Shown: positions 1-64,000 of the stretch, piece after piece
How positions within the stretch are numbered: the first letter of the stretch is position 1
Layout: each line of letters starts with the position of its first letter
Source of the DNA: Planctomycetota bacterium
Lineage (GTDB): Bacteria > Planctomycetota > UBA8108 > JACQVS01
DNA: 64,000 nt
Direction: 5' to 3'
Assembly (NCBI GenBank): GCA_016209605.1
Contig: JACQVS010000106.1
Span: 6,916-70,915 of the forward strand
The notes under the pieces: generated by a model
Seen by the model: only the letters and a program-made list of their open reading frames with translations
Databases searched by the model: none
What the model was told of the DNA's origin: nothing
Translations under genes and position numbers: made by a program

Positions 1-469
<469 letters not shown>

Positions 470-483
<14 letters not shown>

Positions 484-1636
484 CTTCTCTCAAGGCTTGC
501 ACCTTGTCGGTACGTTCCCAGGTGTAGTCGGGATGGTTGCGGCCGAAGTGGCCGTGGCGCGCGGTCTCCTTGTAAATCGGCCGGCGCAGGTTGAGGGCTT
601 CGATGATGCCCTTGGGCTTGAGCGGGAAGTGTTTGCGGACCAGCTTCTCGAGGCGCTCGCGCGGCACCCTTCCGGTTCCGAAGGCGTCGACCATCACCGC
701 CACCGGATCGGCGACGCCAATGGCGTAGGACATCTGCACCTCGCACCTTTCCGCCAGGCCGGCGGCGACGATGTTCTTGGCGATGTAGCGGGCCATGTAG
801 CAGGCGCTGCGGTCGACCTTGCTGGGATCCTTGCCGGAGAAGGCGCCGCCACCGTGGCGGCCCATGCCCCCGTAAGTGTCGGCAATGATCTTGCGGCCGG
901 TCAAACCGGTGTCGCCGTGCGGACCGCCGATCACGAAACGGCCGGTGGGGTTGATATGGTAAATGGTTTCCTCATCGAGAAGGTGGGCGGGAATGACCCG
1001 GCGGATGAGCTTTTCGATCAAATCCTCGCGGATCTTCTCGTAGGACACCTCCGGGGTATGCTGGGAGGAGACCACCACCGTGTCGATCCGCGCCGGCTTC
1101 CCCCCTTCGTACTGGACCGTGACTTGCGTCTTGCCGTCCGGCCGAAGGTAGTGAATCTCGCCCGTTTTCCGCAGGCGCGCGAGCTCTTCGACCAGTCGCC
1201 GGGCAAGGGTGATGGGGAGGGGCATCAGCTCCGGCGTCTCGTTGCAGGCGAAGCCGAACATCAGCCCCTGATCGCCGGCCCCCTGCTCCTTGTGCAGGCC
1301 CTGGCCTTCGGTGACGCCGATGGAAATGTCTTCCGACTGCTGCTGGATGCTGGTGACCACGGCGCAGGTTTCATAATCGAAGCCCATGGCGGCATCGGTG
1401 TATCCGACCTCCTGAATGGTCTGGCGGACGACGACCGGGATGTCGACATAGCAGGAGGTGGAAATTTCGCCAGCGACGAAAGCCAGTCCGGTGGTGACCA
1501 GGGCCTCGCAAGCCACCCGCGCGCCGGGATCTTGTGCCAGGATGGCATCGAGGATGGCATCGGAAATTTGATCGGCAATCTTGTCCGGATGGCCCATGGT
1601 GACTGCTTCCGAAGTGAAGAGGGTCTTTTCCCCCAT
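470..1636 (-). CDS. metK: S-adenosylmethionine synthetase
   Basis: 388 aa; [53 protein letters not shown] motifs are diagnostic of MetK. Confidence 0.95.
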
Positions 1637-1764
1637 GTCGTCTCCTTATCGAGAATTGAACGCCATCGAATCCACCGGCAACCACGGAAAACGCCGGATC
1701 ATGGTTTCTTTAAACCCGGAATGATATCAAAATCCGGGCGGGGTACCAAGTTTGAATTGGGCCG

Positions 1765-3084
1765 TCACCGTAATTTTTCCCTGAGCCACTCGACATGCCG
1801 CTCGACCGCCCCCTGAAGCTCTCCCGCTGCTTGAGCAGCCCGCCTCCCGAGGTCTTCGCGCTCCGCGGGGCTGGAGAGCAGATGCTCGACCTCTTGGCGC
1901 AGCCGCTCCTTCCCCTCCACCTGCACCGCGGCCCGGCGTTCCAGGAAGTGCTGGGCGAGGTCGGCGAAGTTGAAGATGAACGGTCCGAAGAGGACCGGCT
2001 TCCCGAAGCGCGCCGGCTCGAGGAGGTTGTGCCCGCCGTACGGGATCAAGCTGCCGCCCACGAAGGCGATGCCGGCGATCTGATAAAACCGGTCGAGCTC
2101 GCCGATCTGGTCGACGACCAGGAACCGCGGCGCGGGAACTGCCCCGCTCGAGGCCGGCGGAGGGGCTCCCGCAAGCTCGCTCCAGCGCCGGGCGAGGCCC
2201 AGCCCGCTGCGCTGGCAGGCCTCCAGGACCTCCCCCGCCCGCTCGATGTGGCGGGGGGCCAGGATCCCCTTCAGGCCGGGAAGCCGCGGCTCCAGATCCC
2301 GGATCAGCTCGATTAGCGCCGCCTCCTCCCCCGGATGAGTGCACCCGCCCATGAGGATGGGACCCGCCTCTCCTCCCCCCCAGCCCAGGCGCCCCAGGGT
2401 CTCGCGAGGGAGGAAGGTCTTTGACCGGACATCGTACTTCAGGTTCCCGAGGATCCGGAGCCGATCCGCCGGCACTCCCAGGGAAGCGAAACGCCCGGCA
2501 TAAGCCTGGTTCTGGGCGGCGTACCCGGCGGGCAGCGAGAAAAGGAGCCGCCCCAGAAAACCGGCGGACCGATACCTCCTCGCCGAGCGCTCGGTCAGGC
2601 GGCCATTGGCCACGAAAACGGGAATGCCGAGGTCCCTCGCGGCGAGGAGGAAATTGGGCCAAAGCTCGAGCTCCACCAAAACCACCGCCTTGGAACGTAC
2701 CGCCCGCAAGGCGCGGCGGACCAGCCAGGAGAGGTCGAGGGGCATGTAAAAGAGCTGCAGGGCAGGCGCCGCCGGCAGAGCGCTTTTAGCGGCCGCCTCG
2801 AAGCCGGTTTCCGTGGAGGTGGAGAGCGCCAGGTCCCATTCCGGAAAGGCTTCCGCGAGCGCCGCGAGGAGCGGCAAGGCGGTGCGCACCTCGCCGACCG
2901 ACACGGCGTGCACCCACAGGCAGGGGCGCTCGGAGACCCGGCGCGGCGCCGGCACCGCCAGCCTCCTCTTCAAGCCGGCAAAATAGCGCTTGCCGGTGAA
3001 GAGCCGGGACTTGAGGAAGAGGGCGGCGAGAATGAAAGGAGCCGCCAGCAGGTAAATGAGGTCGAGAAGGAAGCGCACGGGCAA
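1765..3084 (-). CDS. waaA: 3-deoxy-D-manno-octulosonic acid (Kdo) transferase
   Basis: 439 aa; N-terminal membrane anchor, WVHAVSVGEV motif typical of KdtA/WaaA, glycosyltransferase C-terminal half. Confidence 0.85.
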   Translation of the reverse strand: MPVRFLLDLIYLLAAPFILAALFLKSRLFTGKRYFAGLKRRLAVPAPRRVSERPCLWVHAVSVGEVRTALPLLAALAEAFPEWDLALSTSTETGFEAAAKSALPAAPALQLFYMPLDLSWLVRRALRAVRSKAVVLVELELWPNFLLAARDLGIPVFVANGRLTERSARRYRSAGFLGRLLFSLPAGYAAQNQAYAGRFASLGVPADRLRILGNLKYDVRSKTFLPRETLGRLGWGGGEAGPILMGGCTHPGEEAALIELIRDLEPRLPGLKGILAPRHIERAGEVLEACQRSGLGLARRWSELAGAPPPASSGAVPAPRFLVVDQIGELDRFYQIAGIAFVGGSLIPYGGHNLLEPARFGKPVLFGPFIFNFADLAQHFLERRAAVQVEGKERLRQEVEHLLSSPAEREDLGRRAAQAAGELQGAVERHVEWLREKLR

Positions 3085-3277
3085 TGAGCACCGGTTAGAC
3101 TATTTCATCAAATATTCTATGCAGGCTTCAGAGAAATTTTTGTGACTGCGGACCAAACTCTAATCCGCTTTGCGTCTTATCTTGGCGTCCTTGGCGTCTT
3201 TGCGGTTATTATTGGGTTGCGGGCGGAGCGCCCTCTGCCTTTTGGGTTGGGGGCGCAGCCCGCCTTAGGGCAGCCTT

Positions 3278-5926
<2,649 letters not shown>

Positions 5927-5949
5927 TTGTTATTCTTTTACTTGCCCTG

Positions 5950-5989
5950 TGCAAATTTTGCGAGCTGAAGACAGCTCGCAAAATTTGCA
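5950..5989. repeat. Perfect 18-bp inverted repeat (tgcaaattttgcgagctg / cagctcgcaaaatttgca) with a 4-nt loop, between the pyrD 3' end and the secA start
   Basis: Read directly from the sequence. It lies about 25-65 nt upstream of the secA start codon on the minus strand and has no flanking U-tract on the transcribed strand. Confidence 0.6.
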
Positions 5990-5998
5990 AGGATACAG

Positions 5999-6916
5999 TT
6001 ATTTTATCGTTCCCACGACTTGTTCAATCGAATCCAATCCCTCTTCTTCTAGAAACCGATGCAAATCCTCCAGGATTTCCAGCACCGCCCGCGGCCGGAC
6101 GAACTGCACGGTGCCGATTTGCACGGCCCGCGCCCCGGCCACCAGGAAGTCCATGACGTCGTCGGCATTCATGATGCCGCCGATCCCCATGACCGGGATA
6201 TTGCAGCCGCGGGCCACTTGCCAGACCAGCCGCAAGGACAGCGGCTTGATGGCCGGGCCGCTCAGCCCGCCGGTGCGGGCGGGGAGGATCGCCTGGCGCT
6301 TGCGCCAGTCGATGGCCATGCCGACGAAGGTGTTGGTCAAGGTCAAAACGTCGGCGCCGCCGTCCTCGGCCGCCCTGGCGATCGACACGATGTCGGTGAC
6401 GTTGGGGGTCAGCTTGGCCAGGATCGGCTTCCGGGACGCGGCGCGGACCCGCTCGACCAGGAGCCGCGTGGCCTTCGGATCGATGCCGAACTCCATCCCC
6501 CCCTGCGGGCAGTTGGGGCAGGAGATGTTGAGTTCGAGGGCATCGACAGCCTCGCCGCCCTCCACCTCCTCCAGCCGCCGGGCCATCTCCACGTATTCAT
6601 CGACGGTATCGCCGACCAGATTGACCACCAGCAGGGTCCCGTAACCTCGCATGCGGGGGAGGTAATCGCGGAGGAAAGCGTCAAAGCCGGGATTTTGCAG
6701 GCCGATGGAGTTGAGCATTCCCGAGGCCGTCTCCACCACCCGCGGCGTCGGATTACCGCCCCGCGGCTTGATCGAGATGCTCTTTCCGATAATCCCGCCG
6801 TAGACGCCGGGATTCAGGAAAGGCTCCATTTCCTCCCCGTATCCGAAGGTTCCGGAGGCGCTGAAGACCGGATTCTTGGCTCGAAGCGGGCCGAGGGTGA
6901 CGGCTAGAGAGGGCAA
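5999..6916 (-). CDS. pyrD: Dihydroorotate dehydrogenase, class 1 catalytic subunit
   Basis: 305 aa; TIM-barrel DHOD motifs (NISCPN, GGIMNADDVMDFLVAGA), no N-terminal membrane anchor. Confidence 0.9.
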   Translation of the reverse strand: MPSLAVTLGPLRAKNPVFSASGTFGYGEEMEPFLNPGVYGGIIGKSISIKPRGGNPTPRVVETASGMLNSIGLQNPGFDAFLRDYLPRMRGYGTLLVVNLVGDTVDEYVEMARRLEEVEGGEAVDALELNISCPNCPQGGMEFGIDPKATRLLVERVRAASRKPILAKLTPNVTDIVSIARAAEDGGADVLTLTNTFVGMAIDWRKRQAILPARTGGLSGPAIKPLSLRLVWQVARGCNIPVMGIGGIMNADDVMDFLVAGARAVQIGTVQFVRPRAVLEILEDLHRFLEEEGLDSIEQVVGTIK

Positions 6917-7048
6917 TTTTTGCTCCTGAAAATTACGCTCCTTAAAATGATTTATCGCTTAAGTTTCTCGAATAAGTCATTATATAATCCGGACAGGTGA
7001 AAACAACGTATTCGGCAGAGACAAGTTCTGGGCGATGGGGATCGCCGC

Positions 7049-7963
7049 ATGGCTTCTGAAACCGCTTCCCAGACCGCCAGCTACCTGACCCGGTTCCTCT
7101 CTTACCTGCATCTGGAGCGAGGCTTTTCAACGAACACGGTTGAGGCCTACCGCCGCGACCTGGAGCGCTTTCTGGGCGGACTTGAGGAGGCAGGGGGCGT
7201 CGATCCTCGCAAAATCGGCGAGGAGACCATTTTCAACTTCCTGGTGGCGGAGCGGCGGCGGGGCTTGCACGCCCGCTCCATCCGCCGCAGCCTGGCGGCG
7301 GTGCGGACCTTTTTTCGATACTTGAGCCTGGAAGGGAAGGTGGAGCGCAACCCGGCCCGCCTCCTCGAAACCCCCAAGCTGGGCCGGCGCCTGCCCCCCG
7401 TCCTCTCCGAGAAGGAGATGGAGCGCCTGCTCGATGCCAGCAAGCAGCCCGCCAGCCGCTACCCGCGCCGCGACCGCGCCCTGCTGGAAATTCTCTACGC
7501 TTCGGGGCTGCGGGTCTCCGAGGTCATCGATCTGGCCATGGAGAACATCCACTGGGACCTCGGCATCCTGCGCACCATGGGAAAGGGGTCCAAGGAGCGC
7601 GTCGTCCCCGTGTCGCGGACGGCGCTGGCCGCCCTCAAGGAGTACCTGGAAACGGAGCGGCCACGCCTGGCCGATCGATCGGCCGGCAGCCGGGTCTTCC
7701 TCAGCCGGGGCGGCAAACCGCTGGGAAGGGAGGTGGTGCGCGCGATCTTGCTGCGCCACGCCAAGGCGGCCGGCGTCACCGGAAGGATCTCCCCCCACAC
7801 CCTGCGGCACTCCTTCGCCACCCACCTCCTCCACGGCGGTGCCGACCTGCGCGTCGTTCAGGAGATGCTGGGCCACGCCAAGGTGGACACGACGGAAATT
7901 TACACACACATCGAGCGTTCGCAGCTCAAGGAGCAGCACCGCAAGTACCATCCCCGCGGTTGA
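7049..7963 (+). CDS. Tyrosine recombinase, XerC/XerD family
   Basis: 304 aa; catalytic R...HTLRHSFATHLL...GH...Y tetrad context (HTLRHSFATHLLHGGADLRVVQEMLGHAKVDTTEIYTHI). Confidence 0.85.
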   Translation: MASETASQTASYLTRFLSYLHLERGFSTNTVEAYRRDLERFLGGLEEAGGVDPRKIGEETIFNFLVAERRRGLHARSIRRSLAAVRTFFRYLSLEGKVERNPARLLETPKLGRRLPPVLSEKEMERLLDASKQPASRYPRRDRALLEILYASGLRVSEVIDLAMENIHWDLGILRTMGKGSKERVVPVSRTALAALKEYLETERPRLADRSAGSRVFLSRGGKPLGREVVRAILLRHAKAAGVTGRISPHTLRHSFATHLLHGGADLRVVQEMLGHAKVDTTEIYTHIERSQLKEQHRKYHPRG

Positions 7964-8689
7964 TCACAACCTGACGTTCGTGAACTTCAAAATCGTGAAT
8001 CCCAGCCGGATGTGGTCCCCATCCTTGAGCACCGTCTTCTTGATGCGCTCGCCGTTCACCACCGTGCCGTTGGAGCTTTCCAGATCCACCACCACGAAAT
8101 GGTCGCGCACCTGCTCCACCGAGCTGTGCAGGCGCGACACCTTGCCATCGTGCAAGCGGATGTCGGAGGTGGTCAAGCGGCCGATCTGGAACTTGGTCTT
8201 TCCAACCAGAGGGAAGACCCGTCCTTTTTCCTCCCCCTCGACCACCAGCAAGGCGGGCACGGTGGCCGTTTTGACGGCGACTTCCTGCTCCTCCTCCGCT
8301 TCGTCTTGAACCTCCTCAGCGTCCGGCTCTGGCTGGCCGGTCATGGCCTCCAGATCGGGGGCGCAAGAAGCGGCCTTGCCGGGAGCGTTTTCGTCCACCA
8401 GATCAAACTGGATCTCCAGCTCGCCAGCTTTGATGAGGTCGCCGGGCTGGAGGACAACCCGCTCGATCTCTTGCCCATTTACCAAGGTGCCATGCTTGGA
8501 TCCCTGATCGTAGATGGAGTACTCCTCGTCCTTGCGGCAAATGCGGAAGTGGCTCATGGCCACGGAAGGCTCCTTGAGCAGGATATGATTGCCAGGGGAT
8601 CTCCCCCCTTCAAAGACGCTCAAATCTTTGAGAAGAAACATTTTTCCCGGCTCGCTGCCGTTCAAGAGCTCCAGCCGCCCGACTTTCAT
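7964..8689 (-). CDS. Tandem FHA-domain protein
   Basis: 241 aa; two forkhead-associated modules (GR...SR.H..I..., ...NGT.VNG..I) separated by an acidic linker. Tail-to-tail with the recombinase with zero spacing. Confidence 0.8.
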   Translation of the reverse strand: MKVGRLELLNGSEPGKMFLLKDLSVFEGGRSPGNHILLKEPSVAMSHFRICRKDEEYSIYDQGSKHGTLVNGQEIERVVLQPGDLIKAGELEIQFDLVDENAPGKAASCAPDLEAMTGQPEPDAEEVQDEAEEEQEVAVKTATVPALLVVEGEEKGRVFPLVGKTKFQIGRLTTSDIRLHDGKVSRLHSSVEQVRDHFVVVDLESSNGTVVNGERIKKTVLKDGDHIRLGFTILKFTNVRL

Positions 8690-8903
8690 GACACTTGAAA
8701 ATCCATCTCCACCTTTGAAAACAACGGGATCGACCCCCGGGCTAGATATTGCCAGCGCAGGGACTCCCCCTCAACCGTGTTGGGGTGAGTCTTCATGAGA
8801 AGTTTAAAACAGGATTCCCCCCCGATCAAATCGGCCGCTCGTTCCGCTTCATGAAGAACGCATTACGAGAATCTGAAATTTTACCGGCATTTTCAAGATA
8901 AGA

Positions 8904-10049
8904 TCATCTCGGAGAAACCATCAGCCAGCGGAGGTCGCTGGCATGAGAAAAGGTGATATCCATACCGAGCATATCCCGGGAATATGGCGCCATGGCCTGA
9001 GGCGAGACCACAAAGTTTCGACCCTTGGGATAATTGCTCCGGAATTCTGCCAATCCTTTGACTTCAAAGGAGGCAGCGTCCCATTTGCACTCAAAGGCAT
9101 CGCAAGCCCCGCGGCTTCGAGGGATCACGAAATCCACTTCCCGCTTTTGCTTGTCGCGCCAGAAATGGATAGCTTCCGAGCCTGATAAGGACGACAAAGT
9201 ATCCAGGACCAGATGCTCCCAAAGCAATCCACAATCATCGATCCGCAACTCCCCCCAGCCCCGGTAAAAGGCGGCAAATCCGGTATCGAACCCATAAACC
9301 TTGGGCTGCTGCAAGAGTTCCTGCCGGCCGCCGTGGTGATAAGGACGCAACAGGCGGATCGCATGAGTGACCTGAAGCACTTCGAGATAATTCAAGACGG
9401 TGGGACGGCTCAATCCGCATATTTTGGCCAGATTGGTGGCCTCGATGAGGCCACCGCTCTGGCGTAAGAGGGTTTCCAGCAGTAAAATAAAGCCTTTGCG
9501 TTTCTCGACCCGGAACAATTCCTGAATGTCCCTGGCATAATAAGAGTCGAGCCACTCGGCGTAAAACTCCGAATCCCTCTCCTCGGAAAGCAAAGCCTGC
9601 GGCAGGCCGCCGTGGAAGAGTCGTTTCTTCAGGTCGATCACCCCAAAGGCTGCCAACTCCTCGGCAATAACGGGCAAAAGGTGGACGGTTCTCTTTCTGC
9701 CGGCCAGGCTGTCACGGAACTTCTCCGTCGCGGCCAGCGTCGAAGATCCCGTGGCCAGCAGTTTCAAAGAGGGAAATGCGTCGGCGCCGATCTTCAAAAT
9801 CCTGCTGGGATCGTGGAGCTGGTGAATTTCGTCAAAAATGACGATCGGCTTCGAGACAGAAGCATAAAACCGCTCCGGATCTTTCAAAAGCTCCACCGTG
9901 CTGGGAAGATCGCAGTTGAGATAAGCGGCATCTGCAATGCTCCGGCAGAGGGTCGTTTTACCGACCCGGCGAACGCCAGCCAGCCAAGCAATTGGAGCTT
10001 TGGACCAAACATCATGAATTTTTTTCAGCCAGAGCTCGCGCCGAATCAT
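8904..10049 (-). CDS. AAA_14 / DUF4143-family ATPase
   Basis: 381 aa; Walker A GVRRVGKTT, domain order typical of the AAA_14+DUF4143 family. Confidence 0.8.
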   Translation of the reverse strand: MIRRELWLKKIHDVWSKAPIAWLAGVRRVGKTTLCRSIADAAYLNCDLPSTVELLKDPERFYASVSKPIVIFDEIHQLHDPSRILKIGADAFPSLKLLATGSSTLAATEKFRDSLAGRKRTVHLLPVIAEELAAFGVIDLKKRLFHGGLPQALLSEERDSEFYAEWLDSYYARDIQELFRVEKRKGFILLLETLLRQSGGLIEATNLAKICGLSRPTVLNYLEVLQVTHAIRLLRPYHHGGRQELLQQPKVYGFDTGFAAFYRGWGELRIDDCGLLWEHLVLDTLSSLSGSEAIHFWRDKQKREVDFVIPRSRGACDAFECKWDAASFEVKGLAEFRSNYPKGRNFVVSPQAMAPYSRDMLGMDITFSHASDLRWLMVSPR

Positions 10050-10114
10050 GAATGCCTATTTTACATTTAGCGGGTTAAATGTAAATAGTATTTTTAACGA
10101 TTCCCCTTTGCAAC

Positions 10115-10441
10115 TTACGGCCGCCGCAGTTCCTTGGCTTCCAAGTATCCGTCGCCGTTCCGGTCCAGCCGGTCGAACTCCCCCACTGGCCCCCGCCACT
10201 CCTGCCGCGACACCTTTCCGTCGCCGTCCCCGTCCCAGTCCTTTATCGGATTTCCCCTGGGCGGGCGCTCCGGCCGTCGCCTCTCGCCCGGCGCGCGTCC
10301 CCGCAACGCCTTCCCCTTCGACTTCCCCTCCAACTGGCCCAGGATCGACGCCACCCGGCGCTCGACGAACGGCTTCAGTCCGAACGCCGTCGCGTTCGCC
10401 GGCCCGCCACCGATCTCTACGTCCTCCGAGATCGACTTCAC
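10115..10441 (-). CDS. Small calcium-binding protein with two canonical EF-hand loops (start uncertain; possible GTG at 10441)
   Basis: C-terminus contains DWDGDGDGKVSRQE and DRNGDGYLEAKE, both perfect 12-residue EF-hand loops. The N-terminal 78 aa of the tracked 194-aa ORF overlap the upstream gene in another frame and are low complexity, so the true start is probably just downstream of 10467. Confidence 0.55.
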   Translation of the reverse strand: MKSISEDVEIGGGPANATAFGLKPFVERRVASILGQLEGKSKGKALRGRAPGERRRPERPPRGNPIKDWDGDGDGKVSRQEWRGPVGEFDRLDRNGDGYLEAKELRRP

Positions 10442-10466
10442 AAGCGTCGCCGTCGAATTCCCGGTT

Positions 10467-11777
10467 TTATTTGTTGCAGGGCAAGTCGTCGCGGGTGGGA
10501 TCGACTCCGGGATTGGGGTAGGGCTGGGGCAGGATGGGGCCCCCTTTGAAGAGGTAGTTGAGAATGTAAAAGGCGTCGGAGATGTCGAGGCGGCCATCGT
10601 CGTTGGCATCGGCGGCTTTCTGGCAAACCACCCTCTCGGTCCGGAAAAAGATGAAGTTGAGGACGCGGATGGGATCGGAGATATCGAGGTCCTCATCATC
10701 GTTGGCGTCGCCCCGGATGAACCTCGCCCCCAGCAAGAGCGACAGCCGGCCGTTTTCCTTGCGCGGCTCGACGCTCAGGTTGTTGACGATGAACAGATTG
10801 CGGATGGGCGGCTCACCGGCCCCATCCTGGAAAACGACCTCGGTGAACTCCTGGTCCGGGAGGGCCGACACCACCTGGATCTGCACCTTGGCGATGGCAA
10901 GGTTCAAGCCGCTGGCGGGAATAACCTGGTTTTCAAAAGGAGGCAAGGTGTCGAGGAGGACGCCCAGGATCAAGATCCCTCGATTGTTGTCGATCTTGGG
11001 AGCCACATATTCGGCGCCCACGGCCTCGGTGATGGTGTCTTCCACCCCCGCTCCCAGAACCTGCAGCCGGGCCGGATCAAACTTCACCGCCAGGGAAAAA
11101 CCCTGCAGCGGCTCGATGTTGAAGGCGGCGACTTCCAGCTCGATGGTCTGCCCCACCACCACATCCTCGAGGTCGCGGATCTTGAGATAATTGTCATTGA
11201 TCACCGTCGCCGCGCCGTTTACCAGGGTGACCGGCGGGATGCTCGAGCCGTCCCGATAAATCAACGCCGGCACCGGCGGAATGCCCAGATTGCTTTTGAG
11301 CAGAATGGGAAACTCCGATCCCGGCTTGAGCCCCTGCTCCATCGAGAAATCGAGGCGGACCAGCTTCACGGCCGTCCCGGAAGGAATGTCGTTCTGGAAG
11401 GGGGGCGTGTTGTCCAGGATCGCCTGGATGGTGGCATGCCCGCTGGAGGTGATCACCGGATAAAATACCTCGAGCGGCTTCCGCCCGATCGCCGTGCCGT
11501 CAAAGGAGAACTTGAGGAGCCGCATGGCATACTGAGGGAACTCGATGCCGAACTGGAAGCCGCGGATGGGCAGGTTGAGCTGGGCTTGGACGTAGAGTGA
11601 AAAATTGGACCCGGGAAGCACATCCTGCCGGCCCAAAGTTAGTACGGCATCCTGGGCCAAGATCTCCCCCGCCGCCAGAAAGGACACGAAACCTGCGACC
11701 GCTCTCAACCCGGCGGAGCGGGAGGTCTTCCTGGTGCCGCGTGAAAAAGGTGAACGGGGAGAAAAAGAGGCTTTCAT
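10467..11777 (-). CDS. Secreted protein with a C-terminal pair of dockerin-type calcium-binding repeats
   Basis: 436 aa; N-terminal signal peptide (AVAGFVSFLAAGEILAQ), beta-rich body, C-terminal GDANDDEDLDISDPIRVLNFIF and DANDDGRLDISDAFYILNYLFKG (dockerin type I-like). Confidence 0.7.
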   Translation of the reverse strand: MKASFSPRSPFSRGTRKTSRSAGLRAVAGFVSFLAAGEILAQDAVLTLGRQDVLPGSNFSLYVQAQLNLPIRGFQFGIEFPQYAMRLLKFSFDGTAIGRKPLEVFYPVITSSGHATIQAILDNTPPFQNDIPSGTAVKLVRLDFSMEQGLKPGSEFPILLKSNLGIPPVPALIYRDGSSIPPVTLVNGAATVINDNYLKIRDLEDVVVGQTIELEVAAFNIEPLQGFSLAVKFDPARLQVLGAGVEDTITEAVGAEYVAPKIDNNRGILILGVLLDTLPPFENQVIPASGLNLAIAKVQIQVVSALPDQEFTEVVFQDGAGEPPIRNLFIVNNLSVEPRKENGRLSLLLGARFIRGDANDDEDLDISDPIRVLNFIFFRTERVVCQKAADANDDGRLDISDAFYILNYLFKGGPILPQPYPNPGVDPTRDDLPCNK

Positions 11778-11930
11778 GAAAAATCTCCACGATCAAGCAG
11801 AGGCTGGAATTGATGGAACTGCGGATCAGAGCGTAAACGTCAGCCGTTTATTTCAAGACGTAGCCTCTATTGTAGCCCCTTTCAGCCAAGGGTCAATCGT
11901 GAAAACCCCGCCTTCCCCCCCCGGCTGGAT

Positions 11931-13286
<1,356 letters not shown>

Positions 13287-13298
13287 TCCCCCTTTCTT

Positions 13299-13378
13299 AT
13301 AATGCGGGCTTCGCCCGCAACCGAGCTATCCGCAACTTCTCCGCAAGAAGCGGAGAAGTTGCGGAGGAAAAATCTAAA
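13299..13378. repeat. Intergenic composite palindromic repeat, family A, copy 1 (forward orientation)
   Basis: taatgcgggcttcgcccgcaaccgagctatccgcaacttctccgcaAGAAgcggagaagttgcggaggaaaaat: a 6-bp hairpin plus a 16-bp hairpin. Near-identical copies at 22044, 26790 (reverse) and 43188 (reverse). Confidence 0.8.
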
Positions 13379-13434
13379 AAATCCTCTTCCCGATCCTTCT
13401 CCGGACCTTTTTCTAGACTTTTTTTGGACAGGGC

Positions 13435-15336
13435 TTACCAGCCGCTCTCCCCTACCTCCAGGTTTTTCTCCCAGACCCGATAGCACTCGGCGATTTGCGC
13501 CTCCAGATCGGCGATCTCCTTTTTCAGGCGCCGCATCGCCTCCGGGTTGAGATAGACCTCGGCTCTGGCGGTATCCTGATGCTTCTTCTGCAGCACCGCT
13601 TCCAGGGCCTCAATTTTCTGGAGCCACTTCTCCTCGCGAATCCGCGGCAGCGGGCTGCCTGCAGGCGGCCGGCGCGCCGCCGCCTTGGGCTTCTCGCGCC
13701 TGCTTTCCTCGCTGGCCTGCTTCTCCGCCTCGCGCCGGCGCCGGAGATCCTGGCGGTACTGCTCGAAGCCGCCGGTGAGTTCCCGCAGCCGGCCGTTTTC
13801 AACCACCAGGAAACGATCCGCCAGCCGTTCAATAAAATAACGGTCGTGGGTGACAAACACAACCGTTTCCGTAAAATCCTCCAGGCTGTGCTCCAGAGCT
13901 TCCCGGGAAGGGATGTCGAGATGAGTCGTCGGCTCATCCAGGACCAGGAGGTTGGCGCCGGAGAGCACCAGGCGCAGGAGCGCCAGGCGCGCCTTTTCGC
14001 CGCCGCTCAAGCTCTTCACCGGAAGGCGGATGCGGCTTTCCCGGAACAAGAACGCCGCCAGCAGGTTGCCTACCTGCAAGTGGGTCCATTTCGGAACCAG
14101 ATCGTGGATTTCCTCGAAGACCGGCCGATCGCTGCTCTCCTCCGTGGGCTCTTGCCGGTAATATCCAACCTTGGTTCGCGCTCCCCGGCGTACTCCCCCT
14201 GCCAGCTGGGGCAGCTCGCCGGCCATGGTGCGAAGCAAGGTGGTTTTCCCCGAGCCGTTCGTGCCCAGGATAGCCACCCGCTCCCGGCGCTGGAGGTTCA
14301 ACCAGACGTCCTGAATCACCGGCTGGTTCGCTCTAAAACCGCAGGCCGCTTCTTCCATGCTGATGACCTCGTCGCCGCCCCGCGCCGCCAGGGAAAAGGA
14401 GAACTGCGGGGCGTGGTCCTCCTGCCGCGGCGCCTCCAGAATCTCCATGCGCTCGAGTTTCCGGACCCGGGATTTGGCGCGGCTGGCGTTCTGCCCGTAA
14501 AAATTGCGGCGGATGAACTCCAGCTCGCGGGCAATCTCCTCCTGCTGCTCCTCGTAAAGCTTCTGCTGCAGGGCGATTTCCTCCGAGCGCTGGCGCACGT
14601 AGGCGTCGTAGTTGCCGCGGTAGGTGAATACCCGGCGTTCGCGGACTTCCAGGATGTATTGGGCGGCGCGGTTGAGCAGGTAACGGTCATGGGAGGAGAA
14701 GAGCAGGGTGGCCGGCGACTCGAGGAGGAACTCCTCCAGCCATTCCACCATCTCGATGTCGAGGTAGTTGAGCGGCTCGTCGAGGAGCAGGATGCCGGCA
14801 TCGGCGAAGATGATTTTAGCCAGAGCCACCCGCTTCTTCTCTCCGCCGCTGAGAGTGGCGAGGTCGCGGTCGCTCATCGCCGGCGCGATGCCCAAATGCC
14901 GGAAGATGAGATCGACCCGCCGCTCGCGGTCGCGCCCCCCCTCCTCGTCATACTGTTTGAGCAGCTGCCGGTGCCTCTCCACCAGGCGGTCCAGCCTGTG
15001 GGGATCGCTCTCGGACTCCATCTGGCGCTCGACCTTTTGAATGGCCTCGAGGAGGCTCCAGAGCGTGGGATGGGACTCTAGGACATGAGCGCGCCCCCGG
15101 CTGCCTTCGGGGAACTGCGGCTCTTGCGGCAGGTAAGAGAGGCGGCGCCCACGCGCCACCTGGACCTTCCCCTGGTCGGGGGCGTAGTTTCCCAGGATGA
15201 GGTTGAAGATTGTGGTCTTGCCGCAGCCGTTCGGCCCGATCAAGCCGACCCGCGCCCCTTCCGGGACCAGAAAGGAGGCCCCTTCGAAGAGCGGGTGATC
15301 GCCGATGGAGAAGTGGACGTTGTCGAAGAGGATCAC
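13435..15336 (-). CDS. ABC-F family ATPase (Uup/EttA-like, two ABC domains, C-terminal coiled coil)
   Basis: 633 aa; two Walker A sites (GPNGCGKTT, GTNGSGKTT), two LSGGE signatures, no membrane domain. Confidence 0.9.
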   Translation of the reverse strand: MILFDNVHFSIGDHPLFEGASFLVPEGARVGLIGPNGCGKTTIFNLILGNYAPDQGKVQVARGRRLSYLPQEPQFPEGSRGRAHVLESHPTLWSLLEAIQKVERQMESESDPHRLDRLVERHRQLLKQYDEEGGRDRERRVDLIFRHLGIAPAMSDRDLATLSGGEKKRVALAKIIFADAGILLLDEPLNYLDIEMVEWLEEFLLESPATLLFSSHDRYLLNRAAQYILEVRERRVFTYRGNYDAYVRQRSEEIALQQKLYEEQQEEIARELEFIRRNFYGQNASRAKSRVRKLERMEILEAPRQEDHAPQFSFSLAARGGDEVISMEEAACGFRANQPVIQDVWLNLQRRERVAILGTNGSGKTTLLRTMAGELPQLAGGVRRGARTKVGYYRQEPTEESSDRPVFEEIHDLVPKWTHLQVGNLLAAFLFRESRIRLPVKSLSGGEKARLALLRLVLSGANLLVLDEPTTHLDIPSREALEHSLEDFTETVVFVTHDRYFIERLADRFLVVENGRLRELTGGFEQYRQDLRRRREAEKQASEESRREKPKAAARRPPAGSPLPRIREEKWLQKIEALEAVLQKKHQDTARAEVYLNPEAMRRLKKEIADLEAQIAECYRVWEKNLEVGESGW

Positions 15337-15428
15337 GGGTTCATGAAAAAATTCAAGAGCTGCAGGTGACGAAAATGGAGATTATACTGGCAGGAATTCT
15401 GGGAGGGAATTCTCAATTCAAGGGTCAA

Positions 15429-15476
15429 GCCCATTAAATTTTCTGCGGCGCTGACGCCACAGAAAATTTAATGGGC
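15429..15476. repeat. 22-bp-stem hairpin (gcccattaaattttctgcggcg...cgccacagaaaatttaatgggc) in the 630-nt noncoding region
   Basis: Read directly; one mismatch, 4-nt loop. Confidence 0.7.
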
Positions 15477-15511
15477 AATAACAGGGAGGGAATTGACAAT
15501 CCTGGGATTAA

Positions 15512-15559
15512 GCCCGCTCGATTTTTTGCGGCGCGGACGCTGCAAAAAATCGAGCGGGC
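15512..15559. repeat. Second hairpin of the same architecture (gcccgctcgattttttgcgg...ctgcaaaaaatcgagcgggc), with compensatory base changes relative to the first
   Basis: Read directly. Outer stem cattaaa/tttaatg in copy 1 becomes gctcgat/atcgagc here, preserving pairing. A third GGCCCGT...ACGGGCC hairpin lies at 15580-15607. Confidence 0.7.
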
Positions 15560-15968
15560 AATAAATAAAATAATAAAAAGGCCCGTCACTGTCTCCAGCA
15601 ACGGGCCCATGGAACGTGGGTTGGGGGCGTTCTATAAAGCACTAGATAATGAGGTTGTCGGTAGCTTTTATCCTCGCGCTCCCCAGCGCTTCCGCATCGT
15701 CACCAGCGATCGGGCGCCTATGGCTTTCCCCTCTTTAACTCTTGTGGAGTCGACTGAACGTTTCTTTCAGACTCAAACGACGCGCAGGAGCGTCACTGAA
15801 GAATAGGTTGAAAAAAAAGCTGCGTCAAGAGTCAAAAATTGTCACCGGCGGGCCGCGGCCGCGGGTCAAAATTCGCTTCCAAACCGGGGAGGAAACGGCC
15901 GGGGTGTCTCTGATCTGGATGCTTTTGAAGCGTATGCCAGCACTGGATGACCGGTAATCCCCCCGATC

Positions 15969-17582
15969 TTAGCTGCTCTCCAGAGGAAGCAGCACCAGGC
16001 GCGCCCAGAGGATGCCTTCCTGCTTCTCCAGGTCGTTCACCACCTCCGGCGGCACCGGGTCATCGAGGTTGAGGAGGGCGATGGCGGTGCCGCCGCTGCG
16101 GTCGCGGCCAAGGGACATGTAGGAGATGTTCACCTGATGGGAAGCGAGGACATTGCCGATCACGCCGATCATGCCGGGCTTGTCCTTGTTCTTGACGAGC
16201 AGCAAGCGCCCTTCGAGCACCGCATCGAAATGATAGTCATCGAGAGACACCAACCGCAGCCCTTTCTGGCCGCGGATGGTGCCTCCCAACTCGCGCTTTC
16301 CGGCGGTGTCCTCGACGCCGATCTTCACCAGCTGGTGGAAGTACTTGCTCTTCCCCTCGCTGGCCTCCTCCACCACCAGCCCCATCTCGCTCGCCAGGTG
16401 ATGGGCATTGACGGGATTCACCGGCTGGGCCGAGCGGTCCTTGATGAAGCCGCACAGCGCGGCAGAGGAAAGGTAGCGCTGGATCTTGCTGTCAAAGAGG
16501 TCACCATAAAAGCCAATGCGGATACGCGCCGGATTGCTCTCGAGGATCTGCGCTTGCAGGAGGCCCAGGCCGTAAGCCAGATCGTAGTAGGGCTTCACCT
16601 CATCGCGCAGCTCGGGCTCCAGGGAGAGGGTGTTTACCGGGCTGCTGAGCTTGCCGTGGACGAAGTAGTCGACGATCTGCCGGGCGGCGGCGATGGCGAC
16701 GTTCTTCTGCGCCTCCTTGGTCGAGGCGCCGAGGTGCGGCGTGCAGATCACCTTGGGGTGCTTGATCAAATCGCTCATCTCCGGCGGCTCCTTGGCGAAG
16801 ACGTCGATCGCCGCTCCCCCGATGCTGCCGCTCTCGAGCGCCTCGAGAAGCGCCGCCTCATCGACGATGCCGCCGCGGGCGCAGTTGATGAGCCGCAGGC
16901 CCGGCTTGGCCTTGCTCAACACCTCCTTGGAAAGCAGGTTTCTGGTCTCGGGCACGAGGGGAACGTGGATGGTGACGAAATCCACCATGCTCAGCAGATC
17001 TCCCATGGACGGGGCCATCTGCACCCCCAGATCCTCGGCGACCTTGGGCGAGACGAAAGGATCGAAGCCGATGGCCTTCATGCCCAGGCCGGTGGCCATT
17101 TGAATCACCTGCCGGCCGATCTTGCCGAGGCCCACCACCCCCAGAACCTTGCCTTGCAGCTCGGTCCCGACATACTTGGAGCGCTCCCACTTGCCCTCGC
17201 GCATGGACGTGCAGGCCTGGGGGATATTGCGGGCCAGGGACACCAGCATGCCGATGGTATGCTCGGCGGCGGAGCGGACGTTCCCCTCCGGCACGTTCTG
17301 CACCACCACCCCCTTCCGGGTGGCCGCGGCGACGTCGATATTGTCCACTCCGACTCCCGCCCGGACGATGATCTCCAGGTGGTCGCAGGAAGCCAGGAAC
17401 TTGGCATCGACCTTGGTCTCGCTGCGGACGATCAAGCCGTGGGCCTTCTTGACGTGCTTGAGCTTTTCATCCAGCTCCAGCCCCGGCTGGTTCTCCACTT
17501 GAACCGCCGATTGCTTCTCCAGGATGGCCAGGGCCTCGGGCGAGAGCGGATCGGCGATAAAAAGGCATTTTTTGCGCGTCAT
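15969..17582 (-). CDS. serA: D-3-phosphoglycerate dehydrogenase with C-terminal ACT domain
   Basis: 537 aa; 2-hydroxyacid dehydrogenase NAD-binding GxGxxG (GLGKIGRQV), catalytic R/E/H, ACT regulatory tail. Confidence 0.92.
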   Translation of the reverse strand: MTRKKCLFIADPLSPEALAILEKQSAVQVENQPGLELDEKLKHVKKAHGLIVRSETKVDAKFLASCDHLEIIVRAGVGVDNIDVAAATRKGVVVQNVPEGNVRSAAEHTIGMLVSLARNIPQACTSMREGKWERSKYVGTELQGKVLGVVGLGKIGRQVIQMATGLGMKAIGFDPFVSPKVAEDLGVQMAPSMGDLLSMVDFVTIHVPLVPETRNLLSKEVLSKAKPGLRLINCARGGIVDEAALLEALESGSIGGAAIDVFAKEPPEMSDLIKHPKVICTPHLGASTKEAQKNVAIAAARQIVDYFVHGKLSSPVNTLSLEPELRDEVKPYYDLAYGLGLLQAQILESNPARIRIGFYGDLFDSKIQRYLSSAALCGFIKDRSAQPVNPVNAHHLASEMGLVVEEASEGKSKYFHQLVKIGVEDTAGKRELGGTIRGQKGLRLVSLDDYHFDAVLEGRLLLVKNKDKPGMIGVIGNVLASHQVNISYMSLGRDRSGGTAIALLNLDDPVPPEVVNDLEKQEGILWARLVLLPLESS

Positions 17583-17609
17583 GGTTCTGTTTCCAGGTTC
17601 CGGGCGCCG

Positions 17610-18860
17610 TCACGTGCACCGGCCGAAGAGGATGGAGGCGTTGTGGCCGCCGAAGCCAAAAGAGTTGGAGAGGGCGTAGTCGATGCGCATCTGCCGAGCC
17701 TCGTTGGGCACATAATCCAGATCGCACTGCGGGTCCGGATGGCGGTAGTTGATGGTGGGCGGCGCTACCTGGCGCTCCACGGCCAGGGCCAGCACCGCCC
17801 CCTCCACCGCCCCGGAAGCCCCCAGCAGGTGTCCGATCTGGCTCTTGGTGGAGCTGACCGCCAGCTTGCGGGCGTGGCTGCCGAAGGCGGTGTGAATGGC
17901 GCGGGTCTCCATCACGTCGTTGAGCGGCGTGGAGGTGCCGTGGGCGTTGATGTAGTTGACCTGGTCCGCGGAAATGCCGGCTTCCTTGATGGCCAGCTGC
18001 ATGGCTCGCGCGGCCATCGTCCCCTCCGGCACCGGCGCCGAGATGTGATAGCCGTCGTCGGTCATGCCGAAGCCGAGGACTTCGCCGTAAATGTGGGCGC
18101 CGCGGCTCCGGGCGTGCTCGTGATCCTCGAGAATGAGCGCTCCGCCGCCTTCTCCGACCACGAAGCCATCGCGGTCAAGGTTGAACGGCCGCGAGGCGGT
18201 TCTCGGTTCGTCATTGCGCTCGGACAGCGCCTTGAGGGCGGCGAAGCCGCCGATCCCCAGCATGGTGATGGTGGCCTCGGAGCCGCCGCAAATCATGACG
18301 TCGGCATCGCCGTACTGGACGGTGCGGAAGGCCAGGCCCAGGGCGTGCTTGCCGGACGCGCACGCGGAGGCCACCCCATAGTTGACGCCCTGGAGGCCGA
18401 AGCGGATGGCGATCTGGCCGGCGCCGGCGTTGATCATCAGCTTGGGGATGAAATATGGATTGATCCGGTCGGGCCCTTTCTCCAGGGCGATGCGGTGGGT
18501 CCTTTCAATCTCGATCAAGCCGCCGATCCCCGAGGCCCAGATGCAGCCGGTCCGCTCCAGGGATTCCTGGGACAAGTTCAGCTTCGAGTCATCCACCGCC
18601 TGCTGAGCGCAGCTGATGGCGAAGTGGACGAACCGGTCCAGATGGCGCGCTTCCTTGGGAGACAGGACGGAGTCGGGATTGTAATTTTTCACCTCGCCGG
18701 CGAAGTGAACCGGCAGATTGCTCGAATCGAACGAAGTGATGACATCGATCCCATTTCGAGGCTCCACCAGGCCTTGCCAAAAGTCCTCTTTGCCAATGCC
18801 GATGGAGGAAACTACGCCGATGCCGGTTATGACCACTCGCCGTTTGCTCATGGGATGCAC
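17610..18860 (-). CDS. fabF: 3-oxoacyl-ACP synthase II
   Basis: 416 aa; KAS II active-site Cys context (ACASG), HGTST, NSFGFGGHN. Confidence 0.95.
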   Translation of the reverse strand: MHPMSKRRVVITGIGVVSSIGIGKEDFWQGLVEPRNGIDVITSFDSSNLPVHFAGEVKNYNPDSVLSPKEARHLDRFVHFAISCAQQAVDDSKLNLSQESLERTGCIWASGIGGLIEIERTHRIALEKGPDRINPYFIPKLMINAGAGQIAIRFGLQGVNYGVASACASGKHALGLAFRTVQYGDADVMICGGSEATITMLGIGGFAALKALSERNDEPRTASRPFNLDRDGFVVGEGGGALILEDHEHARSRGAHIYGEVLGFGMTDDGYHISAPVPEGTMAARAMQLAIKEAGISADQVNYINAHGTSTPLNDVMETRAIHTAFGSHARKLAVSSTKSQIGHLLGASGAVEGAVLALAVERQVAPPTINYRHPDPQCDLDYVPNEARQMRIDYALSNSFGFGGHNASILFGRCT

Positions 18861-18878
18861 AATCTGAAAAGGGCAGAG

Positions 18879-19130
18879 CTACTTGACTTGCTTTTGCTGC
18901 TTGATGTAGTTGATCGCGTCGCCGACGGTTTTGATCTTCTCGGCATCCTCGTCGGGGATGTTCAAGTCGAAAGCCTCTTCAAACTCCATCACCAGCTCGA
19001 CAATGTCGAGGGAGTCGGCCCCCAGGTCGGTGACGAAGCTGGTCTCGGGCTTGACCTTTTCCTTGTCCGCATCCAACTGCTGAGCAACAATTTCGATAAC
19101 TTTGTCCTCGATTTTCTTATTGTCCTCCAT
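18879..19130 (-). CDS. acpP: Acyl carrier protein
   Basis: 83 aa; phosphopantetheine attachment LGADSLD motif. Confidence 0.95.
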
Positions 19131-19196
19131 CGATTTGCTCCTTCCAATCTGTTGTTTTTCGATTCAACTCACGTCCACTTCTCGCTAACCTTCCTC

Positions 19197-19970
19197 TCAA
19201 ATGCCCAAACCGCCATCGACGCGGATGACCGTCCCATTAATATAACTCGCCCCGGGTCCTGCTAAAAAGGCCACCACTTGGGCGATCTCCTCCGGCTTGC
19301 CAAACCGGGCCAGAGGAATGGTCCCGAGCGCGGCGGCGCGCGCCGCTTCCGGCAAGGACACGGTCATGGGCGTTTCGATGAAGCCGGGAGCGACCGCATT
19401 GACCAGGATGCCTCGGGAGGAGAGCTCCTTGGCGAGGGTGAAGGTCAAGGCGATCAATCCTCCTTTCGAGGCCGCATAGTTCGCCTGGCCGGGGTTGCCG
19501 ATCAAACCGACGACGCTGGTTATATTAATGATCCGGCCGCCTTTTTGCCTGAGAAAAATGCGGGCCACGGCCTTGGAGAGCAGGTAAGCGCTCTTCAAGT
19601 TGGTGTTCACGACTTCATCCCATTCCTCCTCGCTCATGCGCAGTAGCAGGTTGTCTCGAGTGGTGCCGGCGTTGTTGACCAGCACGTCGATTTTTCCGAA
19701 ATGAGCGGCGACTTGATCGACCGCATTCTTCACGTCCTGGGACCTGGAGACATCAGCAGGGATGGCCAGCACTTTCCTGCCGAACTCCTGAACGGCGGCG
19801 GCGGCGCTATCCAGCTTGTCCTTGCTCCTCGCCAGCAGGGCGACCTCGGCCCCCCGCCGCCCCAGCTCGAGGGCCGTGGCCCGGCCGATGCCGCTCGACG
19901 CCCCCGTGACCAGGCAGACGAGGCCTGACAGTTCTCTCGTGGTCGCTGGACTTTGATCCGGGCCGCTCAT
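19197..19970 (-). CDS. fabG: 3-oxoacyl-ACP reductase
   Basis: 257 aa SDR; TGASSGIG, NNAG, YxxxK. Confidence 0.92.
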   Translation of the reverse strand: MSGPDQSPATTRELSGLVCLVTGASSGIGRATALELGRRGAEVALLARSKDKLDSAAAAVQEFGRKVLAIPADVSRSQDVKNAVDQVAAHFGKIDVLVNNAGTTRDNLLLRMSEEEWDEVVNTNLKSAYLLSKAVARIFLRQKGGRIINITSVVGLIGNPGQANYAASKGGLIALTFTLAKELSSRGILVNAVAPGFIETPMTVSLPEAARAAALGTIPLARFGKPEEIAQVVAFLAGPGASYINGTVIRVDGGLGI

Positions 19971-19973
19971 ACT

Positions 19974-20960
19974 TCAATGTCCTCCGACTTTCAAACCCAA
20001 GAGCGGCTCGAGGCCGCCGGCATCGTCGACGGAAGTGACTTTCAGATGGCGATCGATGTTCTTCACCAGGCCGGCGATCACCTTGCCCGGGCCAACTTCC
20101 AGGCACTCGGCGGCGCCGCCCCCGGCGACCTGCCGGACGATGGAGTCCCAGCGCACCGGACTTTCCACCTGCTGGAGGAGCCCGCGGCGGATCTCCACGG
20201 GATCGTCGACCCGCCGCCCGGCGACGTTGGAGTAGAACGGGCAGCGCGGCGGCCGGACCGGGATTTTTTCCAGGAGCGGCTTCAGCTTCCGCGCCGCCGA
20301 GGCCATGAGCGCCGAGTGGTAGGCGCCGGCCACCCGCAGCGGGATGGCGCGCCGGCACCCCAGCTCCTTGGCGTGCCGGACGGCGGCCGCGACGGCGGCC
20401 GCATCGCCGGAGATCACCGTCTGGTCGGGGGAGTTGTAGTTGGCGATCCCCACCCGGCCGGCGGCCTGGGCCGCCTTGACGGCTTTCTCCACCTGATCGA
20501 CCGGCAGGCCGAGGAGCGAGGTCATGCCGCCCGGCGCTTCATCGCAAGCCTCCTGCATGAACTGCCCGCGCGCCACGACGACGCGCAGGGCATCGCCGAA
20601 CTCCAGGCAGCCCGCGAAGACCAGCGCGGAGTACTCCCCCAGGCTCAAGCCGGCGGCGCCGCGCGCCGGCAGCGCCCTTCCAAACAGTTCGCCGCCGGAG
20701 GGCCTCGAGCCGCCGAGCTTCTCGCCGATCTGATCGAGGAGGGCCAGGGAGTGGAGAAAGATCGCCGGCTGGCTCAAGCGCGTCGAGTTGATTTCCTCCT
20801 CGGGGCCCTGCAGGCATTTTGCCGCCAGATCGACGCCGAGGAGCTCGCTCCCCTGGGCAAAAAGGCTGCGGGCCCGGCTCGACTCGGCGAGCAGGGCCTG
20901 GCCCATGCCGACGAACTGCGCTCCCTGACCGGGAAAGAAATAAACGTAATCTTGAATCAT
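19974..20960 (-). CDS. fabD: Malonyl-CoA:ACP transacylase
   Basis: 328 aa; FPGQGAQ and GLSLGEYSAL active-site motifs. Confidence 0.92.
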   Translation of the reverse strand: MIQDYVYFFPGQGAQFVGMGQALLAESSRARSLFAQGSELLGVDLAAKCLQGPEEEINSTRLSQPAIFLHSLALLDQIGEKLGGSRPSGGELFGRALPARGAAGLSLGEYSALVFAGCLEFGDALRVVVARGQFMQEACDEAPGGMTSLLGLPVDQVEKAVKAAQAAGRVGIANYNSPDQTVISGDAAAVAAAVRHAKELGCRRAIPLRVAGAYHSALMASAARKLKPLLEKIPVRPPRCPFYSNVAGRRVDDPVEIRRGLLQQVESPVRWDSIVRQVAGGGAAECLEVGPGKVIAGLVKNIDRHLKVTSVDDAGGLEPLLGLKVGGH

Positions 20961-21041
20961 GGTTTCAAGCCATGCCAGGTTTCATTCCTTCAGAAGCGAA
21001 CTCGGCGGTGCTGGCCCTCCCAATTCATCGACCGGAAATCC

Positions 21042-22028
21042 TCACCAGCGGACCAGGTTATACCCCCAGGTCATGCCCGCGCCGAAGGCGACCAGGAGCA
21101 CGAGGTCGCCGCGCTTCAGCCGGCCCTCCTGGCAGGCCTCGGAGAGCGCGATGGGCACCGACGCGGCCGAGGTGTTGCCGTAGCGGTCGAGGTTGAGGTA
21201 CAGCCTCTCCTCGGGAAGCTCCAGCTTCTTCAGGGCGGCCTCGATGATGCGGTAGTTGACCTGATGCGGGATGATGAGCTGCAGATCCGCCATGCTCAGG
21301 CGGTTGCGGATCAGCGCCGTCTCGATCAGATCGACCATGGCCTTGGTGGCGAACTTGAACACTTCCTTGCCCTGAAGCTGCAGGAAGTGCTGGCGCTGCT
21401 CCACCGTCTGGTGGCTGGCGGGCAGGCGCGATCCACCGGCCGGAATGGAAATCAGATCGGCGGCCGTCCCGTCGGCGCGCAGCAGGCTGTCGATGATCCT
21501 GGAGGAGCCTCCTTCCCCCACCCGGGAGATGACCGCCGCCCCGGCGCCATCGCCGAACAGGATGCAGGACGAGCGGTCCGTGAAGTCGACGAACCGCGAC
21601 AGCGTCTCGGCTCCGATGAGGAGCACGTTTTGATAGAAGCCGCTTTGCACGAAGCTCGCCGCCACCGCGGTGCCGTAGACGAAGCCGGTGCAGGCGGCGC
21701 TGAGGTCGAAGGCGCAGGAGTTCCTGGCGCCGAGGGCGGCTTGAACGTAAACGGACACGGCCGGGCAGACGGTGTCGCCGGTCACCGTGGCCACGATCAC
21801 GGCGTCGATCTCGCCGGGCGCGACCTTGGCGCTCTCCAGGGCCCGGCGCGCCGCCCCGGCGGCCAGATCGCTGGTGTTCTGGCCCTCGGCGGCGATGCGG
21901 CGCTGCCGGATGCCGGTGCGCTGGAGGATCCATTCATCGCTGGTGTCGACCATTTTTTCGAGATCGGAATTGGTCAACACCCGTTCGGGGAGCGCTGCAC
22001 CGGTGCCGGCAAAGTATGCTGAGTACAT
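21042..22028 (-). CDS. fabH: 3-oxoacyl-ACP synthase III (start moved to the internal Met; the tracked start at 22079 is a spurious extension through the repeat element)
   Basis: KAS III motifs (AACTGF, NLDRYGNTSAASVPIAL). The tracked N-terminal MRIARLRAKPALRNEGF is the translated repeat, which recurs in other frames and ORFs at each repeat copy. Confidence 0.9.
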   Translation of the reverse strand: MYSAYFAGTGAALPERVLTNSDLEKMVDTSDEWILQRTGIRQRRIAAEGQNTSDLAAGAARRALESAKVAPGEIDAVIVATVTGDTVCPAVSVYVQAALGARNSCAFDLSAACTGFVYGTAVAASFVQSGFYQNVLLIGAETLSRFVDFTDRSSCILFGDGAGAAVISRVGEGGSSRIIDSLLRADGTAADLISIPAGGSRLPASHQTVEQRQHFLQLQGKEVFKFATKAMVDLIETALIRNRLSMADLQLIIPHQVNYRIIEAALKKLELPEERLYLNLDRYGNTSAASVPIALSEACQEGRLKRGDLVLLVAFGAGMTWGYNLVRW

Positions 22029-22043
22029 AAAGCCCTCATTCCG

Positions 22044-22123
22044 TAATGCGGGCTTCGCCCGCAACCGAGCTATCCGCAACTTCTCCGCAAGATGCGGAGA
22101 AGTTGCGGATGAAAAATTTAAAT
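22044..22123. repeat. Family A palindromic repeat, copy 2 (forward), inserted between plsX and fabH inside the FAS II cluster
   Basis: Same 80-nt core as 13299-13378, with loop AGAT. Confidence 0.8.
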
Positions 22124-23137
22124 TTTCGACAACGCTTGCAGCTCATGGGTGATTCTCGAGTTCAAGTCCATGGCGGTCATCCGTTCAGCGCAGCGGACGG
22201 CGTTGGAAACCGCCTTGGCATCGGAGCGGCCGTGGGCAATGATGACGTTGCCGTTGACTCCGAGGAGCGGGGCGCCGCCGTACTCCGAGTAGTCGAATCT
22301 CGACTCGAAGGCGCTGAAGGACCTCTTGAACGTCTCCCCGATCCCCGGCGCATTCGGCATGGACTTGATGCCGTCCTTGACCAGGGAGGCGAAGAGCTGG
22401 AACAGGCGCTCGGCCAGCCCTTCGGAGACCTTGAGAACGATATTGCCCACGAAGCCGTCGCAAACCACCACATCGACGTTCCCCTTGAACAAGTCCGCCC
22501 CTTCGACGTTGCCGATGAAATTGAGGCGGGTCTCGTTGAAGAGGGAATGGGTCATCTTGGCGAGGGTATGGCCTTTTTCATCCTCCTCGCCGACGTTCAA
22601 GAGCCCGACTCGTGGGCTCTTGACGTTGAGGATCTCCTCGGCGTAGATGGTCGCCATGAGGCCGTACTGGATCAAGTGCTCCGGCTTGCAGTAAACGTTG
22701 GCCCCCACGTCGATGATGACCACCGGGTTGTGGCCGGTGTGGAAGGCCACGGCAATGCCGGCCTTCTTGACCGCCGGCAGGCGGCCGAGGAGGAGCGAGG
22801 CGGCGGCCACGCACGCGCCGGTGTTGCCCGCGCTCACCATCGCGGCGGCCTTTTGCTCCCGCACCATGCGGATCGAAATTTCGATCGACGAGCCGCGCTT
22901 CTTGGTCAGCGCCTCGACGGGGCTGTCGGACATGGTGATGACGTGGTCCGCCGCCACCACATCGATGTTCGGGCCGTTCCACTCGGCCGCGGCCAGCTCC
23001 CGGCGGACCTCTTCTTCCCGGCCCACCAGGTGGAGGAGCACGTTTTCCATCTTGGCAGCCGCCAGAACCGCGCCCTTGACCACTTCACGGGGGGCCAGGT
23101 CCCCGCCCATTGCATCGACTGCAATTGCTAAGGACAA
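22118..23137 (-). CDS. plsX: Phosphate:acyl-ACP acyltransferase
   Basis: 339 aa; N-terminal IAVDAMGGD motif. Confidence 0.93.
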   Translation of the reverse strand: MSLAIAVDAMGGDLAPREVVKGAVLAAAKMENVLLHLVGREEEVRRELAAAEWNGPNIDVVAADHVITMSDSPVEALTKKRGSSIEISIRMVREQKAAAMVSAGNTGACVAAASLLLGRLPAVKKAGIAVAFHTGHNPVVIIDVGANVYCKPEHLIQYGLMATIYAEEILNVKSPRVGLLNVGEEDEKGHTLAKMTHSLFNETRLNFIGNVEGADLFKGNVDVVVCDGFVGNIVLKVSEGLAERLFQLFASLVKDGIKSMPNAPGIGETFKRSFSAFESRFDYSEYGGAPLLGVNGNVIIAHGRSDAKAVSNAVRCAERMTAMDLNSRITHELQALSKI

Positions 23138-23138
23138 C

Positions 23139-23321
23139 TTAAATTTCCTCTTTTGGAACGACCGATTTGCCCCGGTAAAAGCCGCAGACCTCGCAGATGG
23201 TGTGCGGCAGCTTCGGATTGCCGCAGCGGCTGCACTTGACGAGATCGATCAGCCGCACCCCGTCGTGGGAACGCCGCATCCCCCTGCGAGACTTGGATGT
23301 TTTTCTCTTGGGAACTCCCAT
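23139..23321 (-). CDS. rpmF: 50S ribosomal protein L32 (start at the internal Met MGVPKRKTS...)
   Basis: KRKTSKSRRGMRRSHD N-terminus and CxxC...C zinc ribbon. Conserved position upstream of plsX. Confidence 0.85.
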   Translation of the reverse strand: MGVPKRKTSKSRRGMRRSHDGVRLIDLVKCSRCGNPKLPHTICEVCGFYRGKSVVPKEEI

Positions 23322-23527
23322 AGAGTACCTTTGCATCTGAAATTGAGCGTGCCGGGACCCTGGGTCGGGTCCTGTGGACAGGAAGACGATGAACGCGTTA
23401 AAAAATAAAGGGAGTGATTGTAATGAAGGGGAGGCGGGTCTGTCAAGGCAAACTCGGAGATGGTAAATTTTTCATAAGGCCTTGAAATCAAAGTGGTTAC
23501 AAAAAAATTAATCCTCCCGGATAAAAA

Positions 23528-26170
23528 TTATGCCGGCGCCTTCCCCCGGACCGATGCCACCATGGCCTCCAGGGCCTCCTCGGCCCCTTGCGGTTTGGCG
23601 CCGCCGGCGCGCACCATCTCGGAATTGCCGCCGCCGCGGCCTTCAATGGGCGCGAGCCCGGCCTGGAAGATGTGACGGCAGTCCCAGCCCGCCGCCGTCA
23701 GGTCCCGGGAGACGGCCACGAGGACCTGCACCTTCCCCTCCTGCCGGGCGAGGAAGATGAAAATGCCCCGCCGGGTGCTGTGCTTGAGGCCGTCGTAGGC
23801 CGCCAGGGCGGCGTCGAGACCGCCCCCCTCCAGGATGCCGTAGTGGAGGTCGATGGCCCGCTCGCCGGCGCCGATCTTCTCCGAGCGCAGGCCGAGGGCG
23901 GCCGGGGAGTCCTTCCGGGCGGGTCCGGCCGGCTTCTTCCCCTCTCGCGAACGCAGCTTCTTCAGCTCCTCGAGGTCCTTGCCGAGGCGCTCGAGGATCT
24001 GCTCGGGCGGCACCCGCAGCTGGGCGGCCAGTTCTTCCACCAGGCGGGCGTTGCGGCGGTGGAAGGTGGCCGCCTCCCGGTCGGTCAAGGCCTCGACGCG
24101 GCGCACCCCCGCCGACACCGAGCCTTCCTTCACCAGGGCGAAGGCACCGAGGTCCCCGGTGTGCTGGACATGGGTGCCGCCGCACAGCTCGAGCGAGAAG
24201 TCGCCGATCCTCACCACCCGCACGCGGTCGCCGTACTTTTCGCCGAAGAGCGCCATGGCCCCCTGGCGGACGGCGTCCTGGTAGTCGGTCTCGAAGGTCT
24301 CGACCGGCAGGTTGCGCGAGATCAGGGTCTGGACCAGCTCCTCCACTTGCTGCCGTTCATCGAGGTTGATGCCGCTGAAGTGGGTGAGGTCGAAGCGCAG
24401 CCGCGCCGGCTCGACCAGGGAGCCCTTTTGATGGACGTGCTGGCCGAGGGTCTGGCGCAGGGCGGCATGGAGGAGGTGCGTGGCGGTGTGGTTGCGCTCG
24501 ATGGCCGCCCGGCGCTCGGCATCGATTCTGGCCGTCAGGACCGACCCCGGCTGGACGCGGTCGGGGTTCCCCTCGAGCAGCCGGCCGTAGTGGATCCAGC
24601 GGCCGCGGTCCTTGCGCGTGTCCAGCACCTCGAGCACGAAATCGTCCCCCTCCATGCGGCCGGTGTCCCCCACCTGGCCGCCGCTCTCGGCGTAAAAGGG
24701 GGTTTGCGACAGCACCAGGCGCCAGTCCTCGCCGCGCTGCTGGGCGCCGAGGAGCTCCCCCTCGCAGATGCTCCGGCGGTAGCCGACGAACTCGGTCTCG
24801 GGGAAGCGCTCCAGGTCGAGCGCCTCGCTCGCCTCGCCCTTGACCAGGACCCCGAACCGCGACTCCTTGCGCGAGCGCGCCTTCTGAGCCTCCATCTCGC
24901 GCTCGTAGCCCTCGAGGTCCACCCGCATGCCGATCTCCCCGGCCATCTGCTGGACCAGGTCGACGGGGAAGCCGAAGGTGTCGTAGAGGACGAAGACCTC
25001 CTTCCCGGGGACGGTCTTCTCCCCGCTTTTCCGCAGCCTCGCCGCCATCTCCTCGAAGAGCTGGATGCCCTGGTCGAGGGTGCGGTCAAAGCGCTCCTCC
25101 TCGCTGCGGATCACGCCCTCGAGGTACTTGCGGCGCTCGGCGATCTCCGGGTAGGCGCCGGCCATGGTCTCGATCACCGTCTCCACCAGCCGGCAGAGGA
25201 GCAGCTCGCCGCCGGTCTGGATCTTGCGGCCGTAGCGGGCGGCGCGGCGCAGGATGCGCCGCAGCACGTAGCCGCGCCCTTCGTTGGAGGGCTCGGCGCC
25301 GTCGGCAAAGGCGAAGACCAGGGAACGGATGTGGTCGGCGATGACCCGGTGCGGCGTGCCGGCGGGGCCGCTCTCGTAGCGCTTGCCGGTCAACTTCTCG
25401 AGGCGCGCGATGATGGCCCCCAGGACGTCGGTTTCGAAGACCGAGTCGGCTCCCTGGAGCACCATGGCGATGCGCTCGAGCCCCATGCCGGTGTCGATCG
25501 AGGGGCGGGCGAGGGGGGTCTTCTTGCCGCCTTCGGCCTGGTCGAACTGCATGAACACCAGGTTCCAGATCTCGAAGAAGCGGTCGCAGTCGCACTGGCC
25601 AATGCCGCACCGTGGGCCGCAGGAGTACTTCTCGCCGCGGTCGATGAGGACCTCCGAGCACGGCCCGCAGGGCCCCACCTCGCCCATGCTCCAGTAGTTG
25701 TCCTCCTCTCCCAGGCCGACGATGCGCTGGGCGGGAACGCCCGCCTTGGCCTGCCAGAGCTGGCGGGCCTCCTGGTCATCCTGGTAGACCGTCACCCAGA
25801 GGCGCTTCGGGTCGAGCTTCAAGCGGGCGGTCAGGAGCTCCCAGGCGAACTCGATGGCCTCCTCCTTGAAGTAGTCGCCAAAGGAGAAGTTCCCCAGCAT
25901 CTCGAAGAAGGTGAGGTGGCGGGCGGTGTAGCCGACGTTGTCGAGGTCGTTGTGCTTGCCGCCGGCGCGAATGCACTTCTGCACGGTCGCCGCCCGGCGG
26001 GCGGGCGCCTTCTCCTTGCCGGTGAAAACGTTCTTGAACTGGTTCATGCCGGCGTTGGTGAAGAGCAGGGTGCGGTCGCCGTGGGGGATGACCGGGCTGG
26101 AAGGCAGGACATTATGGCCCTTGCTTTCAAAATAGCTCAAGAAGGACTGGCGGATCTCCGGGGTGTTCAT
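23528..26170 (-). CDS. alaS: Alanine--tRNA ligase
   Basis: 880 aa; class II motifs, FTNAGMNQFK, editing domain HTATHLLH, C-terminal DHHA1. Confidence 0.97.
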   Translation of the reverse strand: MNTPEIRQSFLSYFESKGHNVLPSSPVIPHGDRTLLFTNAGMNQFKNVFTGKEKAPARRAATVQKCIRAGGKHNDLDNVGYTARHLTFFEMLGNFSFGDYFKEEAIEFAWELLTARLKLDPKRLWVTVYQDDQEARQLWQAKAGVPAQRIVGLGEEDNYWSMGEVGPCGPCSEVLIDRGEKYSCGPRCGIGQCDCDRFFEIWNLVFMQFDQAEGGKKTPLARPSIDTGMGLERIAMVLQGADSVFETDVLGAIIARLEKLTGKRYESGPAGTPHRVIADHIRSLVFAFADGAEPSNEGRGYVLRRILRRAARYGRKIQTGGELLLCRLVETVIETMAGAYPEIAERRKYLEGVIRSEEERFDRTLDQGIQLFEEMAARLRKSGEKTVPGKEVFVLYDTFGFPVDLVQQMAGEIGMRVDLEGYEREMEAQKARSRKESRFGVLVKGEASEALDLERFPETEFVGYRRSICEGELLGAQQRGEDWRLVLSQTPFYAESGGQVGDTGRMEGDDFVLEVLDTRKDRGRWIHYGRLLEGNPDRVQPGSVLTARIDAERRAAIERNHTATHLLHAALRQTLGQHVHQKGSLVEPARLRFDLTHFSGINLDERQQVEELVQTLISRNLPVETFETDYQDAVRQGAMALFGEKYGDRVRVVRIGDFSLELCGGTHVQHTGDLGAFALVKEGSVSAGVRRVEALTDREAATFHRRNARLVEELAAQLRVPPEQILERLGKDLEELKKLRSREGKKPAGPARKDSPAALGLRSEKIGAGERAIDLHYGILEGGGLDAALAAYDGLKHSTRRGIFIFLARQEGKVQVLVAVSRDLTAAGWDCRHIFQAGLAPIEGRGGGNSEMVRAGGAKPQGAEEALEAMVASVRGKAPA

Positions 26171-26754
26171 GACTGGAAAAGGCCCTTCCCCAGGGGCCGG
26201 TAAACTGGCCCGGCCGGGGTCAAGGTGCTTGAAAACAGTATCATACCATCCACATCTATCGTTGGCGGGCCGGCGGAAATCATTCCTGGCCGCTCGGTGA
26301 AAACCTTCTCCCAGCCGGCGGCCCTCTCGTGGCGCGGATTGCGGCCGAAGGTCAAGTGGGGAGTCCAGGGGCGGTCCTCCTTGGGAAATCCCAGGCCCGC
26401 CAGCCCTCTTTCCAGCTCCGCCTGGAGGCGGATGACCCGGTCGAGGGCCTCGCCCGGCTGGAGGGCCAGCCAGAAGACCCGGGGGGCGTCGCGGCGGCCA
26501 AAGGATCCCGGCTCGCCGGCCGCGAGCGCAAGCGGCTTCTCCGCCCGAGCCGCCGCCTCGAGGAGCGCGAGGATCGCCGGGACCTGGTCCGGGCGCGTCG
26601 CTCCCAGGAAGCAGAGGGTCAAGTGGATGTTCTCCGGCTTGACCCAGCGGACCTTCGGGTACGCAGCCTTGAGCGCGGCCAGGGCCGGCTCCAGCCAGGC
26701 GCGCAGGGGGGCGCCGATGTCGATGGCAACGAAAGTGCGCAGCTCGTCGGGCAT
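26167..26754 (-). CDS. thpR: RNA 2',3'-cyclic phosphodiesterase (2H family, ThpR/LigT)
   Basis: 195 aa; two H-x-T-x motifs (HLTLCF, HLTFGR). Confidence 0.85.
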   Translation of the reverse strand: MPDELRTFVAIDIGAPLRAWLEPALAALKAAYPKVRWVKPENIHLTLCFLGATRPDQVPAILALLEAAARAEKPLALAAGEPGSFGRRDAPRVFWLALQPGEALDRVIRLQAELERGLAGLGFPKEDRPWTPHLTFGRNPRHERAAGWEKVFTERPGMISAGPPTIDVDGMILFSSTLTPAGPVYRPLGKGLFQS

Positions 26755-26789
26755 GATGATTTTCCCGGAATCCTCGCTCAGGCTGCCAT

Positions 26790-26866
26790 TAGATTTTTCC
26801 TCCGCAACTTCTCCGCATCCTGCGGAGAAGTTGCGGATAGCTCGGTTGCGGGCGAAGCCCGCATTA
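26790..26866. repeat. Family A palindromic repeat, copy 3 (reverse orientation)
   Basis: Reverse complement matches the 13299 core; loop GGAT. Confidence 0.8.
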
Positions 26867-26872
26867 TCAGCT

Positions 26873-27778
26873 TCATTCGATCCTCAGCAACTCGCAAAAC
26901 CTCTGGAAGCGGTGCTCCACCTCCCCCGCCTCGGCCTCGAGCAGCCGGCGGACCCCGAACTCCTCGACGCACAGGGAGGCGACCACCGCTCCGTGGGCGA
27001 GGGCGGCCTTGAAGCCGGCGCCGTCCAGGCGCTTCGAGCGCGCCAGGTAGCCCATGAGGCCGCCGGCGAAGCTGTCGCCGGCGCCGGTGGGGTCCTTGAC
27101 GTCGTGGACGGGGAAGGCGGGCAGGGGGACGACCTGCTCGCGGGTGAAGAGCATCGCCCCGTTCTCCCCCTTCTTGATGATGGCGCGCCCCGGCCCGAGG
27201 TCGAGGATTTCCTTTCCCGCCTCCACCAGGTTGCCGGCGCCGGTGAGGAGCAGGGCTTCCGAGTCGTTGATCACCAGGCCATCGATGCGCTCGAGGAGGT
27301 CGAGCAAGTCCTGGCGCTGGGTCTGGATCCACAGGTCCATGGTGTCGGCCATGACGAAGCGGGGGCTCCTCACCTGCTCGAGGACGCTCATCTGGGTGCG
27401 CGGGGCGCTGTTGGCGAGAAAGACAAACTCGGTGTCGCGGAACGTGGCGGGCAGCTTCGGCTGGAAGTCCTTGAGAACGTTGAGCTCGACGGAGAGGGTC
27501 TCGCGCCGGTTCATGTTGTCGAAGTACTCCCCCGCCCAGCGGAAGGTCTTCCCCCCCGCCACGGTTTCGAGGCCGGCGAGATCGATCCCCCGGCGGGCGA
27601 GCAGGCGGCGGTTCTCCTCCGGAAAGTCGCCCCCCACCACCCCCACGAGGCGCACCGGCCCGTGGAAGCTCGCCGCCAGCGAAAAATAGACGGCGGCGCC
27701 GCCCAGGGTGTCGTGGAGCTGCCCTGCCGGGGTCTTGATGCTGTCAAAGGCAACGGAGCCGGCGACGAGAAGGGACAT
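26873..27778 (-). CDS. PfkB-family carbohydrate/nucleoside kinase
   Basis: 301 aa; ribokinase-fold GG motif near the N-terminus and DPTGAGDSFAGG anion-hole motif. Confidence 0.85.
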   Translation of the reverse strand: MSLLVAGSVAFDSIKTPAGQLHDTLGGAAVYFSLAASFHGPVRLVGVVGGDFPEENRRLLARRGIDLAGLETVAGGKTFRWAGEYFDNMNRRETLSVELNVLKDFQPKLPATFRDTEFVFLANSAPRTQMSVLEQVRSPRFVMADTMDLWIQTQRQDLLDLLERIDGLVINDSEALLLTGAGNLVEAGKEILDLGPGRAIIKKGENGAMLFTREQVVPLPAFPVHDVKDPTGAGDSFAGGLMGYLARSKRLDGAGFKAALAHGAVVASLCVEEFGVRRLLEAEAGEVEHRFQRFCELLRIE

Positions 27779-27910
27779 GAAGCCTCCTGGGGACTGTCCA
27801 TGGGAGCCGATAAACCAGGTAAAACCGTGAAATTATACGGTCCCGCCGCTCTCCGTCAATAAACCCTCAACTTCATTGCGGCCGGACCCCGGCCGTGCTA
27901 TCCTTTTATA

Positions 27911-28094
27911 AGAGCCTGTCCCAAAAATCCATTCGGGCTTCGGCCGGCTGCAAAGGCGCCATGCTGCGTTGGGCCTCCTCGCCTTATTTCTCCGCCTAAT
28001 AAGGCTTCGTCGGTCCGCCTTGCCTGGCGCCTTTTCGCTCGGCCTCGGGCCTCGAAGCGACTTTCGGGACAGGCTCGAAGCGGAAGAAACAGGC
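27911..28094. mobile_element. MITE-like element, family B, copy A (terminal inverted repeats AGAGCCTGTCCC / GGGACAGGCTC, plus a duplicated end fragment gaaacaggc)
   Basis: About 75% identical to the copies at 29761-29966 and 34135-34301. Shared core cttcggccggctgcaa.ggcgcc...gggcctcct.gcc. Confidence 0.65.
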
Positions 28095-28162
28095 CGGCTG
28101 AAGTTTTTATAAAAACAATCATAAATCGAATTTACATCCCCTCCCACTGCATAGAACGCCAG

Positions 28163-29221
28163 GTGCCAGCGCGAATTTTCAAGGTAGATCCCAAGCAGTT
28201 TGACCCGCAGTGCCTGTCCGAGGCCGCCGGGATCCTGCGCTCGGGGGGAATTGTCGCCTTCCCCACCGAGACGGTCTACGGCCTGGGAGCGGCGGCCGAG
28301 AATCCCGAGGCCGTCGCCCGGCTGTGCGAGCTGAAAGGCCGGCCGAAGGACCAGCCCTTGACCCTCCACCTCGCCGACCCGGCGGAGGCGGAGAAGCACG
28401 CCGGCCAGATCCCCCGCCTGGCCCGCTTGCTCATGAACCGCTACTGGCCGGGGCCTCTCACCTTGATCCTGCCGGGGAAGTCGGGCGAGCCGGTGGGCCT
28501 GCGCGCCCCCTCCCATCCGGTGGCGCGGGAGCTGCTGCGCCAGGCGGGAGCGCCGGTCGTGGCGACGAGCGCCAACCCGCACGGCCAGCCGGACGCGACC
28601 GACGCCGAGGCGGTTACCGCCTGTTTCGGCGATCGGATCGAGGCCATGGTCGACGGCGGGCCGGCGATCCTCAAGCAGGCTTCCGCCGTCGTCCGCGTCG
28701 ATGAGCAGGGCTACAAGGTGCTGCGCCAGGGGATCATCACCCACGAGATGGTCCATCAGCTGCTGGTGGGGAAGGACATCCTCTTCGTCTGCACCGGGAA
28801 CAGCTGCCGCAGCCCCATGGCCGAGGCGCTCTTCCGCAAGTATCTCGCCAGGAAGCTGTCCGTGGCCGAGGACGACCTGCGCCAGCTCGGCTACTCGATC
28901 CACTCGGCCGGCATCTCCGCCATTGACGGCGGCGTGGCCAGCTCCCTGGCCGTCAAGGTGATGAAGGACATGGAGTGCGACTTGACCCGCCACACCACCC
29001 GCCAGCTCACCGGCGAGATGGTGGAGGAGGCGGACCGCATCTACACCCTCGGCCTCACCCACTACCAGCAGCTCCTCCAGCGCTACCCGCACCTCGAGGA
29101 GAAGCTGAGCATGCTGGCGGAAGAGAGCGTCGCCGATCCCATCGGCGGCAATATCGACGCCTACTGGCAGTGCGCCCGGGAGATCGAGGAGGGGGTGAGG
29201 AGGGTCCTGGAGAATTTCTAG
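28163..29221 (+). CDS. Fusion protein: L-threonylcarbamoyladenylate synthase (YrdC/Sua5/YwlC domain) + low-molecular-weight protein tyrosine/arginine phosphatase (YwlE-like)
   Basis: 352 aa; the N-terminal half has the YrdC fold signature (VAFPTETVYGLGA...SANPHG). The C-terminal half has the LMW-PTP P-loop VCTGNSCRSPMAEA and the DP loop. Confidence 0.85.
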   Translation: MPARIFKVDPKQFDPQCLSEAAGILRSGGIVAFPTETVYGLGAAAENPEAVARLCELKGRPKDQPLTLHLADPAEAEKHAGQIPRLARLLMNRYWPGPLTLILPGKSGEPVGLRAPSHPVARELLRQAGAPVVATSANPHGQPDATDAEAVTACFGDRIEAMVDGGPAILKQASAVVRVDEQGYKVLRQGIITHEMVHQLLVGKDILFVCTGNSCRSPMAEALFRKYLARKLSVAEDDLRQLGYSIHSAGISAIDGGVASSLAVKVMKDMECDLTRHTTRQLTGEMVEEADRIYTLGLTHYQQLLQRYPHLEEKLSMLAEESVADPIGGNIDAYWQCAREIEEGVRRVLENF

Positions 29222-29250
29222 ATTTATATATTAACGCGAGGACCGGAGCC

Positions 29251-29709
29251 ATGAAAATCGCCATCGCCAGCGACCACGCCGGCAGGAACCTGCGCCGTAA
29301 GATCAAGAGCCATCTCGCCGCCCGGGGCCACGAGGTGGTCGACCTCGGCCCCGAGTCGAGCGATCCCGTCGACTACCCCGACTACGCCGTCCAGGCCGCG
29401 AGACAGGTGGCGGGCGGCAAGGCGGAGCGCGGCGTCCTGGTCTGCGGCTCGGGAATGGGCATGATGCTCAGCGCCAACAAGGTCCCGGGCATCCTGGCGG
29501 TCGTCCCCCACACGGAAGATGAGGCCAGGCTGAGCCGAGCCCACAACAACACCAACGTCGCCTGCTTCGGCGAGCGCACCCAGGACCCCGAGCAGGTCCT
29601 CCAGCTCCTGGACCTCTGGCTCGCCACCCCCTTCGAAGGCGGCCGCCACGCGAGGAGGGTCGAGAAGATCCACAAGATCGAGGAGTCCCGCCAGGGAGGG
29701 GAGAAGTAA
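29251..29709 (+). CDS. rpiB: Ribose-5-phosphate isomerase B (start at MKIAIASDHAG; the tracked 28975 start is an upstream extension)
   Basis: RpiB/LacAB motifs (IASDHAG, VLVCGSGMGM). Confidence 0.9.
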   Translation: MKIAIASDHAGRNLRRKIKSHLAARGHEVVDLGPESSDPVDYPDYAVQAARQVAGGKAERGVLVCGSGMGMMLSANKVPGILAVVPHTEDEARLSRAHNNTNVACFGERTQDPEQVLQLLDLWLATPFEGGRHARRVEKIHKIEESRQGGEK

Positions 29710-29760
29710 ACGATGGGTCCTTGCTCCTCGACAAATCCGATAATGTGGCGCGGTAAAATT

Positions 29761-29966
29761 AGAGCCTGTTTCAGTAGACCATTCGGCCACCTCTGCAAGA
29801 GCACGGGGCCGGCTGCGAAGGCGCCAGCCGGCGTTGGGCCTCCTAGCCTTATTTCTCCGGTTAATAAGGCGGCGTCGGCCCGCCTTGTCTGGCGCCTTCT
29901 CGCCGGGCACCGCCCGGCGAAAGCCGGGTGGTCGCGGGCCTCGAAGCGCCTACCGAAACAGGCTCT
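29761..29966. mobile_element. MITE-like element, family B, copy B (terminal inverted repeats AGAGCCTGTTTC / GAAACAGGCTCT)
   Basis: 206 nt. The ~20-bp terminal inverted repeats match copy C. Internal ccttatt-tctccgg-aataagg hairpin. Confidence 0.7.
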
Positions 29967-29973
29967 TAGTCGA

Positions 29974-30387
29974 CTCCTGGCCCTCGGGATCGTGGGCGCC
30001 GCCCTGATGGCGGGGCCGCCTGGCGGCTCCCTTGCCACGGCCGCGCCGGACCAGGAACCAGGCCGGGAGCAACCTTTGACCATCGGTTTCCACAAGCAGC
30101 TTCTGGTGGATGACGCCATCGTTTCTCAGCGCACCAAAGTCAGCCGTGAGCTGGGACAAGTGACCAAAGCCAACGGCGGCAAACCGCTGATCGTCGCTGA
30201 AAGATCCTGGGAGAACGCCGATCTCATCCGGCTGGGAGCCGTTTTCCGGGACGGCGGGCGATTCCGAATGTGGTATCAGATGAACGACACGCTCTTCGGC
30301 TATGCCGAATCGGAAGACGGACTGCGCTGGACCAAGCCAAACCTGGGCTTTTACGAACATGGGGGGAGCAAGGACAACAACTTGTAG
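29974..30387 (+). CDS. Hypothetical protein (signal-peptide-like N-terminus if a CTG/GTG start just after the MITE is used; possibly a truncated fragment)
   Basis: The tracked ORF 29713..30387 has an N-terminal third that is translated MITE. The remainder (…LALGIVGAALMAGPPGGSLATAAP…WENADLIRLGAVFRDGGRFRMWYQ…) is protein-like but ends abruptly; there is no recognised family. Start not established. Confidence 0.35.
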   Translation, partial: LLALGIVGAALMAGPPGGSLATAAPDQEPGREQPLTIGFHKQLLVDDAIVSQRTKVSRELGQVTKANGGKPLIVAERSWENADLIRLGAVFRDGGRFRMWYQMNDTLFGYAESEDGLRWTKPNLGFYEHGGSKDNNL

Positions 30388-30390
30388 CGC

Positions 30391-32439
30391 TCACCCCTCC
30401 GACTCGCCCGTGAAGAGGAAGTGCTGCACTCCCGCCCTCGCCCACAGCTCCTTGCGGTAGCTCTGGAAGTAGAAGTCCTGGCGCTCGCGGAGGAGATTGG
30501 CGTGGTAGTACTTCTGCCTCTCCTTGAACTCCTCGGGATTGGGATTGAGCTTGCCGTTCAACCGGACGATGTAGAAAGCCCCGTTATCATCGTCGCGCAC
30601 GGCGCGGCCTGTCTTGCCCTCCTCCTCGATGGCGCAGGCCTCTCCGATCAACAGGCTGCTGCCCGGATGGGGCCTGGTGGCGGGCCTGGAAGGCTCGTCG
30701 CCCGGCGCCTCGGTCTTTTTCTTCCTGGCCGCTTTTTCATCCGGAACCTGAATCGAACCGTAGCGCTTCAGGAAGGGGCTGTCCACCACCTTGGCGCCGG
30801 CTTCCTTGGCGGCCTCCTCGAAGGACTTCTTCCCCTCGCGGATCGCCGCGGCCAGCGCCTCGGCCTGGTCGCGCAGCCGGTCCAGCGCCCGCGCCTTGAT
30901 CAGCTCATCGCGGGCCTCATCCTTCACCGGCTCGACACTGGTGGGGAGGCCGGGGTAGCGCACCTTGAGGTCGTGGTAAAGCACCAGGCCGTCCTTGTCC
31001 TGGGTCTCCTGCCAGAATTCCGCCACCTTGATGGCCACCTTCTTGCTCTCGTCCGTCTCCTTGGCGTTCTTGTCGGCGGTGGCGAACCAGCTCGAGACCT
31101 GGAAGGTGTAAAGGTTGCCGAGCTTGTCCAAGGCCTCCGGGCGGGTGAACCACTCCGAGGCGCCGGCCTGGAAATAGGGGTGCTTCTGCGCCACCTCGGC
31201 GGCGGTGGCGGGCTTCGCCGGGGCGGCCGGCGCCGGCTGATTCTCGCCCGAGCCGGCCGGCGGCGCCGCCGGCTTCTCCTCCGGCATCAGCATCTTCCGG
31301 ATCTCGTCGGCGGCCTTCCTCGCCAGCTCCTGGCTTTTCGATCTGGTGAGGTCCTTCACCACCTCGGCGCGCACCGCCTCGAGGGGCTTGTAGAGCTTCT
31401 GCTCGCGGGCCTCTTTATCCTGCGAGGAGAGCAGGTTGAACTCCGACTCGTCGACGTTCAGCCCCACCGAGTACTTCTCCTGCCGGGTGCGCAGGTACTC
31501 GCTTTTGATGTCGTCCTCGGTGAGCTGCGCCTCCTTCTCGAACACCTCGAAAGGAATGAAGTAGTGGCCGACCTGGATCTTGGACTCCTTGAGCTTGAAG
31601 CTGTCGAGGTTGTCCTCGAAGTGTTTTTTGATCTCCGCATCGGTGATCTTGGCGGCCACCTCCTCCTTGAGCTTGGCATCGGGCTTGAGCTCGAAGAAGG
31701 AAAGCTTGCGCAGCTGCTCCCTGCGCTGGTATTCCTGGTAAACCTCATCGGGATTGATTTGCGCCGAGTTGCGGGCATAGTCCACCGCCTTCTCGGCCTT
31801 GAGGTAGTTGGCCAGCATGGTCTCGAATTTCCGCGGGGAGACGCCGCTGATGCGGTGCTCCTGGAACTTCCTGAAGAGGCGCAGCCAGTCGGCGAGGTCC
31901 CAGGCGTTCGCCTTGCGCAGATCCTCCTTGCGCTGGAACCAGGCCATCCGGAGGTTGTCGAGCTTGCCGCCCGGCGCTGCGGCATTGGCGGCGCGGGCAT
32001 CCTCGGCGGCCCTCATGCCCCAGTAAATTTCCCGGATCGCCGCCCCCAATTCATCCTTCGAGATGATGATCCCCAGGCGGTCGGCCTCGTGCTGGAAGAG
32101 GAGATAGTCAACCCAGTCGAGGCGGCCATCCCGGCCCTCGCCGAAGCGGAGCGGGCGGAAGGTGTCGGCCAGGAAGGTATTGATCACCAGGATTTCCGAG
32201 TTCGCCGCGATCTGGTCCCGGTCATAAATCACCTTCCTGTCGATCTTCAGCCGCGGCGATTTGCTTCCCAGTGTGCCGAAGTAAGTCGTCGTGGCCCCGG
32301 TGAAGGCAAAGGAGAAGGAAATCAGCACCAGGAGGACCACCCAGAAGACTTTCTCGTTGACCTTGACCCAGAGCCAGAACCGGTCCCAGGTGGTTTGCTC
32401 CTTGCGGCGCCGGTGCTCCATACGATCGTGCTTGGCCAT
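30391..32439 (-). CDS. Membrane-anchored periplasmic chaperone, PpiD/SurA-like (putative)
   Basis: 682 aa; N-terminal TM helix (VFWVVLLVLISFSFAF), long charged periplasmic domain resembling SurA_N/PpiD chaperone modules. No clear parvulin catalytic motif was seen, hence low confidence. Confidence 0.45.
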   Translation of the reverse strand: MAKHDRMEHRRRKEQTTWDRFWLWVKVNEKVFWVVLLVLISFSFAFTGATTTYFGTLGSKSPRLKIDRKVIYDRDQIAANSEILVINTFLADTFRPLRFGEGRDGRLDWVDYLLFQHEADRLGIIISKDELGAAIREIYWGMRAAEDARAANAAAPGGKLDNLRMAWFQRKEDLRKANAWDLADWLRLFRKFQEHRISGVSPRKFETMLANYLKAEKAVDYARNSAQINPDEVYQEYQRREQLRKLSFFELKPDAKLKEEVAAKITDAEIKKHFEDNLDSFKLKESKIQVGHYFIPFEVFEKEAQLTEDDIKSEYLRTRQEKYSVGLNVDESEFNLLSSQDKEAREQKLYKPLEAVRAEVVKDLTRSKSQELARKAADEIRKMLMPEEKPAAPPAGSGENQPAPAAPAKPATAAEVAQKHPYFQAGASEWFTRPEALDKLGNLYTFQVSSWFATADKNAKETDESKKVAIKVAEFWQETQDKDGLVLYHDLKVRYPGLPTSVEPVKDEARDELIKARALDRLRDQAEALAAAIREGKKSFEEAAKEAGAKVVDSPFLKRYGSIQVPDEKAARKKKTEAPGDEPSRPATRPHPGSSLLIGEACAIEEEGKTGRAVRDDDNGAFYIVRLNGKLNPNPEEFKERQKYYHANLLRERQDFYFQSYRKELWARAGVQHFLFTGESEG

Positions 32440-32576
32440 GTTGAACTCCTTGACGAAGCCTCGCTCCCGGAGCCTTCCGATCCTTCCGGAAGCCGGGGCG
32501 AGGCGCCTGGCTTATTGATCGATCAAATTCCGAGCAAATCAATATAAGCCACGGAGCCGCTCCCCTGCAAATAGTT

Positions 32577-34130
32577 TTACCATGAAATGAGCACCTGCGC
32601 CTTGAGGGCGTGCAGCTCCTTGAAGTCCGGGTTCAAGAAGCGGTAATCTTTCTCGTAATCGTAAGCGATCAAAAAACTCAGTATGCTCATGGGCCGCCAG
32701 CGGACATGGGCCTGAAGCGCCCAGGCGTTCAGGCCGGCGAGGTCCGCGAAGCGGTTTGAGTACTCATAGTTGCGCAGCTCGACCGCCGTTCCCACCGCCA
32801 CCTTGCGAGCCCAGTCCTGCTCGAGCCGCGCCTCGAGGCCGACGAAGCGCGGCTCGCCGTCGCCGGTCACGTCGCTGATAAAGCGAGGATCATCCCGGTC
32901 GTAATACTGCCGCCTCGGGAGGTCGGTATCGAGGTAGCGGATGACGGCGCGGCCGGTCAAGCCCTCCCAGGGGAAGTGCAGCGAGTCAAGGCCGCCCCAG
33001 ACCTCGCGCCAGTCGGAGTTGTAGGCATCGCGGTCCGAGCGGCCGCGCACCCAGTGGCCGGTCCCTCCCAGGAGGAGGCCGAAGGATCCGGTGATCTCCT
33101 GGCGGACCTCGAGGCTCGCTTCATCGTAAGGGTCGATCTCTCCGAGGTTGAAGTGGCGGTCATGGTCGCGGTCCTCGACCGGGGCGCGCTCCGAGAAGGT
33201 GTAGTCGAAGGTGAAGTCGTTCGAGGACCGCCCCAGCCGGCCATAGTAGCTTCCGCGCGCCTCCAGCCCCCAGCCGGACTCCTGGAAGACCGCCTCGAGC
33301 TGCGCCGACTCGGGATGCTCGTTCACCTGGCGGTAGAGGAGCTGCATCGAGGCCAGCGGCCCCAGCCTCTGGAGGAGCGAGGCTTTCAGGGAGTTGTCGA
33401 GGTAATAGACGTCGGCAAACTCGAACTCGGTCCCCTGGGCGGGAAAATACTTGAGCGCGCCGCCGTAAAGGCCGGTCCTGGACACGCTGGGAAAGTAAGT
33501 CGCCCGCGCCCCGGCGAAGGCGTCGATCTCCACCGGCCGGTCAAAGAGCCCCAGCCCGCGGACATGGATCCGGCCGCCGTCGAAGTGGACGTACTCGGCC
33601 CCCTCGAAGTACTGCCGGCCCCCGGTGAACTCGAGATGCCTCTGGAGAAGGAGCGCTTTGAAGTTCAAGGCGCCGAGCTGCGCCTGGTCGCCGCCCGGAA
33701 AGCGGTCGTAAGCGCCGAGCGATTCGTTTCCAGCCGCGGTGCCGTCGAGGTCGGTGAAACCGCGGATGGAAAACTCGGTGTCCAGGCCCTGGCACCAGCC
33801 GCTCTGGGTTGCCGGCACGATCAGGTCATGAGTGCGCACCGCGAAGTACTGGTCGAGGTCGTGGTCTTGGTTGCGGCGGCGGCGGTCCTCCAGCTCGGCG
33901 GCGAACTGCCGGTCGGCGGGGTCGATGTCCGGAAAGTTGAAACGGAAGCGTCCGAAGCGAAAGAACTGCGCCTGATAAGCGGCCCGATAGGTGAGGTGGA
34001 GCTTCCCCTTGAGGGTCGGATCCTTCCACAGCTCCGCCGCCCCGGGCTTCTTCTCCTCCGCCGGGCCCGGCCGGCATGAAAGGAACAGCGCCGCCAGGAA
34101 CGCGAACAGCCCGGCCAGTCGCGCTGCCAG
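32577..34130 (-). CDS. Outer-membrane beta-barrel protein (putative porin partner of the upstream multiheme cytochrome). Start re-placed after the MITE; the tracked start at 34367 reads through the element
   Basis: Lipoprotein-type signal sequence (RLAARLAGLFAFLAALFLSC) immediately after the MITE. Alternating amphipathic beta-strand pattern; C-terminal aromatic residue (…VLISW). Only a CTG is available as a start at 34130, so the start is uncertain. Confidence 0.55.
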   Translation of the reverse strand: MAARLAGLFAFLAALFLSCRPGPAEEKKPGAAELWKDPTLKGKLHLTYRAAYQAQFFRFGRFRFNFPDIDPADRQFAAELEDRRRRNQDHDLDQYFAVRTHDLIVPATQSGWCQGLDTEFSIRGFTDLDGTAAGNESLGAYDRFPGGDQAQLGALNFKALLLQRHLEFTGGRQYFEGAEYVHFDGGRIHVRGLGLFDRPVEIDAFAGARATYFPSVSRTGLYGGALKYFPAQGTEFEFADVYYLDNSLKASLLQRLGPLASMQLLYRQVNEHPESAQLEAVFQESGWGLEARGSYYGRLGRSSNDFTFDYTFSERAPVEDRDHDRHFNLGEIDPYDEASLEVRQEITGSFGLLLGGTGHWVRGRSDRDAYNSDWREVWGGLDSLHFPWEGLTGRAVIRYLDTDLPRRQYYDRDDPRFISDVTGDGEPRFVGLEARLEQDWARKVAVGTAVELRNYEYSNRFADLAGLNAWALQAHVRWRPMSILSFLIAYDYEKDYRFLNPDFKELHALKAQVLISW

Positions 34131-34134
34131 CCTA

Positions 34135-34301
34135 AGAGCCTGTTTCAGTAGCCCTCCTGGCTTCGGCCGGCTGCAAGTGCGCCATACTGCGTTGCGCCTC
34201 CTCGCCGATACTCTCCGACTGTATCGCCTACGTCGGCGCGCCTTGTCTGGCGCGCTTTCGCTCGGCCTCGGGCCGACGGATGACCTACCGAAACAGGCTC
34301 T
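34135..34301. mobile_element. MITE-like element, family B, copy C, inserted between the multiheme cytochrome gene and its downstream beta-barrel gene
   Basis: Terminal inverted repeats ctAAGAGCCTGTTTCAGTAG / CTACCGAAACAGGCTCTaaaa. Internal cgatac-tctccgact-gtatcg hairpin, with a compensatory change relative to copies A and B. Confidence 0.7.
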
Positions 34302-34363
34302 AAAATCCGGCTCCAGCACCGGCCGGGGCGGCCAAAAACACGGTTGAGGAGGGAGGGATCGGC

Positions 34364-35104
34364 TCATGGGGGGCTATGGCAGGGGGCGCAATTGCCCTGG
34401 AAGGAGTGGCAGGTCAAGCAGGCGCGCACCTTGAGCCGCGCCACTTGCTTGTGGCCGCCCGCCCGGAAGGTCGGCGTATGATCGGGCGGCGGCTGGCGGT
34501 GGCAGTTCTCGCAGAAATCGGAGCTGTGGCAGGTGGCGCAGGAGCGGCGGTCCTGGATGGCATACCGGCCGTGGGTGGAGCGCAGGAAGCGGAGGTTGTG
34601 GGACTGCGGCTTCCAGGTGCTGTGGCACTGCTGGCACTCGGACTCGAGGTGGCACAGAGAGCACTTGTAGGCCTCGCGGCGGGCCATGTCCTTGTGATGG
34701 CCGGTCCACGCCGCGGTGTGGAAGCGCGGCTTGCGCTCGCGGCGGTTCTCCACATGGCAGGTCTCGCAGGCCTGCGATTTCTCCACCCCGTTGTGGCACT
34801 GGAAGCAGGTCTTCATCGGCGGCAGGCCTCCGGCGAGCACTTCCTCCCGAGAGGCGCTCTGGCCGTGGCAGGTCGAGCAGTCGAGCTTGCGGTGCAGCTC
34901 GTGGGAGAAGATGATCTCTTGATGAGAATAGGGGGGGTGGTTCTGAGAGAAGGAAAGCGGCGCCAGGGAACCTTCCTCGAGTTGATCGATGTCGATGATG
35001 GTGCAGCCCAGGACGAGAACTGCCGCCACGAGGACGCAGGCGAAGGGAACCCGGAAACTTGACAAATTCCGAGAGAAAAGTAAAGGCAACACCATCTCCT
35101 TCAC
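34364..35104 (-). CDS. Periplasmic or lipid-anchored multiheme c-type cytochrome (9 CxxCH sites)
   Basis: 246 aa; CSTCH, CFQCH, CETCH, CSLCH, CQQCH, CATCH, CENCH, CLTCH, CAPCH. N-terminal signal with a possible lipobox (VLGC). Its stop overlaps the ATG of the downstream ORF (ATGA). Confidence 0.85.
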   Translation of the reverse strand: MKEMVLPLLFSRNLSSFRVPFACVLVAAVLVLGCTIIDIDQLEEGSLAPLSFSQNHPPYSHQEIIFSHELHRKLDCSTCHGQSASREEVLAGGLPPMKTCFQCHNGVEKSQACETCHVENRRERKPRFHTAAWTGHHKDMARREAYKCSLCHLESECQQCHSTWKPQSHNLRFLRSTHGRYAIQDRRSCATCHSSDFCENCHRQPPPDHTPTFRAGGHKQVARLKVRACLTCHSFQGNCAPCHSPP

Positions 35105-35234
35105 ATGCGGCCGTAACGACAGCCAGGGTTTACATGAGTTGACAGAATCGCTTCAGACCCCCCATTCCACCCGGCCTCAAGACCGGGCACCGGCAGTTCC
35201 GATGGAGACAATTCCGATGATGAAATTTTATCGC

Positions 35235-35714
35235 TTATCGGCCGACAGGGCTACCCCCAAGGCCATCGGTATGCCGGTCCATGGCCTCGTTGACCAGCCG
35301 GTCGCAGCGCTCGTTCTCCCGGTCCCCGGAGTGCCCCTCGACCCACCTCCACTCCATCTGGTGGCGGCGGGTCAGCTCCAGGATGCGCTCCCAGAGGTCC
35401 CGGTTGAGGACGGGCTTCTTGCTGGCGGTCCTCCACCCCCTCTCCACCCACCGCGGCAGCCATTCCGTGATGCCGCGCCGCAGGTACTGGGAGTCGGTGG
35501 TCAAGATGACCTGGCAAGGCCTCTTGAGCTGCTCCAGCGCCCGGATGGCGGCAGTCAGCTCCATGCGGTTGTTGGTGGTGTGAGGCTCGACGCCCGAGAT
35601 CTCCTTGCGGAGCGCCCCCGAGACGAGCACGGCCGCCCAGGCCCCCAGCCCCGGATTGCCCCGGCAACCGCCGTCGGTGTAAATCAGGACTTTCTTATTA
35701 CCCCGTTTCATCAC
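35235..35714 (-). CDS. rnhA: Ribonuclease HI
   Basis: 159 aa; [23 protein letters not shown] catalytic motifs. Confidence 0.9.
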
Positions 35715-35803
35715 AACTCCCGCATTTAAACAACAAGCCTCAGTTCAGAAAAACAATCACCTGGCCGTTTGAGAAGATCTAGCGTTTGAGAAGATTTAGC
35801 ATA

Positions 35804-38065
35804 TTACTCGATGATGCCCAGAAAATGGAAGCGGATTTCCCGCATATCCGCATCCAGCTCGGACAGGACCACCCGGACGCGCTGGCCGAGGCGGATGGCG
35901 CGGCGGCGGCGGCAGCCCTTCAGGCAGAAGTCCTCCGGATCGTATTCGTAATAGTCATCCACCAGGGTCGACAAGTGGACCAGCCCATCGATGAGCAGCC
36001 CCTCCACCTGCACGAAAAAGCCGAAAGGGTGGATGCCGGTCACCATGCCCGCCATCTCCTCGCCGACGCGGCTCTTCAAGTGGCGGATGATCCGCAGGCG
36101 GGTCATCTCGCGCTCCGCCTCCTCGGCGCGGCGCTCGGCGTGGGAGGACTCGACGGCGCAGCGCGGCAGATCCTCCGCCCACTCGATCTTCCTTCGAGCG
36201 CCTTTCAACCGGCCCCCCCAGTGCTCATCCAGCACCTGATGCACCAGCAGGTCCGGATAGCGGCGGATGGGGGAGGTGAAGTGGCAGTAGGTGCTGGTCG
36301 CCAGGGCGAAGTGCAGTCCAGCCTCGGCGGCGTACTCGGCGTGCGGCAGGCTGCGCAAGAGCTCGAGGTGGACGATGGGGGCGTACGGCGCTCCCCGCAC
36401 CCCGGCCGCGATCGCCTGCAGGCCGGTCGAGCCCTTCTTCCTTGACCTTCCGACGAGCTTCGGCTCGATCTTCTCGAGGAAGTAAAAGAACTCCTCCAGG
36501 CTCTCTTCATCCGGCTCGTTGTGGACGCGCGAGATGAGCGGCAGCCCGTGACTGCCGAAAAAAGCGGCCACGGCCTCGTTGGCCGCGAGCATGAACTCCT
36601 CGATGAGGTGATGGGAGGGATCGCGGCGGTCCTGGGCGATCTTGACCACCTCGCCGGCCCCATCGACGGTCAAGCGCGCTCGCGCGATATCGAGTTCGAG
36701 CGCTCCCCGCTCGAGCCGCCTCCGGTGCAGGAGGTCCCGCAGCTCGGCCATTTGATTCAGGACCTCCAGGTAGTCGCGGTAGTCGCCGGGCGGCAGCCGC
36801 GGGCTTTCGCCGGCCGTCCCTGAACGCGCCGCGCCGCCCCGTCGATCCACCTCCTCGAGTATGGCCAGCACCTCCTCGTAAGTGAAGCGCCGGCGGTTGT
36901 GGATGAGGCTGCGGAAGAGGCGGTAGTTGACCAGGCGGCCGGCGGCGTCGAAGTCCATGAGCGCGGTCTTGGTCAAACGGTCCTGATCGGGCCGCAGGCT
37001 GGCGAGGTCGTTGGCCAGGCGTTCGGGCAGCATCGGCACCACCCGCCCCGGCAGGTAAATCGAGGTCCCCCGCTCCCGCGCCGAGCGGTCCAGGGCCGAG
37101 CCGGAGGGGACGTAATGGGAGACATCGGCAATGTGCACCCCGAGGCGGTAACCTCCTCCCTCAAGGCGCTCGAGCGACACCGCGTCGTCGAAATCCCTGG
37201 CGTCTTCAGGATCGATGGTGATGGCGAGGAGATGGCGGAGATCCTCCCGTCCCTCCCGGGCCTTTTCCCTGGAAAGGTCCGGCAGTCGGGCCGCCTCCTC
37301 GAGGGCGGATTCCGGCTGCTCCACCGGGAAGCCGAATTCGGCGGCGATCTCCTGGAAATCGGCTTCCAGGCTCCCCTCCTCGCCGCTCGTGTGGACCACC
37401 TCCCCCACCGGATAAATCCCGTAGCCCCGTCCCTCCACCAGGCGCACCAGCACTCTCTGGCCATCCTGGGCCTCGGCCTCGCTGCCGGGGGGGATGTAAA
37501 TTTTCGCCGTGGGATTCTTGAAGGGGATGACGAAGCCCGGCTCCTTCTCCCTGCCCTTCTTGTTGCATCGGGCTCTGGCAGCCTGGTACTGGCCGCGGAT
37601 GAGGCCCCTCGAGCGCCGGACGATATCGACCACCCGCCCTTCCCGCAGCCGGGCCTCCACCCGGGGCGCCTTGCCGGCGCGCCCGCGGCGCTCCGGGCGG
37701 CGCGCCCCCCGGTGGCGGCGCCTTTCGATCTCCACCAGCACCAGGTCCCCATCGAAGCCGCCGGCGATCGCCTTCGGCGGGATGAAGATGTCGCCGGCGT
37801 GCTCGGGGCGGAGCAGCTCGACGAATCCGTGGCCGCGGCGGGTGACCTTGAGGAGCCCGACGCGGTAAGGGGCGCGCTCGGGAAGCACCCAGCCGCTTTC
37901 GGGAACGCGGACCAGCTGCCCGCTCTCCTGGAAATCGGAGAGCAGCGTCACCAGATCATCGAATTCGGAGTCCTGGACTTCGAAGATTTTGGCCAGGTCG
38001 CGGGTTTTCACGCCCTCATGGCGGCGGATTTCCTGGAGGAGCCGTTCGGAGGATGGAAGCATCAA
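35804..38065 (-). CDS. rnr: Ribonuclease R (RNB family exoribonuclease with C-terminal S1 domain)
   Basis: 753 aa; RNB motif LAITIDPEDARDFDDAVS, cold-shock-like N-terminal domains, S1 tail. Confidence 0.92.
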   Translation of the reverse strand: MMLPSSERLLQEIRRHEGVKTRDLAKIFEVQDSEFDDLVTLLSDFQESGQLVRVPESGWVLPERAPYRVGLLKVTRRGHGFVELLRPEHAGDIFIPPKAIAGGFDGDLVLVEIERRRHRGARRPERRGRAGKAPRVEARLREGRVVDIVRRSRGLIRGQYQAARARCNKKGREKEPGFVIPFKNPTAKIYIPPGSEAEAQDGQRVLVRLVEGRGYGIYPVGEVVHTSGEEGSLEADFQEIAAEFGFPVEQPESALEEAARLPDLSREKAREGREDLRHLLAITIDPEDARDFDDAVSLERLEGGGYRLGVHIADVSHYVPSGSALDRSARERGTSIYLPGRVVPMLPERLANDLASLRPDQDRLTKTALMDFDAAGRLVNYRLFRSLIHNRRRFTYEEVLAILEEVDRRGGAARSGTAGESPRLPPGDYRDYLEVLNQMAELRDLLHRRRLERGALELDIARARLTVDGAGEVVKIAQDRRDPSHHLIEEFMLAANEAVAAFFGSHGLPLISRVHNEPDEESLEEFFYFLEKIEPKLVGRSRKKGSTGLQAIAAGVRGAPYAPIVHLELLRSLPHAEYAAEAGLHFALATSTYCHFTSPIRRYPDLLVHQVLDEHWGGRLKGARRKIEWAEDLPRCAVESSHAERRAEEAEREMTRLRIIRHLKSRVGEEMAGMVTGIHPFGFFVQVEGLLIDGLVHLSTLVDDYYEYDPEDFCLKGCRRRRAIRLGQRVRVVLSELDADMREIRFHFLGIIE

Positions 38066-39300
38066 TGGATGGTCTTGATGATTTCAATCAGCGGCAGGAA
38101 CAGGGCCACGACGATGAAGCCGACGGCGACACCCATGCCGACGATGAGGATGGGCTCGATCAGGCTCGACATTCCTTCCACCGCCACGTCGACGTCGTTT
38201 TCGTAGTTGTCGGCGATCTTGATGAGCATCTTGTCCAGCTCGCCGGTCTCCTCGCCGACGTCGATCATGTTCACCACCAGCTCGTCGAACACTCCCGAGG
38301 CGCGCAGCGGGTCGGCCACGGTTTCACCCTCGCGGATGCTGCCGTGCACCTGCTCGATGGCGCCCTGGATGACGGTGTTGCCAATGGCGTCCTTGACGAT
38401 CCTCAAGGCCTCGAGGATCGGCACGCCGGAGGCGATGAGCGTTCCCAGCGTCCGGGTGAAACGGGAGATGGCGGACTTCTTGACGATGATCCCGAAGCCC
38501 GGGACGCTGAGCTTGAACTTGTCGATCATGAAGCGGCCCTTGTCGCTCCTCGAGATGGCGTTCCAGCTGATGATGAAGACAAAGGGAACGCCCAGGAAGA
38601 GGTACCAGAACTCCTTGATGGTGCGGCTGACCGAGAGGAGCATTTGCGTCATCGCCGGCAAGTTCCGCCCGATGTCCTTGAACATGCTTTCAAAGCTCGG
38701 CACCACGACCACCATGATCAAAGTCAGGATGGCGGTCGCCACCAGGGTGACGGCGATAGGATAGATCATGGCCCCCTGGATCTTCTTCTTCAGCTTCTGG
38801 GACTTTTCCATGAAGCCGGCCAGACGGTTGAGGATGACGTCCAGGACGCCGCCGGCCTCGCCGGCCTTCACCATGCTCTGATACAGCTTGTCGAAGGTGC
38901 GGGGATGTTTGGAAAGGGCTTCCGAGAGCGTGCTGCCGCCTTCCACCTCCTCGGCCACCATGGCGAGCTGGTCTTTGAACTTGCCCGGCCTCTGCTGCGT
39001 CTCGAGGATCTTGATGCTGCGGACGATGGGGAGGCCCGCGTCTTGGAGGATGGCGAACTGCGTGGTGAAGGTGGTCACCTGAGCGTTCGAAACGCGGTCG
39101 AAGAGGACGAACTTCTTCTTGCCTTTTTTCTCGCCGGCGGCCCTGGGCTTGGCAGGCGCGCCGGCCTTCAAGGCAATCTTGGTCGGGCGGAAGCCCTGGG
39201 ACTTGAGCCGCTTGATAGCTTCGTCCTTCGAGGGCGCCTCCACTTCCTGGCGAATCTTTTGCCCGTTGACGTCGACTGCTTCATAAGCGAAGACCGGCAT
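38062..39300 (-). CDS. Type II secretion / type IV pilus platform protein (GspF/PilC family)
   Basis: 412 aa; two T2SSF repeats, three TM segments. Overlaps rnr by 4 nt. Confidence 0.9.
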   Translation of the reverse strand: MPVFAYEAVDVNGQKIRQEVEAPSKDEAIKRLKSQGFRPTKIALKAGAPAKPRAAGEKKGKKKFVLFDRVSNAQVTTFTTQFAILQDAGLPIVRSIKILETQQRPGKFKDQLAMVAEEVEGGSTLSEALSKHPRTFDKLYQSMVKAGEAGGVLDVILNRLAGFMEKSQKLKKKIQGAMIYPIAVTLVATAILTLIMVVVVPSFESMFKDIGRNLPAMTQMLLSVSRTIKEFWYLFLGVPFVFIISWNAISRSDKGRFMIDKFKLSVPGFGIIVKKSAISRFTRTLGTLIASGVPILEALRIVKDAIGNTVIQGAIEQVHGSIREGETVADPLRASGVFDELVVNMIDVGEETGELDKMLIKIADNYENDVDVAVEGMSSLIEPILIVGMGVAVGFIVVALFLPLIEIIKTIH

Positions 39301-39437
39301 GGATCCTCTCCTGTCACATTCCGTAACCCTTTTCTCTTAATCCAAAACCACTTATACCTTTTACTTGCTTATTTTACAGTTTACACCTTTTCTGGACTTT
39401 TGAGGAGGTAAAATCCGGCAAAAAGCCGGAGCTCACA

Positions 39438-41141
39438 TTAGATGCTCGCAATCGTCTCCTTCACGACTTCCTCGATGGTGGTGATCCCGTCATAAATGTG
39501 CAGGAGGCCGCTTTCGCGGAGGGTGCGCATGCCTTCTTCCTTGGCCACTTGCCGGAGCTCGGCCGTTGAGCCGCTCTTCATGATGGTCTCCTTGATGCGG
39601 TCGCTTGCCAGCATGATCTCGAGAACGGCGATACGGCCCTTGTAGCCGCTGCCGTTGCAGCGCTTGCAGCCTTTGCCGTAGTAGAACTGCTTCCCCTCGA
39701 CATCGGAGGGGGTCAGCTCCAGCTCGTAAAGCTCCTTGTCGGAGGGGTCGTACGGCATCTTGCACTCGGCGCAGATGCGCCGCACCAGCCGCTGGGCCAG
39801 GATGCCTTCCAGGGTGGCGGTGATCAAGAAAGGCTCCAGGCCAAGGTCGACGAGGCGGGTCACCGCTGAAGGCGCATCGTTGGTGTGCAGGGTGGTGAAA
39901 ACGATGTGTCCCGTCAAGGAAGCCTCCACGGAGATCTGCGCGGTCTCCAGGTCGCGCACCTCGCCGACCAGGATGATGTCCGGGTCCTGGCGCAGGATGG
40001 AGCGCAGGCAGTTCGCGAAGGTGACGCCGATTTCCTCGTTGATCTGCACCTGGACAATGCCCTCGAGGTCGTACTCCACCGGGTCCTCCGTGGTGATGAT
40101 CTTGACATCGATGGTATTGGCCTCATTGAGGGCTGAATAGAGGGTGGTGGTCTTGCCGGAGCCGGTTGGGCCGGTCACCAGGATGATGCCGTCGGGCTTG
40201 GCGATGAGGTTGCGGAAGATGCGCAGCTCATCTGACCTGAAGCCGAGCTGGTCGAGGTTGAGGCTGACGTTGGCGCGGTCGAGAACACGCAGCACCACGC
40301 TCTCGCCGAACATGGTCGGCAGGGTCGAGACGCGCAAGTCGACGGGATTGCCGCCGATATTGAGCTCGATGCGCCCATCCTGCGGCAGGCGGGTTTCGGC
40401 GATGTCCAGGTTGGAGAGCACCTTGACGCGGGAGATGAGCGCCCGGGCCAGCTGGATGGGGGGCGGCATCATTTCGTAAAGCACGCCGTCGACGCGGTAC
40501 CGCACCTTGAACTCGTGCTCGAAGGGCTCGAGGTGGATGTCGGAGCCGCGGTCGCGCACCGCCTGGAGGAGGACCATGTTGAGGAGCTTCACGACCGGGG
40601 CGGCGTTCACATCCTTCTCCAGCTGCTCGATGTTGATGTCTTCCCGCTTCGAGGTGATATCCAGCTTCCCATCGCCCATTTGACTGAGGTAATCACTGAC
40701 GCCGCTGCTCTTGTTATAATAGCGCTCGATGCATTGATGGATCGCCTCCTTGCCGCCGACCAGGGCCTTGAAGGCCGGGATCTTGGGCAGGGAGAAGCGC
40801 AAGTCCTCGAGGACGTTCAGGTTGGTCGGGTCGGCAATGGCCACCGTCAGGGTGTGGCCGTCGTAAAGCAAGGGCATGACCTCGAGGGTCTCGGCAGTGT
40901 TCTGATCCACCAGGTCCAGGACCTCGGGTGCGATCTCCGCCTTGGAGAGGTCGGCGAACTCCATGCCCGCCTGCTTGGCCAGGGCGCGGGTCAGATCGGC
41001 ATCGGTGATGGCGCCGCTCTCCATCAGGATCTGTCCGATAGCTCCGCCACTGTCCTTCTGCTTCTTGAGAGCTTGCTGGATATCAAACTCTTTCAAGATG
41101 TTCATTTCCTTGAGGATTTGACCGATAAAGTGTCGAGCCAT
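39438..41141 (-). CDS. GspE/PilB-family secretion ATPase (paralog 1) with N-terminal GspE_N/MshEN-like domain
   Basis: 567 aa; Walker A GPTGSGKTT, Asp and His boxes, tetracysteine CAEC…CKRC zinc motif. Confidence 0.9.
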   Translation of the reverse strand: MARHFIGQILKEMNILKEFDIQQALKKQKDSGGAIGQILMESGAITDADLTRALAKQAGMEFADLSKAEIAPEVLDLVDQNTAETLEVMPLLYDGHTLTVAIADPTNLNVLEDLRFSLPKIPAFKALVGGKEAIHQCIERYYNKSSGVSDYLSQMGDGKLDITSKREDINIEQLEKDVNAAPVVKLLNMVLLQAVRDRGSDIHLEPFEHEFKVRYRVDGVLYEMMPPPIQLARALISRVKVLSNLDIAETRLPQDGRIELNIGGNPVDLRVSTLPTMFGESVVLRVLDRANVSLNLDQLGFRSDELRIFRNLIAKPDGIILVTGPTGSGKTTTLYSALNEANTIDVKIITTEDPVEYDLEGIVQVQINEEIGVTFANCLRSILRQDPDIILVGEVRDLETAQISVEASLTGHIVFTTLHTNDAPSAVTRLVDLGLEPFLITATLEGILAQRLVRRICAECKMPYDPSDKELYELELTPSDVEGKQFYYGKGCKRCNGSGYKGRIAVLEIMLASDRIKETIMKSGSTAELRQVAKEEGMRTLRESGLLHIYDGITTIEEVVKETIASI

Positions 41142-41236
41142 GGGCGATTTCTCTTGAGCGGTTTAAGTTTCACAAGCAACTTCGAGTTGACGGAAACGCG
41201 GGCCATCTTCCTGCGGAACGCTGGCCAGATAAAAGT

Positions 41237-42925
41237 TCAGATCTCCATTTCGGCGCGATGGGTGATGCGCAGAACCTCCTCGATGGTGGTCATGCCGGCA
41301 AGCACCTTGCGGGCCGCATCCTCCTGCAGGGTAACCATGCCCTCGGAGCGGGCCTTGGCGCGGATCTCCTGGGTCGGCTTCTTCTTGAAGGACATATCCC
41401 GGAGGTCAGGGCTCATTTCCATGAGCTCGTAGACGCCTTTCCGCCCCTTGTATCCCTGATTGCTGCAGTTGGGGCAGCCGACCGGCTTGTACAGGGTCAG
41501 GCCCTCGAGCTTGTCGCGGGTCAAACCGATGGAGCGCATCTCCACATCGCTCGGCTCGTAGGGGGCCTTGCAGTGGGGGCAGAGGATGCGCACCAGGCGC
41601 TGGCCCATGATCGCCATGATCGCCGACGCCACCAGGAAGGGCTTCACGCCCATATCGATCAGGCGGGTGATGGCCGATGGGGCGTCGTTGGTGTGCAAGG
41701 TGCTGAACACCAGGTGACCGGTGAGCGCCGCTTGAATGGCGATGTCGGCCGTCTCGCGGTCGCGGACCTCGCCCACCAGGATGATGTTGGGGGCCTGGCG
41801 CATCATGGCGCGAAGGATGCGCTGAAAGGTCAAGCCGATCTCGTGGCGCACCTCCGACTGGTTGATGCCCGGCAAGTTGTACTCGATGGGATTTTCCGCG
41901 GTGATGATCTTGACATCGGGCCGGTTGAGTTTCTTGAGGGCGGCGTACAGGGTCGTGGTCTTGCCGGAGCCGGTCGGCCCGGTGACCAGGAAGATGCCGT
42001 TCGGGCGCTTGATGATCTTCTGAAACCGCTGGTAGTCGCTCTCGTGGAAGCCCAGCTCTTCCAAATCCACCAGCCCTTTCTCCTTGTCGAGGATGCGCAT
42101 GACGACGCTCTCGCCGTGGCGGCCCGGCAGCGCGGAGACGCGCAAGTCGATCTCGCGCCCCATGACGTTGATCTTGATGCGTCCGTCTTGAGGCCGCCGC
42201 TTCTCGGCCATGTCCATCCTGGACATGATCTTGATGCGCGAGAGGATGGGGCCCTGCAGCTTCTTGGGCGGATTCTCCTTCTCCAGGCAGACGCCGTCGA
42301 TGCGGTAGCGGATGCGCACGCGGTTCTCGAAGGGCTCGACGTGGATGTCGCTGGCCCGCTCTTTCAGGGCGTTGGAAATGAGCTGGGTCACGTACTTGAT
42401 GACGGGGGCGTCGTTGGCCTCGGCATCCTCGCCGGCGTACTCGCCGCGCCCCACCACCACCTGCTCGCCATCGGCCCCCAGGACGTCCTTCAAGTTGCCG
42501 GTCAAGCGGTAGTACTGGTCGAGGGCCTCTTCAATCGCCTCCGGCGTGGCGATGGCGCAGTCAACTTGCTGATTGAGCAGGAAGCGCAGGTCATCCAGGG
42601 TGGCCAGATCGAAGTCCGACATGGCGACGATCAGCTTGCCGTTTTGCTTGACCACCGGAATCACCTTGTGCTCGATGGCCACTTCCTTGGGTACCAGGCC
42701 GATCACCGGCTGCTTGATTTCGGCCTTGCTCAAGTCGGCGAATGGCAGCCCGTAATGGCGGGCCAGGGCGCGGCTCACCGATTTCTGGTCGCAGGCGTTG
42801 ATCTTGACCAGGGCTTCGCCGATGCGGCAGCTGTTTGCTCTAGAGTACTCAAGCGCCTTGGTGATCTGGTCATCGTTGACGGCGCCCATGGCCTTCAAAA
42901 TCTGTCCAATCGATTTTTTGTTCAA
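41237..42925 (-). CDS. GspE/PilB-family secretion ATPase (paralog 2)
   Basis: 562 aa; same architecture as paralog 1 (GPTGSGKTT, CPHC…CPNC). A divergent tandem duplicate. Confidence 0.9.
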   Translation of the reverse strand: MNKKSIGQILKAMGAVNDDQITKALEYSRANSCRIGEALVKINACDQKSVSRALARHYGLPFADLSKAEIKQPVIGLVPKEVAIEHKVIPVVKQNGKLIVAMSDFDLATLDDLRFLLNQQVDCAIATPEAIEEALDQYYRLTGNLKDVLGADGEQVVVGRGEYAGEDAEANDAPVIKYVTQLISNALKERASDIHVEPFENRVRIRYRIDGVCLEKENPPKKLQGPILSRIKIMSRMDMAEKRRPQDGRIKINVMGREIDLRVSALPGRHGESVVMRILDKEKGLVDLEELGFHESDYQRFQKIIKRPNGIFLVTGPTGSGKTTTLYAALKKLNRPDVKIITAENPIEYNLPGINQSEVRHEIGLTFQRILRAMMRQAPNIILVGEVRDRETADIAIQAALTGHLVFSTLHTNDAPSAITRLIDMGVKPFLVASAIMAIMGQRLVRILCPHCKAPYEPSDVEMRSIGLTRDKLEGLTLYKPVGCPNCSNQGYKGRKGVYELMEMSPDLRDMSFKKKPTQEIRAKARSEGMVTLQEDAARKVLAGMTTIEEVLRITHRAEMEI

Positions 42926-43187
42926 GGGGATCTCCTCAACTCAAATCCCATGAGAAGATGGCTCGAAATATTCAGAGAGGGAGTCCGCCCGCCGGCAAAC
43001 CTCTCTCGCAGTCACTTGCTCCAAAGATTACGGCGAACACGAATGGCGAAAATTTCATGCCGAGATCGAGCTCGCTAAGTGAATAACATCTTTTTTCTGC
43101 TACTTATCGAGGTGCAGGGAGGCCTCGGTAAACGGTCGGCCATAACAAGTAGTATACCGCCGCCACCCCCGCGGTCAATAGTTCAAA

Positions 43188-43264
43188 TAGATTCTTCCTC
43201 CGCAACTTCTCCGCAGCCTGCGGAGAAGTTGCGGATAGCTCGGTTGCGGGCGGAGCCCGCATTA
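43188..43264. repeat. Family A palindromic repeat, copy 4 (reverse orientation)
   Basis: Reverse complement matches the 13299 core; loop GGCT. Confidence 0.8.
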
Positions 43265-43289
43265 TGAGAAAAACCGTTCCGGCGGCCGC

Positions 43290-44030
43290 TCAAAAGGAAC
43301 GGATTTTCTGGGGCGGCCAGAACAGCAGGATGACTTTCCCCTTGATGAGGGCGCGGTCGACGCCGTGGAAGACGCGGCTGTCCTGGCTGTGCTGGCGGTT
43401 GTCGCCGAGCACATAATAGGTGTCGGGGGGGATCACTTCCGCGTGGTTTTCGTAAGGCGCCGGGTCCTTTTTGTTGATATAGTCCTCCTCCAGCTCCCGG
43501 CCGTTGATGAAGACCCGGCCGTTTCGGATCTGGATCCTCTCCCCCGGCAAGCCGATGACCCGCTTGATCAGGTCCTTGTTGAGGTCGAGCTTGGAGGCGA
43601 AGATGATGATATCGCCGCGTTCGATTTCGTAAAAAACCTTCTGCACCATGACCCGCTGCCCGTCCAGGAAGGTAGGCCTCATGCTCTCGCCGCGGACCAT
43701 GTAGGCCTCGGCGACATAGCTCTTGAGAATGAACGCCAGGAGCAGGGCCGCTCCCACGATCACCGCGATCTCAAGGAGCGGATCCTTCCGGGCCGGCTGG
43801 GAATTGGCCGCCGGGTCGTTCGCCGGGCTTGCCGCCGCAGGGCCTTGGGGGGCTAGCGGATCCTCCTGGGGCAAGAGGGGTAAATAGGGCTCCGAGGGCA
43901 TGTTGGAATCAGGGTATTCTGGGGGACTATGCATGAGTCTCTTCAGAGCAGTTGGTAGCTGTTTCGGGACCTGTTTCCAACAGTCCCGTCTTGTCCTTAT
44001 CATTTTACTGCTCGAGCCCGGCGGGCACAA
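43290..44030 (-). CDS. lepB: Signal peptidase I (start uncertain; several in-frame Met codons precede the TM helix)
   Basis: S26 motifs GESMRPT, catalytic Lys box KRVIGLPGE, GDNRQHSQDSR. Confidence 0.85.
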   Translation of the reverse strand: MCPPGSSSKMIRTRRDCWKQVPKQLPTALKRLMHSPPEYPDSNMPSEPYLPLLPQEDPLAPQGPAAASPANDPAANSQPARKDPLLEIAVIVGAALLLAFILKSYVAEAYMVRGESMRPTFLDGQRVMVQKVFYEIERGDIIIFASKLDLNKDLIKRVIGLPGERIQIRNGRVFINGRELEEDYINKKDPAPYENHAEVIPPDTYYVLGDNRQHSQDSRVFHGVDRALIKGKVILLFWPPQKIRSF

Positions 44031-44063
44031 GGTGGGAGATTCGGCCTACAAAAACGTGGGGAT

Positions 44064-45848
44064 TTAGCTCACCCGCTTGATGGCCACCATGGTCAGGTCG
44101 TCGTGGAACTTGCTCCCATCGACGTACTGGATGACCTCTTGATGGATGGCTGTGAGCAGATGCTCCGGCGACAAGCTGGCGTGCTGCTTGAAGGTTTCCC
44201 GCAAGCGCTCCTTGCCGAAGCGCTGCTTGGAAGCGTTGCTGCCTTCCCAAACCCCATCGGTGGTCAGGAGGAGGACATCCCCCACCCCCAAGGGTCCGGC
44301 CTTGAGCAGGTCATAGCCCGCCTCCGGAAAAAGCCCCAATGGGAAGCCGGTCGAGTCCAGATCGGTGATGATCTGCCGGTCTGCAGAATAGACGAGCGGG
44401 GTGTCGTGGCCGGCGTTGACGAACTCGAGGCAGTGGTCTTCCAGGCTCAAGCGGCTGAGAAAGAAGGTCATGAACTTGTCTTCATCCAGGTCGCTTTCCA
44501 GGAGGGTGTTGAGGCTGGCCACAATGTCCCCGACATCCTTCTTCACCGAGCAGAGGGCGCGGAGATTGGCGCGGCCGGTGGCCATGAGCAGAGCGGCTCC
44601 AATGCCGTGTCCGGAAACGTCGCCGATGGTGATGAACAATTCCTTGGGATTAGGCAGGATGAAGTCGAAATAATCGCCGCCCGTCTCCTCGCAGCTGGAG
44701 TTGATCCAGGCGATCTGATATCCCGGAACCCGAGGCGGCTCCTTGGGATACATCCCCTTTTGAATGCTCTGGGCGATCTTCAAACTGGCCGAAATGCGCT
44801 CGCGGTCCAGGGCCACCTTGTACAGGATGGCGTTTTCGATGGCGGTAGCCGCCAGACCGGACATGGTGAGGATGGAGTCCTGGTCGGTTTTGGTGAATCG
44901 CCCATCGTTGTTGGCCGAGTTGATGAGGAAGACCGCCCCCAGCAATTTCCCCTTGGAAACCAGGGGGATGCACATGCACGATTGGACGTGAATTCCATCG
45001 GCAGGCTGAAACTGATCCGGATCCTGATAGTTGGAAATGAGCTGCGGCTCCCCCCTCGCGATGGTGCGCTCGAGGATGGAATCGCCGTTCACGAAGCGGA
45101 GCTTGAGGGCGTTCTCGAGATTCAATCCCCACTCCACCCTTGAGACCAGGCGGTCCTCCTCTTTGAGGATGACGGACCCCACCTGGGCCGAGGAAATGAA
45201 CAGAGAAATCTCCATCAGCCTGGCGAGCAGCACCTCCAGTTCCAGGCTGCCTATCAACCCTCCAATGCAGTTGATGGCTTCGAGCTTGGCAAGGCTGTGG
45301 TCCAGCTGAGTCTGAATGGACTCCCGGTCATACAGCCGGAAAAGAGCCACCGCCACATGATCGAAGATGAACGCCTCCAGCTCCTGGCGATCGGCCTCCA
45401 GGCCGGTGAAGGGCGAATGAAAGGCGATCCACCCGAATTTCTTGCCCGCCACCTCGATGAGCTTGGCCCAGGAAATAGGGATCATCCGGTCGCCCAGCTG
45501 CAGCTGGGCCTCCGGCCTCGCCCGCCCGACCGGACCACCGCCGGCATGCTGAAAGGCCTCCTTAAAATTCAGGATCTGGGCCGGCTGTTCGCAATCCCCC
45601 CCTCGAGGCAAGCCGGAAAAATTCGAAAATTCGAGCTGCATAGGGCCTTGACCATCGCCTTTCTGCCCATCGAAAGCGGCCTGCCCATCGAAAGCGGCCT
45701 GCCCATCGAAGGCGATGAAAGAGAAGAGAACTTCCCCGAAAGCCTCCTGAAACAGCTCTTCCAGATGGGAGAAGAAGTCGAACTTGGAGAACGCCCCAAA
45801 AAGATAGACGATCTTGCTCAGAAGCCGCGCCGTTTTCGTTTCAGTCAT
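44064..45848 (-). CDS. GAF-domain-containing PP2C-type serine phosphatase (SpoIIE/RsbU family)
   Basis: 594 aa; N-terminal GAF-like sensor domain(s). C-terminal PP2C motifs (GGDYFDF, GDVSGHG, TDGVWE). Contains an in-frame 3x tandem (AFDGQA) repeat. Confidence 0.8.
   Translation of the reverse strand: MTETKTARLLSKIVYLFGAFSKFDFFSHLEELFQEAFGEVLFSFIAFDGQAAFDGQAAFDGQKGDGQGPMQLEFSNFSGLPRGGDCEQPAQILNFKEAFQHAGGGPVGRARPEAQLQLGDRMIPISWAKLIEVAGKKFGWIAFHSPFTGLEADRQELEAFIFDHVAVALFRLYDRESIQTQLDHSLAKLEAINCIGGLIGSLELEVLLARLMEISLFISSAQVGSVILKEEDRLVSRVEWGLNLENALKLRFVNGDSILERTIARGEPQLISNYQDPDQFQPADGIHVQSCMCIPLVSKGKLLGAVFLINSANNDGRFTKTDQDSILTMSGLAATAIENAILYKVALDRERISASLKIAQSIQKGMYPKEPPRVPGYQIAWINSSCEETGGDYFDFILPNPKELFITIGDVSGHGIGAALLMATGRANLRALCSVKKDVGDIVASLNTLLESDLDEDKFMTFFLSRLSLEDHCLEFVNAGHDTPLVYSADRQIITDLDSTGFPLGLFPEAGYDLLKAGPLGVGDVLLLTTDGVWEGSNASKQRFGKERLRETFKQHASLSPEHLLTAIHQEVIQYVDGSKFHDDLTMVAIKRVS
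45663..45716. repeat. In-frame 18-nt tandem repeat x3 (ctgcccatcgaaagcggc) inside the GAF-PP2C gene
   Basis: Read directly; encodes AFDGQA AFDGQA AFDGQK on the minus strand. Confidence 0.8.
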
Positions 45849-46031
45849 TCATTCCTCTCTGACCAGGGCGGATCATCCAATCCTGGGAATTCATTTCAAG
45901 TGTGACACACCGGAGGATTTTGTGCAAAAAAACCGTAAAGATATTCCCTCTCCGTTACCGGAATTTGCTCGATCTCTCTCGCTTCCCTATACTTCAAAGG
46001 GAATATCTACCATTCCAAAAATAGTACTGCA

Positions 46032-47315
46032 GTGACAACAAAACCGCTCAATCCAGAAATATCCTCGACGGAAGCTGGTGATGATCAAATTCGCACCACG
46101 GTCTTCGAATACGACAGCTTCACCATCAAGAAGTCGATGCATCGCAACATCACCATCCTGGAGGCTGCCGGGAGCTTCACTCCCCAGCTTGGAAAAGAGC
46201 TGGAGCGCCAGGCCGGCCAGGTCCGCAATAACCTCGGGCTGGATCTTTCCGGGGTTATCGGCATCCAGCCGACCATTCTTTCCAGCTTGCAGTACATCCA
46301 CAAAAAAATCACTTCGCGCAGCAAATGCTTCCTGCTCTGCAATCCTCCTGACAAGCTGCTGGACATCTTGAAACTCAGCAACTTGACCGGCCAGTTCCAG
46401 ATCACCAACGGCCTCAGGGATTTCGATGCGATACCAGCTTCTTCTCCGGCGCCGCCGCAGGAGGTTCCGGTGGTAAAACCAGTCGCGGAGCAGGGGATCA
46501 AAGGCTTCGAACCGGTCCAGAAAGAAATCACCCAGTTGACTCAGACGCTCAAACGGACCGAAAAACTGGAAAAGGGATTGGACTCCGCCTGCAAATGCGT
46601 GCGCAAGATTCTTCCGGCCCAGCCGCCCAAGGTCTCTGGTTACGAGTTCGCCTTCTTCTTCTCCCCCTGCGACAAGGTCGGCGGCGATTTCTTCGATTTC
46701 ACCTTTGGCGATGACAATTTTCTGGATATTGCCATTGGAGATGTCTCCGGCCACGGCCTGGATTCGGCCATCATCATGGCCATGGCCAAGAAGGTCCTTC
46801 GCCTCCGCGCCAAGGATTTTCCCAGCCGCAACAGCAAGGAAATTCTCTGCCAGGTTAACAGGGATCTTTATGAAGACCTGGGCCAGCGCATTTTCATCAC
46901 GGTTTTGTTCGTGCGTATGAACCTCCGTTCCGGCCTCGTGCATTTCGCTCGCGCCGGACATGAGCCACCCATCCGATTTCAGCCGGGCGCCAAGGAGGCT
47001 CCAGTTTTTTGCAACTCGACGGGAATCGCCATCGGCATGGATTCCGGACCGCGTTTCACTCCGATTCTTGAGGAAAGGAGCATCCAGCTCTTGCCTGGGG
47101 AAGGGCTTCTTCTGTACACCGATGGGATCGTTGAAAGCTTGAACTCGAGGCGTGACCTGTTCTCCCGCCAGCGCCTGGCGTACACCCTGGAACACCTGCA
47201 GGAGCCGGTCACCGCCCAGTCCGTCATCGAAACCATCGGCGCGGCGGTTGATCAGTTCTCGCAAGGATTCCCCCAGGAAGATGACATGACTGCTATTGCA
47301 ATTCTGAGGAAATGA
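46032..47315 (+). CDS. STAS-domain (anti-sigma-antagonist-like) fused to a PP2C-type serine phosphatase
   Basis: 427 aa; N-terminal STAS fold signature (…ITILEAAGSF…LDLSGVIGIQPTILSSL…FLLCNPPDKLLDILKLSNL). C-terminal PP2C motifs (GGDFFDF, GDVSGHG, TDGIVE). Divergent from the GAF-PP2C gene. Confidence 0.8.
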   Translation: MTTKPLNPEISSTEAGDDQIRTTVFEYDSFTIKKSMHRNITILEAAGSFTPQLGKELERQAGQVRNNLGLDLSGVIGIQPTILSSLQYIHKKITSRSKCFLLCNPPDKLLDILKLSNLTGQFQITNGLRDFDAIPASSPAPPQEVPVVKPVAEQGIKGFEPVQKEITQLTQTLKRTEKLEKGLDSACKCVRKILPAQPPKVSGYEFAFFFSPCDKVGGDFFDFTFGDDNFLDIAIGDVSGHGLDSAIIMAMAKKVLRLRAKDFPSRNSKEILCQVNRDLYEDLGQRIFITVLFVRMNLRSGLVHFARAGHEPPIRFQPGAKEAPVFCNSTGIAIGMDSGPRFTPILEERSIQLLPGEGLLLYTDGIVESLNSRRDLFSRQRLAYTLEHLQEPVTAQSVIETIGAAVDQFSQGFPQEDDMTAIAILRK

Positions 47316-47319
47316 TTCT

Positions 47320-50300
47320 GTGGCATTCAAAGGTGATGTTGGCCAACTTTCACTGCTGAACATTTATCAGGCGTTGAACCTGAACCGGCAGTCGGGGATT
47401 CTGGTCATCAGTTCCGGTAAGGTGAAGAGGAAAGTCCGTTTCCTGCCCAACGGTATCCGCCTGCTCACGAACTATCCTGGCGATTATAAAGGCCTCAAGC
47501 AAATCCTGGCCAAGCTCAAGATCCTCACCGAGTCGCAATTCCAGAACGTCATCTCGACGAAAAACGACGATAAGATGCCGCTGGGCGATTTTCTGTTCCA
47601 CCGGAGGATCATCGACCAGGATCTGATCGAGGGGCCGATCAGCAAGCACATTCTGGAGCTGATTTATGAAACCTTCTCCTGGAAGTCGGCAAAGTACGAA
47701 TTTCACGCCGGCGGAGATACGGATGACCTCGAACTGTTCAGTCTGGATGGTCCTGGAAAATCCCTGACCTTCAAAGTTCCAAACGTCCTCATGGAGGTGG
47801 CGCGGCGCGAGGATGAGTGGAACCGCATCCTGGCTGAAATTCCCAGTGAAAAAGAAATCTTCGTTCCGGTCAATCGCGGCGAATTTCTCAAACGCAAGGA
47901 ATACGACGCCGAAGCCCCAACGGAGTCGATCCTCGAAATCAAGCAATTGATTGACGGGGAGAGGTCGATCGAGTCGATCTGCCAGGAGACGACTCTTTCA
48001 AACTACGAGACCTACATCGTTCTCAAGTTGCTCATGGCGGAGGGCGAAATCCGCGCCTTCACCATCGAAGAGAAGAAAGAGCTCGCTGAAAAGCTCCGCA
48101 AGAAAGGGAAGCTCCGGGAGCTGATCGACGTCTACAATTATCTTCTCACCCTGGAACCCGATGATCTGCAGACGCGGCTGAGCCTGGTGAGCCTATTAGA
48201 AAAGAAGAAAGACTTCTGCTCCTTCCTGGTCGAGCACTACCAGTATCTGGCCGAGCATTCCATCGCCAGCGGCGAGTTGAGTCAGGCCAAAAATTATCTC
48301 GCGCGCATGCTGGAAATCGAACCCACCTCCCCCGCAGCCCAGGAGTGGCTGTTTGAGGTGCACTGCAACCTCGGGGAGAACCGAGAAGCCCTGGAAGCAG
48401 GAAGGCAAATCGTCGAATCTGCCAAGCAAGCCAAGGAGTATTCGCGCGGAACCTCGATCCTGGAAAGGATGATCAAGGTCTTCCCCGAGGATCCTTCCCT
48501 CTACCATGAAGCCGCCGACTTGTATCAGCTCAACGGCAACACGGCGGAGGCGGTTCGCTGCCTGAAGGCGGCCGCCTCCATTTACGAAAGCAGAAGGGAT
48601 CTCACTCGCCTTCGCAAAACCTACGAGAGGATCGCCGGCCTGGACTCATCCGAGGGCTCCACCCTGCGGAAAATCCTGGACCTGGAAAAGAAGAAGAACA
48701 AGCGGGGATTGAACACCTTTTCAGTGGCCTTCGCCGGTCTGGCCGCCGCTCTGATCGCGTTCACGGTCTACTGGATCACCATGGAAGTCTTCTGCCGCCG
48801 TGCCTTTGCGGCAGTGGACCGGGATGTCCAGACCCTCGCTGAAAACGGCCGTTTCAAAGACGCCCAGATGATCTTGAACTCCCTGGTCCGGGATTTCCCT
48901 TTGAGCGCCAAGCGCTGGGAAATCTCCAATCGCTTGAACTCCATTGCCACCGACCAGTGGAAAATGGTTTCCAAGATCCGCCAGGATGCCGAAAAAGAAA
49001 ACCTGCTCTTCGGCTCCTTCCTGGCGCAGGTCGAGAAGCTGCGCCGCGAGCGGAAATATGTGGAGGCTCTCAACCAGATTCAAGGGATCCGCCGGGTGGG
49101 CCTGTCCCCTGCCAACCTCAACATCCTGAAGAAAATCGAAACGGAAATCATCGCCATCTTCAACGAAGCGCAAGCGACCTTGAAAAAAGCCCAGGCGCTG
49201 ACCCAAAGCGGCAAGCTTCAGGAAGCACACCCCCTCTACATCCAGCTGCTCATGGAGTATTCGAGCACCCCGGTCGCGCAAAATTTGAAAATTCCCATGC
49301 AGCTGAAGACGGTCCCCGCCGGCGCGGAAGTGTTCGTCAACGAACAGATGGTTGGCAAGTCGCCATTGACTTTTTATTACCATCCCTTTGAAAAGTTCCG
49401 CCTGAAAATCGTCAAGGAGGGATTCCAGGAATTCCTTTGCGGAGATCCCGCCACGGAGCAACCATGCTTCGATTTCACCAAGGACTGGACCCTGTCGGCT
49501 TACCTGAAGCGCCTGCCGGCGTGGACGGTCAGCGCGCTCGATCCCTTGGGGGGCGCATACCTCTTCGATGGGAAGAACTTGTACTACTCCACTCAGAACG
49601 GCAAGGTCCTTGGTCATAGAATCGATTCGCGGGAAACCGCCTGGACCTATACCACCCCCAAGAACCTGCCGATCAAAAGCGAGCTGCGGCTCTGGAAGAA
49701 CTTGATTTATTTTGGAGCCATGGATGGCTTGTTCATTGCCATCGACAAGGACAGCGGCCAAAGCCGCCTGGAGCTGGTCCCCTTGAAGAACAGCCATCCC
49801 TACCGGCTGGTTCCCTCTCCGGCTTCCGAAAACGGCACCGTGGCGGTGGTCGCCAAGCCTTATGTCCTGGGCTTGAATTTGCAATCCGGGACCCTGGTGT
49901 GGACCTATCCCTGTGATAATCTGGTGGAAGCCCCGCCGCAGCCCTTGAAAGGCTCCATCGTGTGCGTCACCACGGCAGGGGAGATCCTGTTCCTGGACGA
50001 GGGCCTTGGCAGTCTCAAACAGGCGATCGACCTCAAAACTGCACTTACTTCGGCGGGAGTCGAGTACGGCGGCGCTTATTTCATCACGGACAGTCAAGGG
50101 ACCATATACCGGATCCAGCTGTCCACTGCAGAAATACAATGGAGCTTCCGGTCCGAAATCACCGGTCTCTCGCCTCCAAGCGTGAAGAACGATCAGGTCA
50201 TTGTCAGCTCGAGCCACGGCAATATCCTGGCTCTCGACATCAACAAGGGAAGTCGCAAGTGGGACGTCAAGGTGCAAGACAGTTTCCCCGCTCCCGGCAT

Positions 50301-50487
50301 CATTGCCAACAACCAGTACTATATCGGCTCTCAAAAAGGCGTATTGTTCTGTTTTGACATGCAAACTGGGCATTATTACTGGACCTTCCAGGCGGATGGG
50401 CCCTTTATCGCTCCACCCAGGCTCGAATCGGGGCTGGTCATCATCGGAAGCGAGAAAAATACGTTATACTCCTTTAGGGAGAAGTAA
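47320..50487 (+). CDS. Large multidomain protein: N-terminal DUF4388 (PATAN) domain, TPR repeats, one TM helix, PEGA domain, C-terminal PQQ/BamB-like beta-propeller repeats
   Basis: 1055 aa. N-terminus GDVGQLSLLNIYQALNLNRQSGILVI is characteristic of DUF4388. There is a TM helix at about residue 470 (FSVAFAGLAAALIAFTVYWI). PEGA-like VPAGAEVFVNEQMVGKSP…KIVKEGF. The C-terminal repeats have spaced W/G/Y patterns typical of PQQ propellers. Confidence 0.7.
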   Translation: MAFKGDVGQLSLLNIYQALNLNRQSGILVISSGKVKRKVRFLPNGIRLLTNYPGDYKGLKQILAKLKILTESQFQNVISTKNDDKMPLGDFLFHRRIIDQDLIEGPISKHILELIYETFSWKSAKYEFHAGGDTDDLELFSLDGPGKSLTFKVPNVLMEVARREDEWNRILAEIPSEKEIFVPVNRGEFLKRKEYDAEAPTESILEIKQLIDGERSIESICQETTLSNYETYIVLKLLMAEGEIRAFTIEEKKELAEKLRKKGKLRELIDVYNYLLTLEPDDLQTRLSLVSLLEKKKDFCSFLVEHYQYLAEHSIASGELSQAKNYLARMLEIEPTSPAAQEWLFEVHCNLGENREALEAGRQIVESAKQAKEYSRGTSILERMIKVFPEDPSLYHEAADLYQLNGNTAEAVRCLKAAASIYESRRDLTRLRKTYERIAGLDSSEGSTLRKILDLEKKKNKRGLNTFSVAFAGLAAALIAFTVYWITMEVFCRRAFAAVDRDVQTLAENGRFKDAQMILNSLVRDFPLSAKRWEISNRLNSIATDQWKMVSKIRQDAEKENLLFGSFLAQVEKLRRERKYVEALNQIQGIRRVGLSPANLNILKKIETEIIAIFNEAQATLKKAQALTQSGKLQEAHPLYIQLLMEYSSTPVAQNLKIPMQLKTVPAGAEVFVNEQMVGKSPLTFYYHPFEKFRLKIVKEGFQEFLCGDPATEQPCFDFTKDWTLSAYLKRLPAWTVSALDPLGGAYLFDGKNLYYSTQNGKVLGHRIDSRETAWTYTTPKNLPIKSELRLWKNLIYFGAMDGLFIAIDKDSGQSRLELVPLKNSHPYRLVPSPASENGTVAVVAKPYVLGLNLQSGTLVWTYPCDNLVEAPPQPLKGSIVCVTTAGEILFLDEGLGSLKQAIDLKTALTSAGVEYGGAYFITDSQGTIYRIQLSTAEIQWSFRSEITGLSPPSVKNDQVIVSSSHGNILALDINKGSRKWDVKVQDSFPAPGIIANNQYYIGSQKGVLFCFDMQTGHYYWTFQADGPFIAPPRLESGLVIIGSEKNTLYSFREK

Positions 50488-50490
50488 CCC

Positions 50491-51585
50491 GTGAGCTTAA
50501 TCATTTTCAATCCATTCAAGTTTTTCAAAGCGCGGCAGCTCAAAAAAGCACTCGCCGACTACGAAAAAAATCCTGGTCTGGAAGAAACCGTCAGCGTGGT
50601 TCAGCTTTTCCTCAAGTGCGGGCGATGCACCGAAGCATTCCAGCACGCCGAGGCCGGGCGGCAGAAATTTCCAGCTTCCAGCGAGCTGAACATTCTGCGC
50701 CAGCTGGCCTACAATAAACTGGGAGCTTTGGAGTGCAGGGCGCTGGCAAAGCAGATCGCCGCCCACCCCCGCCCTGAGACCATCGCCAAGGCTGTCGAGA
50801 TCTGGCGCTCGTGCGAGAACTACCGCCAATGTGAGCGACTGAGGCATAAATGGAGAGATCGTTTTCCCGACAGCTGGATTCTCCAGTTTGCCATTGGAAA
50901 ATACCTTTTCCATCGCTCCCTGGACAAAAAGATCAAAGATCAAAGCTCTGAAATAAAAGTCCAGTGCCTGGAGCAGCTGAAGAGAGCCGCAGCTCTCAAT
51001 CCAGACAACTATAAATCTTTGCTTTATCTGGCCACCATCCTTTCGGGCACGGGATCGGTCTCGGATGCTCTGAAAACTCTGGATCGTTTGCTGAAGCTGT
51101 ATCCTGGCGACCAGAGGGCGGTGGCGCTGCGAGAGCGGATCCAGCGGTCCCAAAGAGGCCGCCAGGCGCCCCCGGGGCCCTTTGCCGCCGAGGCCTTCAA
51201 GGCGCCGCGGGAGGCCAAAGCAGGCCAGGAAGGCTCTGACGACATCTTCAACGACTTGCGGGAATCACCTTCCATTTTCGCCGCCGTGATTGAAGAAGGC
51301 CCAAAGGACAATCTTCAGGCGCAATGTTATTTCGCCGAAAACAGCTGTTTCAACTTCGAACAAGGGGAGGCGGCCTTCCGAGACCTCATGCACGCCCTGC
51401 GAGCGGCTTCCAAGCGCATGGGCCTCGGGGAGCTGAAGACCTGCATCCTGGAAGGCGGATCCTGGCGGATCTTTCTGGGCAACCACCCTGTCAAATCACT
51501 GTTGATTTGCACCGACAAGAATTTTCAGGAGACCAGATTTGAAACGGCGATCCGCCGGATCATTCAAGAGAAGGTCCTGGCGTGA
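50491..51585 (+). CDS. TPR-repeat protein with a probable C-terminal Roadblock/LC7-like domain
   Basis: 364 aa; helical TPR-like N-terminal two thirds. The C-terminal ~100 aa have a Roadblock-like strand/helix pattern (…TCILEGGSWRIFLG…SLLICTDKN…). Moderate confidence. Confidence 0.5.
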   Translation: MSLIIFNPFKFFKARQLKKALADYEKNPGLEETVSVVQLFLKCGRCTEAFQHAEAGRQKFPASSELNILRQLAYNKLGALECRALAKQIAAHPRPETIAKAVEIWRSCENYRQCERLRHKWRDRFPDSWILQFAIGKYLFHRSLDKKIKDQSSEIKVQCLEQLKRAAALNPDNYKSLLYLATILSGTGSVSDALKTLDRLLKLYPGDQRAVALRERIQRSQRGRQAPPGPFAAEAFKAPREAKAGQEGSDDIFNDLRESPSIFAAVIEEGPKDNLQAQCYFAENSCFNFEQGEAAFRDLMHALRAASKRMGLGELKTCILEGGSWRIFLGNHPVKSLLICTDKNFQETRFETAIRRIIQEKVLA

Positions 51586-51610
51586 GGATTTTTGAAACTG
51601 GGAGCTTCAG

Positions 51611-51961
51611 ATGAAGAATATTCTGAAGGATTTGAATCAAGAAGCCGGCATCAAGGGGAGCATGGTGATAACGCCGGATGGCATCATGGTCGCCTCCGCC
51701 CTCGGAGCGAATTTCGAGGAGGATGTGGTCGCCGCCATTGTCTCTTCATTGCTCGTGGCCGTGAGGAGAACACTCGCTCGTATCAAGGCTCCCGATGGAC
51801 TCAATTCCTGCATCTTGTATGCCAATAACGGCAAGATCATGTTTTATGACATGGGCAAAGCCTTTCTGGTGGTCGTTGCCGATATGAATCTGAAGATGGA
51901 CAGCAGCATCATCGCCATCAAGAGCGCGATCTATCGCATCCAGAACCGGCGGGTCGCATGA
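51611..51961 (+). CDS. Roadblock/LC7-domain protein (MglB-like paralog)
   Basis: 116 aa; GIKGSMVITPDGIMVAS…FLVVVADMNL pattern typical of Roadblock/LC7. Confidence 0.8.
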   Translation: MKNILKDLNQEAGIKGSMVITPDGIMVASALGANFEEDVVAAIVSSLLVAVRRTLARIKAPDGLNSCILYANNGKIMFYDMGKAFLVVVADMNLKMDSSIIAIKSAIYRIQNRRVA

Positions 51962-52098
51962 AAGCAGGTGGAGGGGGGCTACCTAGGAGGAAGGCAGAAG
52001 GATCGAGGTCTAAAAATTCCGAAAACATTCAACGATTCGACGATTTGAAATCCAGCATGCTATCATCCACTGAGTAGTCATCCTGTTGGAGAAGAGGA

Positions 52099-53115
52099 AT
52101 GGTCCAAATCAATTTCGCTCTAAAAGAAGTCAATTGCAAAATCGTCTTCTATGGCCCCGGCCTTAGTGGCAAAACCACCAACTTGGAGGTCATTCACAGC
52201 AAAGCTCCCAAGTCCAATGTGGGAGAACTCACCTCCATTGCAACGGAAGGAGACCGGACTCTTTTCTTCGACTTTCTCCCTTTGAACCTTGGGCAGGTTG
52301 CAGGGATGACCACCAAATTCCAGATCTACACGGTCCCCGGCCAGGTCTACTACAACTCCACCAGAAAACTGGTGCTCCAGGGGGCTGACGGAATCGTTTT
52401 CGTCGCCGACTCGCGGCGGGGCAAGATTGAAGAAAACCTCGAGTCCTTCAAGAATCTTGAAGATAACATGAAGGAGTACGGGATGGATCTTCACACCATC
52501 CCCCTGGTTTTCCAGTACAACAAGCGGGATCTCCAGGACATTTACACCATTGAAGAGCTGGAAAAGGCTCTCAACCACTTTGGAGCGCCTTACTTCGAAG
52601 CCGTCGCCGTCAACGGCGATGGAGTCTTCCCGACGTTGAAAAAAGTCTCCAGCATGGTCCTGGAGAACCTGAACAAGCAGCAGAGCCCGACCAAGGTCAA
52701 GGCCAAAAAGCCTCAAGCCGCCAAGGAGCCGGAGCTGGTTCCGGCCGGCAATGTTTCGAAAGAAGAGGCTGCCGCAGCCGCTTCAGGACCGGTTCGGGGC
52801 CCCGCGCCTCGCGGCGCTCCGGTCAGACCGCAAGCGGCGGCGCCAGTCCGGCATCAAAGTCCGGGCGCCGTCGTGGTCAAGGAAAAGGTCACCAGCGCGC
52901 CCGGCGTCAAGCCGATAGAGCGGAAAGTTCCGGCCGGCGGCTCCGTGGTCAAGCGTAGGCCGATGGCCGAGCCCGTGGCGGCGCCAGCGATATCGGCTGC
53001 CGCCAAGGGAGGTTCCGGTGGAGGCAAGCCGATCTTCTGGATCGTCATTCTGGTGGTCCTCGCAGGCGCTGCAGCGGCCATTTTCTTCAGTGGAATTTGG
53101 GAAAAATTCATTTAG
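52099..53115 (+). CDS. mglA: MglA-family Ras-like GTPase with a ~140-aa C-terminal extension ending in a transmembrane helix
   Basis: The first ~195 aa are closely similar to Myxococcus MglA (INCKIVFYGPGLSGKTTNL, DRTLFFDFLPL, YTVPGQVYY, QYNKRDL). A Pro/Ala/Lys-rich linker follows, then IFWIVILVVLAGAAAAIFFSGIW at the extreme C-terminus. Confidence 0.9.
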   Translation: MVQINFALKEVNCKIVFYGPGLSGKTTNLEVIHSKAPKSNVGELTSIATEGDRTLFFDFLPLNLGQVAGMTTKFQIYTVPGQVYYNSTRKLVLQGADGIVFVADSRRGKIEENLESFKNLEDNMKEYGMDLHTIPLVFQYNKRDLQDIYTIEELEKALNHFGAPYFEAVAVNGDGVFPTLKKVSSMVLENLNKQQSPTKVKAKKPQAAKEPELVPAGNVSKEEAAAAASGPVRGPAPRGAPVRPQAAAPVRHQSPGAVVVKEKVTSAPGVKPIERKVPAGGSVVKRRPMAEPVAAPAISAAAKGGSGGGKPIFWIVILVVLAGAAAAIFFSGIWEKFI

Positions 53116-53227
53116 GAGTTCAAACCCCTGAGCCAATTCGGTGCCATCGGGTTCTGGCCGTTCGGCTGGATGAGACGGAAGGAGGTCAGCCATTATAACC
53201 GACAGTGATAAAATCCGTGAAAGCCGT

Positions 53228-53701
53228 TTGGTTTTCTACAAGGATGATATTGACAAGATCAATACCGTCCTCAAGGAGTTCTTGAGCCTTTCCGATTCAA
53301 AATGCAACATGCTGATTGACAAGGAAGGCCATATGGTGACCAAGGCCGGGCACACGGAGGACTTCGACATGCAAGCGGTGGCCGCCCTGGTCGCCGGCAG
53401 CTACGCGGCAACGAGGGAAATGGCCCGCCTGCTCGGAGAAGAGGAGTTTTCCGTGCTCTTCCATCAAGGCAAGAAGGACAACATCCAGTTGACCTTGATC
53501 GGAGACCGGACCATTCTCGCGACCGTCTTCGATGAACGGACCACCATCGGCATGGTCCGCCTCTATGCCAAAGAAGCCTCGGAAAAGCTCACCAAGATTT
53601 TCGCGGAAATCGGAACCCGCCGCGTCGATGGGGAAAACCTCCTCGGCTCGGAATTTTCGGAGTCCGCCCGGAATCAGCTGGACAGTTTCTTCGCCGAGTG
53701 A
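53228..53701 (+). CDS. mglB: MglB-like Roadblock/LC7 GTPase-activating protein
   Basis: 157 aa; closely parallels Myxococcus MglB (…EEFSVLFHQGKKDNIQLTLIGDRTILATVFDERTTIGMVRLYAKEASEKLTKIF…). Confidence 0.85.
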   Translation: MVFYKDDIDKINTVLKEFLSLSDSKCNMLIDKEGHMVTKAGHTEDFDMQAVAALVAGSYAATREMARLLGEEEFSVLFHQGKKDNIQLTLIGDRTILATVFDERTTIGMVRLYAKEASEKLTKIFAEIGTRRVDGENLLGSEFSESARNQLDSFFAE

Positions 53702-53765
53702 AATCGCCAAGATCTGAAGGGATCAAGGAATTATTACCCTTGCTCCCTTCCGTGCTTGCGGAGCC

Positions 53766-54371
53766 CTACTCCCCTTCCTTGGGCCTGTCGGTGTTCTCCC
53801 GAATGTCCAGGAGGAGCTGAACCAGGTCATTTTGCTGGTCTCCGACATCCGAGAGCAGGAACGCCAGCTCCCCCAGAAACTTGAATCCCAGATAAAGCGC
53901 TGCCCCCAAGATCGCCCAGCCGATCAAGCACAGCATCATCACGGCAATGCTTTCGATCGCCCCCTCGATTTTCAAGTAAACCGTGATCCCCATGCCCCCC
54001 AGCACCAGGAAAGCTTGCAGGTAGGCGAAAAAAAGGAGCAGCTCGGACAGCGCGCGCAATCTCAAAAAGCGGGATGGGGCATTGGGGTTGAAGTATCGGA
54101 CGGCGCTTTGTCCCGTGCCAAAAGTTTCGTAATAGGGCCGGGCCGAGCGCCGCCGGCGCCGGCTCATCTTTTCAATCAGCGCCAGCCGCTTCCAATCCTC
54201 CTCGAGACCCGCTTGCCTCGAGGCTTGCAGCTCTTCCAGCTGCTGGATCTCTTCCTGGGTCCGGAGAACGGTCTTGGCGCCGCAGCGCGGGCATTCGATC
54301 TTCTTGCCGAGGGATTCCTCGGGCGCTGAAAACTTGCTTTTGCAGTTCGGGCAGATGCTTTTTATGGCCAT
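53766..54371 (-). CDS. Membrane protein with an N-terminal MJ0042-type zinc ribbon
   Basis: 201 aa; CPNC…CPRC ribbon followed by three predicted TM helices. Confidence 0.55.
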   Translation of the reverse strand: MAIKSICPNCKSKFSAPEESLGKKIECPRCGAKTVLRTQEEIQQLEELQASRQAGLEEDWKRLALIEKMSRRRRRSARPYYETFGTGQSAVRYFNPNAPSRFLRLRALSELLLFFAYLQAFLVLGGMGITVYLKIEGAIESIAVMMLCLIGWAILGAALYLGFKFLGELAFLLSDVGDQQNDLVQLLLDIRENTDRPKEGE

Positions 54372-54435
54372 AGGGTATCAACAAAGTCTACTCCATGGCG
54401 CCCCGGAAAGCCACGAGGGGGGCCGAGACTGGCTC

Positions 54436-56838
54436 TTACTGGTTCGTGGCCGCTTCCTTTTCCTTCGCCTCCTCGGCGGGCTTGGCCTCTTCTTTCTTCT
54501 CCTCTTTCAGCTCTGCCTTTTCAGCGGCCGGCGCTTCCACGGCCGGCGGGGCGGTTTCAAAGAGAAGCTGGATTTGATCGGCCATGGAGCCCTGCGCGGC
54601 GGAATAGGCGAAATAGCTGGCCTGGCGCAGCTTGAGGTTGGTATCGTTCATTCCATCGAGGATGATCTTCAAGAGGGAGGCATCGGCGCCGGCCGGAGCT
54701 CCATCCAGGATTTTACCGACCGCCCACATCGCCGCCTCGCGGACTTCCGGAGAGTTTTCCTTGGATTCGAACACCTTGGCTATGGAGCCAACCATACCTT
54801 GAGCCTGCCCCCGGAGATTCCCCAGCGCTCCCAAGCAGGGGATGCGGATGGAGTCCGGACGGTTGACCAGCACCGGCTCCAGGGCTCCGGCCACCTTGTC
54901 GAGGGTGAACCGGGTGGACCCGGCCGTCAGCCGCTCCAGGCTCCTGGCCGCGAGGCTGGCCAGGGCGATATCCTTCGCTCTGGCCGCATCCTCTTTCTCG
55001 AAGAGGGGCGCGAGGACGGTTTCCTTGAAATTCACGGCATCGACATCTTCGGGGATGACCAGCACCTTGTTCTCCTCGCTTTGGTAACGCTCTGATTCCT
55101 TCTGCAGATGGGCGGGATCCACCACCACCACGATCGGAACGGAGGCGGTCCGCTGGTTGCGCCGGAGCTGGCTCACCAGGAAATTGATGGGGGCGGCCTG
55201 TCGTTGAGCGGATGAGGAGGCGCCGAGAGCGGTGTCGACCACGATCAGGTCGGGCGGAATTTGCGAGGCGCGGACGATCCCCATTTCCGCGTTGGGCGAA
55301 TTGGAGAGCGACTCCAGGTTCAGCTCCTGGAACAGGCCGTCAAAGCGGCGGACGTGCTCGGGATTGCCCATCATCTTGTGCACCGTCCGGATGCCGCTGT
55401 TGACGATGGCTTCGGCCAGAGCGTTGACCACGGCCTCTCCTGTTTTTCCGGCGGCTTCATCGGCATTCCAATCGGCCAGGACCATGGCGGCATGAACCCG
55501 CACGGTCTTGGAGTTGCTCTCCCGGAGGGCCGCTAGCAGCGCTGCGGGCATAGCCCCGCGCCGCTGCGTTTGCCCGGCGACTTCCAGCAGCTTCTCGGCG
55601 ACCTCGTTCATGCGGTCATCCAAGGCCTGGCCGATCGCCCCGAAAAGGAAATCTTTGGGCGCGGCCAGGAGCCGCGGCTGGCGGAGGTAATCCATCGTGG
55701 CCTTCTGGGCATTGAGGGCGGACTTGACATCCTTCTGGCCGCTTTCCGGCGCCCCTTCCTTGGAGTAGAATTCCAGCCCCATTTGATATTCCACGAGCTG
55801 CAGGGCGTCATTGCACAGGGCCATCTCGCGGGCCGCCCGGAAGCCCGGATCCAGCTTGAGGGCCTGAACCAGCATCTGCTCCGCCATGCGCTCGTTGACC
55901 TGAAAGTCCGCCACCGCCTCCTCCACCACCTGATTGTCCTTCAAGTGATAGATGGTCGGCTGGTAGTACGGCTTGTTGAAGTCGTTCTTGTGAGGATTGA
56001 GATACAAGAAGCGGGCGATGTCGAGGTAGTAGAGCTTGGCATCCTTCAAGACGACTTCCGAAGTCTGGCCGCGGCCCAGAATCGCGATCAGGGACTCCTT
56101 GGCCACCGCTTTGACGCCGGCATCCTTGTCGGTCTGATAAAGCAGGGCCAGAGGGGCGACCGAAAATTCGTGCCGCATCGGCTTGGCCCCCAGAAGCCGG
56201 GCGACCGAGTTCCGCACCAGTGGCTCCGGATGGCCGGCGGCGGCGGCCAGCACCGGAACGGCATCGACGCCGATGTAGTGGGCGATCCACAATTCCGCGC
56301 GGGTGCGCGTCTCGATTTCCGAGTCCCCCAGCTTGGCAATGAGCTGCGGCACCAGATTGCGCCCGAACTCGGTGGCATGCTGGATCATCAGACGGAGCTG
56401 ATCCTGCGGCGAGGCGGCGAAAGTCTCATCGATCGCCGCCTTGATCTTCTCGGGATCATGGATGCGGCCCTTGATCCCGGTGCGCCGGGCATCGAGCAGT
56501 TTCAGCCCGGCTCCGGAAATGCGCGGATCCTTGTCCCGCACCAGGCGCAGGATTTCCGCCGCCATCACCTGGTCCATGGCGGTGGCAATAGCTTCTCCGG
56601 TGGGATCCAGGGCGAACACCTTTTCCAGAAGGGCCAGGGCCTCGGCGGCATTGCCTTCCTTGTACTTGGTGATCCCCTCATTGAGCAGGGCGGGAATGTC
56701 GGCCTCCCCCTCCGCTTGAGAGCGCTTACCGGAGAGCCAGGAGAGAGCGGTCAACACGACCAGAACAACTGCAAAAGTTGCACTCCAGGTTGAAAATTTT
56801 CGCAATGATTTACCGGCCATTTTTACTTGCTCCATCAC
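54436..56838 (-). CDS. HEAT/Armadillo-repeat protein with an N-terminal membrane anchor and an internal receiver-like (probably pseudo-receiver) domain
   Basis: 800 aa; N-terminal TM (ATFAVVLVVLTALSWL), repeated helical HEAT-like units (PEPLVRNSVARLLG, SPEVREAAMWAVGKIL). A central LIVVDTALG…VPIVVVVD segment resembles a CheY-like fold. C-terminal K/E-rich tail. Confidence 0.6.
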   Translation of the reverse strand: MMEQVKMAGKSLRKFSTWSATFAVVLVVLTALSWLSGKRSQAEGEADIPALLNEGITKYKEGNAAEALALLEKVFALDPTGEAIATAMDQVMAAEILRLVRDKDPRISGAGLKLLDARRTGIKGRIHDPEKIKAAIDETFAASPQDQLRLMIQHATEFGRNLVPQLIAKLGDSEIETRTRAELWIAHYIGVDAVPVLAAAAGHPEPLVRNSVARLLGAKPMRHEFSVAPLALLYQTDKDAGVKAVAKESLIAILGRGQTSEVVLKDAKLYYLDIARFLYLNPHKNDFNKPYYQPTIYHLKDNQVVEEAVADFQVNERMAEQMLVQALKLDPGFRAAREMALCNDALQLVEYQMGLEFYSKEGAPESGQKDVKSALNAQKATMDYLRQPRLLAAPKDFLFGAIGQALDDRMNEVAEKLLEVAGQTQRRGAMPAALLAALRESNSKTVRVHAAMVLADWNADEAAGKTGEAVVNALAEAIVNSGIRTVHKMMGNPEHVRRFDGLFQELNLESLSNSPNAEMGIVRASQIPPDLIVVDTALGASSSAQRQAAPINFLVSQLRRNQRTASVPIVVVVDPAHLQKESERYQSEENKVLVIPEDVDAVNFKETVLAPLFEKEDAARAKDIALASLAARSLERLTAGSTRFTLDKVAGALEPVLVNRPDSIRIPCLGALGNLRGQAQGMVGSIAKVFESKENSPEVREAAMWAVGKILDGAPAGADASLLKIILDGMNDTNLKLRQASYFAYSAAQGSMADQIQLLFETAPPAVEAPAAEKAELKEEKKEEAKPAEEAKEKEAATNQ

Positions 56839-57001
56839 TTTGTAGATCTGTATGTAGATCTAAACCTAGAATATTGAGAGGTAAGGCTTTATCGGAATTC
56901 CAATTATAGTGGAGGGGGGATCTAGGGTCAAGGGGGCTGGATTAATTCCTTTTCAGCCGGCCCCCCTTGCCATAAACTCCCCCTTGCCATAAACTCCCCG
57001 C

Positions 57002-58297
57002 ATGAAGCGAATCCTTTACTTAGACGCTTTTTCGGGCATCAGCGGCGACATGTTCCTGGGGGCCTTGGTGGATGCCGGCCTTCCCCTGGAGCCGCTCCTC
57101 AAGGGTCTCAAGGCCCTGGCGGTGGAAGGCTATCAAATTTCCGCCCAGAAGGTGTATCGGGGGCCGTTTCACGCCACCCGGCTGAAGGTGCATGTGAACA
57201 GCGGCACGGGAAATCGCTCGCCCGGCAACCAGCACGACCATTCGCACGGCCACGGGCACTCCCATTCGCACGATCACGGCCACTCGCCGCCGAAATCCGC
57301 ACCCGAAGCGGTCAATCCGGCCACCGAGCGGAGCTATCGGACCATCGTTCAGCTCATCCGCTCCAGCTCCCTGCCGGAGCGGGTTCAGGGGCTGGCCATC
57401 CGGGTTTTTACCCGCTTGGGCGAGGCGGAAGCCAGGGTGCACGGCGTACCGCTGGATGAAGTCCACTTCCATGAGGTGGGGGCAGTCGACTCCATCGTCG
57501 ACATCGTCGGCGCCTGCTTCGGGCTCTACTATCTCGATATCGAGACGGTCTGGTGCTCCCCCATCACCTTGGGAACCGGCTTGGCGAAGGGAGCCCATGG
57601 CACCTTCCCCCTGCCGGCCCCCGCCGCCCTGGAAGTGCTGAAGGGAGTTCCGGTGCGCCAGCGCGACACCGGTTTCGAGCTCTGCACCCCCACGGGCGCG
57701 GCGCTGGCCGCTTCCCTGGCCAGCGGCTTCGGCACCTTCCCGCCCCTGCGAGTCTCTTCGATCGGCTACGGCGCCGGCGACGATCGTCCCGGCGAGGTGC
57801 CCAACGTCCTGCGCGTCGTGATCGGGGAGAGCGGCGAGGCGCGGGAGCGCGACCGGGTGGTTCAGATCGAGGCCAACCTTGACGACGCCAGCCCCCAGTG
57901 GCTCGGCTACCTGCAAGAGCAGCTCCTCGCCGCCGGGGCTCTCGACGTCGCCATCACGCCGGTCTTGATGAAGAAGTCGCGGCCGGGGCACCTCCTCACG
58001 GTGCTGGCGACGCCAGGGAAAGAAGCGGTCCTCGAGGATTTGATCTTCCAGGAGACCCCCACCTTCGGCCTGAGGAAGCAGGAGGTGGAGAGGGTGATCC
58101 TGGCCCGCGATCTGGTCCCGGTCGCCACGCCGTGGGGGGAAGTGAGGGTCAAGGTCGGCCGGCGCGGCGGCGCCGTCGTCACCGCCGCGCCGGAGTATGA
58201 AGATCTGAAGAAGCTTGCCCAGAGCACCGGCCAGCCGATCAAGGAGCTGTCGAGGCGGGTGATGGAGGAGTTTCACCGGGGCGTCAAGTCCGGCTGA
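57002..58297 (+). CDS. larC: LarC-family nickel-pincer cofactor nickel insertase (DUF111)
   Basis: 431 aa; N-terminus MKRILYLDAFSGISGDMFLGAL. A His-rich insert HDHSHGHGHSHSHDHGH. C-terminal LarC_C domain. Confidence 0.88.
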   Translation: MKRILYLDAFSGISGDMFLGALVDAGLPLEPLLKGLKALAVEGYQISAQKVYRGPFHATRLKVHVNSGTGNRSPGNQHDHSHGHGHSHSHDHGHSPPKSAPEAVNPATERSYRTIVQLIRSSSLPERVQGLAIRVFTRLGEAEARVHGVPLDEVHFHEVGAVDSIVDIVGACFGLYYLDIETVWCSPITLGTGLAKGAHGTFPLPAPAALEVLKGVPVRQRDTGFELCTPTGAALAASLASGFGTFPPLRVSSIGYGAGDDRPGEVPNVLRVVIGESGEARERDRVVQIEANLDDASPQWLGYLQEQLLAAGALDVAITPVLMKKSRPGHLLTVLATPGKEAVLEDLIFQETPTFGLRKQEVERVILARDLVPVATPWGEVRVKVGRRGGAVVTAAPEYEDLKKLAQSTGQPIKELSRRVMEEFHRGVKSG

Positions 58298-58645
58298 TCC
58301 GCGCCATGGAGATGACACGGTTCCCGGAGCACTCGATCCCACTTCTTGGGAGACGCATCACCGCGAGGGTTCCGGGCTCTGCATGCGAGCCCGCAGCGCA
58401 TCCTCCACCTTTGCGGCGGCATCCTGTTTTCTTACAGTCAAGCTTTCACTGATACTGCAAACGAGCCGAAGGATCAATGGGAAATCGTGGCGCTTATCCG
58501 TATTTTGTGGACATCCAAACCGGCATGGCGTATATTTTCCTTCAGGGTTTTCCTTAATATCTGCGAGCGCTGGTCCGACCCTTTTACCTGATGACATGGG
58601 CCTCTGTGGGCTTCCAAAAGGCCCCGTGTCAGGGAGGAGTTTTCC

Positions 58646-61600
58646 ATGAGGACAAGGACTCGTTCTCGAGGTTCGATGGCCATCATCCTGATCCCCTTGT
58701 GGCTTGGCCCGGCTTCCCCGGTCTTCGGCGAGGAGACTTTCTTCAAGCGCGGCGATTCCAACTCCGACGGGACCCTGGACATCTCGGACCCCATCCATTC
58801 GCTGGAATTTCTCTACATCGGAAAGCCGGGGCCGACCTGCATGGACGCCGCTGACGCGAACGATGACGGGGGTTTGGACCAGAGTGACGCCATCTACTCT
58901 CTCGAGTTCAAGTTCCTCGGGGGACCTCCCCCGCCGCCGCCGTTCCTCGAGTGCGGCGCGGATCTTACCTCGGATGATGAGCTCGGCTGCGGCAGCTTCG
59001 CCCCCTGCCAACCGCCGGTCGAGCCTCCGCTTCCGACCTTCAGCGAGGCGGAGGCGCGCGGCTCCGGGCCGGGCCACCCCTGGCAAGGCGGGCCCTGGTT
59101 GGGCGCTCTCAACGCCTGGCTGCTACGCGACCTGGTCAACCTGGCCTCGCTCAGCCTCCAGGCAAGGGCGTTCCTGGTGGCCCTGCGGACGCCAAGCGGC
59201 CTCACCGTGCCCGTTTCCCTCTACCACAACTCCCAGGCCGCGTACTCCAACCCCGTTCTCCCGAAAAAATGGAACCACTCGCTCTGGGTCTTCCTGCTGC
59301 CGTACGTCGAGCAAGACAACATCCAGCGGATGGGCCTTTACTGGGGCAATCACACCGAGCAGCGGTTCAAGCTCCAGGGCGGCCAGTGGACGCCGCTCGA
59401 CGGCTACCGCGACGGCCTCCAAACCACCCCGACCGGCGCCACGCTGACGCTCCACGACCAGACGAGGCTGGAGTTCTTCGCCGGGTACCTCGCTGGCAAG
59501 CGGGCGTACCTGCTGGACCGGATCGTCGATACGAGCGGCCAGGCGATCGACCTGGACTACGACATGTCCGGCCGCGTCGCCTCGGCCACGGACCCCGCGG
59601 GTCGGACCCTCGCCCTGACGTACAACCCCGACGGGCGGCTCGCGCAAGTCACCTTCGCCTACGGGGCCTTCTCGCGCTCCTGGGAGATGCGCTACGAGAA
59701 CGATACGCTCGCGCAGATCGTGTACCCGCCGGTCACCACCGACGCCGGGCCCCAGGTTTACACGGCCTCGTTCGCGTACGACCCCCGGGGCAACATCGTC
59801 AAGACCACCGATCGCGAAAGGAACGAGTGGCTCTACGGCTACGACTTCACCCCCGTGCCCGACCGGCTGCGCTGGGTCCAGCCGCCGGGGAACACGCCCG
59901 CGCAGCGCTTCGAGTACAAGTGGCTCGATCCGGTGACGAGGGAGTTCGTCGATCCGGTGGGCGCCACGTCGCGGATCACCTATGACGCCTTCAACCGCGT
60001 GGTCTCGTGGTCTCAGGTGACTACGACGCAGGGCTTCACGTGGGCCCTGCAATACACCGACGGCGATTACCCCTGGGCGCCTTCGATCGTCAGGGCGCCG
60101 TCGGGCACGAGCTGGCAGTACGACTATGACCCGGCGGGCAATCCGATCGGCGCGATCGACCCCGCCGGCAACCGCTGGGACTACACCTACGACGCGTTCA
60201 ACAACCTGGTCCAGGTCCTCCAGCCGCTGATCAGGGACGTCTGGGGGAACACCGAGCCGGGCCGGCGCCGGATGGATCTGGACTACGACTCCAACCACCG
60301 CCTGATCCTCCGCCGGCGCCTGGCCCGGTTCGCGAGCCCGCTCAACGAGTCCCACGAGTGGTCATACCTTTACAACCCTTTCGGCCAGGTGACCCATGCG
60401 ACTGATCCCCTGGGGCGCACCACGGTGTACACCTACGACCCCCTGGGCAACCTCATCGAGGTCAGGTCGCCCGAGGGGCGCACGTTCGAGTGGAAGCACT
60501 TCGACCCCGAGGGCACATTCGGCTTCACCCTTCCCGACGCGGTGGTCAACGGCCTGGGGCAGTTGACCAAGCTGGCCCGCGACGAGTGGGGCCGGCTGCG
60601 CATGAAGGACTATCCCGCGAGCCCGGACGAGAAGTACTCCTACGACGGGCTGTCGCGCCTGGTCCGCGCCGAGGACGCCTTCACCCCGCCGACCGTGTAC
60701 ACGTACTACGCCTCCGGCCCCCTGTTGGCGCAGGAGCGCGGGCCGCAACGCCTCCAGATCGCCCGCCTGCCCAACGGCCGGCGCGCCAGCGTGGTCGAGT
60801 CGGGCGTCCCCCTGCCGCGGAACCTCCAGTACCAGTACGACCAACGCAACCTGCTCAAGACTTTGATCGACGGCGGGGCCCAGATCGGCTTCGCCTATGA
60901 CGAGGACGGGAGGCTGATCCAGCGGACCCTGCCCAACGGCGTCTCGGCGGAGTACGCGTACAACTTCGGCAAGCTGACGTCGATCGGCCACCGCCAGCCC
61001 GGCGGCCCCCTGTTCGCGGTGTTCGACTACGGGTACCAGGCCAACGGGCAGCGGATGCAGGTGGTCGAGATGGGCGGCGCGGCCACGGTCCGCTACGGCT
61101 ACGATCTGCTCGACCGGCTGGCGCGCGAGGAGCGGAGCGGCGCCGTCCCCTACGAGTTCCGGTGGATTTACGACGCGGCGGGCCATCGGCTCAGTCAGCT
61201 CCAGGACGGCCTGCTCACGGAATACAGCCATGACCAGGACGGCCTGCTCACCCAGATGACCGGCCCGCCGGGCGCGCGGACGTACGCCTGGGACGCCGCC
61301 GGGCGGCTCGTCCAGCGCACCTTCTCCCGGATCACCGAGACCTTCGCGTATGACGACGCGGGCCGCCTGATCCACGCCGACCAAGTCCAGCAGGGCATGC
61401 TTCCGCTGCCCTGGCGCGATTACCTTTACAACGCCCTGGGCAGGAGGATCCTGCGCCTGGCGTTCGCCGCCCTCGGCCAGCCGGAGAGCCAGACGGCGTT
61501 CTCAGACGCCGCGGGGGCGCCGTTCCGCGAGGAGCGGATCTCGCTCCAGGGGGGAGGGCAGACCTCCTTCCGGCCGACCTTCGCGGGCGGGCTGGTGCGC

Positions 61601-62275
61601 TGGCTGGACGTGAACACCGGCCAGTGCATGTACCCCGCCACCGACGCCGACGGCTCGATCCGAGCCTGGACCGACAACTCCGGGGCCGTGGGCCCCTACG
61701 CGGCGGTCTACAACGCCTTCGGCCAGGCCATCCTCGACCAGGGCCCGCGCCCGCCTTACGCCTTCGCCGCGGACTCAGGCGCGCGCAACGATGGCGACTT
61801 CGGGTGGCTCGCGCTCCCCGGCGGCGGCTTCTACAGCCCGGTGGAGCAGATTCTTGTAGGGCAAGCGGTCGGGGGGCACAACCCGCAGAGGGGGATTCCC
61901 TGGGAGCCCGGGTTACCTCAGCTCAGCGGCCTCCTCTCGATCGCAACCGGAGGTACCGGGTTCTCCTGGGGCTCGGCCACCCAGGATGAAGACCCAGCGG
62001 ACCGGGCCCTTCGCGAGATGGAAGAGGCCGCGGCGGGGGCAAGGCTGGGGGAGTTTCACTTCCACTACCAGGTTCCCCGGAGCTCTTTTGGTCATTTCTG
62101 TGCCTGCCATCTTGTAGGCGGCGGGGGTTGCAGTTCTTGCCTCGCGGAGGTCGAGAAAGAATATGAGGAATGGAACGATCCGAAACGCAACCCGTGCCCC
62201 AAGTGCCCGCCCCCACCGCCCCCTCCGGTGATCCGGATCTACCCCGAGTTGTGGGCGCGCGGGGAGAGCATCTAG
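58646..62275 (+). CDS. YD/RHS-repeat protein with an N-terminal signal peptide plus two dockerin-like Ca-binding repeats and a Cys-rich C-terminal domain
   Basis: 1209 aa. N-terminus: GDSNSDGTLDISDPIHSLEFLY and ADANDDGGLDQSDAIYSLEFKFLGG. Many YD repeats (YDAFNRVV, YDPAGNPIG, YTYDPLGNLIEV, YAYDDAGRLI…). C-terminal ~100 aa carry HFHYQ…CACH…CSSC…CPKCPPPPPPP. The canonical RHS DPxGL core boundary is not evident. Confidence 0.85.
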   Translation: MRTRTRSRGSMAIILIPLWLGPASPVFGEETFFKRGDSNSDGTLDISDPIHSLEFLYIGKPGPTCMDAADANDDGGLDQSDAIYSLEFKFLGGPPPPPPFLECGADLTSDDELGCGSFAPCQPPVEPPLPTFSEAEARGSGPGHPWQGGPWLGALNAWLLRDLVNLASLSLQARAFLVALRTPSGLTVPVSLYHNSQAAYSNPVLPKKWNHSLWVFLLPYVEQDNIQRMGLYWGNHTEQRFKLQGGQWTPLDGYRDGLQTTPTGATLTLHDQTRLEFFAGYLAGKRAYLLDRIVDTSGQAIDLDYDMSGRVASATDPAGRTLALTYNPDGRLAQVTFAYGAFSRSWEMRYENDTLAQIVYPPVTTDAGPQVYTASFAYDPRGNIVKTTDRERNEWLYGYDFTPVPDRLRWVQPPGNTPAQRFEYKWLDPVTREFVDPVGATSRITYDAFNRVVSWSQVTTTQGFTWALQYTDGDYPWAPSIVRAPSGTSWQYDYDPAGNPIGAIDPAGNRWDYTYDAFNNLVQVLQPLIRDVWGNTEPGRRRMDLDYDSNHRLILRRRLARFASPLNESHEWSYLYNPFGQVTHATDPLGRTTVYTYDPLGNLIEVRSPEGRTFEWKHFDPEGTFGFTLPDAVVNGLGQLTKLARDEWGRLRMKDYPASPDEKYSYDGLSRLVRAEDAFTPPTVYTYYASGPLLAQERGPQRLQIARLPNGRRASVVESGVPLPRNLQYQYDQRNLLKTLIDGGAQIGFAYDEDGRLIQRTLPNGVSAEYAYNFGKLTSIGHRQPGGPLFAVFDYGYQANGQRMQVVEMGGAATVRYGYDLLDRLAREERSGAVPYEFRWIYDAAGHRLSQLQDGLLTEYSHDQDGLLTQMTGPPGARTYAWDAAGRLVQRTFSRITETFAYDDAGRLIHADQVQQGMLPLPWRDYLYNALGRRILRLAFAALGQPESQTAFSDAAGAPFREERISLQGGGQTSFRPTFAGGLVRWLDVNTGQCMYPATDADGSIRAWTDNSGAVGPYAAVYNAFGQAILDQGPRPPYAFAADSGARNDGDFGWLALPGGGFYSPVEQILVGQAVGGHNPQRGIPWEPGLPQLSGLLSIATGGTGFSWGSATQDEDPADRALREMEEAAAGARLGEFHFHYQVPRSSFGHFCACHLVGGGGCSSCLAEVEKEYEEWNDPKRNPCPKCPPPPPPPVIRIYPELWARGESI

Positions 62276-62639
62276 CCCCTTTGGACGACGCTCCTCCCTT
62301 GCCGTCCTGTTCGCGCACGAGGCGCGTGAACCGGCCCCGGCGGTCCTTGAAGTTCCTCGAGGATTTCGTCGAGAGGACCTACTTCTTCGTGGCTCGAAAG
62401 AAGAGGCGGACGGCGGCTCAGCCGCGATAGGCCGAGCCGGATCAACGGAGCCGACCTACTTCTCCTCGCCTGCCTCTTTCTTCTCGGGCGCCGGTTTTTC
62501 CGGAGGCGCCGGCGCTCCCGCCTCCGGCCGCCGGTCCGCTCTCCACTTCTGGATCTGCGGCGTCTTCTCCTCGAACTCGCGCATGAGGCGCCCGACCTCG
62601 GCGGGCGGCTGCCCCTTGGCGGGGGAGCGCTGCTGAGCT

Positions 62640-62956
62640 GGACCGGCCAGAGCCCCTGGGAGCGAGACTGGTACGATTGGCGTCGCCCGGACTGGTACGG
62701 TAACTTCGAGATCATCAGAGGCCCCGAGGACCCCCGCTGGCAGGACCCGATGCTCTGGGGAAACCGCTCGTGGTACGAGGACCCAAGTTCCCCCGGGTAC
62801 AGGCCATAGCCTCTCCAGGTCGGTTTTGCGACGGCGGACCGGAAGGCTTTCGAAGTCGACGTCTCCGGTCCGTTTCTCGAGATCGATTTTGCCCGTAAGG
62901 TCGAGAATCCGAAGATCTCCGCCATCGAGATCGAGCGGCTGGAGCGGGAGAAGTGA
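62640..62956 (+). pseudogene. Coding-like open frame downstream of the RHS gene with an in-frame TAG (62807) and no canonical start; possibly a degraded small gene
   Basis: Frame 2 reads …TGQSPWERDWYDWRRPDWYGNFEIIRGPEDPRWQDPMLWGNRSWYEDPSSPGYRP*PLQVGFATADRKAFEVDVSGPFLEIDFARKVENPKISAIEIERLEREK* with GC3-rich codon pattern. Speculative. Confidence 0.2.
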
Positions 62957-63191
62957 AATCCGGGCACAGCCGCGCGATCCGACTTGGGCGGTTACCGTGG
63001 TCGTTGGCGGCTAGCGTTGCGGCGAGCCCTCGAGCTATCACATCTCGCTTCCTGCCGTCGACTACCGCGTCCCCCTGCACTTTGCTGAGACCTGTTTCAA
63101 AATTGTCGTTCGTCCATTGCTCGATTCTGTCCCGGGCCGCCATTGTAGAATCAATGTCCCGCGGCCAGAAGGAGGAGCACGATAAATCTGA

Positions 63192-63992
63192 TCACGATAG
63201 CAGCTCCGTCTGGAACTTCTTGAGCTGGTTCTTGAGCCTGAGGAGGATGCGGGAGTGGAGCTGGCAGACGCGCGATTCGGAGAGGTTCAAGGTGGCGCCG
63301 ATCTCTCGCATGGTGAGGTCCTCGTAATAGTAGAGGAGGAGGATCAGCCGCTCTTTCCGGTTCAAGCCCTTGGTGATGAACTCGGTGATCTCCTTGCGCT
63401 TGAGCTCCGACTCCGGATCGACCCCCTTCTTGTCCTCGAGGATGTCGATCTTGCGGAGGACCTTGGAGCCCTGCTCCTCCTTGCTCTTCTCGTTCAAGCT
63501 GACGATCGAGATGGCGCTCGCCTCGCAAAGGAGCTCCTCGTACTCGCACATGCTCATGCTCAAGCGCTCGGCCATTTCCGGATCGGTGGGAGCGCGTCCG
63601 AGTTCCGCCTCGAGTTCCCGCCAGGCGGTTTCTACTCGGTTGGCCTTGTTCCGCACGATGCGGGGCACCCAGTCCAGCGAGCGGAGTTCATCGAGGATGG
63701 CGCCGCGGATGCGAGTGGTGCAGTAAGTCTCGAATTTCACTCCGCGGCTGAGGTCGAATCCATTGACCGCATCCATGAGGCCGAAGATGCCGGCGCTGGT
63801 CAAGTCATCCAGCTCGATGTTGTGGGGCAACTTCGCGAGCAGCCTTTCCGCAATGTACTTGACCAGAGGCAAGTAGCGCTCGATCAGAAGATTGCGGAGG
63901 CTCTCATCGCCGGTTGCCTTGAACTCTTTCCAGACTTTTTCAATGTCGAAGGCCTCTTCCTTCTTTTTTTTCCTCTTGCGGGTTGCAACCAC
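63192..63992 (-). CDS. fliA: RNA polymerase sigma factor, FliA/WhiG (sigma-28) family
   Basis: 266 aa; region 2 (…YLPLVKYIAERL…DLTSAGIFGLMDAVNGFD…FETYCTTRIRGAILDELR), region 3, region 4 HTH (LTMREIGATLNLSESRVCQLH). Confidence 0.85.
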   Translation of the reverse strand: MVATRKRKKKKEEAFDIEKVWKEFKATGDESLRNLLIERYLPLVKYIAERLLAKLPHNIELDDLTSAGIFGLMDAVNGFDLSRGVKFETYCTTRIRGAILDELRSLDWVPRIVRNKANRVETAWRELEAELGRAPTDPEMAERLSMSMCEYEELLCEASAISIVSLNEKSKEEQGSKVLRKIDILEDKKGVDPESELKRKEITEFITKGLNRKERLILLLYYYEDLTMREIGATLNLSESRVCQLHSRILLRLKNQLKKFQTELLS

Positions 63993-64000
63993 GTTTTTGA

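Follow-up and report, generated by a model that had tools for sequence, protein, structure and literature searches.

The gene at 58646-62275, in a 64-kb window (the whole stretch of planctomycete DNA analysed, 64,000 nt), raises the question of what an Rhs/YD-repeat protein with a dockerin-like N-terminus is for, and whether it is a toxin, as a first-pass annotation proposed. The reading preferred here, given a probability of about 0.55, is that it is a Sec-exported Rhs/YD shell from a small clade, dockerin-tethered, which would act as a surface-displayed, diversifying effector with an exchangeable tail. The features are listed in Table 1.

Table 1. Coordinates of the rhs gene, its flanking features and the candidate docking partner.
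Feature	Position	Strand	Residues or motif	Basis or remark
Candidate docking partner, secreted adaptor	10467-11777	-	two cohesin-fold modules plus C-terminal dockerin	AF2, Foldseek
Sigma-70-like promoter match	58508-58536	+	TGGACA-17-TATATT	inside the 348-nt upstream spacer
Shine-Dalgarno-like sequence	58632-58639	+	GGGAGGAG	6 nt 5' of the ATG; read from sequence
Rhs/YD-repeat protein gene	58646-62275	+	1209 aa plus stop	ATG start
Putative Sec signal peptide	58646-58729	+	aa 1-28, MRTRTRSRGSMAIILIPLWLGPASPVFG	by inspection
Planctomycete-type dockerin module	58739-59008	+	aa 32-121	motifs and 10-member profile
Ca loop 1	58754-58789	+	aa 37-48, DSNSDGTLDISD	exact 12-residue motif
Ca loop 2	58853-58888	+	aa 70-81, DANDDGGLDQSD	exact 12-residue motif
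Clade-specific N-terminal motif	59036-59092	+	aa 131-149, TFSEAEARGSGPGHPWQGG	conservation in 14 members
YD-repeat beta-shell	59135-61864	+	aa ~164-1073	AF2, Foldseek, profile
Degenerate Rhs-associated core end	61631-61864	+	aa 996-1073, YPATDADGS...YNAFG...FYSPVEQILVGQ	alignment to canonical region
Hypervariable C-terminal tail	61865-62272	+	aa 1074-1209	unrelated to tails of all relatives
His/Cys cluster and poly-Pro run	62057-62227	+		
Displaced older-tail relic	62630-62809	+	LLSWTGQSPWERDWYDWRRPDWYGNFEIIRGPEDPRWQDPMLWGNRSWYEDPSSPGYRP, then TAG	start-less; same frame as rhs ORF
Decayed frame past the in-frame TAG	62810-62956	+	PLQVGFATADRKAFEVDVSGPFLEIDFARKVENPKISAIEIERLEREK*	same frame as relic

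Gene and upstream spacer

The ORF is a real gene for an Rhs/YD-repeat protein, and an identical protein is entered at NCBI as 'MAG: RHS repeat protein [Planctomycetes bacterium]'. The 348-nt upstream spacer has no match in Rfam and carries one sigma-70-like site (0.1 expected from shuffles), a consensus match only. The spacer is AT-richer than its surroundings, as had been noticed (55% GC, where the window has 62% and the ORF 68%), but its composition is that of ordinary intergenic DNA, since a second spacer (56839-57001) is down to 47% GC; the suggestion of foreign or promoter-rich DNA is not borne out.

YD shell and clade

The Rhs/YD-repeat assignment holds by both profile and fold. PF05593 matches over 10 stretches (E 2.7e-50) and TIGR01643 at E 9e-41, while the AF2 model of the shell (pLDDT mostly 80-93, pTM 0.74) retrieves T6SS Rhs cores first in Foldseek (about 3e-47), with teneurins and TcB-TcC next. 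The clade profile matches RhsA 7q97 at 1.4e-60.

The clade is small and rare, with proteins of ~1,030-1,200 aa from Planctomycetota and Fimbriimonadia, and it is set apart by a drop in E values from 1e-88 among its members to 1e-48 at the ordinary Rhs proteins. Three loci were found in 185,579 species genomes (Fimbriimonadia, Phycisphaeraceae) and eight in JGI metagenomes. The common layout is a signal peptide, an ARxxGPGHPWQG motif, a YD shell of ~900 aa, a degenerate Rhs core end and a hypervariable tail of ~140 aa; PF03527 is absent from the members, as is PF20148 except in P0011. The motif directly follows the signal peptide in most relatives, and G141, P142, G143, H144 and W146 are invariant among 14 members. 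It is probably an N-terminal plug or the start of the shell, and AF2 models it at low confidence.

Rhs core end and missing autoprotease

The core end aligns to the canonical YYHxDxLGS...YDxFG...RYYDP...DPxGL, with N-P where the first D-P stands in canonical proteins and the second motif missing. The canonical DPxGL...DPxGL terminus had been described as unrecognisable, and the searches agree: at E<=1, TIGR03696 recognises none of 14 clade members but 4 of 4 canonical Rhs controls (1e-21 to 1e-25), and no DP.G motif occurs in the last 300 aa of the 1209-aa protein. Judged from sequence, the DPxG...DPxG aspartyl autoprotease is absent, with both catalytic Asp residues missing, so the tail probably remains covalently attached or is freed by other means.

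These observations bear on whether the protein is a canonical Rhs polymorphic toxin, that is, a self-cleaving, encapsulated enzymatic toxin with an immunity gene and delivery by a T6SS or Tc system. Such a toxin would explain why the shell is closest to T6SS Rhs cores and why polymorphic tails occur with an orphan relic (below), but a signal peptide stands in place of PAAR, VgrG or DUF6531, and TIGR03696 and both DPxG motifs are missing where the positive controls worked. No immunity-like gene lies downstream here or at 10 related loci, the adjacent genes being of unrelated, housekeeping type. T6SS and Tc genes are missing from the 64-kb window and from the related loci, and no secretion or translocation apparatus is found near the rhs gene. 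The N-terminus and the missing protease, immunity and delivery genes largely refute this explanation, which is highly improbable.

N-terminal dockerin module and candidate partner

The putative signal peptide, noted earlier, is read by inspection as a charged n-region followed by a hydrophobic stretch, and the relatives with a full N-terminus on hand have equivalent termini. The module that follows has two exact Ca loops and a Cys-containing extension (P-rich...CGxDxTxDxLxC). A profile of 10 module sequences matches solved dockerins (4fl4, 1.8e-9; 1daq, 1e-6), and PF00404 matches 9 of the 10 (best 2.4e-8). The Rhs copy by itself scores 12-13.4 bits, below the Pfam Dockerin_1 cut-off of 22.9, and its assignment rests on the 10-sequence profile. 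The two dockerin-like Ca-binding repeats that had been proposed are thus upheld by the loops and the profile but not by the copy's own Pfam score, and at profile level the N-terminal insert is a dockerin. GC3 is 0.79 over the signal peptide and dockerin (58646-59017) vs 0.93 in the core.

As had been observed, the 10467-11777 protein ends in the same ~90-aa module (52% identity), and the window contains no further copy. The same module tags many unrelated secreted planctomycete enzymes, including endonuclease I, M10 peptidase, SUMF1 and metallo-beta-lactamase. Within the clade it is present only in the 1209-aa protein and P0006 (2 of ~20 members), so docking is not a general property of the clade. 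The dockerin had been thought to stand instead of the usual Rhs N-terminal domains; it is rather an optional insertion, the clade default being a signal peptide followed by the conserved motif.

A search for cohesin-like partners gave a candidate inside the window. The 10467-11777 protein is modelled (pLDDT 86.5) as two cohesin folds, aa ~43-195 and ~200-346, followed by a dockerin of the Rhs type at aa ~352-435. Foldseek matches it to the cohesin dyad 3l8q (4e-14) and to single cohesins (TM 0.75-0.82, rmsd ~3 A), and PF00963 and PF00404 occur in some of its distant relatives. Because the module is common to both proteins and the adaptor folds as cohesins plus a dockerin, it is a candidate docking partner, and the Rhs dockerin could plug into its cohesins.

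The module might instead be a mere Ca-binding EF-hand pair that makes the exported protein more stable or soluble, with the cohesin co-occurrence coincidental. The sub-threshold Dockerin_1 score, the weak scores that EF-hand models also give, the 47 kb between the adaptor and rhs genes on the contig and the lack of the module in most clade members are consistent with this. However, the family profile puts solved dockerins first, far above EF-hand proteins, many secreted enzymes carry the module as a promiscuous tag at one end, and it is joined to cohesin-fold modules in one polypeptide whose relatives have both Pfam domains, which makes a plain EF-hand pair unlikely.

C-terminal tail

The term 'polymorphic' is well founded, because the relatives' tails are mostly unrelated once past a sharp junction near aa 1073. 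Over the final 92 residues of the core, identity is 86% with P0002, 76% with P0003 and 65% with P0004, and the tails that follow are without similarity; comparison of 20 clade tails gave only two small families. Tail length varies little (106-173 aa, mean 140, sd 17). The present tail has no homologues in 1.84 billion representative proteins, PDB sequences or Pfam, and AF2 models it as disordered (pLDDT ~22). Its GC3 is 0.74 vs 0.93 in the core, and tail GC3 is lower in most clade members too.

The end of the protein is Cys-rich and poly-Pro as described, with six Cys, all inside aa 1152-1187 (CxCH...CxxC...CxxC), and then a run of seven Pro. The small metal-binding domain that had been suggested draws on Cys/His spacing alone, in a region of pLDDT ~22; disulfide bonding of the six Cys is equally possible, the protein being exported. 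The designation 'toxin' is not supported either: neither a family nor a fold of known toxins is matched, no clade tail has a Pfam toxin domain, the present tail has no homologue, and there is no adjacent immunity gene at the loci examined and no autoprotease.

These results leave room for a surface protein that is not a toxin, for instance an adhesin, a teneurin-like protein for cell-cell interaction or a structural shell, with tails that are fast-evolving, largely disordered and weakly constrained. The protease motif is missing in metazoan teneurins as well (PMC13018210), and the clade tails are of low complexity (Pro-, Trp/Arg- or coiled-coil-rich), the present one being modelled as disordered; the lack of an immunity gene and of Pfam toxin domains fits too. 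Free drift would nevertheless give a wider spread of tail lengths, and wholesale replacement at one junction with a retained relic is the cassette-exchange signature of polymorphic toxins. Some tails also look membrane-active by inspection, e.g., the Gly-zipper-like P0013 and P0015. A non-toxic role is rather unlikely.

Downstream relic of an older tail

The search for orphan C-terminal cassettes found one ~360 bp 3' of the rhs ORF. The translated segment 62630-62806 aligns with P0003 aa 1115-1173 at 69% identity over 59 aa (E 3.7e-23; tblastn E 5.6e-21), and its DNA is 77% identical to L004 over 126 bp. No start codon occurs in its frame, GC3 periodicity is still coding-like across 62610-63029, and the continuation past the TAG has no match in Pfam or among the fetched proteins and loci. 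By these alignments the relic is direct evidence that a P0003-type tail was once here and was swapped by recombination for the present tail.

A rearrangement could instead have destroyed the older tail and left the ORF running through unrelated high-GC DNA to the first stop, in which case the present tail would be non-functional. The relic, the absence of homologues, the pLDDT of ~22, the low-complexity runs (GGGG, PPPPPPP) and the weak codon-position GC periodicity in 61980-62220 agree with this, and the random chance of 130 codons staying open in ~66% GC DNA is a few percent (rough estimate). Across the whole tail, however, in-frame GC is coding-like (0.67/0.54/0.74), most relatives, whose tails are intact, have the same core-to-tail drop in GC3, the length (136-143 aa) is at the clade mean, and the regular CxCH-x7-CxxC-x18-CxxC spacing is unlikely, though possible, by chance. 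A non-functional tail is quite unlikely.

Proposed function

In the preferred reading, that of a dockerin-tethered effector, the Ca-binding dockerin of the exported shell would tether it to a surface cohesin scaffold of non-cellulosomal, 'planctosome'-like type, and the ~15 kDa tail would be the cargo of the shell. The system would most likely serve antagonism or cell-cell interaction as a surface-displayed, diversifying effector resembling WapA and the bacterial teneurin-like proteins, with different anchoring and without a recognisable module for cleavage or immunity. The literature offers precedents: a cohesin-dockerin complex on the planctomycetal cell surface was put forward in PMC6461901, and Sec-exported, N-terminally anchored YD shells with polymorphic C-terminal domains of ~15 kDa have been described (PMC13018210; WapA, PMC12704120). 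From the first-pass annotation, the Rhs shell, the dockerin and the polymorphic tails are retained; the toxin, the metal-binding domain and the foreign upstream DNA are not supported.

Comparison with known systems

Non-cellulosomal cohesin-dockerin systems, as in the 'planctosome' hypothesis (PMC6461901), likewise have a signal-peptide-bearing cohesin/dockerin adaptor and dockerin-tagged, non-cellulolytic secreted proteins. The cargo proposed there is peptidases, whereas here it is an Rhs/YD shell, and the dockerin is N-terminal in the Rhs protein but C-terminal in the adaptor. The literature search found Rhs, YD repeat and dockerin nowhere together and no Rhs/YD shell as dockerin-tagged cargo, a combination without precedent in the literature searched.

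T6SS Rhs effectors (RhsA 7q97, Rhs1/Tre23 7pq5, Tse5 8cp6, RhsP 8h8a) match the shell best in both sequence and structure, with a shell of ~1,000 aa and cargo of similar size. Their PAAR, VgrG or prePAAR N-termini, N- and C-terminal autoproteolysis, and enzymatic or pore-forming toxins with immunity genes are absent here. Metazoan teneurins have a protease-motif-free YD shell with a covalently attached C-terminal region, a resemblance in protease loss only; they differ in being type II membrane receptors of eukaryotes that contain EGF, NHL, ABD and Tox-GHH domains.

WapA-type wall-associated Rhs proteins of Bacillus subtilis and Streptococcus suis (PMC12704120) share the Sec signal peptide, the YD-repeat shell, a surface-holding N-terminal module, a polymorphic C-terminal region and displaced downstream 'orphan' fragments. 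WapA proteins occur in Gram-positive bacteria rather than a planctomycete, are 2-3 times longer, and anchor by cell-wall-binding or LysM modules instead of a dockerin; they keep the Rhs core cleavage motif, known toxin domains and an adjacent downstream immunity gene, none of which was found here.

Bacterial teneurin-like proteins (TLPs; PMC13018210, PDB 9ifo, 9pt5) are FN-plug, NHL and YD-shell superfolds of ~2,100-2,200 aa in the solved examples, in contrast to the 1,209-aa protein without NHL. They self-cleave and keep DPxG-x18-DPxG and a conserved Arg, whereas the planctomycete protein is without DPxG; almost all have a downstream immunity gene, which was not found at this locus, and the phyla reported for them exclude Planctomycetota (PMC13018210). 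The likeness is that TLPs are rare, phylogenetically scattered and Sec-exported, with variable N-terminal surface-display modules and a YD shell with a hypervariable C-terminal domain of ~15 kDa (PMC13018210). The size of that domain is thought to be limited by the lumen of the shell (PMC13018210), a limit with which the narrow range of tail lengths in the present clade is compatible.

The Rhs protein and its surroundings

The rhs ORF encodes a protein that is, by sequence, unambiguously a member of the Rhs/YD-repeat superfamily, as the first-pass annotation had proposed. Its YD repeats match PF05593 (RHS_repeat; E 2.7e-50, 10 stretches) and TIGR01643 (E 9.3e-41, 7 stretches), and YD-repeat models are matched by 14 of the 14 members of its clade, the close relatives in Planctomycetota and Fimbriimonadia. 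The identical deposited protein is named 'MAG: RHS repeat protein [Planctomycetes bacterium]'. AF2 modelling of aa 125-1209 (pTM 0.74) predicts with confidence a beta-shell spanning aa ~164-1073 (pLDDT 80-93), and a Foldseek search with this shell finds T6SS Rhs cores best (3e-47), then teneurins (1e-33) and TcB-TcC (1e-24). The sequence profile of the clade matches RhsA 7q97 at 1.4e-60. As modelled, the protein has the beta-sheet shell fold.

The rhs gene has a strong Shine-Dalgarno-like sequence, GGGAGGAG, 6 nt before its ATG, and a single sigma-70-like consensus match in the spacer upstream. This spacer had been described as AT-rich, consistent with foreign or promoter-rich DNA. Its GC content is 55% (window: 62%), and one other intergenic spacer is at 47%, so its composition is ordinary for intergenic DNA. 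No riboswitch or other Rfam family was found upstream of rhs or elsewhere in the window, no terminators were found downstream of rhs, and no mobile-element genes occur among the window ORFs scanned. The rest of the window is housekeeping, including an ABC-F ATPase; LarC lies just before rhs, and a gene for a FliA-type sigma factor just after it. On the minus strand, the intervals 62715-63143 and 63192-63992 together cover the sigma factor gene and an ORF that comes after it. This ORF is protein-like over its first ~60 codons (MAARDRIEQWTNDNFETGLSKVQGD…) and then turns Arg/Ser-rich; it has no Pfam match and could be a small gene that has been truncated or frameshifted.

Coordinates of the rhs gene, its candidate partner, the tail relic and housekeeping neighbours
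Feature	Coordinates	Strand	Remarks
Rhs/YD-repeat ORF	58646-62275	+	1209 aa
Start-less tail relic	62630-62809 (including TAG)	+	~360 bp past the rhs stop, in the rhs frame
Secreted protein, cohesin dyad and C-terminal dockerin	10467-11777	-	436 aa; predicted (AF2, Foldseek)
SecA	3278-5926	-	
Alanyl-tRNA synthetase (AlaRS)	23528-26170	-	
LarC nickel-insertion protein	57002-58297	+	

A rare clade with variable N-termini

The homology search returns 15 proteins of 1,030-1,200 aa (one a 703-aa fragment) at E 0 to 1e-88, and ordinary DUF6531-Rhs proteins (1,300-2,100 aa) begin only at 1e-48. On these similarities the Rhs protein belongs to a distinct clade. The clade alignment is conserved between an N-terminal motif (A137, G141-P-G-H144 and W146 invariant) and about residue 1073. 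Its sole usable pattern, GPGHPWQ[GA], served to scan public contigs and recovered few relatives, three in one-genome-per-species GTDB (Fimbriimonadia, Phycisphaeraceae) and eight in JGI metagenomes, which makes the clade rare.

Residues 1-28 of the Rhs protein form a charged n-region followed by a hydrophobic h-region, by inspection a putative Sec signal peptide. In most clade members the putative signal peptide leads directly into '...ITxxQARxxGPGHPWQG'; a dockerin-type insert at this point is confined to the window protein and one relative, P0006. Another relative, P0003, carries a different, Cys-rich insert. At its locus (L004) a canonical DUF6531-Rhs protein of 1,879 aa (9770-15409) lies 191 bp downstream of P0003, and since its N-terminus (…AEVCSCPGDLTINALQDGGDVQRFVECLLS…) resembles the Cys-rich insert, an N-terminal module appears to be common to two Rhs types there. 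GC3 over the signal peptide and dockerin of the window protein (58646-59017) is 0.79, against 0.88-0.97 across the shell (59018-61864), which fits the N-terminal insert being, like the tail, a later acquisition.

Absence of the core-terminal autoprotease motif

The canonical Rhs core terminus had been called unrecognisable, which is correct and true clade-wide. TIGR03696 (Rhs_assc_core) matches none of 14 clade members at E<=1, and it matches four of four canonical Rhs controls at 1e-21 to 1e-25. The aspartyl autoprotease and cleavage motif, bipartite in canonical Rhs toxins (DPxG-x18-DPxG; PxxxxDPxGL), is absent from the window protein, and no DP.G occurs in its last 300 residues. Local alignment shows that the core end is homologous to that of six canonical Rhs proteins, with YPATDADGS...YNAFG...FYSP corresponding to YYHxDxLGS...YDxFG...RYYDP. 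Where the first DPxGL would lie, the window protein has N-P and every relative but P0007 has T/W/S/G-P; no second DPxG motif is present in this alignment. A WEPGL sequence (aa ~1087-1091) was rejected as a degenerate DPxGL, being without the x position, wrongly spaced and not conserved in the nearest relative. Catalysis in Rhs proteins, ABC toxins and the teneurin-like proteins of bacteria involves both aspartates of DPxG-x18-DPxG, a motif that metazoan teneurins lack (PMC13018210). Since the aspartates that are catalytic in these related systems are absent, we infer that canonical autoproteolysis does not release the tail.

Polymorphic tails

The tail (aa 1074-1209 of the window protein) begins abruptly. 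The last 92 core residues are 86% identical to those of P0002, 76% to P0003 and 65% to P0004, and past the '...VG' junction the aligned sequences of the window protein and its nearest relatives are unrelated. Twenty tails, from proteins and loci, contain two small families (P0009/P0010/P0012/L007 and P0013/P0015), and the remainder are singletons. Of the proposed polymorphic-toxin-like character, the hypervariable tail after a sharp junction stands; the toxin itself finds no support, with no recognisable toxin family or fold from Pfam, PDB sequences, 1.84e9 representative proteins or the AF2 model.

Tail lengths of 106-173 aa (mean 140, sd 17) are similar to the size limit of ~15 kDa ascribed to the lumen of bacterial teneurin-like shells (PMC13018210). 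In most high-GC clade members GC3 is lower in the tail than in the core (0.74 vs 0.93 in the window protein). A difference in composition between cores and tips is classic for Rhs proteins, and the drop in the clade echoes it. The sober rival, that the present tail is mere read-through sequence made by rearrangement, is opposed by its length, which sits at the clade mean, and by its codon-position GC pattern, which is like that of other members' tails. By inspection, the P0013 and P0015 tails are Gly-zipper-like, those of P0002, P0003 and P0009 are Trp/Arg-rich, and those of loci L011, L014 and L016 form long charged helices; several clade tails thus look membrane-active or coiled-coil, not enzymatic. 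In the P0006 tail (L003 ~9400-9480) one dockerin-like Ca loop (DADDGKLDISDP) precedes a Pro-rich stretch, and the tail's dockerin-profile match is weak (iE 0.002).

The present tail contains six of the 11 Cys of the Rhs protein (aa 1152-1187) and a seven-Pro run. An exhaustive phmmer search with aa 1062-1209 against 1.84e9 representative proteins gave no real match; P0121 (E 8e-5, 8 stretches) was discarded as a repetitive junk protein. There is no match among PDB sequences, and the only one in Pfam is a poly-Pro artefact. Structure prediction of the C-terminus, which had been suggested as a way to find a toxin fold, yields none that is recognisable (AF2 pLDDT ~22, one short helix). A small Zn site would fit the Cys/His spacing, CxCH-x7-CxxC-x18-CxxC. 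Three disulfides in an exported protein are equally plausible, so the metal-binding domain that had been suggested for the tail stays a guess.

A displaced tail relic

The search for orphan C-terminal cassettes found a partial one of the P0003 type downstream of rhs. Translated, 62630-62806 gives LLSWTGQSPWERDWYDWRRPDWYGNFEIIRGPEDPRWQDPMLWGNRSWYEDPSSPGYRP, which shares 69% identity with the P0003 tail (aa 1115-1173; E 3.7e-23); the DNA is 77% identical over 126 bp. The frame has no start codon and is ended by TAG. No core fragment or core-derived repeat flanks the relic, and no orphan cassettes of other tails were found in 17 related loci. Coding-like GC3 periodicity beyond the rhs stop region persists to ~63029. 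In the same frame past the TAG there is a protein-like stretch with coding-like GC3 (62810-62956, plus strand; PLQVGFATADRKAFEVDVSGPFLEIDFARKVENPKISAIEIERLEREK*), which has no match in Pfam or among the fetched sequences.

The relic is what recombinational tail replacement would leave. On this reading the ancestor had a P0003-type tail, and an incoming segment of ~760 bp (61865 to ~62630) brought the present tail and moved the old tail's 3' half further downstream.

Immunity and delivery

To look for an immunity gene in 62276-63190, ORFs were listed, all six frames were read and the GC3 phase was analysed. No credible same-strand ORF lies in 62276-62630, between the rhs stop and the relic. Long minus-strand open frames downstream of rhs were rejected as genes, having no start codon or the wrong codon-position GC, and none has a Pfam match. 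A putative 42-aa ATG ORF on the minus strand (62456-62584; MREFEEKTPQIQKWRADRRPEAGAPAPPEKPAPEKKEAGEEK) lies between the rhs stop and the relic with GC3-like periodicity of 0.80-0.86; it alone among the small ORFs could conceivably have come in with the new cassette. No covariation with the tails is seen for the genes downstream at 10 related loci, which are mutually unrelated: Pirin, a glycosyltransferase GT2, a convergent PQQ protein, the canonical Rhs of 1,879 aa and sigma-factor-like ORFs. The rhs locus may have a very small or unconventional immunity gene. No PAAR, VgrG or T6SS component and no TcA or TcB was found in the Rhs protein, in the scanned ORFs of the 64-kb window or in the related loci.

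The dockerin module and a candidate cohesin partner

The N-terminal module of the Rhs protein had been described as a pair of dockerin-like Ca-binding repeats. Its two Ca loops are exact 12-residue motifs, DSNSDGTLDISD (aa 37-48) and DANDDGGLDQSD (aa 70-81), and for a profile built from 10 of these modules the best matches are solved dockerins (4fl4 1.8e-9, 2mte 9e-7, 1daq (CelS) 1e-6 and 2y3n 3e-6), with EF-hand proteins far weaker. Nine of the 10 modules match PF00404 (best 2.4e-8). The description holds at the level of the loops and the profile; taken singly, the Rhs copy (12.1-13.4 bits) falls below the Pfam Dockerin_1 (PF00404) cut-off of 22.9 bits, as does the copy on the secreted 436-aa protein (16.7). 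The presence of the same module at the C-terminus of that protein was borne out, the two being 52% identical and the only copies in the window. The module has a conserved extension, P-rich...CGxDPTxDxLxC. A word-indexed search with the module returned only four proteins. The module is also found on many unrelated secreted planctomycete proteins (among them endonuclease I, M10 peptidase, SUMF1, metallo-beta-lactamase and PKD proteins), so it is a general tag. P0006 is the sole other clade member with a dockerin of the window type.

The 436-aa protein is modelled by AF2 (pLDDT 86.5) as two beta-sandwiches and a helical dockerin, in which helices H366-377 and H398-410 come after the two expected loop positions. 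Foldseek pairs its sandwiches with a cohesin dyad (3l8q, 4e-14) and with single cohesins of type I (TM 0.75-0.82, rmsd 2.6-3.8 A). PF00963 goes undetected on the protein itself and occurs on some remoter relatives. The protein is one of a conserved family of ~420-440 aa from Planctomycetota-type metagenome contigs. With cohesin-fold sandwiches and a dockerin, the window is predicted to encode an adaptor-scaffoldin-like protein, consisting of a signal peptide, two cohesins and a dockerin. The search for a cohesin-like partner thus has a candidate within the window, and on the modelled fold this protein is a candidate partner of the Rhs dockerin. That Planctomycetes build a non-cellulosomal 'planctosome' from cohesin-dockerin pairs is a published hypothesis (PMC6461901). 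No paper in the literature searched joins dockerin with Rhs and YD repeat.

Comparison with known Rhs and YD-repeat systems

The window protein comes from a rare clade and is a compact YD shell that looks exported. It has no aspartyl protease motif, the tails of its clade are cassette-exchanged, and a displaced relic lies beside its gene. The dockerin tag is optional in the clade, and the predicted cohesin adaptor is on the same contig. The Rhs protein may be held at the surface by cohesin-dockerin binding, with the tail as shell cargo that would remain attached, and by analogy with WapA and bacterial teneurin-like proteins it may act in antagonism or cell-cell interaction. More broadly, there is perhaps one chance in four that Planctomycetes and some Armatimonadota have an unrecognised class of compact Sec-exported YD shells in which the autoprotease has been lost and whose exchangeable peptide cargos of ~15 kDa come with no dedicated immunity genes, and that in some lineages, including that of the window, an N-terminal dockerin mounts the shell on a cohesin scaffold. 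If so, this would be a 'weapon rack' resembling a cellulosome, or a system that displays diversifying effector or recognition peptides at the surface, and cohesin-dockerin assembly would extend to Rhs-type cargo.

Rhs/YD shells are known as toxin capsules that are delivered by T6SS, Tc complexes or Gram-positive walls. To our knowledge, all of these release their toxin through the conserved aspartyl autoprotease and protect the producer through an adjacent immunity gene. The window protein differs from canonical self-cleaving Rhs toxins in core domain, motif, immunity and delivery partner, and resembles them in its polymorphism and orphan relic. The clade retains the shell and cassette-like cargo exchange, and neither the autoprotease nor an immunity gene was found at the loci searched. 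A functional cargo would have to be released, and the producer protected, in some way other than the canonical one, or else the shells serve a non-toxic purpose, as in teneurin evolution.

WapA-like surface Rhs proteins have a cell-wall-binding module (CWB/LysM), whereas the window protein has no Pfam match to one and has the dockerin-like module instead. Teneurin-like proteins combine an FN-plug, NHL and a YD-shell; in contrast, the window protein has no NHL match in Pfam, its 1209 aa leave no room for one, and its AF2 model shows the shell only. For the hypothetical non-cellulosomal complexes of planctomycetes, the dockerin tag and the cohesin-dyad adaptor on the same contig are a concrete pair, and the shell would be, so far as found in the literature searched, the first Rhs-type cargo of a non-cellulosomal cohesin-dockerin scaffold.
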